Source of the DNA: a virus
Length of the DNA: 64,000 nucleotides
Strand: one strand, 5' to 3'
UHGV virus genome: UHGV-1380027
Shown one piece after another: positions 1-64,000 of the stretch. Positions within the stretch are counted from its first letter, which is position 1; each line of letters opens with the position of its first letter. The position numbers were made by a program, and so were the translations under genes. The notes under the pieces are model-generated. The model worked only from the letters and a program-made list of their open reading frames with translations, was not told the origin of the DNA and made no database searches.

Positions 1-18
1 ATTTATCAACGAGAAGGT

Positions 19-498
19 GTGAATATGGACTACAGCTACTGCGGAGAAGAAGTACCTTTTAACTACAGCAATCTCACCACGAGCAATCCATATGAGACTC
101 GTCACGGCACGCATATCATTGCTATTGACTTTGATGGAACGTTTAATGCGAGCCCTTTCATCTTCTCCCGCCTTATTAAGGACCTGAAGAAGGAGGGGTG
201 GACAGTCTATCTTGTGACTTTCCGATTCATCACTCAAGACAACGTGGACATCGAATACTGGCGCAAGGAGCTCGATGTTGGAGTGTTTTATACTGGAGGC
301 GTTCAGAAGGCCGCTTATCTGGCGCAGTTTGATATCTACCCAGACATCTGGGTTGATGATTCTCCAGCTTGCATTCCGGCTAAGAATCAGTTAGAGTTTG
401 CAATGAAGGAGATTGAGTATAAGTCTGACGCTAAGCGTAACGGATGGCCCTTTATTATTGAAGATTACCCAGATCCTGAACCGGAGAAAGAACCATGA
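19..498 (+). CDS. HAD-superfamily phosphatase/nucleotidase-like protein
   Basis: ORF of 159 aa; N-terminal motif IAIDFDGTF matches the HAD DxDGT phosphoryl-acceptor motif; size fits small phage 5' nucleotidases or 3' phosphatases. Confidence 0.45.
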   Translation: MNMDYSYCGEEVPFNYSNLTTSNPYETRHGTHIIAIDFDGTFNASPFIFSRLIKDLKKEGWTVYLVTFRFITQDNVDIEYWRKELDVGVFYTGGVQKAAYLAQFDIYPDIWVDDSPACIPAKNQLEFAMKEIEYKSDAKRNGWPFIIEDYPDPEPEKEP

Positions 499-695
499 AA
501 CGAAGATACCATTACGTGATGTGGAAGTTATATCATGGTGCTGCTAAGGCTTATCGAGCCGTGTTTGGTAATGACAATCACTGCATTATGTTACACCTTA
601 CATCCATTGAGCATCACAATGAGTGGATTCGTGAAATCGTAATAGGTGACAAAGACTTTAAGTAAAGTATGGCTTTCTAGATGGAGACTGACTAA

Positions 696-1076
696 ATGTG
701 CAAGTGTAAATCTTATAATTGGAAAGTGAAAGGTGCCAAGCATCCAAATGTTATCGTTGATGTGCCTAAAAAGCTCCGTGACGGCAAAAAACGTGTGTGC
801 CTTGATAAGTGCATGGCTAAACCTATCATGAGTCTATGGGCGGCAGGATTGAAAACTCTAAACTGCTGCTGTGGTCATAACAAAGATGTTCCAAGCATCA
901 TTATCCCAGAGGATGCAGACCCTAAAGCTTATGCCAAAATACTGACTCGCTACCCCAGCACCTTTCTGATCGGAAAATGGTGTCACGATGAACTTCAATG
1001 GTGGATAGCGTACGGTAGTGTAGGTGCTGCTTTTGGCTTCCCAGCTTTGTCAGAGCGCTACGTCAAATCGTCATAA
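696..1076 (+). CDS. hypothetical Cys-rich protein
   Basis: ORF of 126 aa with clustered Cys/His (CKCK, CLDKC, NCCCGH, WCHD) suggesting metal binding; no family recognised. Confidence 0.3.
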   Translation: MCKCKSYNWKVKGAKHPNVIVDVPKKLRDGKKRVCLDKCMAKPIMSLWAAGLKTLNCCCGHNKDVPSIIIPEDADPKAYAKILTRYPSTFLIGKWCHDELQWWIAYGSVGAAFGFPALSERYVKSS

Positions 1077-1180
1077 TCTGTTTTAAGGCCTCAAACGAGG
1101 CCTGTGCCTTCATAAACTGCCTACCTCTGTGTGATTACCTCTCTAAATAAAATACCCTCTCAAATTGCTTAAAATTAAGC

Positions 1181-1209
1181 TTGACATCAACACCAGATTT
1201 ATATATATG
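1181..1209 (+). promoter_or_regulatory. sigma70-like promoter candidate upstream of the 1242 gene
   Basis: TTGACA at 1181-1186 followed after 15-17 bp by TATATA/TATATG; RBS GAGGAG lies 6 nt before the ATG at 1242. Confidence 0.4.
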
Positions 1210-1241
1210 ATTATCTCATCAACCAAGCAGAGGAGATTGTC

Positions 1242-1649
1242 ATGGATAATCTTGCAAGTGTGAACGTCGAAATTGTTAAACTAAAGTTCTTGGGCTTTCG
1301 AGACCCTAATTCTCTAACAGCTATACTGATGGATACCCACTTCACACCTGGGAAAGAGTACACTGCCTTCCGTTATATTTGTGGAGATCACGAATCGGCC
1401 TATAGTGTGAATACAAACCTCGGCGAGGGGTATTTCATCAAAGATATCACAGATCACTTGTGGGGTATGTGGGAATTGGTGGAAGAAGAGAATAAATCCC
1501 TTCCCAAAGAGATTTGGGTGCACACCTTCCACACAGGTAAGTTCGGAGGTACGGAACATAAGTCTATCCACTATGAAGAAGAAAGTGCCATCAAACAACA
1601 AGCTGTGCTTGGTGGATCTGTAGAAAAATTTGTTAAATGCGAGGACTGA
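1242..1649 (+). CDS. hypothetical protein
   Basis: ORF of 135 aa with good RBS, co-oriented with neighbours; no motif recognised. Confidence 0.4.
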   Translation: MDNLASVNVEIVKLKFLGFRDPNSLTAILMDTHFTPGKEYTAFRYICGDHESAYSVNTNLGEGYFIKDITDHLWGMWELVEEENKSLPKEIWVHTFHTGKFGGTEHKSIHYEEESAIKQQAVLGGSVEKFVKCED

Positions 1650-1652
1650 GAA

Positions 1653-1853
1653 ATGGCTGATTTTTGTAAAGATTGCTCTGAAGAGTTGTTTGGCTTTGAC
1701 TGCAAAGATTTGGAAGGTCTGATCACTGAGGATCAGTGGAAGGAAGGCTATGCAGCACCTGTTATTTGTGAAGGTTGTGGCTATACCTATGTTGACCATA
1801 AAGGTAAGCGCGTCAAGCCGTCTGAAGATGGGGCATGTTGGGAGTATTACTAA
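1653..1853 (+). CDS. small zinc-ribbon protein
   Basis: 66 aa with paired CxxC motifs (CKDC ... CEGC); start 4 nt after the upstream stop. Confidence 0.4.
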   Translation: MADFCKDCSEELFGFDCKDLEGLITEDQWKEGYAAPVICEGCGYTYVDHKGKRVKPSEDGACWEYY

Positions 1854-1866
1854 CTATAAAAAGAAA

Positions 1867-1891
1867 GGGGCCATTTGGCCCCCCTTTTTTT
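1867..1891. terminator. bidirectional rho-independent terminator between convergent blocks
   Basis: GGGGCC-ATTT-GGCCCC hairpin (1867-1882) followed by a T-run on plus and preceded by an A-run (T-run on minus); lies between plus gene end 1853 and minus gene end 1904. Confidence 0.7.
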
Positions 1892-1903
1892 ATCTACTAC
1901 TTG

Positions 1904-4900
1904 TTAAAGAGAGAAAGTCGCGTAGGCTCCCAGACGATACTGCTGGTCACCAGGGAACATAACACCTATAGAGGCTGTCCCTAGAATCCTGCCTTCCTTT
2001 CCAGACTCCATTCTGAACCCTACCCATCCTGAACTCCTTGCAGCCTCGATGTTGTCGCTATACCCGAAAGTGGCAAGATCGTCAACACCAGCCCCAAACA
2101 GCAACTGAAGCTGACTTCTCGGAAGCCCTATAATTTCAGGAATATATGCACCAAAGTACACCATCTGCCCTACCTTAGGACCGCTGCCGTACTCCATCGG
2201 CTTGCTTGTAGCAAAAGTCTTCATACCAGAAGTCCCTGCCGGATTAGGGTATGCCCCGTTTGTTGCTGTACCTATCCACATTCTCCACTGTGGTGTCATC
2301 TGTTTGACAGTAAAAGATGTTGAAGACGTTTTGCGACCTGCATCATCAGTAGCTACAAACTTTATAGTGACATTACCAGGAGCTTTAAATGTTACCAGCC
2401 CTGTGGTAGCATCCACTGTTGCAATGTTGGTATTACTGCTTTCCCAAGTCTTTCTAATCCCAGACACATTGGAAGGGGTAATAGAAGGTTCCTGCATCTG
2501 CAGTTTACCACCCACAATCCCTATGCCGTTACCTGGGTTATACAACGCACCAACTTCATCTATAATGTTACCTGCCTTGAGACTGTACTTCCTTGAGAAG
2601 TTGTAAGTTCCGTTATAAGCGTGTGTCCCTGAGAAGGTGACATCTGCTTTTCCGTAAGAGATGCAAACCAAAGCATACTTCCTGTCAGGCAACGTTTCTC
2701 CAGTCTCTGGGTGAGTTTTACCTACCTGGAACACACTCGGGTCAGTGGAGTCGTGGCTATCACTAACGGAGCTTGGACCACCCATCAGTTGTGACAAGCA
2801 ATTCCTTACCCATGTCCAGTTATTGTCACTGGAGAAGTCTACGGTCAAATCAAACACAACCCACTCATTTGGCTTCCACACAGGTGTTGTGATCAACTTA
2901 CCAACACCCCCACCCTGAAGAGTAGGAGATTGTTCAGTGATCAGGGCAGAGTATGCCAGAGTGCCCAACTGCATAGTCTGGCTTGCTGTCCTCACTACCT
3001 TAGAATCAGCATCTGTGAAGTTGTTGATGATCTGGAATGTGCCATAAGTGTTTTTACAGGTAATTCTGGCGTTCAGTGTGTCAATCTTCCTCACATCTGC
3101 CATAGCAGTGTTAGACACAGAGAAGTCAGAAGCTTTAGCTGAGTTTGCCGCAACAGCAGGATCAACGTTAAGAGTTGCGTTGAACTGACAAGCAGGGGTA
3201 ACCAGCAGCTTGTTATCACCTATTTGCTTCCATGAAACACTTTGAACAGGGAGATTCCATTTAATACCTGAGAAAACTTTAGCAACCCTTGGTCCCAGGG
3301 CTCCAGTCCTGTTGTCTTTACAGCACATGGACATGGTGATCGTTGACGGAGTTGCCTGACCAAACAATTGCTGTGCTTTTACAGAGGACATAGTGTAGAA
3401 ATTGTCCTTAACAAACTCATCAGCCGCTAACGATCCGTCAGATCTCCACCATTGTACCTGGTAGCCTGTCTTATCCCAGCCACCAACCTGCTTCAAGTCC
3501 TCCCAAGAGATTTCCAGATCCCCAGTGGTAGGGTTGATTGCCGCAGTTCCTGGTGTTCCAGATGACCATATTGGGATATCGAACCACGCTGGTTTAACAG
3601 ACTGCACTGCGTTAGGTCCTATTGCAGCAGCAAGTTGTTGACCCATCAATACGCGAGCATCTTTCACCAGGCCCCGCTCAATCATAGATCCAGAGTAACC
3701 CTCTTTCTTATATGCAGAGGACCCGTTCAAATGGATGAGCCTGCTGCAGTCGAAGCCATACGCTCCACCACCATTAGGGTCTGCGAAGTTAGTTATGATT
3801 CTATCCCTAATATTTTTCCATGCCCTACCCCCAATCTCGTAGTCATGGTCATAACATCTTTGCAGCGTTGTCCAGCAAATGATTGCCATTCTTCTGCCAC
3901 CTGTAAACCCGAAAGCGCCGTCATTCAACTCTTTCCACAGGTAGCAGTTAGTTGTCCACATAGCTCTGTGAATGTTGAACCAGTTTATGGACTTGGCTGA
4001 GTTATCCCACTGAGTCCCAGGTAATTCAGGCCACACTGCATTAACCAGCATGTCTTCTGTTCCTGCATCAACCAAGAACCCTCTTACCTTTTTACCCATG
4101 CCTACCCTGTCTTTTGCAATCCAACTGCCAAACAATCTCAGTTTTGGACCGTAAACAACATCTTCCGGATGCTCAAAAGAGACATACTTTAAGTAGATTG
4201 TTGGGTCACCGTAGGTGCCATCACAAACACTTTTGTGCATGTTTTCGCCAAGATCTAGACGAAGCCCTGTCACCACTTTAGACGTGTCAGTGAATTTGTC
4301 TGTTAAATCAAATTCATACCACCACCATCCACCACCAAGCATAAATTTCTTGCATCGAGTATTGTCTGTATCAGATATTCTCTTATCCCCTGCAAAAGGT
4401 GAATCAGCAAACTGATAATGCAGAGCAGTCTCGAATAGATGTGTTGAGGTTCCGTTTTCTGCAAGAACTTGCTTACCTATTAAGTCGCACTTAATGATCA
4501 TCACAACACGTTTGTACCCGTTTGTTACTGGAACTTGCATAGATATGGATGTTCCGTCCATGTTCGATCTTAGTGCTGTCATGATGATATATGGGTCAAC
4601 AGCGTTGCCTAAAGTTTCAGGCCCTGGGATTATCTTGTACTTCTTAACCTGCCCCATGAACCTGTCACTGGCGTAAGTTGCAGCCTCAAAGCAAGATCCT
4701 CCATTAGGCAGTTCGCCAGGACCCCAGAAAAATGCGCCATAACAGTTATAAAACCACTTGTTAGGGTCGTATTTGTTCTTGAAGGTCTGAACCTCGTTAG
4801 CCTGTTTTGTCAAGAAAACCTGCGTATCTGTAAAGATTGCAGGATTTACTCTCGCCTGACGTGGAGGGTACCCTGTCGATTGGTTAAACCACTGATTACA

Positions 4901-7540
4901 AGAGTAATCTCTCATATAGTCATAATCAGAGTATTTGTTTGCATCTTCGTTCCAACACATATTTAGGTTGGTACCGCCCATGCACACAATGTATTCTGCG
5001 ATATACTTATCGCTTCTGGTAGGAATACCTATGAACCATCTATTAACAGGCTCATCCCAAGCTGTGCGCTCATCTTTAACGCAGATAGCAATCCAGTCAT
5101 GTGTTCCTGTTTTCTTGCATACATCTCGCTTCATACCGTAGTAGAACTCTTTAGTATTCGGCTCAGGTGCATTTATCAGGTAACTCCATGCCTGATTTGC
5201 ATAAGTTCCATTGGTTCGCGGGTCATGATCAAAGGCATACATGATGATCCTTTCCCCACCAAGATGTTCGCCAAGAGTAACTTTGACATTCACATCGCCG
5301 TAACCATTGCGAACAACATCCATATTATCAATAGAGATGCCCCTAGGGGTGTAGGCAATTTTCAGAGAGCTATCTTCACTGGTGCCTCCAAGTGTAATCC
5401 CTATGTTGTTTGTTGTCCCGTCGGCATATCTTACTGTGGCTTCCCAGCGTATTCCGAAATATCCTGCATCATGGCTGACAATTTTCAGTGTACGAGCACC
5501 TGGGTGAGGTTTTCCAGGATCAGGCCAAGGGTCTGGGTGTTCGTGGACAGTCAACGACGTTCCGTTTTGCTCGTTAACCTGCAACATTTTACCGCCTCTG
5601 CCGTTAGGGTTGAACTCCCATACGGCCTGTGTCTGCACTAAGTTGTTGTAGGTATTTCGTCTCTGATCATAAATCTCTTGGGTAACATCATAGGTGACTG
5701 ATCCAGCATCCATTCTGTGGAGTCGGACCATATACGATGTATCTCCTTCTACCGCAGGCTGAGTCCCATTCAGCCCGAAGTATACAGTATCGTTAACATG
5801 GAACTGCTTGTTTCTACCAACGGTATGCCACTTACCGTCAGAAGGATACGCAGGAACTATGGTGTTCCAGTTCAAAGTCCTTGTCGTGTGAGTTCTTCCT
5901 GTGCCATGTTTGTCATGATAGGTTATTTTTACAGAGTACAGGCCACGTCTGTTAACATTCCTGTTATACTGAGTAACAACAACTTCGTTGGCCCCGCCGT
6001 GGTTCCAGTTGGTGGAGAATTGGTAATTTGCATCTGTAACAACCGTACCCGCAGCATTTACCAGTTCAATCTTGTCAATAATGAACGTAGCCCCCTCTGG
6101 CTGAGGCTTCAATTTCATCTTGACCGTGTCACCAATGTAAATATTGCTAACACTGCTAACACCGTTAACGTCAAAAATATCATCAACACCCCAACTGTCT
6201 ACTGGGACATTTTTATACCAATTCTCAGGAACCTCTGTGAACCCCTGACTATTAAGTCTGCCGCCAAACAGGTTGTTAGAGCCTGCAAAACTTCCCCTTG
6301 GGATGCCTGACCACCAAAGTTTACCATTAACAACAGTAAAGGTACCTAAAAAACCTTCTCTGTGAATGCCCTGGAAATAAACACTCTCTGTCCAGCTAAC
6401 TGGGAGGCGTTGCTCAACGTATTTGGCTGTGGCAAGAGCTTGATAGTGGATAAAATTGGCCCTAGGGTTATTGTTTGCAGATTGTGCGCCAATATCATTA
6501 CATAAGTTGCGAGAGAATCCGCGATACTGCTTAGTGCCATTATTGAAGAAAATGCCACTTGTTCCGTACCCACGAGCCATTATTACTTCATGGGTGTAGG
6601 TAATATTTAAGGAACGCCATGTATCATCTCCCCAGACATCTTGCCCGTAGAATACGTTAACAAGCTGCTGATCATTAGGCTTGTGCATCCTCTGCGTTGC
6701 AATTATCGCCCCGTTCGGACCACACATGAATCCTTTCCACTCCTCCTCTGCAGGAATGCCTTTCAAATCGTTGCGAGTAATCTGAGCAGGGGGCCAAACA
6801 AGGTCGTTTCTACTGTTGTTTCTCAGAAAGTCGTATCCAGCAATCCAAAAACCTCTGGGCCCACCGAAAATAACAGAGTTGTCATGCACCTCGCAGTTGA
6901 TACTTGGGTTTTTCCAAGGGCCTGTTTCAGGATTTTCCGATGTTTCACCAATCTTTACAGGGGTTGCATGCTGGTTCTTATCTACATGTAAAGATCCGTA
7001 GGTGTTGTTACCAGACCCGTACAGGTGTAAAATGCCGTCACCCTCAGCCTCTGCCATAACCCAAACAGTGTTGTTAATACCGCCCATTACCTCGATAAGG
7101 CGCTCTGGGTGGGTGTCAAGGTGCAATCCTTGAACAATCTGTTCCGGAAGAGGTGTCCACTCGTTTACGCAAACATCGTTACCACCTGCCGCAGTGGATC
7201 CGATAAGACCTGCAGTGCAGCCGATGTAGAAAAACTGGTTATCAAAAGTCCGGATCACAAACGCACGGTCTGCTCTCCACACATGATCAACATTCCAGGC
7301 CGTCTCGCTCGGGTAGTTTATAGGGTTACGATCCCCAGTGCGACACTCCCCGAACTTGTTATAGCCAGTAATATTAAGCTGACCATCGTCAAAAAGTATA
7401 GCTAAGCTATTTACATAAGCTACTGTAGTGCTTGTACCGTCACTGTTGTCTATTGGGTATGACAGAACAGCAAGTTCCTTAACTCCACCCCTCTTATCGA
7501 GGAAATGACGACCAAGTTTTAGCAAAGGGATTGGAAGCAT
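1904..7540 (-). CDS. giant multidomain tail fiber/adhesin-like structural protein
   Basis: 1878 aa ORF, last gene of the late operon; Gly/Asn/Thr-rich repetitive beta-type sequence; C-terminal stretch resembling bacterial Ig-like domains; position downstream of the fiber genes. Confidence 0.5.
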   Translation of the reverse strand: MLPIPLLKLGRHFLDKRGGVKELAVLSYPIDNSDGTSTTVAYVNSLAILFDDGQLNITGYNKFGECRTGDRNPINYPSETAWNVDHVWRADRAFVIRTFDNQFFYIGCTAGLIGSTAAGGNDVCVNEWTPLPEQIVQGLHLDTHPERLIEVMGGINNTVWVMAEAEGDGILHLYGSGNNTYGSLHVDKNQHATPVKIGETSENPETGPWKNPSINCEVHDNSVIFGGPRGFWIAGYDFLRNNSRNDLVWPPAQITRNDLKGIPAEEEWKGFMCGPNGAIIATQRMHKPNDQQLVNVFYGQDVWGDDTWRSLNITYTHEVIMARGYGTSGIFFNNGTKQYRGFSRNLCNDIGAQSANNNPRANFIHYQALATAKYVEQRLPVSWTESVYFQGIHREGFLGTFTVVNGKLWWSGIPRGSFAGSNNLFGGRLNSQGFTEVPENWYKNVPVDSWGVDDIFDVNGVSSVSNIYIGDTVKMKLKPQPEGATFIIDKIELVNAAGTVVTDANYQFSTNWNHGGANEVVVTQYNRNVNRRGLYSVKITYHDKHGTGRTHTTRTLNWNTIVPAYPSDGKWHTVGRNKQFHVNDTVYFGLNGTQPAVEGDTSYMVRLHRMDAGSVTYDVTQEIYDQRRNTYNNLVQTQAVWEFNPNGRGGKMLQVNEQNGTSLTVHEHPDPWPDPGKPHPGARTLKIVSHDAGYFGIRWEATVRYADGTTNNIGITLGGTSEDSSLKIAYTPRGISIDNMDVVRNGYGDVNVKVTLGEHLGGERIIMYAFDHDPRTNGTYANQAWSYLINAPEPNTKEFYYGMKRDVCKKTGTHDWIAICVKDERTAWDEPVNRWFIGIPTRSDKYIAEYIVCMGGTNLNMCWNEDANKYSDYDYMRDYSCNQWFNQSTGYPPRQARVNPAIFTDTQVFLTKQANEVQTFKNKYDPNKWFYNCYGAFFWGPGELPNGGSCFEAATYASDRFMGQVKKYKIIPGPETLGNAVDPYIIMTALRSNMDGTSISMQVPVTNGYKRVVMIIKCDLIGKQVLAENGTSTHLFETALHYQFADSPFAGDKRISDTDNTRCKKFMLGGGWWWYEFDLTDKFTDTSKVVTGLRLDLGENMHKSVCDGTYGDPTIYLKYVSFEHPEDVVYGPKLRLFGSWIAKDRVGMGKKVRGFLVDAGTEDMLVNAVWPELPGTQWDNSAKSINWFNIHRAMWTTNCYLWKELNDGAFGFTGGRRMAIICWTTLQRCYDHDYEIGGRAWKNIRDRIITNFADPNGGGAYGFDCSRLIHLNGSSAYKKEGYSGSMIERGLVKDARVLMGQQLAAAIGPNAVQSVKPAWFDIPIWSSGTPGTAAINPTTGDLEISWEDLKQVGGWDKTGYQVQWWRSDGSLAADEFVKDNFYTMSSVKAQQLFGQATPSTITMSMCCKDNRTGALGPRVAKVFSGIKWNLPVQSVSWKQIGDNKLLVTPACQFNATLNVDPAVAANSAKASDFSVSNTAMADVRKIDTLNARITCKNTYGTFQIINNFTDADSKVVRTASQTMQLGTLAYSALITEQSPTLQGGGVGKLITTPVWKPNEWVVFDLTVDFSSDNNWTWVRNCLSQLMGGPSSVSDSHDSTDPSVFQVGKTHPETGETLPDRKYALVCISYGKADVTFSGTHAYNGTYNFSRKYSLKAGNIIDEVGALYNPGNGIGIVGGKLQMQEPSITPSNVSGIRKTWESSNTNIATVDATTGLVTFKAPGNVTIKFVATDDAGRKTSSTSFTVKQMTPQWRMWIGTATNGAYPNPAGTSGMKTFATSKPMEYGSGPKVGQMVYFGAYIPEIIGLPRSQLQLLFGAGVDDLATFGYSDNIEAARSSGWVGFRMESGKEGRILGTASIGVMFPGDQQYRLGAYATFSL

Positions 7541-7588
7541 TGTGTTCTCCAGATAAGAAAACCGCCCCGTCAGGAGCGGTCAGATATA

Positions 7589-9334
7589 TTAACGTTGTGC
7601 AATAACCACATCCACAATATCACCAACACCACAATATGTCAATTGTAGCAAGGTGACACTGTTGGCTTTGTTGTTAATAACAGGAGTAGCCGACAGTATG
7701 GCATATTTATCGTGTAAAGTCACGTTGTGGCCTACAGCATCCTGAATGACATAGATGATTGCAGTGAACGGGTAAGGTTTATCTTCAGCCGATGTTCCAG
7801 GCCATTGCCCTATTGTAAAATCCCCTTTCGCGTGGACAACATACATATTGGCCTGCCCGTTAGGTGTCCATGTCCCACTAGATGCGTCAGCCTCCTCTAA
7901 GTCAAACTCCACCTTCCCTGCATGGAAAGCAGGGGCAGTAATAGTTTTACCAGCTTCAATTTCTTGAGAGGTGGTTATCTTGCCACTAGAGTTAATGCCA
8001 TTACAGACAAAGTTGACATTAGAGAAGTCTGGCAGCCACCCAGTCACTGTACCTGATATTTCAAGGTTGTGAAGGTGGGTGGTGCCAGTCCCTGCTGCGT
8101 TTAAACTAACATCTCCATTTACCTGCAAGTTTCTGGTAACGTTGCAGTTTTCAGAGTTTGCAGTTGTTGCAGTTAAAGTGGTGGTTGTCAGCTCGGTAAT
8201 TACACCTTTGTTGGCTGTAAGTCCTTCTCCTTCAAAAGTGGCACGCTCATTCACCCTCAGAGTATTTAAAGATATGTTCTGGACAGATGCTGTGCCACGA
8301 ATGACTATAGATCCTCCAACCTCTAAATCTCCATTGATCAGTGCATCTCCCGTGCTTTCAATATAGCTAGGGTAGATCATGGTGCCATCTACAGAGTAGG
8401 TTATCCCTGTAACGGTGCCTGTCACCTCAAGGTTCTTAACCCTAGTGGTCCCATCAACCTGCAATGTCGGTTCGGTGGCTGCCTTCATGGCATTACCGCG
8501 AATGTACACGTAGTCAAAAAAGTTATTACCTAGACCATCAAAATGCACATCGTTGTTATTAGCCACTGGTTTCCCAGAAGTTATAGTGTCAGCTATAACT
8601 CTGTGAGTTGATACTTCATGAGGTTGCAGCTCTGTGCTCCTCCAGTCTGCATGCTTAGGATCGCTCCACGCAAAAGTCAGTGTAGAAGTATTTGCCGTAA
8701 GGATTAGGTTCCTGAAGCGTGCAGTAGAATCTGCTCCATTAACAGGTCCGTGTAAGGTAAGGGTACCCCCAACTATAGTGTTAGCAAGTTCTGTAAGACC
8801 TTTTACCACCAAAGATCCTACAGTAACTTTCATCCCCTCCATGGCTTTAAATATGCTATCCACATAGTCAACAACAAACTCTGTGTTTGCTATAGACTCG
8901 GACTTATCATCCATTGGAGGTGTAGGTACTCTCGGGTCACCTTCGAACCTTGGGCTGTTAAGTTTTGCGTAGTATTTTGCCATTACTGCAGAGTCGGTGT
9001 ATAATCTCCAGTTCGGAGATTGTGAAGGATCTGCTGGCATCCTAACCGGGTTAGATTTTGACGCTGCTGGAGCGTACCACCACTGAGGGCCTGTATCTCC
9101 TTTAAACTCATACAGCTGGTTAAAAACTGTTGTGGATGCACCATACGCCCAAGGGATCGGTGGCGTTTTAAAATAAAGGTTGTCAAGCATGGCTTTTCGT
9201 ACCGTAGGGATAGTGGTCCCATCCTCTACGACAACTTCATCCACAGCGTTACCGTTGACAACCAAGTGCAAACGTTCAGAATCAACAATTACTTGATCTA
9301 CCGCCTGCTCGAAGCTTGTCATGTCTTGCGCCAT
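7589..9334 (-). CDS. tail fiber/tailspike protein
   Basis: 581 aa, Thr/Gly/Asn-rich repeats typical of beta-helical fibers; co-oriented within the fiber cluster. Confidence 0.45.
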   Translation of the reverse strand: MAQDMTSFEQAVDQVIVDSERLHLVVNGNAVDEVVVEDGTTIPTVRKAMLDNLYFKTPPIPWAYGASTTVFNQLYEFKGDTGPQWWYAPAASKSNPVRMPADPSQSPNWRLYTDSAVMAKYYAKLNSPRFEGDPRVPTPPMDDKSESIANTEFVVDYVDSIFKAMEGMKVTVGSLVVKGLTELANTIVGGTLTLHGPVNGADSTARFRNLILTANTSTLTFAWSDPKHADWRSTELQPHEVSTHRVIADTITSGKPVANNNDVHFDGLGNNFFDYVYIRGNAMKAATEPTLQVDGTTRVKNLEVTGTVTGITYSVDGTMIYPSYIESTGDALINGDLEVGGSIVIRGTASVQNISLNTLRVNERATFEGEGLTANKGVITELTTTTLTATTANSENCNVTRNLQVNGDVSLNAAGTGTTHLHNLEISGTVTGWLPDFSNVNFVCNGINSSGKITTSQEIEAGKTITAPAFHAGKVEFDLEEADASSGTWTPNGQANMYVVHAKGDFTIGQWPGTSAEDKPYPFTAIIYVIQDAVGHNVTLHDKYAILSATPVINNKANSVTLLQLTYCGVGDIVDVVIAQR

Positions 9335-9343
9335 GATTTCTCC

Positions 9344-9610
9344 TTAAGCTTTTTGCTCTTCGTTTTTAACGTGGTCAGGGTGCTGGCAACCCCACCGGAG
9401 CGAGATGAATTTGCTAATAAGCTGGGGGCAGGCTACTGAAGGTGCGTATATCCACGCATACCATTCAGGAAGCGTATCATTGTACCCCATATGAATAAAC
9501 ACCCCAGTCATCACTGCCATGCCTATGTTTGACCATAGCTTAGATTGGGACACTTTCGTAGGGTCATCCGATGCCGCAACCAACCCCCATAAAAACTGAG
9601 TTAATTTCAT
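9344..9610 (-). CDS. small membrane protein (holin-like or exclusion-type)
   Basis: 88 aa with two or three hydrophobic segments (FLWGLVAA, IGMAVMTGVFIHM, WYAWIYAPSVA) and a charged C-terminus; lies directly after a fiber gene. Confidence 0.3.
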   Translation of the reverse strand: MKLTQFLWGLVAASDDPTKVSQSKLWSNIGMAVMTGVFIHMGYNDTLPEWYAWIYAPSVACPQLISKFISLRWGCQHPDHVKNEEQKA

Positions 9611-9619
9611 TTACCCTCT

Positions 9620-10666
9620 TTAAGCATAAGATATAGTGATCCATTGACCGTTTACAAATTTTTGAATGGCACCAGTCCAATAGTCGCCTTGATACGGGTG
9701 TTTATAGGCGTAATTGCCGGAGCACATTACATGCCCAGGGTATACTCTTGATTCTCTGTAGGTGGTTCTGAAACGGTTTGCTATCCTTACATCTTCAACA
9801 CCCCTACTAGGCATAGGAATAGTAAGGTTACCACTGCTATCTGCGCTGCTACCATTTACCCTGCGGACCACGTTTCTCCCACCAACTGTTGCATATTGAC
9901 CCCTGGCGGTGTTATCGTTACAATCCACTCTTCCACCTATTTGAGCGCTGCCGCAGGATTGTTGTCCATTAACAGTGGCTCTTGGTATCGTTACCGCATT
10001 AGCATTTGCAGAGGAGCTTTTTGCATCATTGCATTCAAGATTCCCTTGGATAGCCAGTCTTGCACGGTTGGCAGTTATAGCATTAAGCTTCATAGCCGAA
10101 AACACAGGCTGCCCACCAGAAGGTTGAAATCTCCAACGGAAACCGTCTATTTGGTGAGAAGGATCATCAAGGTCTGTGCCGTCAGCGCCGCCGATGTTGT
10201 CCATAATCCAGAAATCCATCATCGTTTTGTCTGGAGTTATGGTGGTGTATATCGCTGCATTGTCTGTTGACGCGGATGCAAACTCGATTCTTTGAAGACC
10301 CAAAGTTTGAGTCTGGGTCATTGTGTCCCCAGTCTTGTCAACATACAGGTCATCCATTTCTTCAGGCGAGTATACATTGAGGACTTTACGTGCAGCAGCT
10401 TTGTCTGGAACGTCTGCCAGATTATTAGTGACCCTTAAGAATCTATTATCCCATCCAGGGACAACATCTTCTGTTAAATGCTTTAGCCACGCAGAGAGCA
10501 TGTGGAGTTCAAAGTTAACAACTTCACATGCTATCCTTTGTGTCATATCCCAACCTTTCAATCTCTCTTCTTTGTTCGGTTGAGACTTGTTCAACTCTCC
10601 TGTATTTTCAAGCACAACATCCTGATTGGCCCAAATATCGAGAGGGATAACTGGTTTAGTCATCAC
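9620..10666 (-). CDS. tail fiber protein (paralog B)
   Basis: 348 aa; N-terminus (PLDIWANQDVVLENT...) and C-terminus (KFVNGQWITISYA) parallel the 11679-12719 product, centre diverged; C-terminal motif resembles phage P2 gpH-type fiber tips. Confidence 0.5.
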   Translation of the reverse strand: MMTKPVIPLDIWANQDVVLENTGELNKSQPNKEERLKGWDMTQRIACEVVNFELHMLSAWLKHLTEDVVPGWDNRFLRVTNNLADVPDKAAARKVLNVYSPEEMDDLYVDKTGDTMTQTQTLGLQRIEFASASTDNAAIYTTITPDKTMMDFWIMDNIGGADGTDLDDPSHQIDGFRWRFQPSGGQPVFSAMKLNAITANRARLAIQGNLECNDAKSSSANANAVTIPRATVNGQQSCGSAQIGGRVDCNDNTARGQYATVGGRNVVRRVNGSSADSSGNLTIPMPSRGVEDVRIANRFRTTYRESRVYPGHVMCSGNYAYKHPYQGDYWTGAIQKFVNGQWITISYA

Positions 10667-10753
10667 ATTCTCCTGAGAAAATTCCTTAAGGACTATTTTA
10701 ACACTTTAGAGAACAAAATGCAAGAACGGCATCCTTACCGTTCTTACCTTTGT

Positions 10754-11068
10754 TTACCTTTTACTATGCTCTACAAGCATGTGCAAAATCTTTTGTACAT
10801 CAGCTCGGATACCGGAGACATCTGTCCTGACATCTTGCTTAAGGTCGTTAATATCGGCCTCTAGCTTACTTAACCGGGTCTCGATAATGGAATCAAGTCT
10901 ATCTTTTGTAACCATGCTATTTTTCACTAAAATGAGGTCTTTCTCCAGCTCATCCAACCTCTTGGAAATGCCTTTCCATTTGGTGTGCCACTGGTTGAAA
11001 GCCCATACACAGATCGGGACAACGGTACCCATGCAGATACCGTACAATGCCGCCAAATCCAACTCCAC
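10754..11068 (-). CDS. membrane-anchored coiled-coil protein
   Basis: 104 aa: one N-terminal hydrophobic helix (LAALYGICMGTVVPICVWAF) then a heptad-like charged region; function not assignable. Confidence 0.3.
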   Translation of the reverse strand: MELDLAALYGICMGTVVPICVWAFNQWHTKWKGISKRLDELEKDLILVKNSMVTKDRLDSIIETRLSKLEADINDLKQDVRTDVSGIRADVQKILHMLVEHSKR

Positions 11069-11079
11069 AACACCTCCTC

Positions 11080-11664
11080 TTAGAGGGTAGGTCGTTCCGG
11101 GAAGAAAATGTCAGGGGCTTTAGATGTATCTATTTCAAGAAGTTTTACCCTGTACATTTTCAAATCTCTGATGTTGCGTTTTTGGTCATCAGTAAGATCG
11201 TATTCAAGGTCAATCATGTCTTGATAGGCACCAATTCTAGCAGTAGCCCAAGCAAGTTCTGTCTCTATGACACCCTCTGCCTGTTGAACAAAGAATTCAT
11301 TGTCTGTGACAAATTCATCACCAACTAAACGCAAAGCGTCGTGGTGGAGCATAATGTTTTCTGGTACCTCTTCTTTTTTGGCGATAACCACACGAAGACC
11401 TGGAGCAGGCCACAAGGCATCAGGTTCTTCTGTAGATGTCTTAAGAATACCCTTCTCGTCAACAAGTAAGAAGATACAGCCGGGATTTTCTTGTCGCAGT
11501 GTTCGTGATTGCACATACCAATCGCCATCATCATTACGTAAAAAATATCCAGTGTATGCTGTGTAATCCTCAACCTCCTGAGGAGTCAGCTCCTTGGTCT
11601 CCTTGTTGGTGTAGTATTCGCCAGATCCCGGTTGGTAAAGTTTAAACTCTTGAAGTATTTTCAT
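11080..11664 (-). CDS. tail fiber assembly chaperone (Tfa-like)
   Basis: 194 aa directly downstream of a fiber gene; size and C-terminal region (MYRVKLLEIDTSKAPDIFFPERP) consistent with Caudovirales fiber assembly proteins. Confidence 0.45.
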   Translation of the reverse strand: MKILQEFKLYQPGSGEYYTNKETKELTPQEVEDYTAYTGYFLRNDDGDWYVQSRTLRQENPGCIFLLVDEKGILKTSTEEPDALWPAPGLRVVIAKKEEVPENIMLHHDALRLVGDEFVTDNEFFVQQAEGVIETELAWATARIGAYQDMIDLEYDLTDDQKRNIRDLKMYRVKLLEIDTSKAPDIFFPERPTL

Positions 11665-11678
11665 GCTAGTCCTCCGAT

Positions 11679-12719
11679 CTACGCATAATTAACAGTGATC
11701 CATTGACCATTTACAAGTTTTTGTAAAGGTCCTGCCCAGTAGGTTGAACCACGCATCTCTTTTTTATCACCAAAATGCCAACCTGTGACAACGTAGCCGT
11801 TGCGAACTGGAGATTCAGAAACACCATCAACAAGTCTTGCACCGATTCTGATATCCTGTACCCCTGTCTGCGGGATGGTGATCGTTACATCTCCGTTACC
11901 GTTAGCCGTCACTCCATTCACAGAGCGCACCACATTTCTGTTACCGACAACACAATGCTGGCTTCTTACAACCATACTGTCACAACTTGCACCGCCATCA
12001 ACATATACGGACCCAGCTGTCAACTGACTAGCCACATTACAGTTGGTGAATGTTGCTGTGCTGCTGATGGTAAGGTTGTTACACCGCATGTTATCGACAA
12101 CTTCAACATTACCTACCACTTTCAACAGCGCACGGTTAGCCGTGATCGCGTTCAGGTACATCAAAGTGAACTCTGGATTAATGTCTGGCTGAGTTGGCTG
12201 GAATCTCCAACGAAACGCATCTACTGTAGATGTGCCACCATCATCAAACGCCCCAGTGTTATCACTTAACCCAAAGTCGAGAGTTGTCTTATCTGGACCA
12301 ATAGTTGTCTCTATCCAAGCCTTATCTGTCTCGGCAGCTTTAAAGTTGATACGCTGCAAACCTAAGGGGCCTGTCATTGTATCGCCTGTAACTTTTACAT
12401 ACCTGGCGTCTGCCTCTTCCTTAGTGATAATCCCAAGGTTTCTACGGGCAACAGGAATGTTCAAAAGATCGCTCAGGTTATTATCACGTACCAGATAACG
12501 GCCCTCTTGGGCAGGGATCTGCTCGTCAGCAATATATTTTGCCCAAGTCCCGAGCATATTGAAAATATAGTTAAGTTCTTCACATGACGGCTTTTGACCA
12601 AGATCCCAACCTTTTCTCCACAAATCATCAATCGGGCGTAGCCTGTTCTGTCTGTGGGTGTTAGGCAGAACCTGATCCTCCTCTGCCCAAATCTCTAATG
12701 GAAAACTAGGTTTTGACAT
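11679..12719 (-). CDS. tail fiber protein (paralog A)
   Basis: 346 aa; shares N- and C-terminal modules with the 9620-10666 product (C-terminus KLVNGQWITVNYA). Confidence 0.5.
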   Translation of the reverse strand: MSKPSFPLEIWAEEDQVLPNTHRQNRLRPIDDLWRKGWDLGQKPSCEELNYIFNMLGTWAKYIADEQIPAQEGRYLVRDNNLSDLLNIPVARRNLGIITKEEADARYVKVTGDTMTGPLGLQRINFKAAETDKAWIETTIGPDKTTLDFGLSDNTGAFDDGGTSTVDAFRWRFQPTQPDINPEFTLMYLNAITANRALLKVVGNVEVVDNMRCNNLTISSTATFTNCNVASQLTAGSVYVDGGASCDSMVVRSQHCVVGNRNVVRSVNGVTANGNGDVTITIPQTGVQDIRIGARLVDGVSESPVRNGYVVTGWHFGDKKEMRGSTYWAGPLQKLVNGQWITVNYA

Positions 12720-12731
12720 TTTATCTCCTGA

Positions 12732-14804
12732 TTATGAGAAGTCTGGCGGAACAACATCTTCTACATACCCTTTCAGAGCAACCTGCCCCATATGCAGAAC
12801 AGTAGAATCTCTGGCGGTAACAGTGATGCTGTCAGACATTACTTGCGGGTATGCCCACACATACTGTTTTACCTCAGGGTATCTATACTCTATGGTTGCC
12901 ATGTTTCCGCAAATACATCTCCATAAAAATTCTTGGTAATTCCTGGTTGGGTCGTAGCCATATACCGGAGCAAGCTCTTTGCTAGGAACGAACCCTGCAA
13001 GGTATTGTATTTCAGACGGTTTCCAACCTAACTTAACGATAGGTATGTTTACAGACTCTTTTGCCTTTTCAATACCTCCCTGCATCACCCAATCGTAGCA
13101 CTCAGTGCAGAAGAAATCAAGAGCACCTGCTTCCTTTTTATATTGGTCAGCAAGGTTCAGTTTTTGCGTAAGCTCGGTTTCCATAATAGTGGGGAAAAAC
13201 AGTAAAGCTGTCATCTGAGCCGATGCAGCGTGTGCTTTTATTGCCTTTGAAATGGCTGCAATACGAGCGCCAAGCTTACCACGACAAAATGCTACATACT
13301 TGTCATAAACACCGCCAGTTTTAGGATCGTCAATAGTCCCAATGTCTAGTGCATATTCACCAGTCTCATCATAAAACGCCTGCTTTGTAGGGTAGTCATA
13401 AATACAAGGCTTACGAGTATCGGTATTGAACCACCACCACGGTTCACCAATCTGCATAATCACTGGTAGGTTGTTTCTCATAGCGGCTGATGCAAAATTC
13501 TTAAATACTGCAGTAAGGAAATTCATGCCCTCTTCAATGGTTGGAGACAGGAGGTAACTACAAGGCGTATAGCCTGTTTTAGCATAGTTATCGTTCCAGT
13601 CTCTCTGGGTCCATTCCAACGGACAGGCATCGCTATAAAGCTCAAAGCTTACAGACTGCATAACGTCGAAGTCATGTCGTTTGGCATTGTACATAAAATC
13701 ATCATGCCATTTATAAGCTGCAGCGTTTAGAGCTCCTGTTTTGTTTATAGACCATTGGGTTCCTGACCATGTGTAGTCATAATAATGGCTCATACCAACA
13801 TAATGGTTTATGGTTCCTGTATAGCCCAGACGCTTGATATTGCTCAACACCCTTAAAGGGGATACGTTCCACATATCGTCATATGCTGTGCAGATCCCAA
13901 CATCGTGTTCTTTCACCTGAATATTGTTAAGTTGCATCATTTTCCAGCCTGTGTCCGGCTGAAGAAGATCTAGACGCAACTCACACTCTACATTTTCCGT
14001 TCTCGGGTCTGTGCTATTACCTACCCAATCTTTAGGCATAAGTGGTATTAGAATCCTTCTCACCTGCCGAGGATCAACACCCATCATGTTGTTGTTCTGG
14101 TCCATCCCGACGCAGTCCTCGAAATCAATATGAATTTCTGCAACATTCTTATCCTCTGAGATGCTGACAGCATATTGAGCTAAAGGAACATAGATGATTG
14201 TACCATCAACAAGGTCTACAGGCATAATCATCTTTTCAGGGGTGGAGAAGTTGCTGGCATTGGTTATTGACATTCTGAACCAAAGCTTGGTGTTTCTCAT
14301 CTCGTAGTGATCATCAAATCCAATGCCGAAATGGTCATACTTGTCAACTGTTTCCCAAATGCACCCAGCCATGCCCCCATATGTTCTTGACACTAAACGG
14401 TTAATACAGCAGTTATTATCCGCAACAATACAGGTGCTTTCAGTCTGCTGTGTGGTTGTAACCCAGTATCTTGGGTGAAACATTCTCTCCTCAACTGTAT
14501 CCCAAGATATTCTGTCAAGATTCTCATCTGAAACTATTGTACATTTCGCTCTTTGTGTTCCAATCATAACCCCTTGGGAGTTTGATGAAAACTCCATAAA
14601 GAAGCTCCTTGGCAACCTGTTTGGCAATTTGTCAACAATTTCTACAGGGATCTCGATACTGGTTGCCCCAACCGGGATAGTTACATCGCCCTCAACATGA
14701 TCATAATCCCTACCCGGAACTGCAGTATCTTGAACTGTGCGGTAATGAAACCGTGCAGCCATTGTAGAGTAATCACGGTAAGGTTTAAAAACAGCTGTTG
14801 CCAT
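12732..14804 (-). CDS. tail-associated protein, possibly enzymatic
   Basis: 690 aa between baseplate-like genes and fiber genes; Trp/Tyr/Asp-rich sequence suggestive of a carbohydrate-active fold; no specific motif confirmed. Confidence 0.35.
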   Translation of the reverse strand: MATAVFKPYRDYSTMAARFHYRTVQDTAVPGRDYDHVEGDVTIPVGATSIEIPVEIVDKLPNRLPRSFFMEFSSNSQGVMIGTQRAKCTIVSDENLDRISWDTVEERMFHPRYWVTTTQQTESTCIVADNNCCINRLVSRTYGGMAGCIWETVDKYDHFGIGFDDHYEMRNTKLWFRMSITNASNFSTPEKMIMPVDLVDGTIIYVPLAQYAVSISEDKNVAEIHIDFEDCVGMDQNNNMMGVDPRQVRRILIPLMPKDWVGNSTDPRTENVECELRLDLLQPDTGWKMMQLNNIQVKEHDVGICTAYDDMWNVSPLRVLSNIKRLGYTGTINHYVGMSHYYDYTWSGTQWSINKTGALNAAAYKWHDDFMYNAKRHDFDVMQSVSFELYSDACPLEWTQRDWNDNYAKTGYTPCSYLLSPTIEEGMNFLTAVFKNFASAAMRNNLPVIMQIGEPWWWFNTDTRKPCIYDYPTKQAFYDETGEYALDIGTIDDPKTGGVYDKYVAFCRGKLGARIAAISKAIKAHAASAQMTALLFFPTIMETELTQKLNLADQYKKEAGALDFFCTECYDWVMQGGIEKAKESVNIPIVKLGWKPSEIQYLAGFVPSKELAPVYGYDPTRNYQEFLWRCICGNMATIEYRYPEVKQYVWAYPQVMSDSITVTARDSTVLHMGQVALKGYVEDVVPPDFS

Positions 14805-15490
14805 TAACCCTCCTGTCTAGTTGCGTTTACTGTAATACTTTCACAATAAATGGTTGTAGTGTCCCAATCAGGTCTTACGTCAGGAACATATAACAAAGTA
14901 GCCAGCCCACCAACCCCGAACTGATTTTCTTCCCACACTGATCCAAAGCCGAGAGCTGTAGAGTCCCCTTCAAAACCAAAAGCTTGTCCTTGCGACTCCG
15001 TAAGACGCAAATGACAAGGCAATGGCAGCATATCTAAGATTTGGTCGATAGACTGCAATATGTCAAAGCAAGTTTTTCTAATGTTTATGTCAAACCTGAA
15101 ATTGTCACCTTTCCACGTATCGAAATTATCTCTTCCGAACAACTGTCGTAAGGTGGAGATGACATCTTCGCGAGTACCACCTCTTGATGATGCTGCCTGC
15201 TGAATAATCAGCGTAGCACGAAAATCCGCGTCTGAAAGACCATTCCTAAGAATACCAAGTTGATTACCAACTTCGTCAAGGTATCTCCCGCTGGCATTGT
15301 TAAGCAATCTTCCTTCAGCCAAGCCTACCAGCATTTTATCAACATTCTTCAACCTTTTAAGGTACACGGTTAAGAATGTGACTAAATTAACCTTCTCAGC
15401 CAGAAAATCCCCAGGGAGGTAATCAAGACCTCCCTGAACAAAATCTGGCAGAGTGTGGATGTGGTTGACATCCGACTTAATCTCTGCCAT
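14804..15490 (-). CDS. baseplate protein (P2 gpI / Mu gp48-like by position)
   Basis: 228 aa immediately after a baseplate J-like gene; order matches J-I-H-G of P2-type baseplates. Confidence 0.35.
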   Translation of the reverse strand: MAEIKSDVNHIHTLPDFVQGGLDYLPGDFLAEKVNLVTFLTVYLKRLKNVDKMLVGLAEGRLLNNASGRYLDEVGNQLGILRNGLSDADFRATLIIQQAASSRGGTREDVISTLRQLFGRDNFDTWKGDNFRFDINIRKTCFDILQSIDQILDMLPLPCHLRLTESQGQAFGFEGDSTALGFGSVWEENQFGVGGLATLLYVPDVRPDWDTTTIYCESITVNATRQEG

Positions 15491-15501
15491 ATCTCACCGC
15501 C

Positions 15502-16992
15502 TTAAATAGTTTGTTGGAAAGTTATATTACTTTCGTCTAGATCAAACACCTCAGTCATGTTTGCAACAATATCGTTTGTGGTGTAAGCTTCATCAGAGGC
15601 CCCCACAGGTTTGACTTGAATTACAAGTCTGTTAAATCTGCCTATTGACACAGCAGCCGATGCAGCACCAACCAATTGGATATTGTACAACGTATCTGCA
15701 ACATCCAGTCCGTTAACAACCTGCAAAAGAGCCTCTACAATGGCATCTTTTTCTGTTGTGGAAAGCGCAGCACCTGAGTAGGTAATTCTTACATCTAGGC
15801 GGTAGGTATTTGCCTTGGAGTAATAAATCCTTTCAGTCTGACCGTCTGATGTGGTAATATCGTAGAAGATATTCCCATAAGTTCTATTTGTGCAAGCTAT
15901 GGTTTGATACAGCGCCTGACAGATATCCTCTGTTGCACCACCAAACACCACCACTTGAAACTTATAAGGTGGTATACCTTTCGCATCCGTTTTATCGGTG
16001 TTGTTAGAGAACACTCTTACTTTCTCAACACCTTTCACCTCGCTTACAGCGCTAAGGATTGCAGGACGGGTAGCTTTAGATGTCAGCTGTTTAGTGCTGG
16101 AAGCTCTTAAGCGATACTCAGAGTCTTTCTCAACATCCCTGCCCTCATTGAATCTTTCTCGGTTGGTAAGCTTGATAAATCCACTGGGAGTAGGTGACAT
16201 TGTTGTCACGGTTTCTGCCCCTCTTGACAGCTCACCAGCCTCGTTAGCGATAACATCTAGGGTGATAGTTCTTTCCCCTACAATCGGGGATACTCTGAAA
16301 TCTACCCTGCTATTAAGTCCAACTTGATAAAGATTCGAATTGTACCCTATCCACAACGTCCCTGTCAACATATCTATCTGAATTAAATCATCATTCAGCA
16401 GGGTTGTATTATCGACAATGAATTGCTTAATCTCGCCGTAAAAGCTTGGCAAATCAGAAGAGTCCAGAGCCTTATCTGTTAAAACCAGACTTTTTGTTTT
16501 GATACTTCCGTCTGTCTGGTTGGTAATTTGAAAGTTGTATTTCCCAATTCTTAGGTCTGGAGCGTTTATTCTGTGAGCAATAAGATTTCCCGCCACCTGC
16601 ACATCGTTGCTAAGAACAAAGTTGCCACTGTCCAGCGTATAAGTTTTGGAATCATAAATCATATTGTACGGCACAGTTGTGTTGATTGTCAACTGGCAGG
16701 TACCTGATGATTTAGAACGGCCTCTTCGGTAAATACCCTGTCTTCCAAGAAGCTCATCTAGGTAAATACCTTCTGCCCCGTACAGCGTCTGCGATGCGTA
16801 TACAGATGCTGCCATAAGAATAAGTTGATACTCTCGCTCGTTGAAGATAGTGGTCAGCTTATCTGCAACGGAGTTACTCTGTACGTTGAAGTTTTCGCCA
16901 AAAGCACGGATCAGGCTTTGCTTAGTTTCAACGATTAGGTCATTTAGGGTTGGTATAACGAAACCAGCCTCTGTCAATCCATACTTAGCCAC
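15502..16992 (-). CDS. baseplate J-like protein
   Basis: 496 aa; N-terminal region (YGAEGIYLDELLGRQGIYRRGRSKSSGTCQLT) resembles baseplate J / T4 gp6-family wedge proteins; gene order. Confidence 0.4.
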   Translation of the reverse strand: MAKYGLTEAGFVIPTLNDLIVETKQSLIRAFGENFNVQSNSVADKLTTIFNEREYQLILMAASVYASQTLYGAEGIYLDELLGRQGIYRRGRSKSSGTCQLTINTTVPYNMIYDSKTYTLDSGNFVLSNDVQVAGNLIAHRINAPDLRIGKYNFQITNQTDGSIKTKSLVLTDKALDSSDLPSFYGEIKQFIVDNTTLLNDDLIQIDMLTGTLWIGYNSNLYQVGLNSRVDFRVSPIVGERTITLDVIANEAGELSRGAETVTTMSPTPSGFIKLTNRERFNEGRDVEKDSEYRLRASSTKQLTSKATRPAILSAVSEVKGVEKVRVFSNNTDKTDAKGIPPYKFQVVVFGGATEDICQALYQTIACTNRTYGNIFYDITTSDGQTERIYYSKANTYRLDVRITYSGAALSTTEKDAIVEALLQVVNGLDVADTLYNIQLVGAASAAVSIGRFNRLVIQVKPVGASDEAYTTNDIVANMTEVFDLDESNITFQQTI

Positions 16993-17061
16993 GTCACTCC
17001 TCCGGTATGAAAATCTCTACAAGGTATTTTACCAAATTTTGTAACAATAGTCAATCTGAGC

Positions 17062-17088
17062 ATAAAAATAAACCCCGCCGAAGCGGGG
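17062..17088 (-). terminator. rho-independent terminator after the J-like gene
   Basis: minus-strand hairpin CCCCGCTTCGGCGGGG (17073-17088) followed by TTTATTTTTAT. Confidence 0.65.
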
Positions 17089-17096
17089 CTTTACTG

Positions 17097-20000
17097 TTAG
17101 CCATGAGACTCGTTCCAAGGTCCCTGGAAGCTAGAGTTTGAACGACTAACTATTACGGTTGGACAAGATATTGTAACTCCTGTCACGCTTGACCTTGGTG
17201 TGTATATCTCGACGATAATGTCTATGGTTTGTTCACCGAGACCAGTTATCCCTACCGCACACATGCCGTTGTTGTCGTTTCCGTACTTCTTGCCTGCAAG
17301 GATTTGATGTCCGGCTATCCAAACGTTGAGCTGGGAGCCAGACAAGGTTCCGTTTAGTTTAAAGAAGAATGTTACGTTCTTACCTTGCCCTGAAACGTTG
17401 TCCACATATCTCCACCTCCAACGGCAAACCCCCTGCTGCGAGTTATATACCGGAGGACAGTCACCATAGGTCCTATGTGCAACGATTGCACCTTCGAACT
17501 GGTCAGCACGGATAACGGAAGCTTCTACACGTCCACGGAATGTACCTCCTGTTGCATCTATGGTGCCTCTAAAGCTACCATTATTGGCATAAACATCCCC
17601 ACGGAAAGTGCCACTGGTAGCGTTAACTGCCCCTGTGAAGTTACCTGCACTAGCGTTGATGTTACCTTTCACCCACACATCCATAAACTGGGCGTGTCCG
17701 TTCTTGTTAATATACCAACCGTATTTATGGTACCCGTTGCCATCGTAGTTGTTAGACGAAATTTCTTGTGCAATCTTGGCAGAAGAGATCGTCCCGTTCT
17801 CTATAAAAGCATCTTTCAAGAACGCTTGGTTGTTCTTGATTGCGAAAGCAAGGGTTGCTGTTCCATTTCCGGGGTTGTATACCGCAAAGTTGTTTGCACT
17901 AACCATGAAGTATGATTGAACTTGGCCTCCAGAGCCTTCCATGCCCAATTGGATACCTGCCACATACTTATTCCCTGCGGAGTCTACCTGTATTTTTGTG
18001 CCCCATTGAGCATTTACTTTGCCCTCTAAGTCTGTCACAGCCTTAGATGTTGTAGCTACTGCAGCTCTAAGCTCTGACACATCACCGACATCATCAATGA
18101 TCTCCTGCTTAGCAACAGCAAGTTCTTGACGAATAGCTGACGCTGTGCCGTTAATAAGATCCACGGTTGCTTTGTTGGTATCGGAGATTGTAGCGTCCAG
18201 TGCTGTTTTTGTGGAGGTCAGCTTACCATCCAAATCCTTAATCGCCTGTTTGTTGGTAGAAATTTCTCCACGTGCAGAAGTTATCTGCTCCGACAGTGCA
18301 GAGGTTTTCTGATTCAACAAATCTGTGGTGGCCTTGTTGGTATTGGCAATCAAGGTATTGAGATCAGTTTTTGCGGTAGTTATCTTACCATCAAGGGTGG
18401 TATAGTTCTTAGATACCGTCGCGTTTGTCTGACTGATCTTTTGATCCAGAGTTTCAGATGTCCTGTTGAGAAGATCCACTGTCGCCTGGTTGGTGCTTAA
18501 GATGCTTGCATCAAGTTCCGTTCTCTGAGTATTGATCTTGCCATCTAGAGTTTTATCTCCGGCAAGGTATCCGCTCTCCACACCACTTATTTGTTCTACC
18601 AACTCCCCTTTGGCTGCAACCAATTTCTCGTCTAAAGCCTCTGTCTTTTTGTTCAGAAGATCAGTGGTTGCTTTGTTGGTTGTCTCGATCAGGGATGCCA
18701 GTCTTCCACTTTCAGTGTTCAGATCGTTGGTGAACTTGTTCTGTGCAGCAACAAGTTTCCTATCCAGAGCTGTGATATTACCATTGACATCCTCAAACTT
18801 CTGAGTTGTCTCTGCAACTACTGCACCTATCCTATCTCCAAGTTGTTGGAATGCCTCATCTACCCTTCCGTCCATGTACTTGTTAAGCTCTGTGACACGA
18901 TTTTCAACCTCCTCGATAGAGGAATCTAAAGTGCTCATCAACTCTTTATAAGTTTCTGTCTTTTTAAATTCAGCATCTATCTGAGGCATCAAATCTTCAA
19001 TAGAGGTGTAGCAGCGTGCAGCGCATTCTACAAACTGAGAACTACCAAAAGCGTTTGTGGTTCGAATATACCAATAATAAATCTTATCGTTCTGCAGACC
19101 TTCAGATGTCCAAGTTGAACCAACACCCATACGGGTAGCTTTTGAAGTAACGGTTGCATCACTTGTGTCCGGCAACCTTGTCATACCAGATGTCCAAAAA
19201 TCATACTGGGTGCTTACACTTGCTAAGTCCCTGCTGTGCGGAATCAAGGTGATAGCAAAGTATCCCTGCTTAACTTCTACAGAAACAGGAGCTTCAGGTG
19301 CTTGAATGTTGAACTCGCAGTAGGCTTCTGGAGATACACCACCCTTATAAGATGTTGCAACCACGGTTGCTGTGTATGACCCTTTGGTCAATCCTTCTAC
19401 GCGGACAAACTGCTCGACTGTTTGTGCTGTCCAAATAATCTCTCCGTTCTTTCTTACCTGCACAATATTTTGAGCATAAGTTCCAACGTTGTCCCAAGCC
19501 AAAACACCATGAGTTACTTCCCCAGCTTGAAGAACAGAGTATCTGAAGTTTTGCGGTTGAGCTACACCGGACGGGGATATCGGAATATCCACATCTCCAG
19601 AATCCGGAAGTTGCCCTGTGGCATCATTCCACTCTTTAGCATCTTGACGGAGTTTTACCTTGACACCGCCCTTTTTGGTGAACTCCCATTCAAGAACCCT
19701 CATTTCTTGGCCCACTATACCAATACTTGGGAGGTCCATCGTAACGTAACGCCCAGGCTTAAATTTAAAACCCCGCATATTGCAGGTTACTTCAATAATC
19801 CTGCCAGCTCTGGCACGTCTTAAGAATATTGCGGAAACACGCTGAGCCTGATAAGGACTGGTAACAAAACGATAATCTATATCAATTATCTTTCTTTCTC
19901 CGTCCTTCTCTACCCATTCAGGTACGAACACCGATGGGAAGTCTGTTTCAGAATACCCTTTGGTTGGACTGGTGAATCTCCCAGTTATTGTGTTTGATCT

Positions 20001-20930
20001 TTTGTCGAAGGAGGCTTCAGGATAGATCTTAACCTCACCGCAAACACAGTCCTCACTCAGTGTCATTGTTGCCGGGCCATAGTATGCACCTACCAGCAGA
20101 CCGTATTTGCCAGCTACATAGCTAAGGTCTGCACCACAAGCCTTCAGCATTTCTGCCATAATACTTGCTGGTGCTTCGTCCATGTCGAACTCACCATTAA
20201 TAGTGTAACGGCGCTCACTGGTTCCGTCCGCGTTTTTTACAGCCTCGTCGCATATGTTGGCAGCTTCCTTGAAGGACTCCCAGTTGATGGTTTCGTCAGG
20301 ACATTTAAGGTACGTTCTTAGATAGTCCAGAATCACCAAGGCAGCGTTGTTGGTATACACCTCTTTACTGATACGAGGATCATAACATTTTTTACCAACC
20401 TTGACAAGTGTAACGTTTGGCAACCCAAAAGGAAACTTGTTAGGGTCAAACTTAAAGCTGGCACGTAGCCAACTGATCCCTCTACCTATCATGTCTGGTG
20501 ACCACGAAGGGCAGTGTGTGCCCATGAAAGGATCAGAGGTTTTCCTGTCGTTATGCAACTCCCACGATACCAAATCCCCATACGAGGAAATAGGATTACC
20601 GTCGATAAGTATATCTTCTATACCTTCCAAGGGATGATTGGCAAGAACAATAGCACAATGAAGGGTTCTGTCCCTGTCCTGCTCCAAAAACGCAAGCAAT
20701 CCAGATGTGCGTGTCTTCCCATACACTACAGAGCAAGGTGCAGCAGAAGATCTGAGAAGCTTTTGTCTATCTTGTGGACTTCTGTAAGATTTGTTGCCTT
20801 CGAAAATCTTATCAAGGGTTCTGGTGGTAACAGTGTTCAGGCTGTCAGCCAGAGCTGCCTTGGATGCGTTCCAGTCATAGCTCGAAGATCTTGCAGAAGC
20901 AACGATGTTATCAATCATTGCAATTGGCAT
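17097..20930 (-). CDS. lambda gpJ-like central tail fiber / host specificity protein
   Basis: 1277 aa; segments GYFAITLIPH, KIYYWYIRTTNAFGSSQFVE and KYVAGIQLGMEGSGGQVQSYFMVSANNFAVYNP align to conserved lambda J blocks as recalled; internal repeat region. Confidence 0.65.
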   Translation of the reverse strand: MPIAMIDNIVASARSSSYDWNASKAALADSLNTVTTRTLDKIFEGNKSYRSPQDRQKLLRSSAAPCSVVYGKTRTSGLLAFLEQDRDRTLHCAIVLANHPLEGIEDILIDGNPISSYGDLVSWELHNDRKTSDPFMGTHCPSWSPDMIGRGISWLRASFKFDPNKFPFGLPNVTLVKVGKKCYDPRISKEVYTNNAALVILDYLRTYLKCPDETINWESFKEAANICDEAVKNADGTSERRYTINGEFDMDEAPASIMAEMLKACGADLSYVAGKYGLLVGAYYGPATMTLSEDCVCGEVKIYPEASFDKRSNTITGRFTSPTKGYSETDFPSVFVPEWVEKDGERKIIDIDYRFVTSPYQAQRVSAIFLRRARAGRIIEVTCNMRGFKFKPGRYVTMDLPSIGIVGQEMRVLEWEFTKKGGVKVKLRQDAKEWNDATGQLPDSGDVDIPISPSGVAQPQNFRYSVLQAGEVTHGVLAWDNVGTYAQNIVQVRKNGEIIWTAQTVEQFVRVEGLTKGSYTATVVATSYKGGVSPEAYCEFNIQAPEAPVSVEVKQGYFAITLIPHSRDLASVSTQYDFWTSGMTRLPDTSDATVTSKATRMGVGSTWTSEGLQNDKIYYWYIRTTNAFGSSQFVECAARCYTSIEDLMPQIDAEFKKTETYKELMSTLDSSIEEVENRVTELNKYMDGRVDEAFQQLGDRIGAVVAETTQKFEDVNGNITALDRKLVAAQNKFTNDLNTESGRLASLIETTNKATTDLLNKKTEALDEKLVAAKGELVEQISGVESGYLAGDKTLDGKINTQRTELDASILSTNQATVDLLNRTSETLDQKISQTNATVSKNYTTLDGKITTAKTDLNTLIANTNKATTDLLNQKTSALSEQITSARGEISTNKQAIKDLDGKLTSTKTALDATISDTNKATVDLINGTASAIRQELAVAKQEIIDDVGDVSELRAAVATTSKAVTDLEGKVNAQWGTKIQVDSAGNKYVAGIQLGMEGSGGQVQSYFMVSANNFAVYNPGNGTATLAFAIKNNQAFLKDAFIENGTISSAKIAQEISSNNYDGNGYHKYGWYINKNGHAQFMDVWVKGNINASAGNFTGAVNATSGTFRGDVYANNGSFRGTIDATGGTFRGRVEASVIRADQFEGAIVAHRTYGDCPPVYNSQQGVCRWRWRYVDNVSGQGKNVTFFFKLNGTLSGSQLNVWIAGHQILAGKKYGNDNNGMCAVGITGLGEQTIDIIVEIYTPRSSVTGVTISCPTVIVSRSNSSFQGPWNESHG

Positions 20931-21367
20931 TAATACCTCCAGACATCAACAACGATAGAATCTTTCATGTCGAACATAAAGATCCCTTTATCACCTTTCG
21001 CCCAAATCTGGTTGTTCCAGAACACACCAGCGGTGAGCCCGTTCAGACCTTCGAAAATAACAATATCACCACGCTGAACCTGTTTAGGAGTATCCAGTCG
21101 AGTCAAAAAGAGATCAAAAATAGTAGGCAGATGTGTGGTTTTGAAACGAAGCATGCACCATCTCTTGCTTTCCAACTCTGTTTTATACGTTCCTTCAAAG
21201 TTAGAAAGAAAATCTGTTCCGTATTGGGCATCAACACACTTAGCCGCAAAAGTGCAGCAATCGTGGAATCCCCATTCAAACGGGACGGTGACTTCTTCGT
21301 CAAACACTTTCCACAATCTTTCTTGCCAGTCCACTAAACGAGGGTGTGTGCTCATTAAACCTCCCAA
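20930..21367 (-). CDS. tail tip assembly protein with NlpC/P60-like domain (gpK-like)
   Basis: 145 aa; EWGFHDCCTFAAKCVDAQYG resembles the catalytic Cys region of the lambda gpK NlpC/P60 domain; immediately upstream of the J-like gene. Confidence 0.4.
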   Translation of the reverse strand: MGGLMSTHPRLVDWQERLWKVFDEEVTVPFEWGFHDCCTFAAKCVDAQYGTDFLSNFEGTYKTELESKRWCMLRFKTTHLPTIFDLFLTRLDTPKQVQRGDIVIFEGLNGLTAGVFWNNQIWAKGDKGIFMFDMKDSIVVDVWRY

Positions 21368-21921
21368 ATGATCGGGCGGCTTGCCACCTGATCCACATAT
21401 TTAAAAAATCTGTCATTATCGTTTCTTGAGCTATGGCTCTCCTCTGTGTATCGATAAGGAAAACCTCTTAACCAGCTGTTGAAGATGGAAGATATGGATA
21501 TGGACAAAGCACTATTCTCCCCTGTCTGAATAGCCATGTCTGTTATAAGGCCGTCAAACAAGCCATTGGTTGTAACAGGTAAACCATTCTCCATAGCTGT
21601 GATATACAACGTGGCACGACAACCCGAATACTCCGTCTTCAGCAGATCACCTACATACTTGGGATCAAACCCGTTCAATGTTGCTACCACAGACCCAAAG
21701 TTGGTGGCATCTTTCTCAGATACAGCAGTCAATGTTGCTGATCCACCTATCCCTATAAAATGCTGCCCCTCAATCACCACAACACCAGTGCCTGAGCACA
21801 CCCTGACAGTTCCTGTTGGCAGCTCTAGCTTTGCGGCAATTAAGATCTCAACACTATCAAGCTCTAGCTTTTCAAGAAATAAATTATCTAATGGCGCTCT
21901 TATCATCTTAGAAATCCTCAA
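21355..21921 (-). CDS. minor tail protein
   Basis: 188 aa, co-oriented and overlapping neighbours in the tip-complex cluster; assignment by position only. Confidence 0.3.
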   Translation of the reverse strand: MRISKMIRAPLDNLFLEKLELDSVEILIAAKLELPTGTVRVCSGTGVVVIEGQHFIGIGGSATLTAVSEKDATNFGSVVATLNGFDPKYVGDLLKTEYSGCRATLYITAMENGLPVTTNGLFDGLITDMAIQTGENSALSISISSIFNSWLRGFPYRYTEESHSSRNDNDRFFKYVDQVASRPIIWEV

Positions 21922-22501
21922 AAAAGTTGATAACTATATTATCACCTTTCTGCATAGCATCAACCTTTTGCTTAATCTTATAGAGATCCCTGATATGAAA
22001 TCTACCCTTCGGAGATTGAGTTATTATCTTCATAGTATCCCCTGCGGCAATAGGTTTTCTAAGTCTTGGTGATATGTTTATAACAGCTGCCCCCACACCA
22101 TCACTTCGCACTGAGGATGTCACAACTTTCAACTCATCATTGACAGATATTTTATCCCCAGCCCTGACTATATCTCTGTTCGGTTCCCAACCAACCGTCT
22201 TCAAAAAATCGTCATTACCAGTTGGTCCTAGAGCGATTGGTTCATTGGAAGTAACTGAATGACCATAAGCCTTGATAAGAAAAATGTTTCCATCTTTGTA
22301 AACCTGATCAACAAAACTTTTAAGCTCCAATAGCTGGGACTCACTTATATTGGAAACCGTCAAAGTTCCTTTCCAGTTGGGCGTGGCATAGGTTACTTTT
22401 TGCGTCTTACCTGTAAACGGGCTTTTAAACGTAACAATATCTGCCAGCAACTCCAATCTAATATCTGGAAGATATCTAGGTCTTTCCCATAAAAACATCA
22501 T
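21908..22501 (-). CDS. minor tail protein
   Basis: 197 aa, first gene of the tip-complex cluster after a terminator; assignment by position only. Confidence 0.3.
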   Translation of the reverse strand: MMFLWERPRYLPDIRLELLADIVTFKSPFTGKTQKVTYATPNWKGTLTVSNISESQLLELKSFVDQVYKDGNIFLIKAYGHSVTSNEPIALGPTGNDDFLKTVGWEPNRDIVRAGDKISVNDELKVVTSSVRSDGVGAAVINISPRLRKPIAAGDTMKIITQSPKGRFHIRDLYKIKQKVDAMQKGDNIVINFFEDF

Positions 22502-22560
22502 GCCTCCAGGTTAAACAATTATGATAGTTATTTTACCAGATTTTAAGTTAATACGCAATA

Positions 22561-22590
22561 CAAACAAAAAGCCCTCGCCGAAGCGAGGGC
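22561..22590 (-). terminator. rho-independent terminator
   Basis: minus-strand hairpin GCCCTCGCTTCGGCGAGGGC followed by TTTTTGTTTG; located after the 22597-22929 gene. Confidence 0.65.
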
Positions 22591-22596
22591 AATACT

Positions 22597-22929
22597 TTAA
22601 AGTGCTTCCAAGGTAGATACTGATGGGTCGAACATGTTCAACCTTATCGGATCTACAATTTTTCCGCTTTTAGAGATGATATTTTCTGCATCTTCGTCTA
22701 GAGCCAGAACGTTGACATAAAACAATTCACTTTTCTCGCAAACCGGGTAGACAACCATGTTGCCAAACTCATCCTCGGCCTCATAAGTGTCTTCAGTTTC
22801 TGTGTAAATGAACCCGACAACCTCTACAAGAAGGGTGTTTTGCAACACCTCATTCTCGTAAAAGCCGATTTCGTCCATGAAACCGTTAAAATCCTCCCTA
22901 CCAGTAAACCCAAGGGTAAAAGTATTCAT
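22597..22929 (-). CDS. hypothetical acidic protein
   Basis: 110 aa, highly acidic; stop/start overlap with the upstream 1198-aa gene suggests coupling. Confidence 0.3.
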   Translation of the reverse strand: MNTFTLGFTGREDFNGFMDEIGFYENEVLQNTLLVEVVGFIYTETEDTYEAEDEFGNMVVYPVCEKSELFYVNVLALDEDAENIISKSGKIVDPIRLNMFDPSVSTLEAL

Positions 22930-25900
22930 TATTCAACACTCTCCATCATAAGCTGGGTGTCGGTCAATGCAGAGTTCCAAACTCTTACATCTTTAATATG
23001 ACCAAACAAATGTCTTTCACCTGTCGCCGTTTGACCTCCGAGACGGATGAGAGCGCCTCCTGCCAGGAATTCCCAAGAAGATTGCGTTTCCGTACTCACC
23101 AATCCGTTAGCAAAAGAGCAGGTTTTACCGTCATCTTTTATCCTGAACCCAATTTTCAATTTACGTGTTTTAGCCATCTCATAGACACGTCTGTTTGAAC
23201 CGCCAATATCACAATATGGATAACCATCTTCTGCAATATTTGCTGCAGAGCCAAATCCCATGATAAATGCAGCACCTGATTGGTGGCCCTCTGTATCAAT
23301 AACCCTAGGAGCTGCGTTAGGAGCTTTTCCCCAACCTCTCCAGTTGGCATCCACCGTAGCGGCGATGGTGAACGGTCTAGGTGCTAAATTATCAGTCATT
23401 GGGAATTTACAAAGGTCTGCTGCCCTAGTCACTGGTGAAGACCCTGTAGGGATAAACGAGGACTCACAAGATCCTAACTCGAACTGAGGTATTGCGACGT
23501 CAACCCAATCCCCTACGGCATGTTGAGAACCATCCGGTGGGGCAATCTGGAACTGGCACCCAATATTCATGTCAGAGTCCACTGCCTCAAACGTAGCAAC
23601 AACTCTTATCCAAGCAGGTCCGGCTGTTTGCCATCTCTCAGCTTTTACTTTAATTCTCCCAGCTGCACCACCTGTTGTTTTAACTTCAAGTGTTGACAGG
23701 TTAACATAGGCATCACCCTGGAATACTGTGGTAGATCCGTTATACATGTCGAATCTTACACGCAGTCTCTGGTGAGCTTTACCACCTCTTGCAATAATAG
23801 ACCCAGTACAAAATTTCTCAGCGCCTGTTACATCTGCACCACGGGTGGCTGGAACTGTAGCCAGGTTTAACGCTGTTGTTTCTACACCGGATACGTTGCT
23901 TACTGTAAATCTTGCACCTTTTGTTCCGTTAGTGTTTGTTACAGTGTTACCGACCGTAATCTGTGACTGGGCTCCCCATTTGCTCGGGTCTTCACTGTTA
24001 AGCATCAGATTTGTCCTTTGACCTTCAATGAGCAGCCCATCTCTTTCGAAACGTGGTTGGTTTGCTTGTGCAACAGCCATAACACCGCGCTTAGTGAAAT
24101 AGGTTGCGGTAGAAGGTCTGGAGAAGATCATCTCCCCCTCACCTAACACAGGTTTCAGGTTAGAGGTTAAAGGTAGCCACAGGTCTGGCATAACTGGGGC
24201 AGTTGTACTTTCTGGGAAGCTAGTTCTCTTCCAAGGGCTCCAGTTCATTCCACTTCCAGTGTTATTATAATACCTTTCCCACGTCCCACCAAGATACATT
24301 TTATATATCTGGACACACCCAGTACCCTCGTTGGCAGAGTTTCTAAGCACGATCAGCGTACCAGCCATCTGCTGTCCTGGTGGATAGTGTCTTTCCGCTG
24401 TGGCGTTGGCATTTGCCTCTTGATGGTAAATACCTTCGCGATCAGCTTTGTAATCGTTAAGGTCACTAGTACCCAACCCTTGACCACGGTGCTGAATAAC
24501 TTTGTTCCACGCTCTGTGGTTACCCTGCTCTATGGAACGGGTGTACAGCTGATCTAAACGGCCTGCCATCTGGAAAGCATAGTTTCCAGAAAATGCCACA
24601 GACAACCCGCCAACAACCATTGAACCTTCAGGTCCGTTGACATTGCCAGCCAGTATTTTGGACGGATTATTATTCCCGAACTGATTGTTCCAATCTGCAC
24701 CAGTATGACATACAAAACCACCCGGTGCTGAGAAAGTACCATCTTTGTTGAAATTGTAGAATCTGTGAGCAGAACCTACAACATCACGAACAATAACTTG
24801 ACCAGCTTCTGGAGTAGATCTGAACTCTGCCTGGCCTTTGAGGCCAGCACCATTGCCGCATTTAGAGGTAAATGTACCGTTAGTCAGATCCTCTGTCCCA
24901 TCTGATGCACACTGGAATCCTGCATTAGAGAATAACGCCTTTCTAGGACTGCTGTAGCACAAATAGTCAATACCGTCTGCCCATAGCTCGACTTTCGGCA
25001 TGTTCATTTTGCTCATCACTGCATAGCGTTCAGCAGTGCCTATATAGTGCCACTGTGTGCCGCCGCCAGTGTAGAACCCAGAGGTGCCTTTGAAGTCAAC
25101 AATAGGTCTGGTGTTAGTAATGTTATCTCCAAGAACAGCAAGATTCAAGTCAGCTGACTGGAGAGGTGAAACGAACTTAACACCGTCCTGATTGTTTGTT
25201 ACAGAGCCGACCTGATAATCTTGCTCTCTGGTAAACACTTCGACAACATTTCTACTCGCGTATATGCTGACAGGGAAAGCACGAGCCTCCACATAGAAAG
25301 CAACATACTCTTGTTTACCCCTTGTTGGAGCAACCATCCCAAGAATTGCTTTTTCATTCTGGTAGAAATTTACTACCCCGTAGAAAGAGTCTCCTCTGTC
25401 TGTCCATCCTCCAGTTCTATAGTGACACTGTAAGGTAGCGCAGTTCATAGGGTCATTTCCAGATGACGATCTGGTAACTATGGTAATATCAGTGCCAGTT
25501 GCTGGAGCATAGTACGGATCTGTTCTAACGATGATAGGGTAGTATTTCCCATCTTCCATTCCTGCGGTTCTTGGCAGTGTTAAGAAGTCTTTTACACCTG
25601 CTGCTATAGGAACTTTGAACAGATTCTGAGCATCTGCTAAAGTTGTAGCCCCTGTGCCGCCTTGCTCTATAGCAAGAGGTTGCCACGAAGCTGTTTGTTG
25701 GTTCCACATACCCCAACGGCCTGTTGCATCAAGCTGCAAGTACCCTGCTGTGTTTAAATCATCTCCGGCACGGATAACTGTTCTTGTTGGGTTGTTTGCC
25801 TCCAGGTGTTTAAATTCGTCACGAAGTGCTATTCTTTTTGTTGTTGCTACACCGTTGGTTACTGCAATGGTATACATGGCTCCGGAGGTAGCGCCACGGA

Positions 25901-26525
25901 AAATGCCATCAACAGTTGTAGTATCACGACGAGATACCACACCGTTCAGAAATTTTTCACCCGCCGCTTCAGAAGGGTAGTTAGTAGTTCTTCCCTCTTC
26001 AATAACTGCAGGACCAACAAAGTTGACAAGGTGAATAACATCGCCTACAGTATGCACTGTGCCAAAATCTACCCGCTGTGCAAGTGCTTTAGCATCGTTG
26101 GCTGTCTGAACAGTAACATCCATTACATCCTGGACAGACTGCCCTTCGGCTGTCATGATCATAGATGCGCCAATGGTAGACTCCAGCTCCTCCCTTAAGG
26201 ACGGATCTGTATATACCATCCACGCAGCGTCAGTAATCCCACCGTCAGAATATGGTGAAGACAGTGCAGGGACAGTGTGTGGAAATTCGCCTTTCCAACG
26301 CAGGTATAGATCTTCCTCTTCGAAGTAGGCAAAATCCATTGGGCCGTTTAACTTACCACCTTCCTTAAAGGAGATTACATGAGAAACAGTCCCATCCACA
26401 TGGACAACATCGCCAATTTTTACACGACGGGTCAGGTCTGGTTGTTGAACAACCAGGTAATCATCCTCTGTCACTGCGGTAGTGGCAGGAAGAGATTCAA
26501 TTCTGACAACTTTAATATCAGCCAT
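22929..26525 (-). CDS. tailspike/tail fiber protein with C-terminal lectin-like (LamG-type) domain
   Basis: 1198 aa; N-terminal about 80 aa share a motif with the 222-aa product of 29160-29828; C-terminus (GERHLFGHIKDVRVWNSALTDTQL) resembles concanavalin/LamG-type domain ends. Confidence 0.45.
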   Translation of the reverse strand: MADIKVVRIESLPATTAVTEDDYLVVQQPDLTRRVKIGDVVHVDGTVSHVISFKEGGKLNGPMDFAYFEEEDLYLRWKGEFPHTVPALSSPYSDGGITDAAWMVYTDPSLREELESTIGASMIMTAEGQSVQDVMDVTVQTANDAKALAQRVDFGTVHTVGDVIHLVNFVGPAVIEEGRTTNYPSEAAGEKFLNGVVSRRDTTTVDGIFRGATSGAMYTIAVTNGVATTKRIALRDEFKHLEANNPTRTVIRAGDDLNTAGYLQLDATGRWGMWNQQTASWQPLAIEQGGTGATTLADAQNLFKVPIAAGVKDFLTLPRTAGMEDGKYYPIIVRTDPYYAPATGTDITIVTRSSSGNDPMNCATLQCHYRTGGWTDRGDSFYGVVNFYQNEKAILGMVAPTRGKQEYVAFYVEARAFPVSIYASRNVVEVFTREQDYQVGSVTNNQDGVKFVSPLQSADLNLAVLGDNITNTRPIVDFKGTSGFYTGGGTQWHYIGTAERYAVMSKMNMPKVELWADGIDYLCYSSPRKALFSNAGFQCASDGTEDLTNGTFTSKCGNGAGLKGQAEFRSTPEAGQVIVRDVVGSAHRFYNFNKDGTFSAPGGFVCHTGADWNNQFGNNNPSKILAGNVNGPEGSMVVGGLSVAFSGNYAFQMAGRLDQLYTRSIEQGNHRAWNKVIQHRGQGLGTSDLNDYKADREGIYHQEANANATAERHYPPGQQMAGTLIVLRNSANEGTGCVQIYKMYLGGTWERYYNNTGSGMNWSPWKRTSFPESTTAPVMPDLWLPLTSNLKPVLGEGEMIFSRPSTATYFTKRGVMAVAQANQPRFERDGLLIEGQRTNLMLNSEDPSKWGAQSQITVGNTVTNTNGTKGARFTVSNVSGVETTALNLATVPATRGADVTGAEKFCTGSIIARGGKAHQRLRVRFDMYNGSTTVFQGDAYVNLSTLEVKTTGGAAGRIKVKAERWQTAGPAWIRVVATFEAVDSDMNIGCQFQIAPPDGSQHAVGDWVDVAIPQFELGSCESSFIPTGSSPVTRAADLCKFPMTDNLAPRPFTIAATVDANWRGWGKAPNAAPRVIDTEGHQSGAAFIMGFGSAANIAEDGYPYCDIGGSNRRVYEMAKTRKLKIGFRIKDDGKTCSFANGLVSTETQSSWEFLAGGALIRLGGQTATGERHLFGHIKDVRVWNSALTDTQLMMESVE

Positions 26526-26560
26526 TCTTTCTCCTGAAAGGGGGCAAACAGCCCCCTATG

Positions 26561-29158
26561 TTAAAGGTACAATCCACGGTATTGAGCATAAAGTCCCAGA
26601 CCGCGAAGGATTTCGCCAGAGTGATAGCCTACCGGATCAGAAACTGCCCAGCAGCCGTTTAAAACATTATCCCCGTTAATGAAGTGGTGCTTTTGCAGTA
26701 ACTTCACACAGGCTTCTACAACAATATCTATTTGAGGTATTGTCTCTGAATACCCGCAAAGACCTAGCCAGCAGCAACCTGCAAGCCATTCACCTACCAC
26801 CCACATCCTGTCTCCTCTGTCCTGATAAGAGTATCCTCCAGAGGTGTTAAAGTCTGTAGGTAGATTTCCTGAATGAGATGACCGGAATCTGTTGAGGAAC
26901 CATGCCCATTTCTGGCAGAACAGGAACAGTCTTTCATCAACAGGTTCTTTATGTTTCTTGAGCTCATATATTGTGCGGCACGCAGCAACAAAAGATCTTG
27001 ACTGGAGCTTAGAGTTATCTACCATCTCCCACCAACCAGTCAACCCTTCATTACCTCTCTGCCATACATAACGTGAGGCAACTGGACCCTCTGTCTTAAA
27101 TGTATTGTTATACCAGACTTGAGAGTCATACAGAAAGCCTATTGTATTTGACAATCTATGGCGGTCTATGTTTTCTGCCCCCATGCAGTAGACTGCTGGG
27201 TATTGCATACCAGGATAGGGCCAACTTGGCCTTTCCTCTAAGAGATAATTTTCCTTATCTATCACCTTTCCAGCAGGGAACACACCCGGCGTGTGCCTGT
27301 ATGCACCTTGCTTGTAGTTTCTGACATAACAATCGCCAACCTTAGCGGTTGATTCTGTCTTGCTTGCCATCCATACACTAAACCAAATTAGGTAAGCATC
27401 TCTATCTGCAACATAAAATTGCGGTAGCGTGTTGACGCAATACAGATCAAACAAGCCATTACCTATCTGCCTGTCGCTCAGACTGAAATCTACAGAGGTG
27501 ATCCCTTTGGTGTTAGCAAAGAAAGGTTTAATCTCCTCTTCGGTGTGATGAGGTTGTGTAGGGTCTAGTTTAAAATCTCCCAGAGTAAGAGTTTCTGTTA
27601 TCCATTGTCCATTAGTGGCATATAGATCAGCATACCATAACCAACGGTCTTTGTCAAGAAATTTGACCCTTACCATCTCATCATCTGATCGATAAGTTAC
27701 TGAGTTTAAAGAAATCTCTCTTCCAAAATTGAAAGTTACCTTGCCTCTTACTATGTTGCAACGGGTGAAGTTGTCAGAGTGGTTGTAAATGTCGGTATCA
27801 TACTGCATACTAACACTAGCGCCACCGCTTACGGCAATGTTTTCCTCTTTTGGCAAGAGATACGGGTTACCGTCTTTACCAACCACCTCTACAAAATCAG
27901 TAACCTTGGCAACTGTTTCTGTTACCTCTGCCCCTCCAAAAGGTACACCTATTCTGTACTGTTTTTTGTTATTGTTGCCATCATTAAGGATGAAATGTGG
28001 CTGGAACAGAACCCCTTCTCCTCCGAAATTCATAACAATTTCAGCATCTCTGCCTATTTTGTATGTAGTCCCTTTTTGGATTATTTCGCAAGGCTGGCGT
28101 GCGTTCATTCTAAAATTGATATATCCGTCACTATCCCTACTCATGACAGGTACTGTTCCTGCAACTAGACAAGTACCATCTGTGAACGGGGCCTTAATCA
28201 ACGTGGTCTTTCTGAACAGCTTGTCGTAGGCATTTATATCACTAAAATTAAGCAACTTATTGTAAGACTGCTTAAACGCGGTGTAATACTTTTCCTCACC
28301 TGTCAGGGTGTAGAGTTGATAACAAGCGTCACACCACATCTCTTCCCCATCTAACTCTGGGGCTTGATTGTCTGCAACCACGTTTATAGGATTTACAATT
28401 ACAGGGGATCCAGCAGGTATCACCGATCCGCCCTGCTCTTGAGGCAATCTCACACAATAGGTAACCTTGTGGTTGCCTGTAACACCCTTATCTTGCAGTT
28501 GGATTGTGCCGAACTCTGCAGACGTATGACCACTGTCGGCTATGCTACCGTTGGCCCAATAGCGGTTACCATCCCATGCTATATACCACTCAACCAACCA
28601 ACTTAATCCGGAAGTTGTCCAATTAGGATTAGCATCTGTGCCGCCGTAAACATCAGAGTCTACAGTGTTTCTTCCTAAAACACCGTTATACGCCTGAAAA
28701 GCCTTGTCCAAGTATTCTCCCCATGTCGGGGATCCTGCTGGGATTTTTCCTCTACCTTTGTTAAAAGACACAACCACATCTTTAAACCCACCATGTGATG
28801 GAACTCCATCTGTGGATAACGGGTAGTGGGACAATCTTTGCATTTTACTTTCTACTGCATATACTCCCAGAAGATGACTGTTGTAGGCTTCCCAAGCCTC
28901 TTTGGCCCTGTCCAGATAAAAATCGCTTTTTGATGCCCTGTATGCCTCAATGTATCCCAGAATCAACACAGCTTGGGACTCATGCATTGCCCAATCATTG
29001 TTTATCTTACTCCCTGACCAACCTGACGCTATAAGTCCATCCTGGTTTACCAGTTTGTTCTGTGTAGGGAGATTGGTAATACCTGTGTTGTTATCGAGGC
29101 ACTTCCTGTGCCCCTCGATCATCTGAAATACGTTATCAATGTTGTGTTGAATACGCAT
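26561..29158 (-). CDS. tailspike-like protein, putative glycoside hydrolase
   Basis: 865 aa, Trp/Tyr/Asp/Asn-rich composition typical of carbohydrate-active enzymes; located among tail genes. Confidence 0.4.
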   Translation of the reverse strand: MRIQHNIDNVFQMIEGHRKCLDNNTGITNLPTQNKLVNQDGLIASGWSGSKINNDWAMHESQAVLILGYIEAYRASKSDFYLDRAKEAWEAYNSHLLGVYAVESKMQRLSHYPLSTDGVPSHGGFKDVVVSFNKGRGKIPAGSPTWGEYLDKAFQAYNGVLGRNTVDSDVYGGTDANPNWTTSGLSWLVEWYIAWDGNRYWANGSIADSGHTSAEFGTIQLQDKGVTGNHKVTYCVRLPQEQGGSVIPAGSPVIVNPINVVADNQAPELDGEEMWCDACYQLYTLTGEEKYYTAFKQSYNKLLNFSDINAYDKLFRKTTLIKAPFTDGTCLVAGTVPVMSRDSDGYINFRMNARQPCEIIQKGTTYKIGRDAEIVMNFGGEGVLFQPHFILNDGNNNKKQYRIGVPFGGAEVTETVAKVTDFVEVVGKDGNPYLLPKEENIAVSGGASVSMQYDTDIYNHSDNFTRCNIVRGKVTFNFGREISLNSVTYRSDDEMVRVKFLDKDRWLWYADLYATNGQWITETLTLGDFKLDPTQPHHTEEEIKPFFANTKGITSVDFSLSDRQIGNGLFDLYCVNTLPQFYVADRDAYLIWFSVWMASKTESTAKVGDCYVRNYKQGAYRHTPGVFPAGKVIDKENYLLEERPSWPYPGMQYPAVYCMGAENIDRHRLSNTIGFLYDSQVWYNNTFKTEGPVASRYVWQRGNEGLTGWWEMVDNSKLQSRSFVAACRTIYELKKHKEPVDERLFLFCQKWAWFLNRFRSSHSGNLPTDFNTSGGYSYQDRGDRMWVVGEWLAGCCWLGLCGYSETIPQIDIVVEACVKLLQKHHFINGDNVLNGCWAVSDPVGYHSGEILRGLGLYAQYRGLYL

Positions 29159-29159
29159 C

Positions 29160-29828
29160 TTAGATAGCTCCTGCGATGATCAATGCCCCGTACCAAGTTA
29201 GTCCATTATCATATGTTTCCAACTTGAAAATGTCTGTTGCACCAGCTGTAAATGTTAGGATAGGATCTCTTCCGTAGGCCCATTTAACATTGTCAGGCCA
29301 ATAAACTTTGTTACCACCAGAGGTCTGCGTTATGCATACAGTTATAGTTCTTGCCACTCCGTCGAGCCCTTCTGTTTGATTTTCAAAAGAGATTGTGGTA
29401 TTTGAAGTGAGCCGAACTTTAAACGTGTCTGCAACGTCAAGATCCATGTCAAGTTGACCACCAATAGAGCCGTAATCAACTATCCTACCTGAAGAAGTTG
29501 CAGCAAGCTCTCCAAAAACAGACCATGCTTTTGCAGACACACCTCCGGCACCCTCTACAGTGGAATCTGGGAGGATTATTTTAGGATAATCTCCATTCCA
29601 TGTGTAGTAGCGCTTAGTTTCCGGATCATAAGCAAAATCCTTCTTGCTCTTAAGATAACCGCCTTCTGTGAAATAAACTATTTTAGTAATGCTAAGATCA
29701 TTGACAACATCATCAATCTTAGCCTTTCTTGTCCCGTCAGTCTGGTTGACAACCAAGAAGTCATCACTCAAGACTGTTTCTGCATCTTCAAGATCTGGGA
29801 TTGGTATTGTAGGATAAGCTACAGCCAT
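29160..29828 (-). CDS. tail protein sharing an N-terminal anchor module with the 1198-aa tailspike
   Basis: 222 aa; N-terminus (DDFLVVNQTDGTRKAKIDDVV...FTEGGYL...DFAY) parallels the N-terminus of the 22929-26525 product. Confidence 0.4.
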   Translation of the reverse strand: MAVAYPTIPIPDLEDAETVLSDDFLVVNQTDGTRKAKIDDVVNDLSITKIVYFTEGGYLKSKKDFAYDPETKRYYTWNGDYPKIILPDSTVEGAGGVSAKAWSVFGELAATSSGRIVDYGSIGGQLDMDLDVADTFKVRLTSNTTISFENQTEGLDGVARTITVCITQTSGGNKVYWPDNVKWAYGRDPILTFTAGATDIFKLETYDNGLTWYGALIIAGAI

Positions 29829-29837
29829 GATTTCTCC

Positions 29838-30554
29838 TTAGTTAACATCAATAGCACGACCAGACTGGTTGGCAATAGCCTCATCATTAGAGGTAGCAAT
29901 AACACCAGAATATTCGCGATCATCTGGAGCAAGCGTCCAGGTATTGCGGTTAATGGTTTGTTCTGCATCAGTCATCAGCAGATCTTTATCCTGAGTCAAC
30001 AGAGAACCTACAGGGATCGGGTTTTCCATCTCAGGACCAGCATACTGGTTCCACCACGTAGCATCTCCAGTTCTAGGCAATCTGAAATTGATCAGGTAGT
30101 ACAGTTTATTAGCCCACTTAATCCAACCTTCATCATCACAAAGAGAGGTTGCCCCGTCATCAGGCTGTGGGTAGGTAAACTGATCAAGACCTACGAAAGC
30201 CAGCCTTACAATCTCGTTCTCCTTGGTAACAACCTCAAAGAACGCTTGGTATGTTCTCGATCTTCGATCCATAGTAGACTGGAAGTTTATGATGTTTAGC
30301 ACATCTGGCTCTTGTCTTGCCACTTCCATAATCTTGTTATCAAGAACAGTCTTCATGACCTTCTTACTGAGAAAGTCCATATAAGGGAAGCCAAACAACT
30401 CATCAAAGTACCAGCTCCCCTTCCATGTATTAAACCTCATCCACAGGCGCTGGCGCAGACTTACTTGGTTTGAATCTATCAACTCAAGACCTTTGTCTAT
30501 CGCCAAATCACCTGTCTGTGGGTCCATCAATATATCACTATAAAGCGTAGCCAT
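29838..30554 (-). CDS. baseplate protein
   Basis: 238 aa, directly downstream of the spike-like gene; assignment by position. Confidence 0.3.
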   Translation of the reverse strand: MATLYSDILMDPQTGDLAIDKGLELIDSNQVSLRQRLWMRFNTWKGSWYFDELFGFPYMDFLSKKVMKTVLDNKIMEVARQEPDVLNIINFQSTMDRRSRTYQAFFEVVTKENEIVRLAFVGLDQFTYPQPDDGATSLCDDEGWIKWANKLYYLINFRLPRTGDATWWNQYAGPEMENPIPVGSLLTQDKDLLMTDAEQTINRNTWTLAPDDREYSGVIATSNDEAIANQSGRAIDVN

Positions 30555-30566
30555 TCAAGCCCTCTA

Positions 30567-31244
30567 TTAGTGCGGTCCACTTGTCTCGCCATCAGGGCAA
30601 GAGTGGGTATGACCTTTATATTCTGCATAGAATGAGTCCAAATCCACACCAGCAGCCGTTATAATTCTACCTGATGGGTCTATTGTGGCACCATTCATTC
30701 TGATATTTCCATCCACAGCAGCTCGTAAATTGGCAGCCCCGTTGGTGAAAGAAAACTCCCCGCTACTGTCGCACCGTAATGTCCCACCAGGTGTTTGAAG
30801 CTCAAAATCACCAGAAGGTGTCAGCTTAAAATAAACCCTATCATTCCATAACTCCACATTATCAGGATCGATCTGTAAAGCGTTAGAGTCTGAATGAACA
30901 GAGGTTATTGCCCACCCTGGAAACAGGCCGTGAGTTTGTTGATCATCATTATTGTTTTCATTTCTCTCTGAAAACTGCAATCCTACAACATCACCAGCCT
31001 TAATAGGAAGTGTTAACCTTGCCTTCCCGCTGTTTGCAGACATCACCTGGATTGGCACATCATAGATAAGAGGGTATCTCTCAACATCCCCGTCATCAAA
31101 CGTGGTTTCAGCTATTGGCTGCACTGCTGCGGAGGGGATACTGTAATCTACACTGACAACTCTGGCCCTGATACTGGTGTGGTAGTCCCTCATTATTTTT
31201 TCTATAAAGGATCTTACAGCAGCATCTTTCCTATTAATTGCCAT
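30567..31244 (-). CDS. baseplate central spike-like protein (gpV-like)
   Basis: 225 aa; size and His-rich C-terminus (GHTHSCPDGETSGPH) are reminiscent of P2 gpV-type spikes. Confidence 0.35.
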   Translation of the reverse strand: MAINRKDAAVRSFIEKIMRDYHTSIRARVVSVDYSIPSAAVQPIAETTFDDGDVERYPLIYDVPIQVMSANSGKARLTLPIKAGDVVGLQFSERNENNNDDQQTHGLFPGWAITSVHSDSNALQIDPDNVELWNDRVYFKLTPSGDFELQTPGGTLRCDSSGEFSFTNGAANLRAAVDGNIRMNGATIDPSGRIITAAGVDLDSFYAEYKGHTHSCPDGETSGPH

Positions 31245-32245
31245 TATACCTCCTCAGTTTTGTCAACAACTCCACCCACTGTTTCCCCAAGGCCAAGCTC
31301 TGTAGTGTAATCACCACCTTCTATGGTGCCCTTATGATGGACTGTGATCACCTTATAGAAGCCTGTGTATTGCCTACTTTTAAGATAAATGGTGGACTCT
31401 GGGAGGATAGCCCCGTTAAGACATGTGGTTACAGTAAGACCAACATCCTCTCTCGGGTTTTTCTTTTTCTTCTTACTTGTGCCACCTTTCGCAGCAGCTT
31501 TAGCTTTTCGTTTTTTAGCAGGTTCTGGGTTTTTAGGTGTGGGTGAACCGTGCATCCCAGACTCTGCACTTATTTCAAACACAGAGTCCTTGAACCTTTT
31601 TCCAACCTTGGTCCAATATAAAGCCCCGTCCTGAACGCTAAATGTTGAGTTTGTCAGCCTTGCAAACCTGCGCAGGTTCTCTGCGGTGTTTCCGGAGAAA
31701 GCCATAGAGTATTGCAAAGTTTGGTTTCCAAAACCAACAACCCTCCCTTTTGGCAAGTTCATATCCTTCAGCAGGTCATTAAGCACAGAGTTCAGAGGTG
31801 TACCTTTCTGATAAGATCTTGTGCTTTGGCACTTAATGATGTTCTCAGTGCCATCCCCAAAGATGAACTTAGTTTTTCTGGTCGGGCCTTCCCATCTGTC
31901 CTCAACAAACTCTACAGTTCCAGAGAATATCAACTGGTTCTCATTATCATAGCCAGCCTCAAACATAACTGCAAGAGCATCAGCTTGATGCATATCTAGA
32001 TAGTTAACTGTATCGTCAGACAGGTTGTAAACTGTCACATAGCCTTTGTTTGGCTCTTTGGTATTGTCCTTTTGTATGTCAAACTCTATATTGGCAGCAC
32101 CAGTGTCCGAGCTAATCTCATAAACTCCGGAATCACTTTCTCCTTTCTTTTCAACAGATTTCGGGATATTGGTTTTTGATTTACCACCATGCTCTACAGG
32201 GCGACCAAATAACAATCGCCATGTTCTACGTCTGTACTCTGCCAT
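31244..32245 (-). CDS. tail/baseplate protein with Lys-rich segment
   Basis: 333 aa; contains a poly-Lys stretch (KKRKAKAAAKGGTSKKKKKN); position after tape measure. Confidence 0.3.
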   Translation of the reverse strand: MAEYRRRTWRLLFGRPVEHGGKSKTNIPKSVEKKGESDSGVYEISSDTGAANIEFDIQKDNTKEPNKGYVTVYNLSDDTVNYLDMHQADALAVMFEAGYDNENQLIFSGTVEFVEDRWEGPTRKTKFIFGDGTENIIKCQSTRSYQKGTPLNSVLNDLLKDMNLPKGRVVGFGNQTLQYSMAFSGNTAENLRRFARLTNSTFSVQDGALYWTKVGKRFKDSVFEISAESGMHGSPTPKNPEPAKKRKAKAAAKGGTSKKKKKNPREDVGLTVTTCLNGAILPESTIYLKSRQYTGFYKVITVHHKGTIEGGDYTTELGLGETVGGVVDKTEEV

Positions 32246-32625
32246 TATTCTAACCCTTGCTGTTCCTTGTAAAGATCAACTGGAGTACCGTATACAAGTT
32301 GCAACTCAGATCTTGCTCCAAGGTTGTATCTTCCAACTCTCCCCCAATATTGATCGTCTTTAAACGACAGCGCCATCAATCTACCTTTCGGTAAATCGTC
32401 TCTGTAATGCAGTCCGTCTAGAATATCTTGACAAGCTGTTACTTTTCTGGTTACTAAAGGGCTGTCACCTACCGGACCAAGAGATAACCACCAGGACTCA
32501 TCCCTCTCATTCCATTGCATACGCATTTCATACGTCTCATTGTCTAAAACAACACGCATGGTTTGATCAGGAAAGCCGTCAATGTCCCACACAAAGGTGA
32601 TTATGCACCAATCTTTAAGCTCCAT
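32245..32625 (-). CDS. tail protein
   Basis: 126 aa, overlapping stop/start with neighbour; position between tape measure and baseplate genes. Confidence 0.3.
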   Translation of the reverse strand: MELKDWCIITFVWDIDGFPDQTMRVVLDNETYEMRMQWNERDESWWLSLGPVGDSPLVTRKVTACQDILDGLHYRDDLPKGRLMALSFKDDQYWGRVGRYNLGARSELQLVYGTPVDLYKEQQGLE

Positions 32626-32636
32626 TGCACGCCCCC

Positions 32637-33548
32637 TTATTTTCCGTTAACTTTGTTGTAGTTTCCCTGCTCAGATGGGACTATGGTAGAAGGTCTTCCA
32701 TATTCCTGATAGTACCAATCCGCAGCAGATTGGGTGACACCGTTTTCATCTGTCCACATCATAGATTTGTATGGCTGCCACTCTTCTGCGGCATTTGTGG
32801 ATGCAGTGTCTGCAAATGCCCCTGTGTCCCTCTTGTTACCTACGTTACTGCCATTCTTACAGTCGTTGACAGCACCTTTTTGCTGGGTCTTGCCTACTTT
32901 CTTAGGGTTGCTGTATACAGTTGCATTAACAACCTTGTTCAAGTAGAATGTGCGGAACTCTGTAAGTTCTACATCAAACACCATCGCAGCACCTTCACCA
33001 ACAGACTTGTTGGCAGAAAGGCTGGTTATAATGTAGTTCTCAAGGAGTCTTTCCTCGGTAACCAAAGAAACCAACTGGCGCTTATTAATGATCTCAGTCA
33101 AAGCCTCCAGTGCAGCGCCTGGTCGCATAGATGCTGCAGGATTTTTAGAGTCAGTATTCCTGTCAATGTAGTTTTGCTCATAGATTATATGTGGTGATGT
33201 ATTTACCCTACCAGTAAAAGAAAATACACCATCTTTAATTACAGCGTGGTCTGACAGGGTAGATTTATCTTCCACCGCAAACCCAGTTTTATCAACAGAA
33301 TGTTTGAAAGAGTAGTTCTCAACCTGATCGAAGATAATGGCAAGATCGTTAGTAAAGTTTTTACCCTTCATCTCTATATTGCGACCACCATAGTTAAGAC
33401 CGCTGACAAACATAGTGTACTTTACATCGCTTTCAGTTTGCTGCTCTGCCTTTTCAGCCTTTGGAGATTTAACCTCTTGAGGCTTGTACAGGTCTTTTTC
33501 ATCAACTATATTGCTTGGCATAACCTCTCCAGGACACTCCGATACCAT
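32637..33548 (-). CDS. tail protein (distal tail or DNA-circulation type by position)
   Basis: 303 aa, first gene after the tape measure gene. Confidence 0.3.
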   Translation of the reverse strand: MVSECPGEVMPSNIVDEKDLYKPQEVKSPKAEKAEQQTESDVKYTMFVSGLNYGGRNIEMKGKNFTNDLAIIFDQVENYSFKHSVDKTGFAVEDKSTLSDHAVIKDGVFSFTGRVNTSPHIIYEQNYIDRNTDSKNPAASMRPGAALEALTEIINKRQLVSLVTEERLLENYIITSLSANKSVGEGAAMVFDVELTEFRTFYLNKVVNATVYSNPKKVGKTQQKGAVNDCKNGSNVGNKRDTGAFADTASTNAAEEWQPYKSMMWTDENGVTQSAADWYYQEYGRPSTIVPSEQGNYNKVNGK

Positions 33549-33589
33549 CTAGATATTGTATCATAAAATAGCCGTTTTTACAACACCGA

Positions 33590-33614
33590 TAAAATAAAGG
33601 GGGCCGGAGCCCCC
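33590..33614 (-). terminator. rho-independent terminator after the tape measure gene
   Basis: minus-strand hairpin GGGGGC-TCCG-GCCCCC (33599-33614) followed by TTTATTTTATC. Confidence 0.5.
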
Positions 33615-33627
33615 TATGTGCCGTTTA

Positions 33628-35964
33628 TTACCAAAGATCTGTTGACATAAAGTTAATATCTTTGTTGTTCTCCCACTCAAGTTTTGCATCAATTATTTTG
33701 TTAAACTCGCCCTCATTTATTGAAATAGTGATTTTCCCATCACTGATCTCTAAAGGTAGCATTTCCATAGTTCTTAATTGAGAAGCAAAACCAGGGCCAC
33801 CTGGCAACGGAAGAGTACCGCCAGGTAAGGTGTCCAAAGGATCAACAAACCCGTTACCTCCCGATATGATATCTTTGCGAATCATATCGCTGATAGTATC
33901 CAGTTGCTGATTTCTCTCACTCAGTGGGTTGAAACGGTCATTAAATAACTCTCCGGCGCTCAATATTGTACCGATAATACCCAGCTTACCAAGCAGGCCA
34001 ACTTTACCACCAGGTGTCTTGAGGCCACCTCCACCTTTTCCTGCCGCGCCACCACCACCAGATCCTTCTGCAGTAGCTGCACCTGCTGCTCCAGCTGCGC
34101 CTCTTATAGAGCTAAGGAATTTAAAGGTTTTTACAAGCATAGATGCCATGACAAAACCTTTTGTTAGGGCGTTGACGACCAGCATGATGGCAGCAGCAAA
34201 ACCTGCCCATTTAGCATAACTAAAGGTGTCATGAAGCTCTTCAGAATATTCCTTCGTCTTAGCTGTTATGAATCCCCATTTAATCCCCCATTCAAGGAAA
34301 AACAGGCGGATCTTGACTATGGTATTGTTTAGTTCACCAACTACCAAGTTGAGGCCTCTCACAAACCCGCTAACAAAATCACCAGAGGCATCCCACACAA
34401 ATTGCAAAGTCTCACCAGTGCGAATCAGTGTATAATAGAACTCTGTTAGTTCGTCAGCCCAACGGGTGAACAGTTTCTGACGGGACAGTTCGATGAAGGT
34501 TTTCAGCCTGTTTTCTGCCAGCACGTTAGACTTCTGCATTCTCTCATAACCAGCTGCAGATGCCTCGTTCATGTACTTAGCCACATACTTCATGATCTTG
34601 GCTGTTTTAACCTCGCCTTTCTTCATCATGTCCATGAACTGATCCATGGAGAGTTCAGAAAGACCAAAAGCCTCTTTGGTGGCCTTGATAAAAGGTTCAT
34701 ATGCCCCAGGTAACGCTTCAGCAAGCTGTTGCTTAAGTTCTTCGGACATTACCTGCCCTTTACCGAGCATTTGCTGGATTGCCATAATACCGCGCTGGTA
34801 TTTTACCTCATCAGCACCATAAGCAGCAGCATACTGGGAGTATGCAGAGAATAGCTCATGGACCTCTTGGTTTGTCATCTGGTTTTTGGCGTTTACCGCC
34901 ATCTGGGCGTAACCTTGAAGACCAGATTTGAGATCAAAACCAAGACGCATAGCCTCTTGCTGGACAAACGCAACCTCACTGTTGGCTTTGTTTGGATCTC
35001 CAGTAACAGCAGTAAGAGCAGCACTTGCCCCCTCCATCATGTGACCAGATCTGTTCACAGCAGTAAATCCAGAGAAAGCCGTATACGCAGCTGTTGCATT
35101 AATAACAGATCTACGTAAGTCTCTCATGGCATCGCCTAGTGTAAGCGTTTGGCTGGTGGCGCTTTTAAATCCAGACTGCAGCGCTGACAGGTGGGCGTTA
35201 AAGGTTGACTTTTTCATCTCTCCGCGAGCAAACCTAGACTCTAACTCTGAGTATCCAGGCAAGCTTCCACGGAATCCGGCTCCATACTTGGCAGAAAGTC
35301 TTATTGCAGAGTTGTAGAGGTGGGTTCTCCTTGCCTCACGATCCGACATAAGCCTATTATCCATACCAGCTTTACTGTCCCTTCTTAGCTGTCTATGATA
35401 ACGATTCATAGCTGCTGTCTGAGCTTTCACAAGGTTAGGGTCGGAAGCCACACCACCCATATTAGGGTTACCGGGGATATACTTGAAGGATTTGGCATTA
35501 GCCAAAACTCTTGCCTTAGGTGCCTTATAACCGCCGTAAGACACTGGTGCAGATTTGGCAGCCTTTTTGGCCTCTTTAGCTTGCTGCTGGTAGAACTTAC
35601 GCATCCTAGCCATTTCTGGATTTTTAGCGGTAAGATTACCTACAGCTTGTTTACGTCTCGCGTTCTCCCTACGTTCTATTGCAGCCCTTACTGCAGCCTC
35701 TTTCTTGGCTTGTGTTACGCTCTCCCTGTGCAGTTTAGCATTTGCCTGAGATTGCTGTCTGGCAACCCGCTGCATTGTTTGCTGGGTTTTAACAGCCACT
35801 GCCTGCCATCTACTCATTGGGTTGGCTGAGTTAAAATCCTCGCCCAGTTTCCTGAACTCCCTCCCAATACTGCGAATTTTCTCTACAGCTTTTTTGTAGG
35901 AGGAGTTCTCTATCTCAAAGCCAATCTTGTTGACTGTTGTGGCAACTATTTTGTTTGTAGCCAT
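33628..35964 (-). CDS. tail tape measure protein
   Basis: 778 aa; N-terminal half predicted highly helical and rich in A/K/Q/R, Gly-rich segment, hydrophobic segments near the C-terminus; follows the frameshifted chaperone pair. Confidence 0.75.
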   Translation of the reverse strand: MATNKIVATTVNKIGFEIENSSYKKAVEKIRSIGREFRKLGEDFNSANPMSRWQAVAVKTQQTMQRVARQQSQANAKLHRESVTQAKKEAAVRAAIERRENARRKQAVGNLTAKNPEMARMRKFYQQQAKEAKKAAKSAPVSYGGYKAPKARVLANAKSFKYIPGNPNMGGVASDPNLVKAQTAAMNRYHRQLRRDSKAGMDNRLMSDREARRTHLYNSAIRLSAKYGAGFRGSLPGYSELESRFARGEMKKSTFNAHLSALQSGFKSATSQTLTLGDAMRDLRRSVINATAAYTAFSGFTAVNRSGHMMEGASAALTAVTGDPNKANSEVAFVQQEAMRLGFDLKSGLQGYAQMAVNAKNQMTNQEVHELFSAYSQYAAAYGADEVKYQRGIMAIQQMLGKGQVMSEELKQQLAEALPGAYEPFIKATKEAFGLSELSMDQFMDMMKKGEVKTAKIMKYVAKYMNEASAAGYERMQKSNVLAENRLKTFIELSRQKLFTRWADELTEFYYTLIRTGETLQFVWDASGDFVSGFVRGLNLVVGELNNTIVKIRLFFLEWGIKWGFITAKTKEYSEELHDTFSYAKWAGFAAAIMLVVNALTKGFVMASMLVKTFKFLSSIRGAAGAAGAATAEGSGGGGAAGKGGGGLKTPGGKVGLLGKLGIIGTILSAGELFNDRFNPLSERNQQLDTISDMIRKDIISGGNGFVDPLDTLPGGTLPLPGGPGFASQLRTMEMLPLEISDGKITISINEGEFNKIIDAKLEWENNKDINFMSTDLW

Positions 35965-36018
35965 GCTTTCCTCATAATAAAAAGGGCCAGATCCCAGAAA
36001 AGGAATCCGGCCCTTAGA

Positions 36019-36267
36019 TTATCCTCTCCTGCGCTTAGCTTTCGCAGCAGCTGCGGCAGCCTTCTGCTCCCGCTCCATTTCCCTGTTTTGGACGGTATCT
36101 AGGAATTCTTCGATATCAAGATACTCACAGAGCTTCAGGAAATACGCCATATCTGCAAGATTTAGCGATTCAAAATTTTCCCCTTTGAAATTCTTGAGCA
36201 CCCTGCACCAAAGAAAGTCGAACCAGTTAAGTGAGCTGTTCTTGGCTGCCCACTCACTGGCCCTCAC
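36019..36267 (-). CDS. tail assembly chaperone, -1 frame extension (T part of a G/GT pair)
   Basis: Frame open from 36393 to 36019 in the -1 frame relative to the 36279-36752 gene, overlapping its 3' end; the listed ORF start here is GTG. Confidence 0.5.
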   Translation of the reverse strand: MRASEWAAKNSSLNWFDFLWCRVLKNFKGENFESLNLADMAYFLKLCEYLDIEEFLDTVQNREMEREQKAAAAAAKAKRRRG

Positions 36268-36278
36268 AACAACCTTGC

Positions 36279-36752
36279 TTATTCCTGCTCTTCCGGAGTC
36301 TGATCCAGATTGTTCACCTGCTGGATCATACCCATCTGCTGTAACATCTCCAGAAGGCTTCCTAAACCGTCTTGTGTGAAAAAACAGCCGTAGTTAACCT
36401 CCAGAACCTTACCTGCCAGCTTAATCATCTCCAGCAGATGCCCTGCAAACACAACATCGGGGTTAAGCTTATCCACACCATCCACGGTAATATCTTCGAA
36501 CAAGATTTTAAATAACTCTTCAATAGAGCTATCATCAAGTTCTTGGAACAGGTAAGCCAGGGCTGTAGGAAGTACCTCTGCCATATTCTGACCACCTGAG
36601 AGAATAGATCCGCCGACAGCTCCTAGCGGGACAGCTACAATCTTACCGATTTTAGGCATGTTTTTCATTGCTTTCATCGGTCCCCAGTGGGTGATCACAA
36701 AGTTGTGCCCTGCTAAATCAATCTCTGTTGTAGGTCTAAAGTTTATAGCCAT
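36279..36752 (-). CDS. tail assembly chaperone (G-like)
   Basis: 157 aa directly upstream of the tape measure gene; contains the slippery site and is followed by the -1 frame extension. Confidence 0.55.
   Translation of the reverse strand: MAINFRPTTEIDLAGHNFVITHWGPMKAMKNMPKIGKIVAVPLGAVGGSILSGGQNMAEVLPTALAYLFQELDDSSIEELFKILFEDITVDGVDKLNPDVVFAGHLLEMIKLAGKVLEVNYGCFFTQDGLGSLLEMLQQMGMIQQVNNLDQTPEEQE
36378..36384 (-). promoter_or_regulatory. candidate -1 programmed ribosomal frameshift slippery heptamer (T TTT TTC)
   Basis: Minus strand reads TGT TTT TTC ACA (protein CFFT) in the chaperone frame; heptamer T-TTT-TTC fits X XXY YYZ; the -1 frame stays open to 36019. Confidence 0.45.
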
Positions 36753-36861
36753 TTTATAGCATCCTTATTAGTCATGTTGTGCACCATATTTGTGTATTTT
36801 ACCATGATTATAATGCATTGTCAATTTAACCTTTCAAGCAATCCAAAAAGGTGTGTCAAAA

Positions 36862-36897
36862 CCATAAAAGCAAAAAGCCCCACCCGAAGGTGAGGCT
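36862..36897 (-). terminator. rho-independent terminator after the tube-like gene
   Basis: minus-strand hairpin AGCCTCACC-TTCG-GGTGGGGCT followed by TTTTGCTTTTATGG. Confidence 0.6.
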
Positions 36898-36914
36898 TAT
36901 ACTAAAGTGTGCCC

Positions 36915-37388
36915 TTAGATAATACCTGCAAGACCTGCGAGGCCAGTGAGAGCACCAGTGATGTTGTCACGGTTGAGCCATGCATCCAGAATACCGATAT
37001 CCCAGTCCAGCTGACCTACTTCGGTTCCGTAAGTAAGGTCAGGCTGTTTCTGGATCCAACCGATTGTAGCAATACCGGGGCCCTGGCTACCTTCCAGCAG
37101 AACCGGGAAGAATACAAGACCAGTAATAGATGCCTGTTTCTGCCAGTCAGAAAGGTAGGCGTTCCATACAGAAGTGTTCTGCAAAGACACAGTCATAACA
37201 CCAGATTGGTTACGAGACAGGGCTGCAGACATTTCGCCATCCACACCAACATGAGGGTAGATGTTGTCTTCGTTTCTTGAAACAACGATCTTGGTGTCAG
37301 CAGCGAAGCCAGTGACACGCTGCTGCATCAGGTACAGTTTGACCTTTTTAGGGTCATAAGCATAAGGAGTTAAAATTTGAGTTTCCAT
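36915..37388 (-). CDS. tail tube-like protein
   Basis: 157 aa between the large tail protein and the chaperones, matching sheath-tube-chaperone-tape measure order; followed by a terminator. Confidence 0.45.
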   Translation of the reverse strand: METQILTPYAYDPKKVKLYLMQQRVTGFAADTKIVVSRNEDNIYPHVGVDGEMSAALSRNQSGVMTVSLQNTSVWNAYLSDWQKQASITGLVFFPVLLEGSQGPGIATIGWIQKQPDLTYGTEVGQLDWDIGILDAWLNRDNITGALTGLAGLAGII

Positions 37389-37398
37389 CTAGTCTTCC

Positions 37399-38775
37399 TT
37401 ATTCAGTCATTGCAACAGCATTGGTGGATTTAGAACCAACTTTGTCCAGAAGGACGTTGATCCGGATACGAACGAAGTGCAGGGCGTTGTTATACACCAG
37501 TTCTACTTTCACACCTTCCAGAACACGAGCAGCCAACTGATTGGTTGGGATCTCTGCACGTTTAGGAACTGTGATGATCGGGTCGTAGAACACATTGTTG
37601 TCTTCGTCAAAACCTGTCAGGATCGCGCCATTCTTAATGCCAGTATTGATCGGGTTGTTCATCAGAACAGACTTGATAACCGGAAGATCATCATCAGACA
37701 TCTTCATGCTTAAACCCATATTGGAGCGGCGATGCATGTACCCAAACATGGATTCTTCAGATCTGAACTTGATCCAGTGTGCAAAACGAATAGCGTCTGC
37801 ATACTGACCTGAAGCACACTTACCTTCCCAGAAAGCGCCAACACCGTTAATCATTCTGTAGAAGTTAACGTGGTTTTCCCAAATCGCCATACGCTGAGTT
37901 AAAGTCAGAGATGGTGCAATCACACCGGGCATCTGTTTTAAGTGCAAGCTGTCACCGTAGGACGGATCGTTGGATGCCATAGCACCTATGATACCACCCT
38001 CCGGGAAGTCCTTATCTGCACGAGGATCGTACATGCCAACACTGTCATATTGTGCAGCTTTCAGTTTGGTAGCGATGTTACTATCTTTGCCAGTCACATC
38101 TTCTGCAGTAGAGTAGACGTGCAGCTTGTAGTTGGCCTGAGCCCACTTAGCACATGCTTCAATGTCGGTGTGGTCTTCATGGCACAGGAAGTACCAATTG
38201 TCCCGCTCAGCATTGATCTTATCAACTACTGTAGAAGGTTTTTCAGAATTGGCGATATTCTTGATTGTATAGTTACCAGTATGATAACCAACAGTGCAGT
38301 TACCAGTGATGGTGATAACACCTTCTTCAGCCTCTACAGTGATACCGTCCAAATTATCATCTGCTTCGATTTTAGTCTTCATTGACTCTGCAATCTGAGT
38401 TGCACCTGTTCCACCAGAGATAGGCACTATCAGAGAGGTATTGTAGCCACCTTTTGCAATAGTCATTACGACATCGGTATCGGCTGCGGCAGCAATACCT
38501 TTAAAGTCTACAGTGGTTTTTTCTTTGGCCTGTCTGCCGATCATAACATATTGTGGAGGGAATACACCACCAAAAGCTTTTGCTGCAAACTCATACGCTG
38601 CAGAGCCTTGTGCGAAACCATCTTCCACCATCTGATCCAGCTCAGCATATACGCGAGCTCGCTCAGTAAAGTTGTTGTGGATAGCGATGAACAGGGGAGT
38701 TTCGAAACCTACAGTGTCAATAGGTTGGGTTCCGAGGTTAACTGTAACATCTACCACTTTATCTAAATATGGCAT
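37399..38775 (-). CDS. tail sheath-like / major tail protein
   Basis: 458 aa directly upstream of the tube-like gene; strong RBS; could instead be a large siphovirus-type tube protein. Confidence 0.45.
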   Translation of the reverse strand: MPYLDKVVDVTVNLGTQPIDTVGFETPLFIAIHNNFTERARVYAELDQMVEDGFAQGSAAYEFAAKAFGGVFPPQYVMIGRQAKEKTTVDFKGIAAAADTDVVMTIAKGGYNTSLIVPISGGTGATQIAESMKTKIEADDNLDGITVEAEEGVITITGNCTVGYHTGNYTIKNIANSEKPSTVVDKINAERDNWYFLCHEDHTDIEACAKWAQANYKLHVYSTAEDVTGKDSNIATKLKAAQYDSVGMYDPRADKDFPEGGIIGAMASNDPSYGDSLHLKQMPGVIAPSLTLTQRMAIWENHVNFYRMINGVGAFWEGKCASGQYADAIRFAHWIKFRSEESMFGYMHRRSNMGLSMKMSDDDLPVIKSVLMNNPINTGIKNGAILTGFDEDNNVFYDPIITVPKRAEIPTNQLAARVLEGVKVELVYNNALHFVRIRINVLLDKVGSKSTNAVAMTE

Positions 38776-38847
38776 TTGTTTCCTCTTAATATCTGTGCAC
38801 GGATATCAAACACGCAGTGTAATCATTACACTACACAATTATAACGA

Positions 38848-39399
38848 TTACTGACCACTGTCTGTAACCGCTTTACCAGAATTGGGTGAAGGGAAGTGTG
38901 TGGTTATTTCAGCCTTAATTCCCTGAAGATCCTCAAAAGCCCCAATGTCTGTCTCAACAAACCTTACGTTAAATGTCAGCATTACGGTGGCTCTATTTTC
39001 ATACGTCTGCTTATTCAACGGCACCCTTTGAGGTGAAATTGTTGAATTGTTAGAGTAGGCAAAGCACGATCCCAGAGGGAAATACTTGTCATAAAACATT
39101 GGAAGGTTTATTGCTTGCAATACTCTGCTAAGTGCAGCATATGCCCTGCCGCGATAAGCTGTTAACAGATAAGTGACAGTGTAACTGTGGGTGACGTAAG
39201 CATTACCCTCCGCATCTTGAAACTCATTATCTTCCCAAGTGGTGGGATTGATTGCCAGGGTTTGCAAAAGTACAAACTCACCTTCCGGCTTCGGTATGGT
39301 AGAGCTTTCTGCCAGAACTACAGTTCTTCCTGTGGCAACCTTGACAAGCTTAGCGATGGTTGTTTCAAGATCAGAAAAAACTTTTTCGAAAGCTTCCAT
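38848..39399 (-). CDS. tail completion/terminator-like protein
   Basis: 183 aa between head-completion genes and the major tail gene; position only. Confidence 0.3.
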   Translation of the reverse strand: MEAFEKVFSDLETTIAKLVKVATGRTVVLAESSTIPKPEGEFVLLQTLAINPTTWEDNEFQDAEGNAYVTHSYTVTYLLTAYRGRAYAALSRVLQAINLPMFYDKYFPLGSCFAYSNNSTISPQRVPLNKQTYENRATVMLTFNVRFVETDIGAFEDLQGIKAEITTHFPSPNSGKAVTDSGQ

Positions 39400-39824
39400 C
39401 AGTTTTCTCCTTCAGGCTCTTCTACCACAAAAAATCTGTATCTTCCACCACCAGACGTGACATAAGAATCGCATTTTAAAACGGTAAACCACTTCAGGTC
39501 ACCACGGATGTCAGGCAGTTGAATTTGATCAGCCATTGCATATGTTCCTTCGTCTGGACTATACAACTTGGTTGAGGAGTAAACTGTAAAAGCCTCGTAC
39601 TGTCTGCCACCCTCAGGATTTATCTGGGAGGAGTAATCTTTAGCTGCTCTTCCTGTCAACGGCTGCACAACACACTCTAAGACATCAAACTCTTCATACT
39701 CAAGTTCTAACCCCTCGTTAGCAAAAGGACTGCCAACTGTTTTGTTATACACTCTGTGGCGACCTTTGAATGTTTTACGAGGTATTAGCCTGTTCTTTCC
39801 TATCAGCTTATAACCTGCTGCCAC
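39399..39824 (-). CDS. head-tail joining / neck protein
   Basis: 141 aa; position only. Confidence 0.3.
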   Translation of the reverse strand: MAAGYKLIGKNRLIPRKTFKGRHRVYNKTVGSPFANEGLELEYEEFDVLECVVQPLTGRAAKDYSSQINPEGGRQYEAFTVYSSTKLYSPDEGTYAMADQIQLPDIRGDLKWFTVLKCDSYVTSGGGRYRFFVVEEPEGEN

Positions 39825-39843
39825 TCAACCACCCCCTTATTTT

Positions 39844-40314
39844 TTACTGTCCAATTTTAAAGGTTGCAGATTCAAGCAGCACATCGTAATGCCGCATAGC
39901 CTCGTTGAAGCCCTTCTCTTGTGCCCACTGCTCACTAACAGTAGGGTTACTAAACTGACCAGCCTCAATAACAAACTGGATAGCTTTGGCCCCTGTGTCC
40001 CCCATCTGCCTAAGAACAGCCTCTGCACTTGATCCTCTAGCCATAGCTCTCAACAATTTTTCTGTCAAGGTCTGTAGTTGCGTGCTGTGAAATGCAAAGG
40101 CCGTCTCCATGAAATTGCGAACAGGCAGCCCGTTCCAACCGAAGTTGTGAATAGCTGCCAATGTTGCCATATTTAAGCCTGACGGGTGAGGTTCATCATA
40201 AAAGCCGTAGGTTATTGTTTTGCTTTCAAGTTTCACAAGGTCTTTATAAAAGCGATCTAAACGCTTTAGGTTGAACCTTGTTTGACATTTAACCTTTAGC
40301 ATTATATTCCTCAC
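39844..40314 (-). CDS. head completion / virion morphogenesis protein
   Basis: 156 aa; position only. Confidence 0.3.
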   Translation of the reverse strand: MRNIMLKVKCQTRFNLKRLDRFYKDLVKLESKTITYGFYDEPHPSGLNMATLAAIHNFGWNGLPVRNFMETAFAFHSTQLQTLTEKLLRAMARGSSAEAVLRQMGDTGAKAIQFVIEAGQFSNPTVSEQWAQEKGFNEAMRHYDVLLESATFKIGQ

Positions 40315-40355
40315 TAATGTATTTTACCACAAAGATACATCAAAAGCAACAATTT

Positions 40356-41033
40356 TTAAAAACTGCGTTTGCGTCTTGGGTGGCGAGGAGGTTGATTATT
40401 TAGACCACTAATAGGTGTAATCCCCTGAACATCGAACGGGCCGTTACTGTTTTCATTAAATTTAACCCGAATTCCCTCGTCTACACGAACACCACCGATG
40501 ATAATCATTCTGCTATAAGCATCTAGCTCAGAGTCTACATAATCTGGGTGTGCCAGCAGCCAATCAAGAAAATCTTTCCACTGGGCGTAGGAAGATCCAC
40601 CACGAATCTCTATGGTCTCATCACCTATTTTTTCCAGACGAGAAGTTATACTTGCATTACCACTAGAAACTTCCTGCATCATCAGCCACCGCACAAGCTG
40701 CACAAGCACATTGTACTTAAGCAGGGGTAGCTTATCGGGGTCTGCTGGATAGTTTAGTTTCAGCTTCTCCATGTCAAGGAATGTTTTAATTACCTCGTCA
40801 GGGAGTGTTTCCTCATCAACATTGCCAAGCAATAACCTCATAATATCAATAAGAGGTTGGTCTGGATCAGGTTCCGGAGGCACAGGATCTTCTTTTGGTG
40901 GTTCTTCTGGGGTATCGACTACACCATCATGGTTAGGCGGTGACGGGATAATCTCTTCATCTTCATACCATGCCATTTGAAAATACCTCGTAAAAATAAA
41001 GCCCCATTCCTGATTTGGAAGGGGCCTTAACAA
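40356..41033 (-). CDS. head-tail connector or adaptor-like protein
   Basis: 225 aa with a Pro/Glu-rich N-terminal region; true start may be the internal Met (MAWYEDEE); position only. Confidence 0.3.
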   Translation of the reverse strand: MLRPLPNQEWGFIFTRYFQMAWYEDEEIIPSPPNHDGVVDTPEEPPKEDPVPPEPDPDQPLIDIMRLLLGNVDEETLPDEVIKTFLDMEKLKLNYPADPDKLPLLKYNVLVQLVRWLMMQEVSSGNASITSRLEKIGDETIEIRGGSSYAQWKDFLDWLLAHPDYVDSELDAYSRMIIIGGVRVDEGIRVKFNENSNGPFDVQGITPISGLNNQPPRHPRRKRSF

Positions 41034-41035
41034 AA

Positions 41036-41890
41036 TTATGCCAGTGCAGCCTCAAAATCTTTCATCATATTTTGGAAAGTTTTTGCCTTACTTAAGGTAA
41101 CACCGTGCTCTTTAGCGAAGGTTTGGAGTGCATCTTTCGAACCACTCTTGTCATCTTCGTTGTTAAGAGCTGCGGCTTGCTGCAGTATGGCATCAATATC
41201 ATTACCGGAAGATCTTGATTCTTGTGCCTGTTCAGGATCCTGCTCAGTGCCTTCCGTACCATCCGGTGCGGTAGGGCCTGGTGATTCCTCACTGCCACCA
41301 CCAGGTTCAGTAGGGCCTACAGGTGGCTCCGGCTCTGGTTCAGGTTCTGGGGCTACTGTAGAAGTCAGCCCAAGATTTACAACCTGAGAACGTTTCTTAG
41401 GCCACTCAATGGTGAAAGTCTGGGTATCTTCTGCATAAGCAACATCGCATTGCTCATCGTTTATGGTCACTTTTTTGGGCATCCCTTCAGGGTCCCACAG
41501 ATGACCTTCTGCCACTGAAACTTTGAAAGCGGCATCTACCTCTTTAAACACTGACGGGGTGAGTGTGATATTGACATCACCGCTTTGCAGTGTTAAAGTG
41601 CTTTCATCAAGGTTCTCTGTGAAGAACAGAAGAATAACACCCATACGGATAGTTGAGATACCAGTATCAATTGGCAGGCCTGTGTGTTTTGCAATCTTCT
41701 CGAAGAAGTCTACAATCGTTCTGCACGGATAGTGAACACTGCCAATAACGAATTCTGTTGGTGGCAGCAGGGCTGATAAACCAACATTGATTTCTGGATT
41801 GTATTGTGCTAAAAATTGATAAAAACTTAACTGATTGTTGAAAACTCTTAATAGAGGATCATACTCGACTGGATATACGGCTCTCTTCAC
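41036..41890 (-). CDS. capsid-associated protein with Pro/Glu-rich linker
   Basis: 284 aa immediately downstream of the major capsid gene; contains PEPEPEPEPPVGPTEPGG linker. Confidence 0.3.
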   Translation of the reverse strand: MKRAVYPVEYDPLLRVFNNQLSFYQFLAQYNPEINVGLSALLPPTEFVIGSVHYPCRTIVDFFEKIAKHTGLPIDTGISTIRMGVILLFFTENLDESTLTLQSGDVNITLTPSVFKEVDAAFKVSVAEGHLWDPEGMPKKVTINDEQCDVAYAEDTQTFTIEWPKKRSQVVNLGLTSTVAPEPEPEPEPPVGPTEPGGGSEESPGPTAPDGTEGTEQDPEQAQESRSSGNDIDAILQQAAALNNEDDKSGSKDALQTFAKEHGVTLSKAKTFQNMMKDFEAALA

Positions 41891-41910
41891 GGGACACTCC
41901 TGTTAAACCC

Positions 41911-41946
41911 TAATAAATAAAAAGGGGAGGGGAGAACCCCCTCCCC
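41911..41946 (-). terminator. rho-independent terminator after the major capsid gene
   Basis: minus-strand hairpin GGGGAGGGGG-TTCT-CCCCTCCCC followed by TTTTTATTTATT. Confidence 0.7.
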
Positions 41947-41970
41947 ATATGGGATGAATCACCTTAGTGA

Positions 41971-42978
41971 TTAGGCACCTTTCAGAGTTGCTTTAACAAC
42001 CAGCTCTGGGCGGGTGTTAACTGCCAGCATTGAAGTTTCAGATTCAATCTTCTCTTCACGCAGGTATGCAGAGTGTTTATACCACATGTACAGTTCCTGT
42101 GCAGGGGTGTTTGCTTCGTTAACATCATCTGCCGGAGCAAAGTGCAGCTGGAACATCTGATCAATACCCATCGGCAGGATGCGAGCCTCTTTCTTAGGAA
42201 TATTGCCAGAGATATCTTCGATAAAGGTGATACCTTTATGTTCAAACACACGGTATACGCTGTCTTGACCGCCAGCACCCAGACGGCGACGCAGAGGTTC
42301 CTGAGCAGAGCCGTAATAGGTGTATGCCAGTTCTACCAGCGGGTGATGGGTAACAGCACTGAAGAACTCCGGTGAGCACAGAGCTACGATGCGATAGCCA
42401 GCTGCGTTATCACCAGCTTGCAGCGCGATGTGCAGACGAGCCTCTTCCAGAACCTCCATAGGATCCTGATCTGCTTTTGCAGGGTCAATCTCAACAGATT
42501 TCTGTTTAACACCCCACAGAGTGTAGTAGTCATACTGACAGGTGGTGTCACCAGGTGCATAGGATTTACCCAGAATAGCCTGGAACAGCGCTTTCTCACG
42601 CAGTGCTTCATGAGAAACACGGATACGGCGAACAACGCGGGTTACTACGTCCTGAACAGTTTTCGGAGCATCAGGGGTGAAGTAACGACGGAAGTTCTGA
42701 ACATCTGCGGCAGTGATGCCTTTGTCCAGAGGGAAGAACGGGATGTTCAGGTTTTTAACCTGGGCACGTTCACTACCAACGTAGTTACGCTCACCACCAC
42801 GACGGCGTGCCGGAATGTCGGTTACAACTTCATCAACACGCTCGATCTGAGCAATCGTTGAGGTGCCGAGACGGGTTTCGAACAAATCCATACCAGTAAT
42901 CAGTCGGAATTGGCGCGGAACAAGTTCCAGAGTAGCACCTAAATCAACAATGCCAAATTCATCTTTACGAGTAATCAT
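41971..42978 (-). CDS. major capsid protein
   Basis: 335 aa; position after terminase-portal-protease-scaffold-decoration (lambda-like order), strong RBS and a strong terminator immediately downstream. Confidence 0.6.
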   Translation of the reverse strand: MITRKDEFGIVDLGATLELVPRQFRLITGMDLFETRLGTSTIAQIERVDEVVTDIPARRRGGERNYVGSERAQVKNLNIPFFPLDKGITAADVQNFRRYFTPDAPKTVQDVVTRVVRRIRVSHEALREKALFQAILGKSYAPGDTTCQYDYYTLWGVKQKSVEIDPAKADQDPMEVLEEARLHIALQAGDNAAGYRIVALCSPEFFSAVTHHPLVELAYTYYGSAQEPLRRRLGAGGQDSVYRVFEHKGITFIEDISGNIPKKEARILPMGIDQMFQLHFAPADDVNEANTPAQELYMWYKHSAYLREEKIESETSMLAVNTRPELVVKATLKGA

Positions 42979-43025
42979 TTATTTCTCCAAAGTAAAACTT
43001 AAATATTTCCCGAACAATTTAGGGC

Positions 43026-43415
43026 TTACTCATCACCAAGGGTCTGGACTTGAACCTTGTTACCAAGGGCCTCAAGCGTGTCTAACACAGCCTGTGCTGC
43101 TTTAGCGCCACCAGTTGCCAGCAATTTATCCTTGGCAAAAGTAACACCACGTACAGCAACAACCAGTTTATATTTCTTTGTGCCAAGAGGTTCAGCGATA
43201 TGCACTTTACCAGCAGAGTCTGGAATTAAAGCACGATCCACCAGAACGCCGTAAGCGTCTGAACCGTCCTGATTGGCAATGCTACCATCTTTGGTCACAA
43301 CCGTGCCAGCGTGGTGATGCTCTGTCAGTGTAATTTCCATCTCTTTAAAATTGTAGCCAGCATCGCTAGAATCAACTTTGCCGAGCACGATATCAGAATA
43401 TTGAGCGGTAATCAT
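43026..43415 (-). CDS. head decoration protein
   Basis: 129 aa between scaffold and major capsid genes, the position of gpD in lambda-like head modules. Confidence 0.4.
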   Translation of the reverse strand: MITAQYSDIVLGKVDSSDAGYNFKEMEITLTEHHHAGTVVTKDGSIANQDGSDAYGVLVDRALIPDSAGKVHIAEPLGTKKYKLVVAVRGVTFAKDKLLATGGAKAAQAVLDTLEALGNKVQVQTLGDE

Positions 43416-43435
43416 TTATTTCCCCCGTTAATGTC

Positions 43436-44413
43436 TTATTTGGTAGATTCTGCACGTGCACGAGCAAGTGCTTTTGCAACGTTTTCAGCAAGAATTTCTT
43501 CTGCGGATTTTGCAATATCATCCACAACAGGTTCGCCATCATTACCATGTTCAGTGGTGGCAAACTCTTCTTTGGTTTTATGCACCTCTGCTTCCAGCTC
43601 TTTAATTTTGGCTTGAGCTTTCTCCAGCATAGCTACGATAGGTTCGTTAGCTTTTTCCAGCATGAAGTCAACCAGGGTTGCATGATCTTCTTCACCAACA
43701 AAGCTTAAAGCTTGAGCTTTAGCCAGCATTTTAGCTTTTTCAACTTCAACCTGGGCCTTGATGATTTCTTCAGCTTTACTCTGGGTTGCTTTCAGCTCTT
43801 CTACTTGCTTCAGCAGATCCAGATACTCTTTAGTTTTGGTTACGTCCACCGGATTCTCCTCGGTATTTGCGGATTTTGCAACATCATCCACCTCGGTAGT
43901 TTTATCCACCTCAGCAGGTTCCTGTACCGCCTTGATCAGGTTCCCTTCTTTATCGAAGAGATCAGCGGTTACTTGTTCAAAAATCTGTTGTGTTTTTAAC
44001 AGACTGTACTGATCTACCACGCTAAGCTGCTTGCCTTCTTTTGCAGCTTTATGAATGGTCACGTTATCACAACGCTCTTCCAGCCATGCAATGCAAGACT
44101 CTGCGTCAGCTTGCGCCCATTCCCAATCAGGATGCTCTTTAGCCCAAGCTTCCTCTTCAATCTCAAAACCAAGCATGTGTGCGAGTGCTTTGGCATCGTC
44201 ATACCACATATCGAAGAAACGACGCAGGTATTCTTCAAAACTCAGCTCCACAGTAACTTGGCGAAGTGCCTTAACAATATCGTCTGTTAACTGCTCAGGC
44301 TGAAGATCACTCTTCATCAAAAGAGATACAGGTCTGTTGTTAGCGCTATAGCCTTGCGCCTTATGGCACAGGGCAATCCCCTTCTCTTTAATAGTGATTG
44401 TTTTTTCAGACAT
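43436..44413 (-). CDS. scaffolding protein
   Basis: 325 aa, strongly helical and rich in E/K/A, located between protease and capsid genes. Confidence 0.5.
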   Translation of the reverse strand: MSEKTITIKEKGIALCHKAQGYSANNRPVSLLMKSDLQPEQLTDDIVKALRQVTVELSFEEYLRRFFDMWYDDAKALAHMLGFEIEEEAWAKEHPDWEWAQADAESCIAWLEERCDNVTIHKAAKEGKQLSVVDQYSLLKTQQIFEQVTADLFDKEGNLIKAVQEPAEVDKTTEVDDVAKSANTEENPVDVTKTKEYLDLLKQVEELKATQSKAEEIIKAQVEVEKAKMLAKAQALSFVGEEDHATLVDFMLEKANEPIVAMLEKAQAKIKELEAEVHKTKEEFATTEHGNDGEPVVDDIAKSAEEILAENVAKALARARAESTK

Positions 44414-44844
44414 TATTCATTGCCCTCTTCTACAACACTGATCCCGAAATTTACGTTGGTAATTTCGCCCGTCTCTTCATCAACATTGCCTGTTGCCTGA
44501 ATGCTTAGGCCACCAACAATGCCAGCCTTCTTAGCTTCCCATAATTCAGGATTATTGTATTTAACTTTAGCAACCCAAGAGCCAGCCTTGATGACCTGCT
44601 CAGTACCAATTACTACAACATCAAACTCTTCTTGAATCCACGTCTTTTCAATAGTGAAAGCATCTGTAGAGGTCAAGTGGAAAAGGTTTTCAGAAACTAG
44701 GCCTGCGGCGTATGCTGCGTCCCAATTATCTTTAGCCTTTTTGATGGTGTCTTTACTCATCCACTCACCGTGAGCGTCTTTAGTGTCCGGTTCGTAGATG
44801 ATTTCGTAGGAAATCATTTCTTCCTGTGGCATCTTATTCCCCAT
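44413..44844 (-). CDS. prohead protease-like protein
   Basis: Position between portal and scaffold; listed ORF extends to 44985 over the portal 3' end, so start trimmed to an internal ATG at 44844 or 44832; protease call is positional. Confidence 0.3.
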   Translation of the reverse strand: MGNKMPQEEMISYEIIYEPDTKDAHGEWMSKDTIKKAKDNWDAAYAAGLVSENLFHLTSTDAFTIEKTWIQEEFDVVVIGTEQVIKAGSWVAKVKYNNPELWEAKKAGIVGGLSIQATGNVDEETGEITNVNFGISVVEEGNE

Positions 44845-44899
44845 GTGGATTATTTTATCACGCCAAAGGAGGTTTTGCAACCCCCTGTGTTGATAATTT

Positions 44900-46456
44900 T
44901 TAATTTTCCATGTTGGATATGGAATTATCTCTGGTTGATGACATCTTAGAAGTGCCGTTGCCAGTGGATCCTGCAGCCATTCCATCGCCAGCCCTACTGA
45001 TGTCCTGGCCCAAGAGCTTCATTAGCTCTTCCTGATCCATGTCCTCGTCAAATCTTTCATCAAACCCACCTACTTCAAGAATCTTATTAATTACTGCAGG
45101 AGTTTTTGGCAAGTAACCTACAGCACCGATCCTCTGGACAAACTTGGAGAAGCTCTCCATGTCCACCTCTTCAATCAGGCCAGGTTTCAGTTTAGGCATA
45201 TCATCATCTTCAAGGATGATACCATTCAATGCCAGAAGCTGTGGAATAAGATCTTTATTGAAGGCCTCAGTGATAATATCTATATCACGCTGAACAAAAT
45301 GACCATGGATAGACTGTTTTGACTCAGACAGAGAGAAGGATCCAACGTTATCGTTACCGAGGTTAATAAAGCCAGCACCGAAACGGTCAAGAATCGCCTT
45401 CTTACGGGCATCAATCAAATCTTTAGTGGAATACTGCTTACCCATACCGTCAACCCCCTTCAGGGTCATGGAGTAAAGCTCTTTACCAGACTTATCTCTA
45501 TCAGACGGAAGTATAAAGAAACTTTGCTCCCCACTATGGGCGTTTGCTGCGTCCAACATAAGATCTGCAACCATTCTCCCTTCCATCGAATTCGGGTCAA
45601 TGCTGGCCTTGTTCAAAATATTGGAAGGAATTTTCAGCTCAAGCACACCACCAAGGTCTTTGGAGCAGCCAACAACCTCAAGGTTTTCAATCAAAACTTT
45701 CTCACGGAAAGATCTGTAGCAACCTATCATCGGTGACACACCTGCAGGATTAGATTCTGTTCCTGACAGAGTCATGAGCATAAGCTTTTTAGCAGGGATG
45801 AAAATTTCAGGCTCATTAAAGCCTTTTGAAGGCATTGCAGCGAGAGGTCCAGCCCAGCGTGCATTCTGAGTGTTTAGAAATGCATTAGGTGACTGATAAA
45901 TACCTGTCAGTGTTCTGCTATTCTTGTCAAAGACAAACGGCTCTGATCTGGACAAACTGGCCTGTGGTCGGAATGCAATTTTATCAATAAGAAGCATCCC
46001 GGCATATTTACCTTCTTTCTCTCTGCGGTATACTTTCTCAAACAGTGAAAAACCATACTCGTTAAAGGTAGCTGCGCTTCTTGCAATATCTCGAAGAGTT
46101 TGTTGGTTTGCCAAATTACGCAAAGAATACTCTATAAGCTCGGCGGCTTTCTTAGAGTCTTCACTTTTAACATTATAAAGGATCTTAAAATCATTGAATG
46201 CTTTCGTGATGAAAACATATTTTGTATCTAAGGCAGTAGCAACTGTGGAATCACATTTCATAGTCTCCACTGTGGCAATCAGCTGAGGCCAACGCAATTC
46301 CTCAACCATCATAGATTGTGATTCTGCCATAATTTGGGAAAGTGCGCCAGAACCGATCTCACTCATACGAACATTATGAGTTGGTGCGCCTGCGTTCCCA
46401 GATTTATTCACAGTTTTGGCTGTGGCGTTGTGTTTCCTGCGGTTCTTTTTGGACAC
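44900..46456 (-). CDS. portal protein
   Basis: 518 aa immediately downstream of the large terminase gene; size and position typical. Confidence 0.65.
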   Translation of the reverse strand: MSKKNRRKHNATAKTVNKSGNAGAPTHNVRMSEIGSGALSQIMAESQSMMVEELRWPQLIATVETMKCDSTVATALDTKYVFITKAFNDFKILYNVKSEDSKKAAELIEYSLRNLANQQTLRDIARSAATFNEYGFSLFEKVYRREKEGKYAGMLLIDKIAFRPQASLSRSEPFVFDKNSRTLTGIYQSPNAFLNTQNARWAGPLAAMPSKGFNEPEIFIPAKKLMLMTLSGTESNPAGVSPMIGCYRSFREKVLIENLEVVGCSKDLGGVLELKIPSNILNKASIDPNSMEGRMVADLMLDAANAHSGEQSFFILPSDRDKSGKELYSMTLKGVDGMGKQYSTKDLIDARKKAILDRFGAGFINLGNDNVGSFSLSESKQSIHGHFVQRDIDIITEAFNKDLIPQLLALNGIILEDDDMPKLKPGLIEEVDMESFSKFVQRIGAVGYLPKTPAVINKILEVGGFDERFDEDMDQEELMKLLGQDISRAGDGMAAGSTGNGTSKMSSTRDNSISNMEN

Positions 46457-46470
46457 AAGCTTTACCCCTC

Positions 46471-46507
46471 AAAACAGTATAACAAAATAGCCCTCGTGTT
46501 AGAGGGC
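46471..46507 (-). terminator. hairpin/attenuator between terminase and portal
   Basis: minus-strand hairpin GCCCTC-TAACAC-GAGGGC followed by a T-rich stretch (TATTTTGTTATACTGTTTT). Confidence 0.4.
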
Positions 46508-46558
46508 CAGTATCTCCGATTACTCTATTCTACCACATCTAATTAAGATTGGCAACAC

Positions 46559-48106
46559 TTAGATAAAACGCTTGAACATAGAAGGTGATGAGATTGATGG
46601 AATCACACAAGGCAGCGCTACCTCCTCTTTCTCCAGGAAATTAATCGCAGAAGCTACACAGTCGGCCCAGTCGTCTTTTCTGTTAAATGTTGATCTTTCC
46701 CCGTTGAACTTTTCAAGTTCAGTTAGAAATGCTTCCAGAGTGTCAGGATGGAAACTGGATTTTACAATCCTCACCATTCCTTGTTGGGCAAGATTGGCAA
46801 AGGGTGAGAACCTTGTCAGTTTAGATTTGTTGGAAGGCATTGGATCTTCTTCAACCCTGAACCCTTCGGCGAGCAAGGATCTGGACGAGGTTAAGAACTC
46901 ACTCTTACCTGCCTGACCGGGGTCCACAGAAAATACGATTATGCAATCATCTCCATCAAACTGCGCCTGTTTCCTGATGATCACATCTCGTTCCCCAGCC
47001 TTTTTACAGAACTTTCCTTCCAGACCTGTGGAATACCTACCGTCATCCACGTTCTCAGGACAATAATCCCCGGACAGGTAATAAAAGCCGTCGCTATCTT
47101 TACTTACCTTAACACTGGCGGTAAAGTCAGGAAATTTATTACCGGAAGTTCTCTCGGTTCCTGCTTTATCCCATGCCCTGCAAGATACTGATCCAAGAGG
47201 TACTCTATCGGCATCACGAAGGAAAGATCTTTGGAAATAGTTTGCACCCTCAGGTTTGGCAAACCAGTTGCCATGAAGAAGCTGGGCTTTTTCAAGCTCG
47301 GGTAGACCTTCAAGGAAAGCAAGGTATTCCGGGTTGTCTCTCAAACAGACAGGATTATCGAAAATTGTTGCGCCTATAAACGAGAATGACAACGGTCTTG
47401 GCTTGATCTCCACACCCAGTCCGTTAACCGTGGTGTATTTCTCTATTAACTCTTCTTTAGAGTCTCCCCAAATAAATTCACCGTCGCGTCGGATAAAATA
47501 TCTTTTCTTACCACATTTCTCCGGATCTGGATACCCTTCATCGTCCAACCACCACCTAACCAGTTTGGCAAGCATGTGTTCTGAGTCGGGGTTACAGCTG
47601 ATAACCATTCTTGATGGATACTTTGACTGAGATCGCAGACGAGACATCAAATAGTCTATCTGCTCCCATTCGAATTGCGTGCCTTCATCGAAGCAAACCA
47701 TGGTGTACTCAAGGCCTTGATGGTTAAGCTTATCTTGGACATACTCCATGTGGCAGTATTTTACAACGGCCCCCTTTTTGCTCCTGTCCCACTTGCCAGT
47801 GCTCGGATCAAACCGTGGAAAAATAAACTTATGATCCTTCTCTCTGAACTTTGGTTTAATGTTTTCAGGCAGATCACTGTAGATAGCTACTGCTTTAGGC
47901 CATAGCCCACCCTCACCTTCCAACTGGGGAGTTGTTCTTCGGAACATAACCACAGAGCTGTGCGGGTCATCAATAATTTTAAGCGGCATTAGCTGCAAGA
48001 GGAACGACTTGCCAGACCCAGCTGCACCTCCGATCACCAAAATATCTGCATCGTTCTCTAGGATCATCTTCTGCTTTTCAGAACACGGTCCGTAAATCTT
48101 AGACAT
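46559..48106 (-). CDS. terminase large subunit
   Basis: 515 aa; Walker A motif GGAAGSGKS near the N-terminus; position ahead of portal. Confidence 0.85.
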   Translation of the reverse strand: MSKIYGPCSEKQKMILENDADILVIGGAAGSGKSFLLQLMPLKIIDDPHSSVVMFRRTTPQLEGEGGLWPKAVAIYSDLPENIKPKFREKDHKFIFPRFDPSTGKWDRSKKGAVVKYCHMEYVQDKLNHQGLEYTMVCFDEGTQFEWEQIDYLMSRLRSQSKYPSRMVISCNPDSEHMLAKLVRWWLDDEGYPDPEKCGKKRYFIRRDGEFIWGDSKEELIEKYTTVNGLGVEIKPRPLSFSFIGATIFDNPVCLRDNPEYLAFLEGLPELEKAQLLHGNWFAKPEGANYFQRSFLRDADRVPLGSVSCRAWDKAGTERTSGNKFPDFTASVKVSKDSDGFYYLSGDYCPENVDDGRYSTGLEGKFCKKAGERDVIIRKQAQFDGDDCIIVFSVDPGQAGKSEFLTSSRSLLAEGFRVEEDPMPSNKSKLTRFSPFANLAQQGMVRIVKSSFHPDTLEAFLTELEKFNGERSTFNRKDDWADCVASAINFLEKEEVALPCVIPSISSPSMFKRFI

Positions 48107-48393
48107 TAACCTCTCTCCTTTGGAAACAGTGTTCTTATATAGTCTTGCAAAATGATCAATTTAGCTCTATCATTACTACAAGACAGGTTATTATCCCTCA
48201 TAATGCCAGAATTCACCGCATCTGGCGCACCTTTCTTCAAAGGGATAGCCTTAGCAGGAGGCTTCATAGCACCCTCGGGAGGTTTAACAATCAACCTTCC
48301 TACATCCGGAGGGTCAATCCTGTATTCTCTCTCAACGCTGGTTGCACACCCACACAATAACAAGCACAAAACAACCAGTGCAGTAACTCTCAT
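48106..48393 (-). CDS. outer-membrane spanin-like lipoprotein (Rz1-like)
   Basis: 95 aa; signal peptide with lipobox-like LLLCGC; Pro-rich mature region (DPPD, KPP, KPPAKAIP); start overlaps the stop of the upstream membrane coiled-coil gene. Confidence 0.55.
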   Translation of the reverse strand: MRVTALVVLCLLLCGCATSVEREYRIDPPDVGRLIVKPPEGAMKPPAKAIPLKKGAPDAVNSGIMRDNNLSCSNDRAKLIILQDYIRTLFPKERG

Positions 48394-48788
48394 TGAACCT
48401 CCTGATTGATACTCTCATTATAAATATCTATTAGCTGATCAGGAAGTGTTGACTTCTTACCTTCAGGTGATTGGAGGTAGATAATCTGCTTTTCTTTACC
48501 TGCCTTCTCAGCCATATTTAATTTATCCTGTAGATCAGAAAGAGATTTTTCAAGGTTTTTAACCTCCTCTGCGTGGCCCATTTTAATTTTGTCGGCCTGC
48601 TTTTGTTGTTGGTCAAGGATCCGTTCCCACTTTAACTCTGTTGCTGACACACCTTCCTGATAAGCATCATTGAGCTTAGAGTTAAACCAATACACGGCAC
48701 CAAGATAAGCCATACCTATAGCCGCTGCAAAAACTAAACCTTTTATGATCCCTCTGTATTTACTCATCAATGTTAAAACTGAAATCAT
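48390..48788 (-). CDS. inner-membrane spanin-like protein (Rz-like)
   Basis: 132 aa; N-terminal transmembrane helix (GLVFAAAIGMAYLGAVYWF) then charged coiled-coil region; overlaps the downstream lipoprotein gene. Confidence 0.55.
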   Translation of the reverse strand: MISVLTLMSKYRGIIKGLVFAAAIGMAYLGAVYWFNSKLNDAYQEGVSATELKWERILDQQQKQADKIKMGHAEEVKNLEKSLSDLQDKLNMAEKAGKEKQIIYLQSPEGKKSTLPDQLIDIYNESINQEVQ

Positions 48789-48802
48789 TTTAAGGCTCCA
48801 GA

Positions 48803-48840
48803 AACGAAAAAACCCCGCAGCTATACAGCTAACGGGGCGG
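48803..48840 (-). terminator. hairpin with T-run (terminator/attenuator)
   Basis: minus-strand CCCCG...CGGGG hairpin with internal AGCT palindrome followed by TTTTTTCGTTTC. Confidence 0.4.
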
Positions 48841-48893
48841 GTTAAAATTGAGTAACCTAAATAGATCGAAACTAACTAAAAGGAGACTAATAC

Positions 48894-49163
48894 TTATCGA
48901 GGCACTCGGTGGATGATTCTGACAGTAACCGCATTCTCATTCATCAAGTAAGCATCCACATCTCTGTAAATATAAAACTTCTGCTCGCTATCAACAACAC
49001 AAGCTACTGCCCCTTCAGAGTTGTCTTCAAAGAAGACCACAACTGCATCGCAGCTTAGTTCATGATACGACTCTCGAAGATTTACAGCAAGAGGGTTGAA
49101 ATCTTCACGAAGATCTAAAGTATGGGTTGGATTTACACGTTCTACAATTTTAAGTGTATACAT
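48894..49163 (-). CDS. hypothetical protein (possible small terminase by synteny only)
   Basis: 89 aa, first protein gene downstream of the tRNA cluster; RBS AAGGAA; no motif recognised. Confidence 0.3.
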   Translation of the reverse strand: MYTLKIVERVNPTHTLDLREDFNPLAVNLRESYHELSCDAVVVFFEDNSEGAVACVVDSEQKFYIYRDVDAYLMNENAVTVRIIHRVPR

Positions 49164-49209
49164 TTTAAAGGTTCCTTTTGTGTGTATATATTTAAAGTAT
49201 AACTAAAGG

Positions 49210-49286
49210 TGGTCTCCACGGAGTGATTCGAACACTCGACCTCCTGATCCCAAATCAGGCGCTCTACCAAGCTGAGCTACGCGGAG
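49210..49286 (-). tRNA. tRNA-Pro (anticodon TGG)
   Basis: Hand-folded cloverleaf: acceptor CTCCGCG/CGTGGAG (one G-U), T arm GAGTG-TTCGAAT-CACTC, anticodon loop TTTGGGA, encoded CCA. Confidence 0.7.
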
Positions 49287-49297
49287 TATTTATTATT

Positions 49298-49372
49298 TGG
49301 TGGCCCTGGGTGGAATTGAACCACCGTCTGGCGATTATGAGTCGCTTGCTTGAACCTTCCAGCTACAGGGCC
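49298..49372 (-). tRNA. tRNA-Met or Ile2 (anticodon CAT)
   Basis: Acceptor GGCCCTG/CAGGGCC, T arm GGTGG-TTCAATT-CCACC, anticodon loop CTCATAA, encoded CCA; CAT cannot distinguish Met from lysidine-modified Ile. Confidence 0.65.
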
Positions 49373-49373
49373 A

Positions 49374-49449
49374 TGGTGCTGATGGCAGGACTTGAACCTG
49401 CAACCTATTGATTACAAATCAATTGCACTGCCAATTGTGCTACATCAGC
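49374..49449 (-). tRNA. tRNA-Thr (anticodon TGT)
   Basis: Acceptor GCTGATG/CATCAGC, D stem GCAC/GTGC, anticodon stem ATTGA/TCAAT with loop TTTGTAA, T arm GCAGG-TTCAAGT-CCTGC, encoded CCA; 1-nt spacer from the previous tRNA. Confidence 0.75.
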
Positions 49450-49453
49450 AAAA

Positions 49454-49552
49454 GGTGCTAGGTGATGGAATCGAACCATCTATGTATTCAACGACTACCT
49501 CGTCTATTTTCAGGATTAAAAATCCTCGCCCTTGCCAAAGGGCTTACCTAGC
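49454..49552 (-). tRNA. atypical tRNA-like gene (about 99 nt; anticodon loop TTTTTAA, possibly TTT)
   Basis: Perfect 7-bp acceptor GCTAGGT/ACCTAGC, D arm GCCC-TTTGGCAA-GGGC, T arm GATGG-TTCGATT-CCATC, but about 31 nt between anticodon stem and T arm; no encoded CCA. Confidence 0.35.
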
Positions 49553-49650
49553 TCAGTATGTTGACCATGTTGCTAGTCGGCGATGACGACTGTAACATTT
49601 GATAATCCGGTTCTGCTTCCGGCTTTCGCTTAATTACAAGGTCAACAATA

Positions 49651-49741
49651 TGGCAGAGGATAATGGAATCGAACCATCATCGAGTCATCCTCAACGGGAC
49701 GGTTTTCAAGACCGCTTGAGCACCATTGCTCCCTACCCTCT
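49651..49741 (-). tRNA. tRNA-Ser (anticodon TGA)
   Basis: Acceptor AGAGGGT/ATCCTCT (one G-U), anticodon arm GCGGT-CTTGAAA-ACCGT as in bacterial tRNA-Ser, long variable arm, T loop TTCGATT, discriminator G, encoded CCA. Confidence 0.6.
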
Positions 49742-49855
49742 TTTATAAACAATACTGATAATGACACTGATTTTCGAGCAGTTAGTGACTAGTATAAACG
49801 ACGATAAATATCAATGCCATTATCTGTATGATTTATGCATTTAAAAATATAAATT

Positions 49856-49943
49856 TGGTGGTGAGTGATGGAGTCGAACCACCCGAATCGCAATGATAAC
49901 AGATTTACAGTCTGCCCCGCTACCCCTACGGAATTAACTCACC
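49856..49943 (-). tRNA. tRNA-Tyr (anticodon GTA)
   Basis: Acceptor GGTGAGT/ACTCACC, anticodon arm GCAGA-CTGTAAA-TCTGT, long variable arm, T arm GGTGG-TTCGACT-CCATC, encoded CCA. Confidence 0.7.
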
Positions 49944-50073
49944 TAAATACTAATATTTAAATTCTTTTTAAAATAGCTAGTGTTCTAACCACTAACTATG
50001 AGGTATCGGTAAAGTGGTTACCGCCACTTGCCGAAGATTTACTCTGCTAAAGTAAGCTACATTAAAAAGAACT

Positions 50074-50148
50074 TGGCACCCCGTACTGGACTCGAACCAG
50101 TGTCAACGGCTTAGAAGGCCGCTGCTTTATCCACTAAGCTAACAGGGC
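50074..50148 (-). tRNA. tRNA-Arg (anticodon TCT)
   Basis: Acceptor GCCCTGT/ACGGGGT (two G-U), D stem GCTT/AAGC, anticodon arm GCGGC-CTTCTAA-GCCGT, T arm ACTGG-TTCGAGT-CCAGT, encoded CCA. Confidence 0.65.
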
Positions 50149-50206
50149 ACTGGGTGGCTTTCTTTTACACCTGAGCCGCCAGAAAAGGTGGGAGACCATG
50201 TTTATA

Positions 50207-50235
50207 ATATTACACTGTTAGGCAAAGTTTGTCAA
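50207..50235 (-). promoter_or_regulatory. sigma70-like promoter for the tRNA cluster
   Basis: On the minus strand TTGACA, 17-bp spacer, TAATAT; lies about 50 nt upstream of the first tRNA 5' end. Confidence 0.5.
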
Positions 50236-50244
50236 GAAAATATT

Positions 50245-50583
50245 TTAACTATTGCCAACAGGCTGTATTTCTGTGGTAAATGGCATAAAAGGTGCTGGTT
50301 TTTCAGCCTCTTCCACTACCACCTCTTCCTCTTCACCAAACATCTCATCATATTCTTCCTGCATTCGGTCTGCCTTATCAAGAACATACTCTGCAATGCT
50401 TTGACGAATATTTTGTTTGGTTTTCGGGTCCAACATCAGCTCTCTTAAAACTTTGTGAGCTTCTGGAACCATCGCTATAAAAGATTCCTTCATATCAAGA
50501 ATGTTCTTCTCTAGCTGAATGGCGTTGGACTCCTCTTTCAGAGGTCTGCCTCTACGGCGACGCTTTTTAGTTGTATCCGCCAT
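50245..50583 (-). CDS. small protein with basic N-terminus and acidic C-terminus
   Basis: Start trimmed to an internal ATG (50581-50583) preceded by RBS GGAGGAAAC; N-terminus KKRRRRGRPLKEE, C-terminus EEEEVVVEEAE; the listed longer ORF runs into a non-coding GC-rich island. Confidence 0.4.
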   Translation of the reverse strand: MADTTKKRRRRGRPLKEESNAIQLEKNILDMKESFIAMVPEAHKVLRELMLDPKTKQNIRQSIAEYVLDKADRMQEEYDEMFGEEEEVVVEEAEKPAPFMPFTTEIQPVGNS

Positions 50584-50928
50584 GTTTCCTCCATTATCAC
50601 GTGATAGGTGGATTTTATCACGGCAAATACTGATTGTCAAGTTCGCCGCAGGGTGGTATTCCCTGCGACTTGCCCAGCGTCCTGGACCAGCAAGACCCAA
50701 CAAGTGGGTTACCAGATACCCATTACCGCGCTCTGGCTCGACCTTATTACAGGTTGGCTGGGGTCACATCGTCATGTGCTGGCTGCCCCTACCATTTTAA
50801 GTGTGGTGCACTATCAAGCCCTCTAAGGGGAACTCAGCCTTCTCCGAACCCTGTTTCAAAGCATCCGGAGATAAAGCCATCAAACTCATCTTTAAATTGG
50901 ATATTCATCATGATACACGAAAACAACC

Positions 50929-51171
50929 TCATTGTAAAGCACAAATAAATAAAACATACTTAATTTGTTTGTTATCAGGCTCAGGGTAGAAGTAGAAGAT
51001 CTTGCTATCACCGATCTGAACACCACCATCCCAACAGCATAACCCATAACCAGTATTCATACAAGCTAAGTCGTTGGCAAAATCTATTGCATCATCTAGT
51101 GCACGAAATTCACCTTCATCTTCTAAATAATCCTCATTCATGGAACGGAAAACGAGCTTAACCTTAAACAT
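50929..51171 (-). CDS. hypothetical protein
   Basis: 80 aa, co-oriented ORF. Confidence 0.3.
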   Translation of the reverse strand: MFKVKLVFRSMNEDYLEDEGEFRALDDAIDFANDLACMNTGYGLCCWDGGVQIGDSKIFYFYPEPDNKQIKYVLFICALQ

Positions 51172-51247
51172 AGCATTACCTGTAGACCTCGTAAGTTAAA
51201 ATTGTATCACATCATATTGCAGATCTTATCAGGTAACATTATTTTTG

Positions 51248-51436
51248 TCAACAGATTCCGGCCTTATCCCTCCTGTCTGCGTATTCTTTAATCGCAACCT
51301 CACCTGCATTGGTAACCAGATCTTCAAAGTAATTCTCAAGCTCCTCGTCAATGTCCGGTGACCAGCTCTTTTTCCTGTCAGTGTGAATTGCAGACTTGTT
51401 GAACTTATTACAATTCTTTGCTACCGGATTGTTCAT
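51248..51436 (-). CDS. hypothetical protein
   Basis: 62 aa, co-oriented ORF. Confidence 0.25.
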   Translation of the reverse strand: MNNPVAKNCNKFNKSAIHTDRKKSWSPDIDEELENYFEDLVTNAGEVAIKEYADRRDKAGIC

Positions 51437-51446
51437 TAAGCTCTCC

Positions 51447-52025
51447 TCAACGTTCGTAGTAAATCTTATTCAACATTACCTCATCGTTTGCAGAAAGGAT
51501 ATCAAGATATGCATCACCAAATCTGCCTGCAACAACCTCTGCATGATACATCACTTCGTTAACATCGTCAAGAGTGATAACCGGATGACCATATCTTTCT
51601 GAATATTGTCTCAGTGTGCGATGTAACGAGTCGTCATCATATGCAGACTTTTTAATATCACAAACACGACGAATGGCCTTGATGTCGAAAAAACCTGTGC
51701 GATACCACCCAAGAAAAAAGTTCCGTGTAGTGTCAACATCTACACCAATACCATTAAGAACCTTATCTACAAGATAGCTGTCATCCTTTGGACTAGCGTC
51801 CTTAGTGCGAATGTAGTTGCCATCTTTTCCAGGTGATAGCTCCTTCTCATCACCAACCTGCATGCCATCATTTGGCGGTGTTAGCCACTTATCAGGATGC
51901 TTACGATCACGAGCGTTAGAATGATTACGCTGGAAACCTGGCTTCCACTTGAAAGTTTTCTCCATCTGTTCTTCATTCTGATAACGTTTTGCAATCTTTT
52001 CACTGGCATCTTTGCGTGAACTCAT
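51447..52025 (-). CDS. hypothetical protein
   Basis: 192 aa, charged; first gene downstream of the origin-like region. Confidence 0.35.
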   Translation of the reverse strand: MSSRKDASEKIAKRYQNEEQMEKTFKWKPGFQRNHSNARDRKHPDKWLTPPNDGMQVGDEKELSPGKDGNYIRTKDASPKDDSYLVDKVLNGIGVDVDTTRNFFLGWYRTGFFDIKAIRRVCDIKKSAYDDDSLHRTLRQYSERYGHPVITLDDVNEVMYHAEVVAGRFGDAYLDILSANDEVMLNKIYYER

Positions 52026-52529
52026 AGCAGACTCCTCTTCAAGTTATAGAAAAACTCACTGTATCGCTTTGTAACGAGCTTTTCTATCAAACTGGTGCGA
52101 TTGCCTTACTTGGTATAGTTTATATAGCTGTGGAGCGATTTAGGGGCCTTCTTGTCAGTTTCCACACATAAACTTTATCCGAACTCGCGCGGGAGGCTCT
52201 CAACCGACTCCTTCCGGCGCTGGCAAGCTTTCGTCGGTGGTCCACATTAGTGCTCGGCCTTTGGCCTGCGCTATCGCTTCGCTCCCACACATGTTAACAG
52301 TCCTGCATGTATGCACTTCTGTTATTGTGTGCACTATGGAGGCCCGGCATCTCGCCCCTCGTAGGCGAGTGCCAATGAAGGGCCGACACTACCCATAATA
52401 AGTAATAAATTTAAAACATGGTACTTAGGATCTAGTATATTCTACATAAGTTAAGTATATGTACTTTAGTACCATAAGTACTAGATCTTTTATTTTTTAT
52501 TATTTAGTTATTTTAGTTATATTCTTTAT

Positions 52530-52612
52530 GTGTCCGTATCACGGACAGTTAGTGTCCGTATTACGGGCAGATGTGTCCGCGTGACGGACAGTAGTGTCCG
52601 TATCACGGACAG
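52530..52612. repeat. four tandem 19-bp palindromic iteron/operator units
   Basis: GTGTCCGTATCACGGACAG at 52530 and 52594 (perfect 7-bp arms TGTCCGT/ACGGACA), one-mismatch variants at 52552 and 52573; 21-22 bp phasing. Confidence 0.8.
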
Positions 52613-52686
52613 TTACTAACTTCTGTTCCAGAGTGAACATAAAACATACAAATCCTTATAGTACAGATGTTTAAGTTTTTACTGGT

Positions 52687-53037
52687 CTAACCAGTTGTTG
52701 ACATTCGAATAACTTCTTCTGGTGGCAAAACTTTGGAAAATGTGCATCTTTTACCTCTCCCTTGTGTGGATATTTCAACCACTCCTGCACATTCTAAAGT
52801 TTTAACGCACGCTGCTGCTTTTGTTTTCTTTATCCCAACATCTGCTGCAATTTTCCTTGTGCTGGGTGTGAAGCGTGAATTTTCTCCAAGCTTATACCAG
52901 TTGTGCAGGTAGCAGTATACGATCTTGTCATATAAGTCAAGAACAACAACCTCCCCAGTTGTGTCATTCAAAACTTTTGACATAGACAGTATTTCAAGGG
53001 GGACTTTAAGATATAGCAGCTTATCCCCATCTTTCAT
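52687..53037 (-). CDS. small helix-turn-helix DNA-binding protein
   Basis: 116 aa; segment TRKIAADVGIKKTKAAACVKTLECAGVV resembles a helix-turn-helix; gene ends 75 bp from the palindrome array. Confidence 0.35.
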   Translation of the reverse strand: MKDGDKLLYLKVPLEILSMSKVLNDTTGEVVVLDLYDKIVYCYLHNWYKLGENSRFTPSTRKIAADVGIKKTKAAACVKTLECAGVVEISTQGRGKRCTFSKVLPPEEVIRMSTTG

Positions 53038-53084
53038 ATCTCCTGATTCTCCTTGTGTGGCAATTTTCTTTAAAATAGCAGGGA

Positions 53085-53639
53085 TTACTCCCCGCTGTCA
53101 ATAGCAAGACTCATTGCAATACGGTATGCCTCTTCTAATGGTAAGAGTCTCCCCCACACATCCCAACCGACATCAAACTGCCTGCCAAACAACTGCTGTG
53201 TGGTTCCGTGAGCATGACCGAACAGTTGGACTGATCCGTGAGGCTTTCTGTTCCACTTTGCAAACTGGTAATGGCTCATACAGATCAAATTCTTGTTGTG
53301 GCGAAGCTCGTAATAATCTACAACCTCATGACCGAACTCTTTCATAATTCTGACAGTCGTCCTTGTGTCATGGTTACCACGAACAAGAATAATATGTCCG
53401 TTCAACATATTTAGAACATCTGGAAGCAATTTGTTGATATTCTTATCATTAGTGCACGCAATATCCCCCAAGTGAAACACAGTGTCTGCAGGTGACACAA
53501 CAGAGTTCCACTTGGTGATGATTCCCGCATTCATACTGTCAAGATTGTGATCATACTGAGATCTGTGTTTTTGACATGAGTCGAACTCCATTACCCGCTG
53601 GTGGAGAAAGTGTGTGTCGCTTGTTACAAAGTATTTCAT
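53085..53639 (-). CDS. calcineurin-like metallophosphoesterase
   Basis: Motifs SDTHF (DxH), GDIACTNDKN (GDxxDxG-like), LVRGNHD (GNHD/E), GHAHG; start trimmed to internal ATG 53637-53639 that matches motif spacing. Confidence 0.6.
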   Translation of the reverse strand: MKYFVTSDTHFLHQRVMEFDSCQKHRSQYDHNLDSMNAGIITKWNSVVSPADTVFHLGDIACTNDKNINKLLPDVLNMLNGHIILVRGNHDTRTTVRIMKEFGHEVVDYYELRHNKNLICMSHYQFAKWNRKPHGSVQLFGHAHGTTQQLFGRQFDVGWDVWGRLLPLEEAYRIAMSLAIDSGE

Positions 53640-53646
53640 ACATTCC

Positions 53647-54057
53647 TCATTTAAGTTTAATGCAGTTTTTAAGCTGGCGTTCCATACGATCCACAACCCT
53701 GTCTGGAACATCCTGAATGCTTTTATTACCATGGCGGTTTTCAACCACGATCACGGTATAACTATATCCATGACTGATCGCCATGTCAATATATTCTTGC
53801 ACATGTTTTTCTTTTGTAAACGTATTACTTACCACGATACGGTCGTAGCCCATACGCATCATATCTTCTACGTTATCTTTGCACCATTTTGCTGCAAGTG
53901 TTACTTTACTTGCATCCCAGTTGTAATTGCCGTCATCGTCGTACCAGAACATATCGTTCTCAAAATGTGGATACAGACCTTCTAAAGATAGCGCATTTGC
54001 CAGTGTTGATTTGCCAGACCCTGGTAGACCACGCACGATATATAGCATTTTAGACAT
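53647..54057 (-). CDS. P-loop polynucleotide kinase-like protein
   Basis: Walker A GLPGSGKST at residues 11-18 from the trimmed start; ATG at 54055-54057 preceded by RBS GGAGGG and a sigma70-like promoter; listed longer ORF would overlap the divergent plus gene. Confidence 0.55.
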   Translation of the reverse strand: MSKMLYIVRGLPGSGKSTLANALSLEGLYPHFENDMFWYDDDGNYNWDASKVTLAAKWCKDNVEDMMRMGYDRIVVSNTFTKEKHVQEYIDMAISHGYSYTVIVVENRHGNKSIQDVPDRVVDRMERQLKNCIKLK

Positions 54058-54085
54058 AGTAACCCTCCGTTTTAATTTTAACGAT

Positions 54086-54114
54086 AGTATACCTAACTGT
54101 TTTGTTAATTTCAA
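54086..54114 (-). promoter_or_regulatory. sigma70-like promoter for the kinase/phosphoesterase operon
   Basis: On the minus strand TTGAAA, 17-bp spacer, TATACT, about 30 nt upstream of the kinase ATG. Confidence 0.5.
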
Positions 54115-54148
54115 GTGTTGACACCAGGTTATTTGTGTGGCAGGATAA

Positions 54149-55093
54149 ATGGACAAAATGACAAATGAGGAATGTATGATGAAGTATTTTAATGCAGACG
54201 ACCTGGTTGACAAAGGTCTTGTAACCAGTCGGTATTATCCAGATCTTGGATTAAAGATCTACAAATACGCCAGAAAAGTATTCTACAACAACTTATGGCA
54301 CTTATCTCCGCGTTTACTTGAGTGCCGAGGCATTGTTGTTGGTAATGAAGGGAATGTTGTGGCATGGCCCTTCACAAAAGTATTTAATTTGGGAGAAAAC
54401 TCCACCAACCTGCCTGACAATAAGCTTGTGACGGCGGTAGAGAAAAAGAACGGATTCCTTGGTGTGGTATCATCTCATAAAGGTGAGCTATTGTTCTCAA
54501 CAACCGGGTCTCTTGATTCTCCATACTGTAACCTCGCAAAGGAAACAATCCAGGAGCAATGTGGTAATTTAGATCTCATCAAAAAGGTTATGGGCCATGA
54601 AAACATGACATTCATGTTTGAAATTTGTCACCCTTCAGATCCGCATATTGTTCAGGAAGACCATGGCGCATATTTGATAGGTTGCAGATATAATGATTCT
54701 GGAATAATGCTACCAGAAGCAGCTTTAGATGGGATTGCCAAATACCTTGGTGCAAAACGTCCTCACACTGTGCGTGAAATTCCGTTCAGCTATGCAAAAG
54801 AATTAGCTGCAGAAACAAGAGGTGAAGGGTATATGATTCGTAAGCCTTACTACCCTTATGATCTGCAGCTGAAGATCAAGTCTCCATACTATTTGGCACG
54901 GAAGGCCGTAATGAGGGGTAAAGCTTGGAAGATTTGGGATGATGATATCTTTAAACGTATTGACGAAGAGTTTTACGGCATGGTAAACTTCATTCGTAAC
55001 AATTACACAGAAGATGTGTGGAACTGCCTCCTAGAGCAGGAACGCCGTGAGATACTTGACTGCTATTTCCACAACGAGGACTATATGCAATGA
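54149..55093 (+). CDS. RNA ligase-like nucleotidyltransferase
   Basis: 314 aa; candidate ligase motif I in VEKKNGFLGVV (KxNG); true start probably ATG at 54176 or 54179 after RBS GAGGA; divergent from the kinase/phosphoesterase genes. Confidence 0.4.
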   Translation: MDKMTNEECMMKYFNADDLVDKGLVTSRYYPDLGLKIYKYARKVFYNNLWHLSPRLLECRGIVVGNEGNVVAWPFTKVFNLGENSTNLPDNKLVTAVEKKNGFLGVVSSHKGELLFSTTGSLDSPYCNLAKETIQEQCGNLDLIKKVMGHENMTFMFEICHPSDPHIVQEDHGAYLIGCRYNDSGIMLPEAALDGIAKYLGAKRPHTVREIPFSYAKELAAETRGEGYMIRKPYYPYDLQLKIKSPYYLARKAVMRGKAWKIWDDDIFKRIDEEFYGMVNFIRNNYTEDVWNCLLEQERREILDCYFHNEDYMQ

Positions 55094-55440
55094 AGAAGTT
55101 GATCGTGTGGCTGGATGACTTGAGAGATCCGTCAAATTATGGGATCCCCGATGCTATTTGGCTAAAGAATTCCTCTGAGTTTATGGATTTTATTAACGAT
55201 AAGGGAAAGCTCTACAGGCGCGTTTCTGAGTGGCACATGGACAACGACCTTGGAGAGGTATTTGAAGGGTACGATTGCCTATCTATGCTGGAGGAAAAAT
55301 TTGTATTTGGTAAGCCTCCTGTAGTTGACAACGTGAAGATTTTCGTGCATACTTCTAACCCATCAGCGGCTCGTAAATTCATGCTTGCTGCTGACTCGTT
55401 TAAAAAGTTTGGAATAGAGATTAAACAAAACATCTACTGA
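55090..55440 (+). CDS. receiver-like (CheY-fold) small protein
   Basis: 116 aa; LIVWLDD beta-strand start, acidic cluster HMDNDLGE, HTSNP and RKF spaced like receiver-domain landmarks; inference only. Confidence 0.3.
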   Translation: MKKLIVWLDDLRDPSNYGIPDAIWLKNSSEFMDFINDKGKLYRRVSEWHMDNDLGEVFEGYDCLSMLEEKFVFGKPPVVDNVKIFVHTSNPSAARKFMLAADSFKKFGIEIKQNIY

Positions 55441-55448
55441 GGACACTT

Positions 55449-56210
55449 ATGCGACGACTGATCATTATCTCCGGTGCTGGTTTGAGCGCTGAATCTGGTA
55501 TCCCAACTTTCCGATCTGGTGGCACTGCAATGTGGGAGAATTTCAGCATCGATGAGGTGTGTAACATCCACACCTTTGCCAAGAACTACTATAAGGTTCA
55601 TGACTTTTACAATGCACGGCGTGTAGCTCTTGGCAGTGTTGATCCTAACCTTGCACATCTCCGGATCGCTGAGTGGTATTCCCGCTGGTCTGGTCGTGTG
55701 ATCAACCTGACCACCAATGTAGATGATTTGCTGGAGCGTGCTGGTGTAAAACATGAAGATATTTTACATGTCCACGGATATTTGCCAGAAATAGTCTACG
55801 AGGATGATGAAGGGAGTAACGTCATTAAAGACATTGGATACTCTGAGGTAGATGCAAGCAAGTATACTTGGGTTAAGCCTAATGTAGTGTTCTTCGGAGA
55901 AGTAGCTCCAAAGTATACAGACATGTATGACCTGTTGACTTCTCTGACGAGCAATGATATGGTTATCCTTGTAGGGTGCTCCAACACAGTTATCAATTTT
56001 AACTGGGAGCTATTCCCTGCCTGTAATAAGGGGACCAAACTGCTGATCGTTAACAAATACGACTCACAGCATTTAGGGGAGAATGGCATTTCACGTAGTG
56101 ACATTTACCAGTATGAGGATCGCGGCATCCCAGTTTGGTTTAACGGGGCTGTTGACGCTTTCTCTGATAAAACATTCATTGACATCGTAGAAAACTTTAT
56201 GGAACTGTAA
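55449..56210 (+). CDS. Sir2 (sirtuin)-family protein without zinc-ribbon cysteines
   Basis: GAGLSAESGIPTFR (sirtuin NAD-binding signature), TTNVDDLLERAG (TQNIDxL-like), HVHG (catalytic His-Gly); no CxxC pairs; RBS GAGGA. Confidence 0.75.
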   Translation: MRRLIIISGAGLSAESGIPTFRSGGTAMWENFSIDEVCNIHTFAKNYYKVHDFYNARRVALGSVDPNLAHLRIAEWYSRWSGRVINLTTNVDDLLERAGVKHEDILHVHGYLPEIVYEDDEGSNVIKDIGYSEVDASKYTWVKPNVVFFGEVAPKYTDMYDLLTSLTSNDMVILVGCSNTVINFNWELFPACNKGTKLLIVNKYDSQHLGENGISRSDIYQYEDRGIPVWFNGAVDAFSDKTFIDIVENFMEL

Positions 56211-56224
56211 GCGGAGGCCTTTTA

Positions 56225-56938
56225 ATGCTGAATACTAAACTGATTGACAACCTGGAAAAACTGTCTCAGCCTGAAAACTACCTTTGGTCTGCCAACTGGG
56301 TGGAAAATTGGAACCGTGTAGCAGCTAAAGTGAAAAAATCATACACACCATTCGAACTTCAGCTGAGTTTCATTGAGGAAGAGTTCAATGAAGTTTTGGA
56401 AGAGTTGGAGAAAGGTGATGGTGGGGATCATCTCCTAAAAGAGGCCTGCGATCTTCACGTTGTCACAAGTTATGCCGCTTATCTTGTTAACGATAACCAT
56501 GAAAAGTGGTCAAACTTGTTTGATAATCCGCGAGGTCTTAAGTTTAAGATCGGTGAATTTTATGATACGCTGATCGCTGCGAAAAATACCTCTAAGCAAA
56601 GAGCGTCTGCTTACCGCTTAGCAGAGTTGTCAACAGCTTTGCTGTTCCAGCTTCGCGGTGATGTGTGCGGGATGATGCGGAAGGTTCTAAAATCTAATGA
56701 CAGCAAGTTTGCACGCGTCAACCATCTGCGGTATTCACACGGTGCCAGTGCAGATATGCCTGCTGAACAACTTATCGAGTTGGAGATTAAAGATCTTGAG
56801 CGACGCTTTGATGGTCGCTATGAAGGTTTTGTTGCTAAAGAAGAATTCTACAACGGAAATAAAGTTATCATATTCCTCGACAGTAAAGGTAAGATTATGA
56901 AGCCTTCAAGCTTTAAGGATGTAACAGAATATATTTAA
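56225..56938 (+). CDS. MazG-like all-alpha NTP pyrophosphohydrolase
   Basis: 237 aa; acidic helix pair IEEEFNEVLEELEKGD ... LLKEACDLHVV resembles the MazG EExxE...D metal-binding motif. Confidence 0.35.
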   Translation: MLNTKLIDNLEKLSQPENYLWSANWVENWNRVAAKVKKSYTPFELQLSFIEEEFNEVLEELEKGDGGDHLLKEACDLHVVTSYAAYLVNDNHEKWSNLFDNPRGLKFKIGEFYDTLIAAKNTSKQRASAYRLAELSTALLFQLRGDVCGMMRKVLKSNDSKFARVNHLRYSHGASADMPAEQLIELEIKDLERRFDGRYEGFVAKEEFYNGNKVIIFLDSKGKIMKPSSFKDVTEYI

Positions 56939-56944
56939 TAACAT

Positions 56945-56973
56945 AGCCGGGGCGATCCCGGCTTTACTTGTTT
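56945..56973 (+). terminator. rho-independent terminator
   Basis: AGCCGGG-GCGAT-CCCGGCT hairpin followed by TTTACTTGTTT immediately after the MazG-like stop. Confidence 0.55.
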
Positions 56974-57002
56974 AGGAAAGTATGCAAGTGAGGTAGAAAG
57001 TT

Positions 57003-57311
57003 ATGTACAAGCACTCCAGAGATCTTGAAAACGATGATGTGTTTGGGGATCAGATGAAAGAATTGGTTAAACTTATAGGTAGGATAGAGGATAAGTTTGA
57101 CACTAAGATCTACATCGACAGCAAAGTATTCAACCACAAAATATGGACAAATCTGTGTGTTGGACTGCATGGAGATAAAGATGTGGTAAATTTGGTTGTA
57201 ATTAAGTTCATAGTGTGGCAGAATAAAACTATAAATTATTACGATCCACACCTACTTGTTTACCCGATAAAAGACCTATTAGAGAAGGAGGACTGCAATG
57301 CCGTTATTTAA
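57003..57311 (+). CDS. hypothetical protein
   Basis: 102 aa co-oriented ORF. Confidence 0.3.
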   Translation: MYKHSRDLENDDVFGDQMKELVKLIGRIEDKFDTKIYIDSKVFNHKIWTNLCVGLHGDKDVVNLVVIKFIVWQNKTINYYDPHLLVYPIKDLLEKEDCNAVI

Positions 57312-57567
57312 TCTTGCTAAACCTGTAGAAGCACACCAGTTTGACGGAAGCTCTTCATCAGTATCTGATCTGCAACGGTGGATTGATACAGGTGTGTTTA
57401 CACCGTCACCTGTTCGGACCAGAGATATTCTTCGCATGTGTGAGCTTGTCGAGCCGTTTGGTAACCTGGTCTTGTACCAAGGGGATTGGTTAGTTGACTT
57501 TATGGGAGACTGGTTGGTAATGAGCAAAGAAGAGATGTTTAAAATTTTTAAGGAAGAGGCTGAGTAA
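57298..57567 (+). CDS. hypothetical protein
   Basis: 89 aa; RBS AGGAGGA upstream; stop overlaps the ligase start. Confidence 0.3.
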   Translation: MPLFNLAKPVEAHQFDGSSSSVSDLQRWIDTGVFTPSPVRTRDILRMCELVEPFGNLVLYQGDWLVDFMGDWLVMSKEEMFKIFKEEAE

Positions 57568-58850
57568 TGCATCAGATCAAAACAACACTGTACGCACTGA
57601 ACAAAGATGGCAGCTACCAACAGTGGAAAGTATTCACGGATGGTGATAAGGTTATCGTAGAGTTTGGCAAGCTTGATGGTAAACTGCAATACAAAGAGAC
57701 GATCTGTACACCTAAGAACGTGGGCCGTGCCAATGAAACTACAGCTGAGCAACAGGCTGAGCTGGAAGCGATCAGTAAGTGGGAAAAACAAGTCCGTCTG
57801 GGGTATGTTGAAAATATGGAAGATTGCGAGCAGGGGGTTGACCTTTTACCCATGCTGGTGCATGACTACCTGAAGCGTGGAAAGGCACTTAAATTACCTT
57901 GCTGGATCTTGCGTAAGTTAGATGGCCTTCGTCTACTGGTTGTTTTCCAAAACGGTGAGCCTAAATTTATTTCCCGTGGTAATAAGTCCTACCCTATTCA
58001 AGGAAAGCTTCTGGAGCAACTTCGTTCTTTCCACTTCACCACCGGGATTAAACAGCTCGACGGAGAGATCTATATTCATGGTCTGCCTCTGCAGAAAATA
58101 GTGTCTCTTGCTAAACGTTGGCGCACACAGGAAGAGATTCAGGCCGAGATCGATAAAGACTACGAGGCAGATAAAAAACGCCGTCATGCCGCAATTAAGG
58201 CAGGCTTATCAACATACAAAAACTTCAATAAGGTAGATATTCCTGTTGATGTTGAGCCTGTTCGTGATGATTTGCGTTACGGAGGGTACTGTAGCTATGA
58301 CTTAGAGTATCATATTTTCGACATCCCTAGTGACAAGGTATGGTGGGATCCGGAAACAGAATCTGGACGATGCAAGGATCTTATGGATGCAGAAGATACC
58401 ATTACCACTCTGATGCTTGACCATATCAAGGTTGTTGACGCAGAGCTTGCGTACACAGTTGATCATTGCGAAGAATCTGTTGGTGTATTCATGTCCGAAG
58501 GATATGAAGGTACTATCATGCGTAACTTCTGTGGTAAATACGAATACGGTCAGCGAACATCTGAAGCATTGAAATGGAAAAAGTTCAACGATGCTGAGGT
58601 GAAAGTTATTGACGTTGAGAAAGATAAGAATGATGAAGGTGTTCTTATCTGTGTTGACAAGGAGGGTATCGTTGTTAAAATGAAGATGAAAGGTACGCAC
58701 GAGGAGCGTAGCTATGACAGGATGCAGGAAATGATCGGCAAGTTTGTCACCTTCAAATATCAAGCAAGGACAGAAGACAACAACTACCAATTCCCTGTCG
58801 GCATCTGCGTCCGAAATGTTAACCCGGACACTTGGGAGGTTCTGGAATGA
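57567..58850 (+). CDS. ATP-dependent DNA ligase
   Basis: 427 aa; motif I RKLDGLR (KxDG adenylation lysine) with downstream Gly-rich ligase-like blocks. Confidence 0.65.
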   Translation: MHQIKTTLYALNKDGSYQQWKVFTDGDKVIVEFGKLDGKLQYKETICTPKNVGRANETTAEQQAELEAISKWEKQVRLGYVENMEDCEQGVDLLPMLVHDYLKRGKALKLPCWILRKLDGLRLLVVFQNGEPKFISRGNKSYPIQGKLLEQLRSFHFTTGIKQLDGEIYIHGLPLQKIVSLAKRWRTQEEIQAEIDKDYEADKKRRHAAIKAGLSTYKNFNKVDIPVDVEPVRDDLRYGGYCSYDLEYHIFDIPSDKVWWDPETESGRCKDLMDAEDTITTLMLDHIKVVDAELAYTVDHCEESVGVFMSEGYEGTIMRNFCGKYEYGQRTSEALKWKKFNDAEVKVIDVEKDKNDEGVLICVDKEGIVVKMKMKGTHEERSYDRMQEMIGKFVTFKYQARTEDNNYQFPVGICVRNVNPDTWEVLE

Positions 58851-58975
58851 TGTAGGAAGGTTTAGTAGGTAACGGTAGCCAATTGAATGATGGTTTTTTC
58901 AATTGGCACCTGCATAACCACATTATGCAGTGTTGTTGATCGGGTTAGTTATGAGTAAATTGGAGAGTATGAAAA

Positions 58976-59446
58976 ATGAAACTTGATAAAAATGTTCAAC
59001 GAAAAGCTTTCTTGGATATGATCGCATATTCAGAAGGTACAGATAACGGTAGACAACCTACCAAGGATCGGGGCTATGATGTCATAGTCGGTGGCAAGCT
59101 GTTTAGCGATTACAGCAAGCATCCGGGTGTGTACGTTAAGCTAAATGCTAAACTTACCTCCTCTGCTGCGGGGCGCTACCAAGTTTTGGAGAAGTTTGCT
59201 AAACACTATATGAAACAGTTAGGATTACCAGATTTTGGCCCTGCCAGTCAGGATAAGATCGCACTACAATTGATCCGTGAGTGCAAGGCGCTCGATGATA
59301 TTGATGAAGGTCGTATTCATCAGGCCATCCATCTTTGCAGATCCCGATGGGCAAGCCTTCCTGGTGCAGGGTATGGTCAGCACGAACAGAAGATCGAAAA
59401 GTTGATCGAGGTGTTTAAAAAGTCAGGCGGTGTTGTCCTAGATTAA
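58976..59446 (+). CDS. endolysin, lambda R-type lytic transglycosylase
   Basis: 156 aa; near-colinear with lambda R as recalled: NVQRKAFLDMIAYSEGTDNGRQ, GYDVIVGG, AGRYQ, WASLPGAGYGQ; RBS GGAGAG. Confidence 0.85.
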   Translation: MKLDKNVQRKAFLDMIAYSEGTDNGRQPTKDRGYDVIVGGKLFSDYSKHPGVYVKLNAKLTSSAAGRYQVLEKFAKHYMKQLGLPDFGPASQDKIALQLIRECKALDDIDEGRIHQAIHLCRSRWASLPGAGYGQHEQKIEKLIEVFKKSGGVVLD

Positions 59447-59449
59447 TCA

Positions 59450-59478
59450 TTGACATGACCACATGGATGTGGTATTGT
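59450..59478 (+). promoter_or_regulatory. promoter candidate with embedded palindrome
   Basis: TTGACA (59450-59455), 17-bp spacer, TATTGT; spacer contains perfect inverted repeat ACCACAT-GG-ATGTGGT (59458-59473). Confidence 0.35.
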
Positions 59479-59509
59479 TACCCAGTAAAATGTTAAGGAG
59501 AGTTTAACC

Positions 59510-59716
59510 ATGAAAGATTTTCTGTTGGCAATTTTATTCATGGCAGCATGCTTTGCCTGTGGTGTCGTGTTTGCAGGTGAAACAGCGTATCTTGTAGATG
59601 TATATCGGGACAATGGTAAACGTATTTGCCTTTATGAAACAAGCCAAGGTGAGCTCTACGAGCTTGTGAAACAAGGCGAGGCTGGATCTTGTCCTCGGAC
59701 TCACTTCTTCGAATAA
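59510..59716 (+). CDS. small secreted/lipoprotein-like protein
   Basis: 68 aa; N-terminal hydrophobic segment with lipobox-like FMAAC; RBS AAGGAG; adjacent to endolysin; holin or o-spanin role not established. Confidence 0.35.
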   Translation: MKDFLLAILFMAACFACGVVFAGETAYLVDVYRDNGKRICLYETSQGELYELVKQGEAGSCPRTHFFE

Positions 59717-59726
59717 GGGTGGTAAT

Positions 59727-59945
59727 ATGGCTTTAGAAGGCACTGATTATATTCACGATTATCGTGGGAGTGCAGTGTATGTGGGAGATACTGTTGCAGT
59801 ATACTACGGTTATGGTTCCCTAGAAACAGCGAAGGTCATACAGATCAAGAATGACCGTGCTAAGCTTGAAGTTTATTACTCTAATGGCGAAAGATCGATT
59901 TCTAAGTGGAAAGATGGTTATTGTATGGTCAAATTGGAGGGCTGA
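59727..59945 (+). CDS. hypothetical protein
   Basis: 72 aa co-oriented ORF. Confidence 0.3.
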   Translation: MALEGTDYIHDYRGSAVYVGDTVAVYYGYGSLETAKVIQIKNDRAKLEVYYSNGERSISKWKDGYCMVKLEG

Positions 59946-60409
59946 TGGAAGACGGACGTTTAATGAAATCTGAACGCAGGCTTATTGTACAGCTGATCCC
60001 GGAGACAGCTTGGTATAATAATCTCCGAAACGCTGTGAAGAAGAGTGAGTGGGATAAGATCCGTAAGAAGTGCTACAGAGAAGCCAACTATACTTGTGAG
60101 GTGTGCGGCGGTAAAGGCAGCAAACATCCGGTGGAGTGTCATGAACTTTACACTTTCGAAGAGGGAGTGATCCGGCTTGTCGGACTGATAGCGTTGTGCC
60201 CAGATTGTCACACATCGGTGCATCCTGGGTTAGCAAATATCCGTGGAAAGTATGCTCAGGCAGTTAATCAGTTGGCTAAGGTGAATAAGATCACCAAGGG
60301 TATGGCAGAGGCGTATTACCGAGACTGCTTTGCAGAGTGGCGTGAGCTTAGTAAAGTTCCAGAATGGAAGACTGACTTTTCGTGGATAGAGGGTTACCTT
60401 GATGGCTAA
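59906..60409 (+). CDS. zinc-finger HNH-like protein
   Basis: 167 aa with CEVCGG ... HPVECHELY ... CPDCH, a C-x2-C/H/C-x2-C arrangement typical of HNH nucleases; 5' end overlaps the previous ORF so the true start may be internal. Confidence 0.35.
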   Translation: MERWLLYGQIGGLMEDGRLMKSERRLIVQLIPETAWYNNLRNAVKKSEWDKIRKKCYREANYTCEVCGGKGSKHPVECHELYTFEEGVIRLVGLIALCPDCHTSVHPGLANIRGKYAQAVNQLAKVNKITKGMAEAYYRDCFAEWRELSKVPEWKTDFSWIEGYLDG

Positions 60410-60692
60410 GAAACCTGTAAAAGAGAAATTCGATAAGACAGCTTTTGTATTTGATACGCCTCTGGACGACATTATCAGAGGCATGCAAGCACTGTATCGA
60501 AAGGCTGAATCTGAGCAGTTGTCTGAATCAGAACTTTACTGGCTTGGTTGGTGGGAGTTAAACCTGCCTAAAGCTGAAAGTTCTTGTCTGAGAACTGTTA
60601 AAACGTGCGCCCAAGAAAACGCCGCACTTGGAATCTACCACAAAAGGAAAAGATCAACAAAAAGCTCTCCAAGAAAGACTAAAAAGTCTTGA
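60399..60692 (+). CDS. hypothetical protein with basic tail
   Basis: 97 aa; C-terminus KRKRSTKSSPRKTKKS. Confidence 0.25.
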   Translation: MMAKKPVKEKFDKTAFVFDTPLDDIIRGMQALYRKAESEQLSESELYWLGWWELNLPKAESSCLRTVKTCAQENAALGIYHKRKRSTKSSPRKTKKS

Positions 60693-60718
60693 CAAAAGTG
60701 CTATTAATCTGATATTAT
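60689..60718 (+). promoter_or_regulatory. sigma70-like promoter with overlapping inverted repeat
   Basis: TTGACA (60689-60694), 18-bp spacer, TATTAT; CTGATA-TT-ATCAG palindrome overlaps the -10; RBS AGGAGA before ATG 60752. Confidence 0.45.
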
Positions 60719-60751
60719 CAGTCAGATATTTATAAACTAGGAGAACTAGAC

Positions 60752-61060
60752 ATGCTTAAAATTTTTATTGTTGAAGATAAAGATATTGTCCAGTTGTATG
60801 CAAACGAGAATCATAAAGGTATGATCCTGAAGAAGGCAAGCAACCTTCATGAAAACACCATTCAACCTGGCGATGTAATTAAGATCTGTGGCTATCTGAT
60901 ACCAGACTCCTTGATGAAAATAACCCACCACTGGGGGTCTAATCCGTTCCTTTTTGAAAAATATTGGGATGTTGAGTCGCTTATTGCAGAGAGTGATGAT
61001 GCATTCCATTACAGCATCCAACCATCTTGCAGAATAACTAACAGGAGGGTCTTTGAGTAG
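60752..61060 (+). CDS. hypothetical protein
   Basis: 102 aa with promoter and RBS immediately upstream. Confidence 0.35.
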   Translation: MLKIFIVEDKDIVQLYANENHKGMILKKASNLHENTIQPGDVIKICGYLIPDSLMKITHHWGSNPFLFEKYWDVESLIAESDDAFHYSIQPSCRITNRRVFE

Positions 61061-62192
61061 AGAATATCCGCTTATTGAGTCCATAGATTGTCTAGCTGAT
61101 CTTCTTGAACCTGACGCTATAGTTTATTATGACTTCGATCAGGTTGCATACCAAGCTGCAGCAAGTTGTGAAAAAAGGACAATTGAGGTAACACATAAAG
61201 CCTCCGGACGTAAGAAGGTGTTTAAAACACGAACAGAATTTTGGGGGAGGCAGAAGAACGCAGTTGGCGGTTGGTTAAAGGCTGAGAACACCAACCGTGA
61301 AGCTGCATGTAAAAAAGCTGGCAAGGAGTTTATTCCGTGGACACGCGAAGATTTTGATGTCTTGGATATCCAAACCCCTGATCCTGTAGAGAACTGCTTG
61401 CACACAATTAAGTGTAAAGCTAATGCAGTCCTTAACTATCTCGGTATTCCTGAAGATCGGTGCGTAGGGGTGCTTGGAGGAACAGGCAATTTCAGACTAG
61501 ATCTTCCCATGCCGGAACGATATAAAGCCAACCGTAACAATACTCTTCGACCACTGTTGCTCGAAGATGCAAGACAGTATCTACAAAAGCAATATAACGC
61601 TCAAGTGATCAACGGTATTGAAGCTGACGACTGGTTAGCTATCCAGCAATTTGAAGGTTGGAACCACTACCAGAAAACAGGAAAGTTCAACAAGTTTATT
61701 ATCTCTATAGATAAGGACCAGCGAACACTTCCTGGGCTTGTATTCGATCCGATGAGGAACGATAAAGGTGATTTTGTAAGAGAGACACCTATGCTCATTG
61801 ATAACGGTATGGGTAACATATTCATGAAACCAAACGGCGATGTTGGTGGGTATGGAATGTTGTTCTTCGGTTATCAAATGCTGTGTGGTGACTCGGCTGA
61901 CAATATTAAGCCTTACCAAGGGCTTATTGGTAAAGGAAAGTTTGGAGATGCATCTGCATTCTCCTTACTGTCTCAGTGCAGCACACCGAAAGAGATGTGG
62001 TTAGCAATTATTGATCAGTATAAAAAATGGTTTCCGAAAGGTGCCGTTAAGTATACTGATTTCAATGGTATCGACCGTAGGATTTCCGTAGGCCAGTGGA
62101 TGAGTATAATTTTTGACTGTTTGTATATGAAGCGAACATTCAATGATCAAACAAAACTTGTTAACGTTCTTAGAAATGTTGGAGCAATTTGA
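61053..62192 (+). CDS. 5'-3' exonuclease / flap endonuclease (T5 D15 / T4 RNase H family)
   Basis: GIEADDWLA (GxEADD), ISIDKDQRTL (cf. STDGDWDTL), CGDSADNIKP...GLIGKGKFG (cf. GDxGDNIxGVxGIG) in the order seen in T5-type 5' nucleases, as recalled. Confidence 0.6.
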   Translation: MSREYPLIESIDCLADLLEPDAIVYYDFDQVAYQAAASCEKRTIEVTHKASGRKKVFKTRTEFWGRQKNAVGGWLKAENTNREAACKKAGKEFIPWTREDFDVLDIQTPDPVENCLHTIKCKANAVLNYLGIPEDRCVGVLGGTGNFRLDLPMPERYKANRNNTLRPLLLEDARQYLQKQYNAQVINGIEADDWLAIQQFEGWNHYQKTGKFNKFIISIDKDQRTLPGLVFDPMRNDKGDFVRETPMLIDNGMGNIFMKPNGDVGGYGMLFFGYQMLCGDSADNIKPYQGLIGKGKFGDASAFSLLSQCSTPKEMWLAIIDQYKKWFPKGAVKYTDFNGIDRRISVGQWMSIIFDCLYMKRTFNDQTKLVNVLRNVGAI

Positions 62193-62515
62193 TGACTAAA
62201 AATTCTGTAGATAGTGCAATTATGGAAGCTGTTTTTGAGGATGATCATACAACAGGCACCATTAAAACAAAAAATACATTTATTGTTGCCACAGGTATGT
62301 GGCGATTGTATGAAGATGATACTATTGCATACATCTTGTACACTGATGATTACGCAGATGATCGTGTATGGTCTGCTGTTTTAAAAGAGGACTGTGAGCT
62401 GATCGAGGGCGAGCGGTTATGCATGTTTACCAGTGTGGAAACAGATGTTAAGCTTTGCTCCCTTGTGTTGTTCAAAGACAAAGCTTATGCCCCAGATGAA
62501 GAGGAAACAGCATGA
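62189..62515 (+). CDS. hypothetical protein
   Basis: 108 aa, translationally coupled to neighbours. Confidence 0.3.
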   Translation: MMTKNSVDSAIMEAVFEDDHTTGTIKTKNTFIVATGMWRLYEDDTIAYILYTDDYADDRVWSAVLKEDCELIEGERLCMFTSVETDVKLCSLVLFKDKAYAPDEEETA

Positions 62516-63141
62516 GAGAAAGACTGCTGTCTATAGACCAGTCTCTTACCCACACGGCCTGCGTTGTATGGGACGATGGTAGGCCTGTTCATAAGGTTGT
62601 GTTACGAACCCAAAGCTCGTCTGCAAAAGAGAAGAAACCAGGGACGGTTTCTTTTGCAACAGCTGCTGAGCGTATTGACTGGATCTGCAAACAGGTTAGA
62701 TATTATATCCACACGCACGGCGTTGACACCGTGGTTATGGAAGGGCTCTCCTTCGGATCGCGAGGAGATGCCACACGTGAACTGGCTGGGTTGTTTTACG
62801 GTCTTGAAGTTATGCTTTGGGATGCTTTAGCAGATTGTGAAAATGACGGCCTGTTTAAGGTTCACACAGTGACACCAACAACTGCCAAAAAGTTTGCTCG
62901 TAGCCATCTTCCTGAAGAACTTGCTTTTGAGGAGAAGAAAAAGCTTGACAAAAGGACAGGTAAGGAGCATACTGTGAAGAAACCTGTTACGATGGATAAA
63001 AAGTTGATGGTTAAGGCCTGCGAAGTATCTGAACCGGGGTTCCTAGATGGGATCAACTTGGTACAAGGTAAGGCCGATCTCGCAGATGCTTATTGGATAG
63101 GCAGGGCGCATCTGGAGGGATTATCGCAAAGCGTAAAATAA
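62512..63141 (+). CDS. RuvC-like Holliday junction resolvase
   Basis: N-terminal LSIDQSLTHTACVV (cf. RuvC GIDPG..TG), central VVMEG acidic residue, C-terminal KADLADAYWIGRAH (cf. RuvC D...D...H). Confidence 0.45.
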   Translation: MRERLLSIDQSLTHTACVVWDDGRPVHKVVLRTQSSSAKEKKPGTVSFATAAERIDWICKQVRYYIHTHGVDTVVMEGLSFGSRGDATRELAGLFYGLEVMLWDALADCENDGLFKVHTVTPTTAKKFARSHLPEELAFEEKKKLDKRTGKEHTVKKPVTMDKKLMVKACEVSEPGFLDGINLVQGKADLADAYWIGRAHLEGLSQSVK

Positions 63142-63698
63142 GAAAGAAAGCTGTCAAAGCCCCCGTTCATAGCGGGTGGCTAAAAGATTCTAAGGACATA
63201 GCTAACTTTCGGAAAGAATTGTCAGAAGAGCAGGATGGTCTTGATCCGATCTTGTGCGAACCACTTCGTAAGCCTTGTTTAGATCATGATCATCTGACTG
63301 GTCGTTGTAGGGGTGTTTTGTCCCAATGCACTAATACCTTTGAGGGGTATGTGCTTAAATACTGGATGAAATACTGTAACGAGTATACAGATTGCAGTTT
63401 ATCAGAGGCGTTGCGCCGGATGGCTGACTATCTGGAGAAAGACTACAGCGACTTCCCGCTCCACAAAAACTACAGGGACGATATGACAAAGTTCTTGAGG
63501 AGATGCTCTAAAGCTACGATTATTGCACGGGCAGAATCGGATCTAGATCTTGTCATTAATTCAGAGTATACCAAGCATGAGGCTATTGAGGCCTACATGC
63601 AGGAGTTTATAAAGAAAACTGAGGAGAGAGATTTCTATGGAGATGAAAAAGGTATTCAATCCTTGCGATTCAGTTCTGATCAGGATGAAATACCGTAA
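63093..63698 (+). CDS. endonuclease VII-like (T4 gp49-family) junction nuclease
   Basis: CEPLRKPCLDHDHLTGRCRGVLSQCTNTFEG matches the endonuclease VII zinc-binding/HNH-like core; 5' end overlaps the previous gene so the true start may be downstream. Confidence 0.6.
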   Translation: MDRQGASGGIIAKRKIRKKAVKAPVHSGWLKDSKDIANFRKELSEEQDGLDPILCEPLRKPCLDHDHLTGRCRGVLSQCTNTFEGYVLKYWMKYCNEYTDCSLSEALRRMADYLEKDYSDFPLHKNYRDDMTKFLRRCSKATIIARAESDLDLVINSEYTKHEAIEAYMQEFIKKTEERDFYGDEKGIQSLRFSSDQDEIP

Positions 63699-63858
63699 CT
63701 GGAAAGGTGTTGTTGCAGATCGCTGCGTTACTGAGCCTAGTTTATGGTTTGGCTCTACAGATTATCATAAAGAAGATCAGTGGTTGATGCATGCATTTGA
63801 TGTAGACAAGGGCGAATATCGTGACTTCGCTTTAAAAGACATTCTTCAGTTTTACTAA
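63637..63858 (+). CDS. hypothetical protein
   Basis: 73 aa ORF overlapping the 3' end of the endonuclease VII-like gene. Confidence 0.25.
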   Translation: MEMKKVFNPCDSVLIRMKYRNWKGVVADRCVTEPSLWFGSTDYHKEDQWLMHAFDVDKGEYRDFALKDILQFY

Positions 63859-63870
63859 GGAATCTTAACG

Positions 63871-64000
63871 ATGATGACAAAGTTAACTCTTGAGCAAATT
63901 TTAACACTAAAGCAACAGGGATACACTAATAGACAAATTGCTCGTGAATTTTTAGGTCGTGAGTCACGTGAGAGCTGGATCCGGCTACAGCTTAAACGTG
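63871..64000 (+). CDS. helix-turn-helix protein, 5' partial (runs off the window)
   Basis: ATG at 63871 after RBS AAGGAA; translated MMTKLTLEQILTLKQQGYTNRQIAREFLG contains an HTH-like segment; 3' end not in window. Confidence 0.3.
   Translation, partial: MMTKLTLEQILTLKQQGYTNRQIAREFLGRESRESWIRLQLKR

Follow-up and report, generated by a model that had tools for sequence, protein, structure and literature searches.

The analyzed window, a stretch of 64,000 nucleotides, is part of a Vequintavirus genome that is 99.9% identical to phage ECP26. All large open reading frames (ORFs) from approximately 53.7 kb down to 1.9 kb are located on the minus strand, and the last of them is an intact ORF of 1,878 codons that extends from an ATG to a TAA codon at 1904..7540 (minus strand), the same coordinates under which the preliminary description of this DNA had reported a single 5.6-kb ORF. 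A ribosome-binding site (GGAG) lies 6–7 nt 5' of the ATG. With 1,878 aa the encoded protein is the largest in the window, followed by products of 1,277 and 1,198 aa. Since the calculated chance of a stop-free run of this length is (61/64)^1878, or about e^-90, the ORF is not a product of chance. Codon differences among eight Vequintavirus alleles were nonsynonymous in 4.5% and synonymous in 16.5% over the full length, and the entire ORF thus is selected coding sequence: it is real and under purifying selection throughout. At least 80% of it is present in 108 of 121 matching phage records (80–99.9% DNA identity). The protein is rich in glycine (10.1%), threonine (8.0%), asparagine (7.0%), and valine (6.9%), and strand predominates in the secondary structure of the AF2 models of both protein halves, which broadly agrees with the beta-rich composition ascribed to it earlier.

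Two hairpins flank the gene. A GC-rich, bidirectional intrinsic terminator (1864–1885, both strands) lies between the stop codon (1904–1906) and a convergent plus-strand ORF ending at 1853, and closes both the minus-strand late unit and the unit that converges on it from the plus strand. The ORF therefore ends the late tail-fibre gene block, which confirms the earlier views that it closes the operon and that it is a structural gene terminating the late tail-fibre cluster. The preceding gene encodes a fibre protein with a match to the solved tail fibre of φTE (9cuy_g, E 2e-78). In the 48-nt gap between the two genes a terminator-like hairpin was found (7560..7581, minus strand), which is a possible attenuator reducing terminal-gene expression; phAPEC8 and Alma have annotated terminators at the corresponding location.

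The gene is already known, as it corresponds to gp27 of phage rV5, a catalogued virion protein of rV5-like Escherichia coli phages (the product of the window ORF is hereafter also referred to as gp27). The PHROGs family phrog_15684 matches aa 1–1877 of 1878 with 4450 bits, and amino acid identity to the Vequintavirus orthologues is 89–99.9% over the full length. Like rV5 gp27 the protein has 1,878 aa (208,334 Da in rV5), and its gene is the last of the tail-fibre cluster and faces small early-type ORFs in convergent orientation, a position conserved in the rV5 gp27 group. Nothing of substance distinguishes the window gene from its orthologues, apart from the intact allele where ECP26 has an amber codon. 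In rV5 itself gp27 was identified by mass spectrometry of purified virions (3 peptides, 9 spectra, 3.1% coverage), a result that speaks against the absence from virions considered in the preliminary description. The orthologues are annotated as “Ig-like domain protein” (ECP26) or as “lateral tail fiber protein with intimin domain” (BASEL bas49_0041).

The same description had also allowed for a sequencing or assembly error fusing two genes into one giant ORF, and the ECP26 record as well as several others indeed annotate two coding sequences (CDS). However, the split in ECP26 results from one TAT to TAG substitution at codon 617 (Y617*) in a gene that is otherwise co-linear with the window, and the other splits are caused by single indels or stops at differing positions. 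A single ORF of 1,711–1,976 aa is present in most records, in rV5, and in a distant lineage (45–58% identity), and purifying selection is continuous over the ORF. Based on these comparative data a fusion artefact is practically excluded and was rejected.

Besides Y617* in ECP26, further lesions were found: the gp27 orthologue of nomine carries a W82* mutation, that of APCEc02 a 2.95-kb deletion, and those of naswa, YP-6, ime, and Alma frameshifts, some of which may be sequencing errors; V18 was left out of the lesion count as its fragmentation looks like low-quality sequence. The gene is in two pieces in 6 of 31 records compared with 4 of 60 for the gene of 1,277 aa used as control, which is not a decisive excess, also since nonsense changes were unscored in the control. 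Together, the nonsense, frameshift, and deletion lesions in deposited relatives indicate that gp27 is probably dispensable for plaque formation on laboratory strains, and their independent occurrence in viable phages combined with strong purifying selection fits a gene that is beneficial in nature but not needed in culture. The suggestion of a recombination hotspot did not hold within the genus, where variation is moderate (89–99% amino acid identity with two small hypervariable patches); exchange of gp27 modules was seen between genera only. In the distant lineage identity drops from approximately 75% at the N-terminus to 15–35% at the C-terminus. Three word-indexed homologue searches retrieved 15 full-length relatives plus fragments, and the alignments used below therefore stayed shallow.

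When the whole protein and five of its segments were compared by sequence with Pfam, PHROGs, and the PDB, only a Big_2/intimin similarity and a weak RCC1-like hint emerged. The AF2 models of gp27, calculated in two halves, had mean pLDDT values of 44 and 54, and their N-terminal module and helical region (aa 1126–1330) are unreliable and were left structurally uninterpreted. Foldseek comparisons to the PDB and BFVD recovered generic tandem-Ig arrays only, such as those of adhesins and S-layer proteins, and self-comparison of the protein yielded no internal repeats.

The protein starts with a conserved peptide (MLPIPLLKLG..., aa 1–20; 7481..7540, minus strand) with invariant residues, whose motif M-[LFY]-P-I-P is common to the terminal tail-cluster genes of five genera (gp27, phAPEC8 gp086, SSE121 gp048, ALITA/phi92 gp152, and Av-05). 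It may serve as virion-attachment element. The adjacent region (aa ~21–440; 6221..7480, minus strand) shows the highest conservation within the protein and probably folds as an RCC1-like β-propeller, an assignment made from sequence profiles. WD40_RLD matches occur in 12 of 16 family members and in gp27 itself (E 7.5e-5), where the scores for WD40_RLD (22.6 bits versus a cutoff of 150) and RCC1_2 (13.2 versus 22) remain below the Pfam thresholds. The Pfam RCC1 cutoff (21.7 bits) is passed by the homologues phAPEC8 gp086 (24 bits) and SSE121 gp048 (36.1 bits), which also match RPGR, UVR8, and HERC2 in the PDB. Since gp27 aa 1–490 align to gp086 aa 1–449 (hhalign 99.6%, E 9e-25), the RCC1 membership of gp27 is transitive only. 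Self-hhalign detected no significant internal repeats in this region, which contains three clear G-x-N-x-x-G signatures (aa 59, 175, and 420) and has pLDDT values below 50. It is followed by an all-β, Ig-like sandwich domain (aa ~450–560; 5861..6193, minus strand; pLDDT ~56–78) that can be aligned to the Ig-containing part of gp086.

The central region resembles the module that forms the C-terminal half of N4 gp65, which consists of a β-sandwich, an SGNH-like domain, and a repeated β-sandwich; all three elements were recognized in gp27. The first is an “N-x-YGD” β-sandwich (aa ~735–840; 5021..5338, minus strand; pLDDT 70–79) homologous to the domain preceding the esterase-like domain in ALITA, Av-05, and N4 gp65 (hhalign 58%, E 9.7e-5), and this match is co-linear with the downstream one. 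The SGNH/SASA-like domain is split. Its N-terminal part (aa ~843–968; 4637..5014, minus strand) contains block I, “EYIVCMGGTNLNMCW” (~850–860), and a Cys-rich stretch, and was modeled with low confidence. It is separated by an inserted β-jelly-roll (aa 969–1124; 4169..4636, minus strand), probably similar to carbohydrate-binding modules (CBM-like), where the CBM-like matches were placed from aligned length alone, from the C-terminal part (aa ~1130–1330; 3551..4153, minus strand), also of low AF2 confidence. The latter matches the ALITA/Av-05/phiAxp-2/N4 gp65 profile (hhalign 95.1%, E 3.4e-8), with “GTEDM” (aa 1160–1164) aligned to “GQGEND”; with the full-length family profile the value is 91.2%. 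These assignments come from profile–profile comparison, and the profiles were very shallow (Neff about 1.8–2.5). Pfam did not detect SASA or SGNH domains in gp27 even at E ≤ 10, and a profile search with aa 850–1430 against 1.84 billion representative proteins retrieved the own family only. The third element is a β-sandwich (aa 1331–1424; 3269..3550, minus strand) of the type repeated in N4 gp65.

If this split domain functioned as a carbohydrate esterase with T857 as non-canonical nucleophile (such as one removing O-acetyl groups from O-antigen, capsule, or ECA/NGR-type glycans), gp27 would be an enzymatic, receptor-modifying fibre. Homologues are annotated as “tail carbohydrate esterase,” phi92 gp153 has a weak Pfam SASA match (E 0.0079), and other phages have esterase tailspikes. 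Moreover, G855-G856-T857-N858, E1162-D1163, and H1191-R1192 are invariant in all 16 family members, and aa 1151–1200 are nearly free of amino acid changes among the Vequintavirus alleles (ratio 0.03), as would be expected of an active site; T857, E1162, D1163, and H1191 could thus form a non-canonical one. On the other hand, the canonical SGNH/SASA residues (the block I Ser in GDS/GQSN and the block V Asp/His) were not found in gp27. The block I serine is absent from gp27 (GGTN) and its relatives (GQDN, GGDN, GINS, and GINQ), and the block V histidine of ALITA, Av-05, and phiAxp-2 (IHY/VHY) has no counterpart in gp27 or N4 gp65. The SASA score of gp153 (16.3 bits) is below the cutoff of 24.8, and the text searched on N4 gp65 refers to a receptor-binding protein and leaves esterase activity unmentioned. 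An active esterase hence appears unlikely, and we propose that the domain has diverged and may be catalytically degenerate.

The C-terminal region contains tandem Ig-like domains (aa ~1529–1759; 2264..2956, minus strand), as indicated by Pfam, similarity to intimin D domains, fold searches, and pLDDT values of up to 93. That the C-terminus resembles Ig-like domains, as first proposed, is corroborated by the Big_2 match at aa 1682–1733 (nt 2342–2497; E 1.6e-8, 34.8 bits versus a cutoff of 22.8; pLDDT 80–93). A PDB sequence search linked this Big_2-type domain to intimin (E 0.0013). The protein ends with a β domain (aa 1774–1878; 1907..2221, minus strand) that is least conserved between lineages and presumably forms the distal tip; a hypervariable patch at aa 1751–1800 contains indels in the nomine/APCEc02-type alleles.

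Ig-like domains are also typical of capsid- or neck-attached decoration fibres of the Hoc or head-fibre type, which adhere non-specifically, for example to mucus or glycans, outside the tail adsorption apparatus. Several observations would suit such a protein: phrog_215, which matches aa 1593–1877, is filed under “head and packaging”; the BFVD fold matches include Hoc and major capsid or tail proteins with Ig domains; phAPEC8 gp086 (aa 615–831) matches the head spike fibre of RcGTA (E 5.7e-14); and dispensability fits as well. However, the gene lies at the end of the baseplate/fibre block apart from the head genes, a position kept in five genera, and the central module is shared with N4 gp65, a tail receptor-binding protein. 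We regard a decoration fibre as improbable.

Another reading is a canonical homotrimeric long tail fibre or a tailspike with depolymerase activity. The location in the tail-fibre cluster, the BASEL annotation as lateral tail fibre, and the thin 70-nm fibres occasionally visible in micrographs of rV5 agree with this reading. Yet trimer signatures, which are clear in phi92 gp151 from the same cluster type, are missing in gp27: no triple β-helix, coiled coil, collagen, fibritin, or intramolecular chaperone was detected by sequence searches, AF2 secondary structure, and fold searches, with about half of the residues modeled at low confidence. RCC1-like propellers, Ig arrays, and the N4 gp65 module furthermore are single-chain folds. 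β-Helix, glycosidase, and lyase domains were not found by Pfam, PHROGs, PDB sequence, and fold searches, and the sole enzyme-like module is the SGNH/SASA-related one, which lacks canonical catalytic residues. A trimeric fibre or depolymerizing tailspike is accordingly quite improbable. Of the functions initially envisaged (long fibre, multidomain depolymerase, or host-range determinant), the depolymerase thus finds no support, whereas fibre-like host recognition is the best reading, given the conserved N-terminal module, the swapped distal modules, and the variable C-terminus.

The explanation to which we give somewhat better than even weight is that gp27 is a virion protein that belongs to the tail-fibre apparatus and is present in few copies, namely a long, probably single-chain, accessory glycan-binding adhesin similar in build to N4 gp65. 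We infer its tail location, N-terminal attachment, monomeric state, glycan binding without catalysis, and dispensability from the evidence above. The M-x-PIP peptide and the RCC1-like module would dock gp27 to the baseplate or fibre network, and the other ~1,400 residues would project β-sandwich spacers and modules of the glycan-binding type like beads on a string: the CBM-like jelly-roll inside the degenerate SGNH/SASA-like fold, the N4-gp65-type β-sandwich, the Ig-like/Big_2 domains, and the variable tip. By contacting bacterial surface polysaccharide reversibly, these modules could aid primary adsorption and shape the host range. A low copy number would agree with the upstream terminator-like hairpin and with the low coverage in mass spectrometry. 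The terminal slot of Phapecoctavirus, Seunavirus, Justusliebigvirus, and Avunavirus is occupied by genes of 604–891 aa that have the N-terminal peptide and varying parts of the module set (RCC1-like, Big_2, and SGNH-like) in common with gp27; this combination of a conserved anchor with exchanged distal modules is the pattern of receptor-binding proteins. More tentatively, and with considerable doubt, the M-x-PIP terminal genes of the rV5/phi92/phAPEC8/PVP-SE1 supergroup might represent an unrecognized class of single-chain, plug-and-play accessory adhesins that share one baseplate/fibre docking site via the N-terminal peptide and trade modules (RCC1-like propeller, Big_2, dead SGNH plus CBM) with podovirus N4 gp65, the dead-esterase fold of gp27 serving as glycan-recognition module. 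The docked proteins would perhaps correspond to the unassigned “fiber II” density of phi92-type virions or to the thin 70-nm fibres of rV5.

The rV5-like phages, which possess three sets of lateral fibres, are commonly isolated, infect a broad range of hosts, and serve as components of therapeutic and biocontrol cocktails. The domain map turns the largest gene of their fibre cluster into testable constructs and suggests module-swap sites for host-range engineering. If gp27 can be dispensed with in the laboratory but is under selection in nature, it may disappear unnoticed from production strains, as seems to have happened in ECP26, nomine, and APCEc02, and performance on wild hosts could be affected.

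Among known systems, the bacterial Ig-array adhesins and S-layer proteins (intimin/invasin, Lig, and Sap/EA1/SbsC) share Big_2-type domains and strings of β-sandwiches with gp27, which lacks their outer-membrane anchor and the lectin-like tip of intimin, so that the resemblance is an architectural analogy only. The weak similarity of the LL12 gp27 N-terminus to the colanidase tailspike phi92 gp150 named in the literature was not reproduced by blastp or profile searches (no match at E ≤ 10); gp150 is a β-helix-type tailspike, a fold not found in gp27. N4 gp65 (non-contractile tail sheath/receptor-binding protein; PDB 9lc0, 9yf4) is connected to gp27 by a weak direct profile match and mainly via the ALITA/Av-05 intermediates. 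Its N-terminal domain and TIM barrel (PF23844/PF23845) are absent from gp27 and occur instead in a separate ORF of 690 aa (12732..14804) in the window; gp27 for its part contains the RCC1-like module, the CBM-like insert, and an extended, Ig-rich C-terminal region. In the podovirus N4, gp65 is wrapped around the tail tube, an arrangement that cannot be assumed for gp27. Syntenic counterparts in related myoviruses are the ALITA “tail carbohydrate esterase” (equivalent to phi92 gp152 plus gp153), Av-05 Av05_00106, phAPEC8 gp086, and SSE121 gp048, which occupy the same slot after a gp28-like fibre gene, start with M-x-PIP, and each contain a subset of the modules. The RCC1-like module is common to gp27 and the Phapecoctavirus and Seunavirus proteins gp086 and gp048 (31–40% identity), the SGNH-like plus β-sandwich module to gp27 and ALITA/Av-05, and Big_2 to all terminal genes compared. 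gp27 unites both module sets and is further extended by ~260 aa within the SGNH-like domain and by ~450 C-terminal aa.

The gene under study, gp27, runs from ATG to TAA on the minus strand (1904..7540, 1878 codons), is preceded by a GGAG ribosome-binding site and is the longest ORF in the window, in agreement with the preliminary description. It also closes the late operon, as proposed there: it terminates a stretch of ~52 kb of minus-strand structural genes, and its stop codon is separated from a convergent plus-strand ORF by a bidirectional terminator hairpin rich in GC (1864-1885). So long a frame without stops excludes a chance origin, and the codon differences among eight Vequintavirus alleles, with nonsynonymous changes (4.5%) far below synonymous ones (16.5%) along the full length, indicate one selected coding sequence. 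Just before the ribosome-binding site, in the 48 nt that separate gp27 from the fibre gene upstream, is a terminator-like GC hairpin with a T-run (7560-7581, minus strand). Terminators are annotated at the matching relative position in phAPEC8 and Alma, and the location directly upstream fits a lowered expression of the terminal gene, which the hairpin may attenuate. The upstream neighbour (7589-9334, minus strand, 581 aa), an orthologue of rV5 gp28, matches over aa 8-324 a tail fibre of known structure from Pectobacterium phage φTE (9cuy_g / 9mjn, E 2e-78), which offers a structural template for the way this neighbour is attached to the baseplate wedge.

The window belongs to a Vequintavirus, an rV5-like myovirus of E. 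coli, and the ORF is by sequence the orthologue of rV5 gp27 (1878 aa, 208 kDa). At least 80% of the gene is carried by 108 phage records. In the rV5 supplement gp27 is entered as a Big_2-containing conserved hypothetical protein and reported from virions digested with trypsin (3 peptides, 9 spectra, 3.1% coverage), and the LL12 paper counts it among seven putative fibres. As an entity gp27 is already known and loosely annotated as fibre or Ig-domain structural protein; the literature found assigns it no structure, position or receptor. A published weak likeness of LL12 gp27 to the N-terminus of the colanidase phi92 gp150 was recovered neither by blastp nor with a profile of the family; in phi92 the relatives detected were gp152, for the N-terminal peptide, and gp153, for the central module. 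Four features appear to be undescribed in the literature searched: the common M-x-PIP start, the RCC1-like module, the split SGNH-like fold with its CBM-like insertion and relation to N4 gp65, and the spread of N4 gp65 modules over two fibre genes here. These are incremental insights based on shallow profiles and mediocre models.

Phage vB_EcoM-ECP26 (ECP26; 99.9% identical in this gene) has two CDSs annotated at the locus, as would be expected if the giant ORF were a fusion created by sequencing or assembly error. The sole relevant difference to the window is a TAT to TAG change at codon 617 (Y617*) in otherwise co-linear sequence. The ECP26 record also contains an N at nt 5128 of the gene. 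The lesions in the other split records are independent, each record having a different one: W82* in nomine, frameshifts at codons 763 (naswa), 398 (YP-6), 1052 (ime) and 209 (Alma), and a 2.95-kb internal deletion plus frameshift in APCEc02. A distant lineage (13 clusters from metagenome assemblies, 45-58% identity) encodes a single ORF of 1711-1976 aa at the equivalent position. An artefact was therefore rejected and has a negligible probability. The lesions together with purifying selection suggest a gene that is useful in nature and losable during propagation, but dispensability is only suggestive, since a control gene of 1277 aa is likewise in two pieces in some records. About 15-18 unannotated 'Campylobacter phage' records (MG0656xx, host C. 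jejuni) share 92-97% identity with genes of E. coli Vequintavirus and look mislabelled or contaminated rather than like a genuine host jump. The distant relative assembled from metagenome SRR25477885 has, among small convergent genes downstream of its gp27 homologue, a 369-aa ORF (17189-18298) that encodes YadA_anchor, the anchor domain of trimeric autotransporters, which is unusual in a lytic myovirus.

Residues 1-197 share 30-40% identity with the N-termini of terminal 'tail protein' genes in Phapecoctavirus (phAPEC8 gp086, 891 aa), Seunavirus (SSE121 gp048, 604 aa), 4MG and GAP31, and profile comparison aligned aa 1-490 with gp086 aa 1-449 (99.6%, E 9e-25). The module of gp086 and gp048 exceeds the Pfam RCC1 cutoff and matches RPGR, UVR8 and HERC2 in the PDB. 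As gp27 itself scores weakly (WD40_RLD, E 7.5e-5), like 12 of the 16 family members, its module is termed RCC1-like and regarded as a probable propeller. gp27, gp086 and gp048 all start with M-[LFY]-P-I-P, and so do the products of the shorter genes at the end of the cluster in Justusliebigvirus (ALITA, 719 aa) and Avunavirus (Av-05, 647 aa); the peptide, either alone or together with the propeller, is inferred to be their shared docking element. The ALITA gene (3999-6158) corresponds to gp152 plus gp153 in the phi92 RefSeq record (NC_023693, 6321-7983). There gp153 is flagged 'no RBS, weak prodigal statistics', and the record probably carries a frameshift or mis-annotation at this site.

The centre (aa 850-1430) has no match in Pfam or the PDB and retrieved only its own family from 1.84 billion representative proteins. 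Within a tiny database of syntenic genes, aa 1219-1419 matched phi92 gp153, ALITA and Av-05 (E 6e-6 to 7e-5); gp153/ALITA themselves match N4 gp65, a chain of solved structure (E 1e-24), and, below threshold, SASA esterases. A profile of ALITA, Av-05, phiAxp-2 and N4 gp65 aligned with aa ~1130-1420 (95.1% probability, E 3.4e-8, 242 columns), and the 'N-x-YGD' β-sandwich with block I, a catalytic motif of the SGNH fold, aligned co-linearly with aa 739-868 (58%, E 1e-4). The two pieces are separated in gp27 by ~260 additional residues, among them a β-jelly-roll modelled with confidence (aa 969-1124, pLDDT 70-85). G855-N858, E1162-D1163 and H1191-R1192 are invariant and aa 1151-1200 hardly vary, which marks a strongly constrained site. 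An active non-canonical esterase is consistent with that constraint and with the homology to proteins annotated as tail carbohydrate esterase, such as that of ALITA, but is doubtful given the absence of the canonical catalytic residues: block I reads GGTN (in relatives GQDN, GGDN or GINS/Q) and the histidine of block V has no counterpart. Fourteen cysteines and 22 tryptophans cluster in aa 851-1430 (window 3251-4993), C853, C950, C1063, C1222 and C1229 being invariant; such a centre is unusual for a virion protein folded in the cytoplasm. The N4 gp65 parts are spread over two fibre genes, with the SGNH-like/β-sandwich part in gp27 and the TIM barrel in the ORF at 12732..14804. The latter (minus strand, 690 aa) matches both the N-terminal domain and the TIM barrel of N4 gp65 (PF23844/PF23845, E 7e-80).

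The Ig-like C-terminus noted previously was borne out by Big_2 at aa 1682-1733 and by confidently modelled Ig-like domains at aa ~1529-1759 (pLDDT up to 93), followed by a moderately modelled β domain in the final ~105 aa. Conservation between lineages is lowest in this quarter (15-35% identity), which includes a hypervariable, indel-bearing patch (aa 1751-1800). Fold searches matched tandem-Ig adhesins, S-layer proteins, cadherins and Ig-decorated phage proteins; a decoration fibre of capsid or neck is nevertheless an unlikely role.

The depolymerase considered initially found no backing, as gp27 resembles neither a β-helix depolymerase nor a trimeric fibre shaft, whereas phi92 gp151, in a comparable cluster, bears plain signatures of Tail_spike_N, collagen and fibritin. 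A trimeric fibre of the canonical type, or a depolymerase, is thus improbable. The parts of gp27 that can be recognised, namely the RCC1-like module, the arrays of Ig/β-sandwich domains and the gp65-type module, are folds of a single chain, and N4 gp65, whose structure is solved, is a receptor-binding protein with ten domains in one chain and is present in six copies. Together these points favour an accessory adhesin of low copy number, a single chain built like beads on a string, which would be docked through its N-terminus and carry modules of glycan-binding type as well as a variable tip. In the 2026 phi92 cryo-EM paper, one fibre set out of three is still without assignment. Speculatively, some twelve domains in extended form would by our estimate span ~50-60 nm, a length within range of the thin 70-nm fibres that rV5 micrographs occasionally show.

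Follow-up and report, generated by a model that had tools for sequence, protein, structure and literature searches.

A candidate holin and a membrane-anchored coiled-coil protein encoded among the tail-fibre genes of a Vequintavirus

Why should genes for small membrane proteins lie between the tail-fibre genes of a large myovirus, and do they serve lysis, the exclusion of superinfecting phages or the assembly of the fibres? The question arises from a stretch of 64,000 nucleotides (UHGV-1380027), referred to as the window below, which belongs to a Vequintavirus of the rV5/FV3-like type, a phage of E. coli, and matches phages EI-SP-GF and ECP26 at 99.9%. An earlier note on this DNA had drawn attention to two such ORFs, here called p88 and p104, and both are present on the minus strand with the positions and lengths given in Table 1. 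Their placement amid tail-fibre genes is confirmed by the gene order, which runs from a short tail fibre over a Caudo_TAP chaperone, p104, a paralogue of the short tail fibre and p88 to a further fibre gene, the chaperone gene being the immediate upstream neighbour of p104. In Seunavirus and Certrevirus (PVP-SE1, CR8 and CB7 were compared) a 4-TM membrane protein is found at the slot of the second short-tail-fibre paralogue.

Table 1. Positions of the two small membrane-protein genes, their neighbours and the lysis genes in the window
Feature	Position	Strand	Evidence or remark
Lateral tail-fibre protein, rV5 gp28	7589..9334	-	phrog_4549, E 4e-251; directly downstream of p88
p88, rV5 gp29 homologue	9344..9610	-	ATG start, 88 aa; phrog_1322; candidate holin
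Short tail fibre paralogue 2, rV5 gp30	9620..10666	-	phrog_4465, E 1.8e-163
Late-promoter-like element, GTGTTAAAATAG core	10679..10716	-	counterpart of predicted rV5 late promoter P030
Terminator-like hairpin	10720..10747	-	12-bp stem, then ATTTTGTTCT; just past p104 stop codon
p104, rV5 gp31 homologue	10754..11068	-	GTG start, 104 aa; phrog_5345; TMD and coiled coil
Tail-fibre assembly chaperone, Caudo_TAP, rV5 gp32	11080..11664	-	PF02413, E 1e-11; phrog_136, E 1e-36
Short tail fibre paralogue 1, rV5 gp33	11679..12719	-	phrog_4465, E 1.4e-170; AlexBoehm annotation
o-spanin lipoprotein	48106..48393	-	sequence; signal ending LLLCGC
i-spanin, N-in TMD and periplasmic coiled coil	48390..48788	-	topology contrast for p104
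Endolysin, lysozyme family	58976..59446	+	ORF; homologous FV3 gene annotated endolysin

Homologues of p88 occur in 374 phage records and those of p104 in 224, and the two are therefore not chance ORFs. Each is preceded by a Shine-Dalgarno sequence, AAGAGGG for p88 and GAGGAGG, 4 nt upstream of the GTG, for p104. The hairpin behind p104 would mark the putative end of an operon that extends from the baseplate genes to p104. The predicted late promoter P030 of rV5 (TTGTTCTCTAAAGTGTTAAAATAGTCCTAAGGAATTT in rV5 Table S4) recurs in the window with one extra base and is otherwise identical; this element is the predicted driver of a second unit and would serve the second short-tail-fibre paralogue, p88 and the next fibre gene. 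We regard p88 and p104 as predicted late genes that are kept across related phage groups, and in contrast to the variable distal fibre genes both are highly conserved.

Relatives whose virions were studied by proteomics or cryo-EM bear out the view, likewise put forward in the earlier note, that the two proteins are not structural. Peptides of the p88 and p104 homologues are lacking from the mass spectrometry data of rV5, in which only 19 proteins were identified, CB7_33, CB7_34 and CB7_35 are undetected in the CB7 virion proteome (26 proteins) while both flanking gene products were found, and the cryo-EM parts list of phi92 lacks gp144 and gp149, all of which has to be read with the caveat that mass spectrometry easily misses small hydrophobic proteins and that fibres are poorly resolved. 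The phiTE study does not mention the homologues, the Septuagintavirus paper contains nothing on the two genes, and sequence searches of the PDB with both family profiles returned only proteasome and GCN4 noise. It might be argued that p88 and p104 are minor virion components bound to fibres or baseplate, as the genes are located in the structural module and carry the label 'tail fiber protein' or 'structural protein' in some deposited records. Their absence from the rV5 data, the CB7 proteome, the phi92 list and the PDB chains makes this extremely unlikely, and the two genes are best explained as encoding inner-membrane proteins outside the virion.

The "multiple hydrophobic segments" that had been ascribed to p88 correspond to two helices (residues ~25-43 and 49-70), but these are weakly hydrophobic, with Kyte-Doolittle means of 0.9-1.1; over 19 residues the mean peaks at 1.05, where 1.6 is the customary threshold. 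The rV5 authors, using TMHMM and Phobius, listed no TMD for gp29, and the annotators of PVP-SE1 assigned 1 TMD to the p88 homologue. An AF2 model of p88 is purely helical, with helices at residues 3-11, 22-43 and 49-72, and of low confidence (pLDDT 62). The charges are distributed in the same way in all subgroups of the family, the N-terminus and the tail each having ~4 K/R and the loop 0.4. The predicted topology of p88 is an N-in/C-in hairpin, formed by the two weak helices and followed by a charged C-terminal tail. The tail reads RWGCQHPDHVKNEEQKA in p88 and averages ~4 K/R and 3.5-4 D/E in the family; a hydrophilic, charged C-terminal tail is a holin trait, and p88 has one. The weak hydrophobicity of the helices is common to p88 and its relatives from lysis cassettes, and some family members have, at the N-terminus, a third TMD that is strongly hydrophobic.

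p88 matches phrog_1322 over its full length (E 2.7e-32, residues 1-87 against profile positions 1-86 of 87), and the same profile is matched by 118 of the 118 representatives tested from an exhaustive profile search, lysis-cassette members scoring E 1e-17 to 1e-23. The Pfam family DUF2644 (PF10841) is matched by seven of these 118 relatives (best E 6.3e-7); p88 itself does not match the model even at E<=10. Comparison by hhalign of the Vequintavirinae-type alignment with the DUF2644-containing Mu-like lysis-cassette subgroup nevertheless gave a probability of 99.6% (E 2.6e-24), and plain tblastn with P0257, which belongs to DUF2644 and is encoded in a lysis cassette, recovers rV5-type proteins at E 2e-9 to 1e-14. 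Judged by these matches, phrog_1322 overlaps DUF2644 and p88 belongs to that superfamily. The hallmark of the p88 family is a S-H-T-K-x-W-x-N-I-G motif together with the two weakly hydrophobic helices, an end of the ...SKFLSLRYG type and the charged tail, and the family extends over all Vequintavirinae and the phi92-like phages and beyond. A function is assigned in neither database, PHROGs describing the family as 'membrane protein' and filing it under 'moron/host takeover'. None of the databases labels phrog_1322 or DUF2644 a holin, and we found no paper mentioning DUF2644. When p88, p104, the 4-TM protein and relatives were scanned against Pfam and NCBIfam, only coiled-coil noise resulted. 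A Foldseek search of BFVD with the p88 model gave nothing at E<=0.001, the top matches being uncharacterised members of the family; two 'holin' matches in this search (E 0.8-2.9) are meaningless.

The gene neighbourhoods of relatives provide insight into a possible function. An endolysin gene lies immediately upstream of the p88 homologue at four metagenomic loci (9 members were looked up) and in two cultured phages, and spanin-like genes lie immediately downstream at loci L014, L017 and L019 and in Ralstonia phage RS138, probably also at L030 and in Pseudomonas phage Bise. The order is GH108 endolysin, P0293, a TMD-plus-coiled-coil protein and a lipoprotein at L014, and Mor, Peptidase_M15_4, P0292 and an i-spanin with an embedded lipoprotein ORF at L017/L018. 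At L023 a Phage_lysozyme gene (E 5e-38) precedes P0270, at L030 an M15_4 gene precedes P0257, with an additional membrane protein upstream of the endolysin, and at L019 P0283 is followed by an i-spanin-like protein and a lipoprotein with LISGC. The two cultured phages are both Mu-like; RS138 encodes an endolysin (ORF26), a p88-family member (ORF27) and a spanin (ORF28) in succession, and the family member of Bise likewise directly follows the endolysin. The endolysins that precede p88 relatives are of three unrelated types. At L014, and by record annotation in RS138, the p88 relative is the sole small membrane protein in the run from endolysin to spanin. In Mu-like phages the homologues are found at the start of the late operon, far from the tail genes. 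The contigs of P0281, P0263, P0266 and P0264, being too short or without recognisable neighbours, gave no context information. This holin-slot context of phrog_1322/DUF2644 is an observation of the present analysis and is absent from curated annotation. A gene that directly follows the endolysin and is itself directly followed by the spanins occupies the position of a holin, and a holin mechanism is therefore proposed. In the Mu-like cassettes the family member could also be an antiholin or another accessory protein.

The lysis genes of the phage itself are consistent with the need for such a protein. Its canonical spanin pair adjoins the terminase gene, and a scan for hydrophobic segments detected none at the N-terminus of the endolysin, which therefore requires a hole-forming partner. 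The earlier note had seen no other clear holin in the window, and a scan of the window agrees. Besides p104, a strongly hydrophobic segment is found in just three credible small proteins, namely both spanins and a 68-aa ORF beside the endolysin. A 70-aa ORF at 1750-1962, which overlaps the end of a 1878-aa fibre gene, was flagged as well, and none of these four has two such segments. Linkage to endolysin and spanin genes is a further holin trait, absent for p88 in the window but seen in several homologues. The argument from linkage is thus drawn from these, p88 being separated from the endolysin by ~49 kb and from the spanins by ~38 kb. Papers on relatives offer no holin candidate, or differing genus-specific ones.

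We consider p88 most likely to be a holin or a lysis-timing membrane protein, and hold this with somewhat better than even confidence. The analysis shows family membership, the gene context of the homologues, the charge-based topology and the absence from the virions of relatives; that p88 makes holes and takes part in the timing of lysis here is our inference. p88 would enter the cytoplasmic membrane as an N-in/C-in hairpin, build up during late expression of the fibre operon and permeabilise the membrane at a set time, whereby the signal-less endolysin (58976-59446) would gain the cell wall; the spanins (48106-48788) would then disrupt the outer membrane.

Class II holins have two TMDs and an N-in/C-in topology, as in the S68 pinholin of phage 21. 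p88 resembles them in its small size, its predicted late operon, the predicted hairpin with cytoplasmic ends and the charged C-terminal tail, and also in that its homologues stand between endolysin and spanins; it differs in its helices, which are far less hydrophobic than usual. Fibre-adjacent holins are known in T7 (gp17.5) and T4 (t), which p88 resembles in position, its gene lying beside fibre genes and away from the endolysin. A sequence relation between the p88 family and a characterised holin family was not found, the only PHROG 'holin' cross-match being non-significant (E 0.059).

The earlier note had named p104, too, as a possible holin. While this nomination is supported for p88, whose family occupies the holin position in other phages, it finds no support for p104, with its predicted N-out/C-in anchor, its cytoplasmic coiled coil and its association with the short-tail-fibre gene rather than with lysis genes. 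The description of p104 as a single-pass protein with a coiled coil does hold: the 19-residue Kyte-Doolittle mean reaches 1.9 at residues 3-25, and the remainder is modelled as all-helical. A short acidic N-terminus is followed by one strong TMD and a helical, charged coiled coil of ~75 aa; the AF2 model, purely helical and of low confidence (pLDDT 63), has helices at residues 3-51 and 56-103. Before the TMD, 54 members of the family have 0 K/R and ~1.5 D/E, and in the 15 residues after it ~2.9 K/R. p104 is predicted to be N-out/C-in, with a four-residue periplasmic N-terminus and a cytoplasmic coiled coil, an orientation derived from the positive-inside rule only. In every lineage examined p104 comes after the short-tail-fibre gene, or after its chaperone where one is present, and at L024 and L026 it follows a fibre without Tfa. 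p104 is a separate, lineage-restricted protein. We conjecture that its place of action is the inner face of the membrane and that it there either supports lysis as a partner of p88 or, tethered to the membrane, helps to handle the short tail fibre.

An N-terminal TMD and a coiled coil are also shared with i-spanins (Rz-like), and the weak PHROG cross-matches of the p104 family include i-spanin families (phrog_739, E 2e-5, one relative). We reject this identity: the predicted orientation is opposite, the acidic N-flank of p104 having 0 K/R versus 2 K/R in the phage's own i-spanin, and a partner lipoprotein is missing, the next gene being a tail fibre and no lipobox ORF being found there. Considerable likeness exists to Mu gp25, the releasin (DUF2730, PF10805; Chamblee et al. 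2022, PMC9239132). The two are of near-equal size (104 aa in p104, 99 aa in gp25), both are predicted N-out/C-in with ~4 periplasmic residues and a helical cytoplasmic domain of ~73-75 aa, and gp25 has basic residues at the membrane-cytoplasm junction in the same charge pattern as the p104 family; p104, too, is a late gene by prediction. Homology to the releasin, approached in four ways, is unproven, with an E of 0.098 in BLASTP against Mu gp25 and hhalign probabilities of 6% (against a 3-sequence DUF2730-type alignment) and 0.8%. PF10805 was matched neither by p104 (E<=1) nor by PVP-SE1 gp44 (E<=10) and is not among the 25 most-matched families listed for the 54 family members; PHROG cross-matches of the family to phrog_736 are marginal (E 0.003-0.01). 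The settings differ as well, in that a releasin gene would be expected within ~5 genes of the endolysin and paired with a SAR endolysin, and p104 lies ~48 kb from the endolysin. The endolysin of this phage is without a SAR domain, so there is nothing for p104 to 'release'.

Alternatively, the holin of Vequintavirus could be gp129, a protein of 78 aa with two strong TMDs that is encoded outside the window; p88 would then be an accessory lysis protein (an antiholin, a pinholin-like protein or a timing modulator) or have some other function in the membrane. gp129 was nominated by the rV5 authors because it was the only protein with two TMDs by both TMHMM and Phobius. With its two strongly hydrophobic helices and basic RKEKKESRDGDRT tail it is closer to a textbook class II holin, and the helices of p88 are weak by comparison. 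However, homologues of gp129 are limited to the genus Vequintavirus (116 records, down to 53% identity within the genus), whereas the p88 family is distributed far more widely and supplies the only small membrane protein of the L014 and RS138 lysis runs. Since the Certrevirus authors proposed yet another, unrelated candidate, there is no alternative holin conserved across the group. We consider it unlikely that gp129 rather than p88 is the holin.

The stable place of p88 and p104 inside the baseplate/fibre module across distant myoviruses is also compatible with a role in assembly. On that view both would be morphogenetic proteins of the membrane that, from its inner face, assist the folding, trimerisation or attachment of the short tail fibre or the baseplate and are later discarded, like Tfa. 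This reading has in its favour the tight and ancient synteny, with p104 invariably behind the short-tail-fibre gene or chaperone, the charged coiled coil that makes up the ~75-aa cytoplasmic domain of p104, a domain that presumably resembles the T4 chaperone gp57A in size and composition, and the chaperone, which is likewise missing from the CB7 virion proteome; the p88 family gene is inside the module not only in Vequintavirinae and phi92-like phages but in Pseudomonas PsgM04F, Aeromonas Plateaulakevirus and two more distant metagenomic myoviruses. It is at odds with the Mu-like p88 homologues, which stand between endolysin and spanins far from tail genes, and scans of family libraries matched neither protein to a chaperone family; the p104 genes behind the Tfa-less fibres of L024/L026 fit a link to the fibre but supply no mechanism. 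We rate it as rather improbable. Superinfection exclusion or receptor masking, which the earlier note had offered as its other suggestion, would liken p88 and p104 to T5 Llp or lambdoid Cor beside receptor-binding genes, and it is this position and the membrane location only that speak for it. A lipobox-bearing signal peptide is lacking in both proteins, the two genes are in predicted late operons and would hence be expressed later than exclusion is useful, and high conservation sets both apart from the variable distal fibre genes. The receptors identified in the BASEL study are glycans (ECA and LPS core) and therefore not maskable by an inner-membrane hairpin. As the recurrent partners of the p88 family are endolysins and spanins, the suggestion finds no backing here, and we judge it highly unlikely.

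The preferred reading of p88 as a holin or lysis-timing protein has consequences beyond this phage. Vequintavirinae and phi92-like phages count among the commonest isolates on E. coli, Klebsiella and Salmonella and have a place in therapy cocktails, and published papers propose for them either differing genus-specific holin candidates or none. rV5 gp29, as a member of a family found in the holin slot, is a single testable candidate kept across the whole group. The holin-slot context likewise suggests a function for the unannotated families DUF2644 and phrog_1322, and a holin role would correct the labels 'moron', 'tail fiber protein' and 'structural protein'. More speculatively, p88 and p104 might form a conserved two-part module for the control of lysis, in which a DUF2644-type holin is joined by a membrane-tethered coiled-coil regulator analogous to releasin/DUF2730. 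Embedded in the baseplate/short-tail-fibre operon of a large myovirus clade, such a module would couple the lysis clock to tail completion transcriptionally and perhaps physically, and would be one ancient, unrecognised system with the Mu-like pairing; we think this quite improbable. If p104 does partner p88, the recently discovered releasin-type membrane-tethered lysis factors would extend past Mu-like phages. Proteins of the DUF2730 and DUF2644 types co-occur in Mu-like contigs (L023, L017), parallel to p104 and p88 in the window.

The 88-aa protein p88, a homologue of rV5 gp29 encoded among the tail-fibre genes, is probably the holin of this Vequintavirus, for reasons that become visible only in comparative gene context. 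An earlier note had proposed a holin or superinfection-exclusion role for both p88 and the 104-aa p104 (rV5 gp31 homologue); the holin guess probably holds for p88 but not for p104, and superinfection exclusion is unsupported. The two reading frames are present exactly at the positions and with the sizes claimed. Existing records already list both genes, labelled "hypothetical", "membrane protein" or, sometimes and wrongly, "tail fiber protein". The novelty lies in the functional assignment; the kind of system is a known one.

Features of the window and of comparison loci (gene names and order from mapping onto the rV5, FV3 and AlexBoehm annotations; genes of the p88/p104 region are on the minus strand)
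Feature	Locus	Coordinates	Strand	rV5 counterpart
70-aa ORF overlapping end of 1878-aa fibre gene	window	1750-1962		
1878-aa fibre	window	1904-7540	-	gp27
Terminator-like hairpin	window	7581-7560		t028
Fibre	window	7589-9334	-	gp28
p88	window	9344-9610	-	gp29
Short-tail-fibre paralogue	window	9620-10666	-	gp30
Terminator-like hairpin	window	10747-10720		
p104	window	10754-11068	-	gp31
Caudo_TAP chaperone	window	11080-11664	-	gp32
Short tail fibre	window	11679-12719	-	gp33
690-aa TIM-barrel fibre protein	window	12732-14804	-	gp34
gp35 homologue, between gp34 and gp36	window		-	gp35
Baseplate wedge	window	15502-16992	-	gp36
Large terminase	window	46559-48106	-	TerL
o-spanin	window	48106-48393		
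i-spanin	window	48390-48788		
Endolysin	window	58976-59446		
68-aa ORF just downstream of endolysin	window	59510-59716	+	
4-TM protein	L005	4312-4785		
4-TM protein	L007	4336-4794		
4-TM protein	L011	5592-6050		
114-aa protein	L017	2443-2787		
114-aa protein	L023	1584-1928		
gp129	L031	659-895		gp129

Along its full length p88 aligns with phrog_1322 ("membrane protein"; E 2.7e-32), and it has no match in Pfam or NCBIfam. When 1.8 billion representative proteins were searched exhaustively with a profile, 128 family members of 56-163 aa were recovered; a further match, the 695-aa P0361, looks spurious. Among the members tested, phrog_1322 is matched by 118/118 and Pfam DUF2644 by 7/118. Common features are an S-H-T-K-x-W-x-N-I-G motif, two Ala/Gly/Thr-rich helices, an end of the SKFLSLRYG type and a polar tail, to which about a dozen members add a strongly hydrophobic N-terminal helix (three-helix form). 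In some metagenomic homologues the C-terminus is extended by 30-50 aa with many Tyr, Asp, Ser and Arg residues (RYSD-like repeats); those with this extension or the extra helix are among P0004-P0013, P0281, P0294, P0300, P0311 and P0316.

Several distant family members are encoded in lysis cassettes. On contig L014 a GH108 endolysin is followed by P0293, a TMD-plus-coiled-coil protein and a lipoprotein with an LSFSGC lipobox, and on L017/L018 a Mor activator and a Peptidase_M15_4 endolysin precede P0292, a 168-aa i-spanin with an embedded lipoprotein ORF and a TraR-like protein, with Mu gp27 farther away. Phage_lysozyme (E 5e-38) precedes P0270 on L023, with DUF2730, Mu gp27 and terminase farther along; an M15_4 endolysin precedes P0257 (a clear DUF2644 match) and two overlapping ORFs on L030; and P0283 on L019 is followed by an i-spanin-like protein and a lipoprotein with LISGC. 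Two cultured Mu-like phages share this arrangement: late activator, endolysin ORF26, "membrane protein" ORF27 (p88 family) and Rz-like spanin ORF28 in Ralstonia phage RS138, and Mor, an M15-type "protease" and a p88 family member in Pseudomonas phage Bise. One small membrane protein recurring beside three unrelated endolysin types is the mosaic pattern classically seen in lysis cassettes, and the slot it occupies is the holin slot.

The homology link from these cassette members to p88 is solid. Aligned with hhalign, the Vequintavirinae-type and lysis-cassette subgroups match over 76 columns (99.6% probability, E 2.6e-24), the cassette members match phrog_1322 with E 1e-17 to 1e-23, and in plain tblastn P0257 finds the Vequintavirinae proteins, those of Klebsiella phages with 42% identity (E 1e-14) and those of rV5-type phages with 37-39% identity (E 2-6e-9). 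The "multiple hydrophobic segments" attributed to p88 are borne out in part: a structure model has three helices, a short one at the N-terminus and longer ones at 22-43 and 49-72, but the hydrophobicity is below that implied (best 19-residue mean 1.05). With TMHMM and Phobius, the authors of the rV5 paper left gp29 blank and called gp31 "membrane protein, 1 TMD", and the PVP-SE1 annotators gave the gp29 homologue one TMD. The weak hydrophobicity of p88 is a family trait common to the cassette members too, and so does not count against p88 specifically. In all subgroups the Lys/Arg counts (about 4 before helix 1, 0.4 in the loop and 4 in the tail) fit a predicted N-in, loop-out, C-in hairpin.

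The endolysin has no hydrophobic N-terminal segment and so needs a hole-former. Published work does not agree on a holin for this phage group: gp129 was put forward in the rV5 paper, an unrelated 65-aa protein adjoining a SleB-like hydrolase in the CB7 paper, and none was found in the KPP-1 paper. It is possible that gp129, with its two strongly hydrophobic helices and basic tail, is the hole-former and p88 an accessory. However, gp129, which lies outside the window, is confined to the genus Vequintavirus and unusually divergent there (53-100% identity), whereas the p88 family is found throughout the phage group; we regard p88 as the probable holin. The earlier remark that no other clear holin is seen was upheld by a scan of all non-overlapping coding-strand ORFs of the window, which gave zero further small proteins with two hydrophobic segments. 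Besides p104, it flagged the i-spanin, the o-spanin and the 68-aa ORF, all credible, as well as the 70-aa ORF. No other N-terminus in the window is as hydrophobic as that of the 68-aa ORF (19-residue mean 2.68), which is labelled "putative membrane protein" in rV5 and FV3; a soluble, Cys-containing domain comes after it, and the product might serve as a lysis accessory that is secreted or lipid-anchored.

Homologues of p88 occur in 374 phage records (Vequintavirus, Seunavirus, Certrevirus, Mydovirus-type Klebsiella, phi92-like and Phapecoctavirus phages, and Aeromonas and Pseudomonas myoviruses) and those of p104 in 224. In contrast to gp129, only two of the 117 records with more than 60% identity to p88 fall below 95%. 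PVP-SE1, CR8 and CB7 share the order fibre, chaperone, p104, 4-TM protein, p88, next fibre, with overlapping stop and start codons; in Vequintavirus the second short-fibre paralogue occupies the place of the 4-TM gene. The Seunavirus/Certrevirus 4-TM protein (152-157 aa, four strongly hydrophobic segments) matches nothing in Pfam or NCBIfam and is missing from the proteins detected in CB7 virions. The gp6/J-like wedge gene of phi92-like phages and Pseudomonas phage PsgM04F is immediately preceded by the p88 homologue, and their chaperone is followed by a 111-113-aa protein of p104 architecture. Two more distant metagenomic myoviruses again have a p88-type gene preceding the wedge gene, and a p104-type gene after a short fibre without chaperone. 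These orders indicate that p104 tracks the short fibre and p88 the baseplate/fibre module.

As claimed, p104 has a single clearly hydrophobic segment at residues 3-25 (Kyte-Doolittle mean 1.9 over 19 residues), and the helical region after it is charged; its AlphaFold2 model has helices 3-51 and 56-103 at low confidence. It starts with GTG, 4 bases after a strong GAGGAGG Shine-Dalgarno sequence, and the p88 start ATG is preceded by AAGAGGG. The FV3 RefSeq gene (NC_019517.1 22902-23180) begins at an internal ATG without a ribosome-binding site, giving 92 aa and cutting away half of the hydrophobic helix. Judged by the upstream GAGGAGG, the 104-aa form, also used in the rV5 and BASEL records, is the better start call. 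By profile, the p104 family (phrog_5345) joins phrog_15210 of phi92-like phages; its roughly 120 members, every one from this myovirus supergroup, vary very little in length (104-113 aa) and lack any Pfam domain. We report p104 as a putative membrane-tethered cytoplasmic coiled-coil protein.

Across 54 p104 family members the stretch ahead of the TMD has about 1.5 acidic residues and no Lys/Arg, and about 3 basic residues come just after it, a pattern opposite to that of the window's own i-spanin and the same as in Mu gp25. The latter, a 99-aa "releasin" needed to free the Mu SAR endolysin, is N-out/C-in, with four residues in the periplasm and a cytoplasmic domain of 73 aa (PMC9239132). In Mu-like contigs a DUF2730-type protein (the gp25 family) is encoded a few genes after the DUF2644-type protein, a pairing that parallels p88 and p104. 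L017 and L023 there encode 114-aa N-out TMD-plus-coiled-coil proteins (phrog_462 or DUF2730/phrog_736), whose homology to p104 is not demonstrable. BLASTP of p104 against Mu gp25 gave E 0.098, hhalign against DUF2730-type sequences 6% and 0.8% probability, and the PHROG cross-matches to phrog_736 (E 0.003-0.01) and phrog_462 (1e-4) are no better than those to i-spanin families; the likeness to gp25 is architectural only. Two options are live for p104: a lysis accessory or a short-fibre handling factor.

That neither protein is structural, as the note had held, is supported by virion data from relatives. The rV5 shotgun MS file has zero peptides of gp29 or gp31, although it identified no more than 19 proteins. 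The 26 proteins detected in virions of CB7 (Certrevirus) include all flanking products (CB7_27-31, 36, 37); missing are the chaperone CB7_32 and the "putative membrane proteins" CB7_33 to CB7_35, which are the p104 homologue, the 4-TM protein and the p88 homologue. The 2026 near-atomic phi92 structure, covering head, neck, tail, baseplate and fibre proteins, does not mention gp144 (p88 homologue) or gp149 (p104 homologue), nor does the phiTE structural paper mention such proteins, and profile searches of all PDB chains with both families gave no match.

One terminator-like hairpin lies 3' of p104, and the 87-bp gap before the next gene holds the sequence of the predicted rV5 late promoter P030 plus one extra base; the other hairpin follows the gp28-type fibre gene. 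p104 is predicted to be the final gene of a baseplate-to-short-fibre late operon and p88 to come second in the following one, whose predicted end is the latter hairpin. The spanin pair is directly upstream of the large terminase and distant from the endolysin; the terminase is one unbroken 515-aa ORF, in contrast to the TerL of rV5, described by the rV5 paper as three segments with a homing endonuclease.

Positions 9000-11700 are 99.9% identical in DNA to Escherichia phages EI-SP-GF and vB_EcoM-ECP26, and 95-98% to FV3, rV5-like typing phages and BASEL Vequintavirus isolates. Sixteen GenBank "Campylobacter phage" records (MG0656xx series) also match this region, two of them listed at about 95% identity; they are probably mislabelled or from contaminated isolations.

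Follow-up and report, generated by a model that had tools for sequence, protein, structure and literature searches.

The window, by which we mean the whole 64-kb stretch of DNA that was analysed, belongs to a Vequintavirus, an rV5-like myophage of E. coli, and at this locus it is 99.8% identical to Escherichia phage vB_EcoM-ECP26. The DNA of the locus is 94-99.8% identical to 114 Vequintavirus records (with at least 80% of 3.5 kb covered), and its gene order matches that of the BASEL phage WalterGehring, FV3, JES2013, Murica and others. Every ORF between positions 7589 and 16992 falls into a family of fibre, chaperone, membrane or baseplate proteins (main features in Table 1). Two of the genes encode tail fibres, named A and B here, and the order in the window and in rV5 is fibre A, tail fibre assembly chaperone (Tfa), a 104-aa membrane protein, fibre B and an 88-aa membrane protein; the arrangement of A and B is identical in about 115 genomes. 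The sole baseplate wedge homolog of the locus lies three genes upstream of fibre A, and a 690-aa N4-gp65-like protein is encoded between the small baseplate protein and fibre A.

Table 1. Genes, protein regions and putative expression signals at the fibre locus (positions in the window).
Feature	Position	Strand	Basis
Baseplate wedge protein, phi92 gp145 homolog	15502..16992	-	32% identity over the full length, E 2e-68
Short tail fibre paralog A, 346 aa, rV5 gp33 ortholog	11679..12719	-	ORF; phrog_4465 'tail fiber protein', E 1e-170, end to end
N-terminal putative baseplate-docking adaptor of A, ~aa 1-80	12480..12719	-	Match to phiTE short tail fibre
C-terminal Mu gpS-like distal tip of A, ~aa 286-346	11682..11864	-	Match to 5YVQ
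Tfa (tail fibre assembly chaperone) of 194 aa, ortholog of rV5 gp32 and phi92 gp148	11080..11664	-	Caudo_TAP, phrog_136
Single-pass membrane, coiled-coil-like protein, 104 aa (rV5 gp31)	10754..11068	-	phrog_5345, E 1e-48
Terminator-like hairpin between gp31 and B, 12-pair stem then T-rich run	10720..10747	-	Consensus match only
Late-promoter-like motif TGTTAAAATA, ~30 nt upstream of B	10694..10703	-	Same as predicted rV5 late promoter P030
Short tail fibre paralog B, 347 aa from ATG, rV5 gp30 ortholog	9620..10663	-	ORF; phrog_4465, E 2e-163, end to end
N-terminal adaptor of B, ~aa 1-82	10418..10663	-	Match to phiTE short tail fibre residues 1-82, E 3e-8
C-terminal tip of B, ~aa 289-347	9623..9799	-	Alignment to the tip of A
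Membrane protein downstream of B, 88 aa (rV5 gp29)	9344..9610	-	phrog_1322 'membrane protein', E 3e-32

An earlier note on this DNA had described A and B as paralogous tail fibre genes, and this was borne out: both are minus-strand ORFs, and their products align by BLASTP over the full length with 153/356 identities (43%, E 1e-94), well above what chance would give. Fibre A is found with at least 95% amino acid identity in 116 phage records, and its orthologs in BASEL phages are annotated 'short tail fiber protein'. Fibre B, with at least 95% identity in 115 records, is intact in every genome examined. Its most likely start is the ATG at 10663, since an AGGAG lies 6 nt upstream of this codon and only 3 nt from an alternative GTG at 10666, which would give 348 aa (ORF 9620-10666); the 347-aa form is also annotated in rV5, FV3 and others. 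Pfam and NCBIfam hold no family covering either fibre, and both were named by PHROGs only.

By sequence, A and B are the short tail fibre paralogs gp33 and gp30 of the rV5 type, accompanied by one chaperone, gp32. The rV5 genes have the same order and encode fibres of the same sizes (346 and 347 aa), with a published paralog identity of 42.3% against 43% in the window; the window shows no substantive difference from the rV5-group genes, only a few residues being variable. The pair is a system known since 2013 and no new kind, and its paralogy is already in print (Kropinski et al. 2013, PMC3606486; Maffei 2021, PMC8594841). With descriptions of the same pair dating from 2013 and 2021, the finding is genuine but unremarkable; the details added here are the ancestral status of A, the promoter-like motif and altered adaptor of B, the strong constraint on both genes and a tip exchange in a relative.

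Pairwise alignment and structure prediction had been proposed as checks on the paralogy, and the alignment upheld it over the full length. The N-terminal motifs (FPLEIWAEED in A, IPLDIWANQD in B) and the C-terminal motifs (QKLVNGQWITVNYA and QKFVNGQWITISYA) pointed out earlier are present in the proteins, but the picture of shared ends around a divergent centre had to be given up. Similarity is continuous, ranging from 27% to 63% identity per 30-aa window over the whole length, and the best-conserved block is the central one (aligned positions 106-150, 60-63%), while the weakest stretches are 46-90, 211-255 and 301-345, the last 14 residues excepted. Five indels of 1-6 residues fall in the shaft and tip. 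The tip of B aligns to that of A throughout, with a length change of at most one residue, and outside the last 14 residues the two tips are about 30-33% identical. A mosaic origin of the pair by module swap within the window phage was rejected on the strength of this continuous similarity. The DNA of A and B is about 49% identical, with a longest exact aligned run of 15 nt, and what the genes have in common at this level is one 63-nt direct repeat at their 3' ends (76% identity).

A profile of the fibre family matches the N-terminus of the phiTE short tail fibre (E 2.4e-27) and two regions of Mu gpS, residues 150-259 and the tip at 438-503 (domain E 8.7e-8). Taken alone, fibre A aligns over its residues 1-108 with the phiTE short tail fibre (PDB 9CUY) at residues 1-111 (E 1.6e-18), and its tip aligns with residues 440-501 of Mu tail fibre protein S (5YVQ; whole-sequence E 1.5e-6). 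The sequence of fibre B alone gave no match to Mu gpS among solved structures. In the first 125 aa the B-clade adaptor keeps 24 of the 50 family-conserved columns, and 10 of the 50 have been lost in all four B-clade members, which come from two lineages, the RPIDDLW motif being among the losses; where A has RPIDDLW, B reads QPNKEER. Given a tip with no gpS match and an adaptor from which 10 family-conserved residues are missing, B might dock or fold differently from A. AlphaFold2 monomer models made from a 28-sequence alignment had a mean pLDDT of 64.5 (A) and 59.6 (B) and were poor, as expected for chains of an obligate trimer. In a Foldseek search of the A model against the PDB the phiTE N-terminus was recovered (51% identity over 67 columns, probability 1.0); beyond it all matches had E >0.6 and lent no structural support.

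In phiTE, residues 3-92 of the short tail fibre form a globular joint on the wedge (PMC11972413); the N-termini of both A and B are homologous to these residues. The homology of the phiTE (Certrevirus) fibre to A and B is clear over its N-terminal ~80 residues, and its extreme C-terminus is also related, but unlike A and B it is a single-copy protein, 554 aa in length, that contains Ig-like domains and a long coiled coil, in a flagellotropic phage. Six short tail fibre trimers are present in phiTE (24 chains in two entries).

Closer in gene order is phi92 (Justusliebigvirus), where wedge, small baseplate protein, fibre and Tfa come in the same order as in the window, apart from the 690-aa protein that the window has before fibre A, with homologous wedge and Tfa, and synteny at the wedge-fibre locus extends to GAP31. 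The phi92 fibre, gp147, is homologous to A at both of its termini (47% identity across 38% of A) but is present in one copy and has a different shaft, and its adaptor lacks IDDLW, as in the B clade. It corresponds to fibre III, which was fitted pointing downward at the bottom of the gp145 C-terminal domain; its predicted trimer is Mu- and Milano-like and its proposed role is stable adsorption (PMC13450770). By analogy, the gp145-like wedge protein of the window would be the docking partner of the short tail fibres.

The ligand of Mu is a glucose of the LPS core (PMC8594841). Homology to Mu gpS at profile level covers the central block and the distal tip, and the N-terminal attachment region of gpS is unrelated to that of A and B. 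Mu gpU (TfaMu) belongs to the same Caudo_TAP family as the window Tfa, which lies as a cognate chaperone directly downstream of A, not of B. Mu tips alternate by inversion, whereas A and B are fixed, co-oriented, probably expressed in parallel and accompanied by only one chaperone. T4 gp12 is a functional analogue, since it too is a trimer on the baseplate whose binding to the LPS core makes adsorption irreversible; T4 has a single short tail fibre gene, whose allelic variation tracks Kdo or HepI targeting. The chaperone that folds the T4 fibre is gp57A, not a Tfa. Similarity of gp30 and gp33 to gp12 was found with HHpred by Kropinski et al. (PMC3606486); searches of A, B and the family profile against solved structures gave no sequence match to gp12.

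As to the virion itself, cryo-EM maps of the Vequintaviruses Bas49 and Bas54 contain three fibre densities near the baseplate, one of which is a short tail fibre with a Mu-like tip, at a resolution (7-9.5 Å) too coarse to separate the paralogs (PMC12143355). Maps at this resolution are EMD-51868 and EMD-51869. The main text of the rV5 paper counts gp30, gp32 and gp33 as detected in the virion; its Table S5 (mass spectrometry, 19 proteins), searched by peptide string and protein length, holds no gp30, gp32 or gp33 peptide (PMC3606486).

The statement that a chaperone follows the first fibre only was correct: the Tfa ORF downstream of A matches Pfam Caudo_TAP (residues 121-192, E 1e-11) and phrog_136 (E 1e-36), and the ORF after B and the other ORF between the fibres encode small membrane proteins. 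Of the 'duplicated receptor-binding cassette' that the note had envisaged, the duplication of the fibre gene stands; the chaperone was not part of it. Tfa is 31% identical to phi92 gp148 (E 9e-27), and a single-sequence search of solved structures found no significant match to it. In Tfa proteins a variable N-domain binds the fibre tip and a conserved C-domain trimerises (PMC9608196). Since the tips of A and B are equal in length and their C-terminal ends almost identical, the one Tfa probably serves B too. Table S3 of the rV5 paper lists gp31 as 'membrane protein, 1 TMD' (PMC3606486), and homologs follow Tfa in GAP31 (34% identity, E 5e-23) and in L003, a metagenomic relative, making gp31 a conserved companion of the chaperone. 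The position of gp29 is taken by a longer, 117-aa relative in L003 and, by annotation only, by an 89-aa membrane protein in GAP31. These neighbours have dN/dS values of 0.034 (Tfa, with 3 of its 194 residues variable in ten genomes), 0.035 (gp31) and 0.008 (gp29).

The duplication itself is, as read from the genes, real and old, since the DNA of the copies is only about 49% identical and a lineage with an A fibre of just 73% identity contributes an ortholog to the A clade and another to the B clade. Fibre A is the positional ortholog of the lone short tail fibre of phi92 (gp147) and of the Seunavirus GAP31, and like these it lies directly upstream of the chaperone. Single-copy relatives have the order wedge, baseplate protein, fibre, Tfa and small membrane proteins; B sits between two small membrane protein homologs, and GAP31 has no fibre gene between these. 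Because its place holds no fibre gene in single-copy relatives, comparison of gene order identifies B as the derived copy and A as the ancestral one. Identity to the single-copy relatives is 42-49% for A versus 33-41% for B. Both fibres are under strong purifying selection, with a dN/dS of 0.023 for A and 0.056 for B. Across ten genomes A has 9 variable positions and B 20, and the tips are nearly invariant, one residue being variable in that of A and two in that of B. A decaying duplicate was rejected for B on the basis of this dN/dS and of the intact gene in all genomes examined.

The reading that we favour, with slightly better than even confidence, is a short tail fibre module with an old duplicate and one Tfa that provides two fixed core-binding specificities or binding modes. 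A would be the ancestral short tail fibre and B, two genes downstream, an old duplicate of the fibre gene alone that carries its own late-promoter-like motif. Both would form homotrimeric fibres on one plan, with a globular N-terminal joint that would insert into the baseplate wedge, then a shaft, and at the far end a small tip like that of Mu gpS, which would bind a sugar of the LPS core. Contact by the tip would make adsorption irreversible after the lateral fibres have found their glycan, and the single Tfa would fold and trimerise the tip of A. The most likely benefit would be a virion with two fixed specificities or modes, and not a variable or switchable one, because the tips differ from each other while within the genus each of them hardly varies.

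Different ligands for A and B would follow from such a reading, and dual receptor specificity, as suggested in the earlier note, is plausible from the low identity between the tips combined with their near invariance within each fibre. It had already been proposed by Kropinski et al. 2013 (PMC3606486), and the idea of two LPS chemotypes for two fibres is found in earlier publications (PMC3606486, PMC8594841). The rV5-like phage LL12 depends on glucose I in the outer core of the LPS (PMC7229145), and none of the BASEL Vequintavirinae succeeds on waaC or waaG mutants (PMC8594841). The glucose I required by LL12 and the BASEL Vequintavirinae is waaG-dependent, an indirect sign that the tips may bind a core sugar, and since this single LPS requirement accounts for the phenotype, a second specificity is unneeded on K-12. 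A literature search for receptors of the Vequintavirus short tail fibres turned up only the assignment of the NGR glycan to the deacetylase fibre; neither gp30 nor gp33 was covered. Few broad-host-range E. coli phages are isolated as often as those of the rV5 type, which are used against O157:H7 and other pathogens, and for predicting host range and engineering phages it is important to know which fibre contacts the LPS core irreversibly.

The same fibres could instead bind one conserved LPS core element from two positions, each docking at a site of its own on the baseplate or on a further fibre, so that the virion would carry more short fibres and gain avidity with no broadening of specificity. 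The substitutions of the B clade at 10 of the 50 family-conserved adaptor positions would be in keeping with a docking surface unlike that of A, alleles of either fibre do not vary in any meaningful way within the genus (see also PMC8594841), and the L003 paralogs, with nearly one tip (88% identity), indicate that two fibres with one tip type are viable. We nevertheless consider this unlikely, as the tips of the window phage have diverged to about 30-33% identity outside their last 14 residues, the Bas49 and Bas54 maps contain one short tail fibre among their three densities, and only one wedge homolog is present in the locus.

The one short tail fibre density in Bas49 and Bas54 would fit B as a conditional or accessory copy. 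Only A would then be constitutive and B made from its own promoter in different amounts, giving a mixed population of virions; B would either be sub-stoichiometric, through competition for the same six sites, or be needed only on other hosts. The homology of both adaptors to one joint of phiTE, a phage with six short tail fibre trimers, suits this scheme, and so does the position of B after a terminator-like hairpin and behind its own late-promoter-like motif. The sequence of this motif is that of P030 in rV5 Table S4 (PMC3606486), and the pattern TG[GT]TAAAATA occurs five times on the minus strand of the window versus 0.34 expected. The low dN/dS of B and its presence in every genome examined argue that it is in regular use, and we regard an accessory role as quite improbable.

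Mixed A and B trimers, assembled with the help of the single chaperone, would explain why one chaperone accompanies two fibres of similar length that have the last 14 residues and blocks of the shaft in common. They are very doubtful: five indels and 43% identity would be hard to fit into a threefold-symmetric fibre, the genes are seemingly transcribed separately, and single-copy relatives build functional fibres from one gene.

In Mu, inversion of the G segment selects between the tips S and S', each paired with its own chaperone, U or U'. The fibre tip is homologous to that of gpS, from this naturally invertible system, and the pair had been put forward as a substrate for fibre switching, which would mean programmed or frequent recombination swapping the receptor-binding ends as with Mu Gin or P1 Cin; we give this hardly any credence, since the genes are co-oriented and both intact in the same arrangement in about 115 genomes, no invertible segment is present, and DNA identity is about 49%, with no exact run above 15 nt and a lone imperfect direct repeat. 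Our search found no inverted repeats flanking either gene or tip, only four weak pairs (14-19 nt, 78-86%) that do not surround a tip.

What does exist, judging from sequence comparison, is one trace of A/B exchange on an evolutionary timescale, in the metagenomic lineage of L003. Over its last 58 residues the B fibre of this lineage has 88% identity to the same part of A, against about 40% elsewhere, so that its tip has become homogenised with the A tip. This would count in favour of switching, but the exchange is old, with the DNA 73-80% identical. Together with the loss of near-invariant adaptor residues, RPIDDLW included, in the four B-clade sequences, which makes a second docking site for B possible, it raises a tentative idea to which we assign a low probability: B would dock at a site of its own, giving the virion two rings of short fibres with different tips, and occasional gene conversion would exchange the tips. 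If true, gene conversion would act as a slow, in-genome reset of secondary-receptor specificity.

Over 9300-12800, a 3.5-kb stretch, the window shares 99.8% identity with Escherichia phage vB_EcoM-ECP26 and 94-98% with more than 110 further records, nearly all from Vequintavirus (rV5-like myophages). Sixteen GenBank records named "Campylobacter phage" (MG0656xx; stated host Campylobacter jejuni) are ~95% identical to this locus of an E. coli Vequintavirus, and are probably mislabelled or contaminant genomes. In phage WalterGehring (BASEL) the same stretch is annotated as short tail fiber protein, tail fiber chaperone, hypothetical protein, short tail fiber protein and hypothetical protein, in that order, with genes for lateral tail fibres and the baseplate on its flanks. 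We refer to the two fibres as A and B and to the chaperone as Tfa. The 88-aa gene is intact in the window; in ECP26, the nearest relative (~3045-3310 of the extracted locus), it carries a 1-nt indel and is unannotated.

Features of the short tail fibre locus and its surroundings in the window
Feature	Position	Strand	rV5 counterpart (rV5 Table S3)
Fibre A	11679-12719	minus	gp33
Adaptor of A (counterpart of B adaptor)	12480-12719	minus	
Tfa chaperone	11080-11664	minus	gp32
104-aa membrane protein, one transmembrane domain	10754-11068	minus	gp31
Terminator-like hairpin	10720-10747		
Fibre B	9620-10663	minus	gp30
Adaptor of B	10418-10663	minus	
88-aa membrane protein	9344-9610	minus	gp29
Lateral fibre, 690 aa	12732-14804		
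Homolog of phi92 gp145 (baseplate wedge)	15502-16992		
TG[GT]TAAAATA copies	10694, 17025, 22529, 36795, 40320	minus	

Both fibre ORFs are present and both carry the terminal motifs quoted in the earlier note. Since BLASTP aligns A and B across their full length (43% identity, E 1e-94) and both match phrog_4465 end to end, their paralogy is real. The centres had been described as divergent between shared termini, which is not so: the best A/B block is central (aligned positions 106-150), and similarity is not limited to the ends. Identity per 30-residue window ranges from 27% to 63%, being weakest at 46-90, 211-255 and 301-345 (the last 14 residues excepted). The second ORF stands, though probably not at 348 aa, as the likeliest start is the ATG at 10663, with AGGAG 6 nt upstream, giving the 347 aa annotated in relatives. 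Apart from the divergent centre and a proposed fibre switching, the earlier reading is largely correct and the feature is real. Kropinski et al. 2013 found rV5 gp30 and gp33 to be close in size, with 42.3% identity, and HHpred showed both to be gp12-like (PMC3606486); from this account and that of Maffei et al., the paralog pair was already known, main interpretation included. The pair is a usual feature of this phage group and has been published before. The rV5 main text counts gp30, gp32 and gp33 among the proteins detected by proteomics, and the supplementary MS table (Additional file 5, 19 proteins) holds no peptide or entry for these three (PMC3606486).

The duplication is old. A and B share ~49% DNA identity, with a longest exact aligned run of 15 nt, and their sole notable DNA repeat is 63 nt at the 3' ends (76% identical). 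A metagenomic relative (L003) has its own two fibres at 116-1156 (first, A) and 2190-3254 (second, B); its A fibre is 73% identical to that of the window and its order is the same (fibre, Tfa, 104-aa protein, fibre, small membrane protein). Neighbour-joining places the A clade as sister to the B clade, with an L003 ortholog inside each, and the duplication is therefore older than the split between L003 and the window. Single-copy relatives resemble A (42-49%) more closely than B (33-41%). The genes of GAP31 (Seunavirus) run from the wedge through baseplate protein, fibre, Tfa, 104-aa protein, 157-aa membrane protein and 89-aa membrane protein to the next fibre, and those of phi92 run wedge, gp146, gp147, Tfa, gp149. 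From this similarity and these gene orders, A is the positional ortholog and B the inserted copy. As had been observed, a recognisable chaperone follows the first fibre only (Caudo_TAP E 1e-11; phrog_136 E 1e-36); what had been called a duplicated cassette was a duplication of the fibre alone, without its chaperone. The gp31-type protein, single-pass, coiled-coil-like and matching phrog_5345 (function unknown), follows Tfa in Vequintavirus, the L003 lineage and GAP31 (34% identity, E 5e-23), and is a conserved yet unexplained component of the short tail fibre module.

Over a set of ten Vequintavirus genomes the fibres have dN/dS values of 0.023 (A) and 0.056 (B); the values are 0.034 in Tfa, 0.035 in gp31 and 0.008 in gp29, so that the last gene is very strongly constrained. 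In the same set A is variable at 9 positions out of 346 and B at 20 out of 347, with near-invariant tips, and each fibre is found at no less than 95% protein identity in ~115 records. Judged from these sequences, neither fibre gene is in decay or serves as a variable host-range locus, in agreement with Maffei et al. 2021 (PMC8594841).

We compared the adaptors, the N-terminal baseplate-docking regions, at 50 columns in the first 125 residues, each at least 85% conserved across all non-B homologs. In all four B-clade sequences 24 of the 50 are kept and 10 are lost, including P19, R28, I30 and W34, turning LPN..RPIDDLW into LEN..QPxKExR. RPIDDLW sits in the wedge-docking joint, and B may therefore present a different docking surface from A. 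IDDLW is absent from phi92 gp147 too, so wedge docking tolerates its loss. At the other end, the L003 B fibre shares 88% identity with L003 A over the last 58 residues (DNA 73-80%), vs ~40% protein and ~50% DNA identity in the remainder, and this tip is 60% identical to the window's A tip vs 36% to its B tip. The pattern indicates that the paralogs of the L003 lineage once exchanged tips or underwent gene conversion. An unrelated 532-aa fibre (P0031) has A-type tips as well; over evolutionary time, then, the tip acts as a module that can be exchanged. The literature examined held no mention of the B-clade adaptor change or the L003 tip exchange. A modest question is how a single baseplate accommodates both fibres, given their related adaptors.

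A profile search against solved structures matched three segments of the fibre family: residues 1-78 to the phiTE short tail fibre N-terminus (PDB 9CUY; E 2.4e-27), a central block to Mu gpS residues 150-259, and the last ~65 residues to the Mu gpS distal tip (438-503; E 8.7e-8). As single sequences against solved structures, both fibres matched phiTE (A, E 1.6e-18; B, E 3e-8), and the Mu tip was matched by A (whole-sequence E 1.5e-6) and not by B. AlphaFold monomer models of both were of low confidence and yielded nothing further than the N-terminal match. The sole homolog in phi92, gp147, is fibre III (PMC13450770), and the window also encodes homologs of its wedge gp145 (32% identity, E 2e-68) and chaperone gp148 (E 9e-27). 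Cryo-EM of the Vequintaviruses Bas49 and Bas54, at 7-9.5 A, shows density for a short tail fibre that has a Mu-like tip, and is too coarse to tell the paralogs apart (PMC12143355).

We propose that A and B would both form short tail fibres, each a trimer fixed to the wedge by its N-terminal joint, and that their small Mu-type tips would bind the LPS core and lead to irreversible adsorption. In an earlier step, NGR glycan would be recognised by the lateral fibre with its N4-gp65-like domain; this N4 gp65-related protein has, besides Calx-beta, the "non-contractile tail sheath" N-terminal and TIM-barrel domains (Pfam E 7e-80), and is the lateral fibre for which NGR glycan binding is reported in Vequintavirus. 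The last 86 codons of its gene have a dN/dS of 1.4, from very few changes. Receptor genetics fit LPS-core binding by the short fibre tips: LL12 requires outer-core glucose I (PMC7229145), and waaC and waaG mutants resist all BASEL Vequintavirinae (PMC8594841). Tfa would fold the A tip and, because the tips are equal in length with nearly identical C-terminal ends, we infer that it also serves B.

As for the benefit of the pair, we lean slightly towards two fixed specificities, or two binding modes, as the likeliest. That both fibres bind the same ligand at two positions is possible but unlikely, and we give rather little weight to B being a conditional or sub-stoichiometric copy. A/B heterotrimers seem very improbable. 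Fibre switching is hardly credible, because A and B are co-oriented, lack flanking inverted repeats, have almost no DNA identity in common and keep one arrangement in every genome examined.

The hairpin lies after gp31, and TGTTAAAATA, at 10694, ~30 nt upstream of B, has the sequence of the putative rV5 late promoter P030 (rV5 Table S4, PMC3606486). It belongs to the motif TG[GT]TAAAATA, which agrees with the consensus of putative rV5 late promoters (rV5 Table S4) and has five copies on the window's minus strand vs 0.34 expected by chance. On these sequence motifs, B probably heads a late transcription unit of its own. Near 54 kb of the window GC skew flips from negative to positive, which is consistent with a changed transcription direction.
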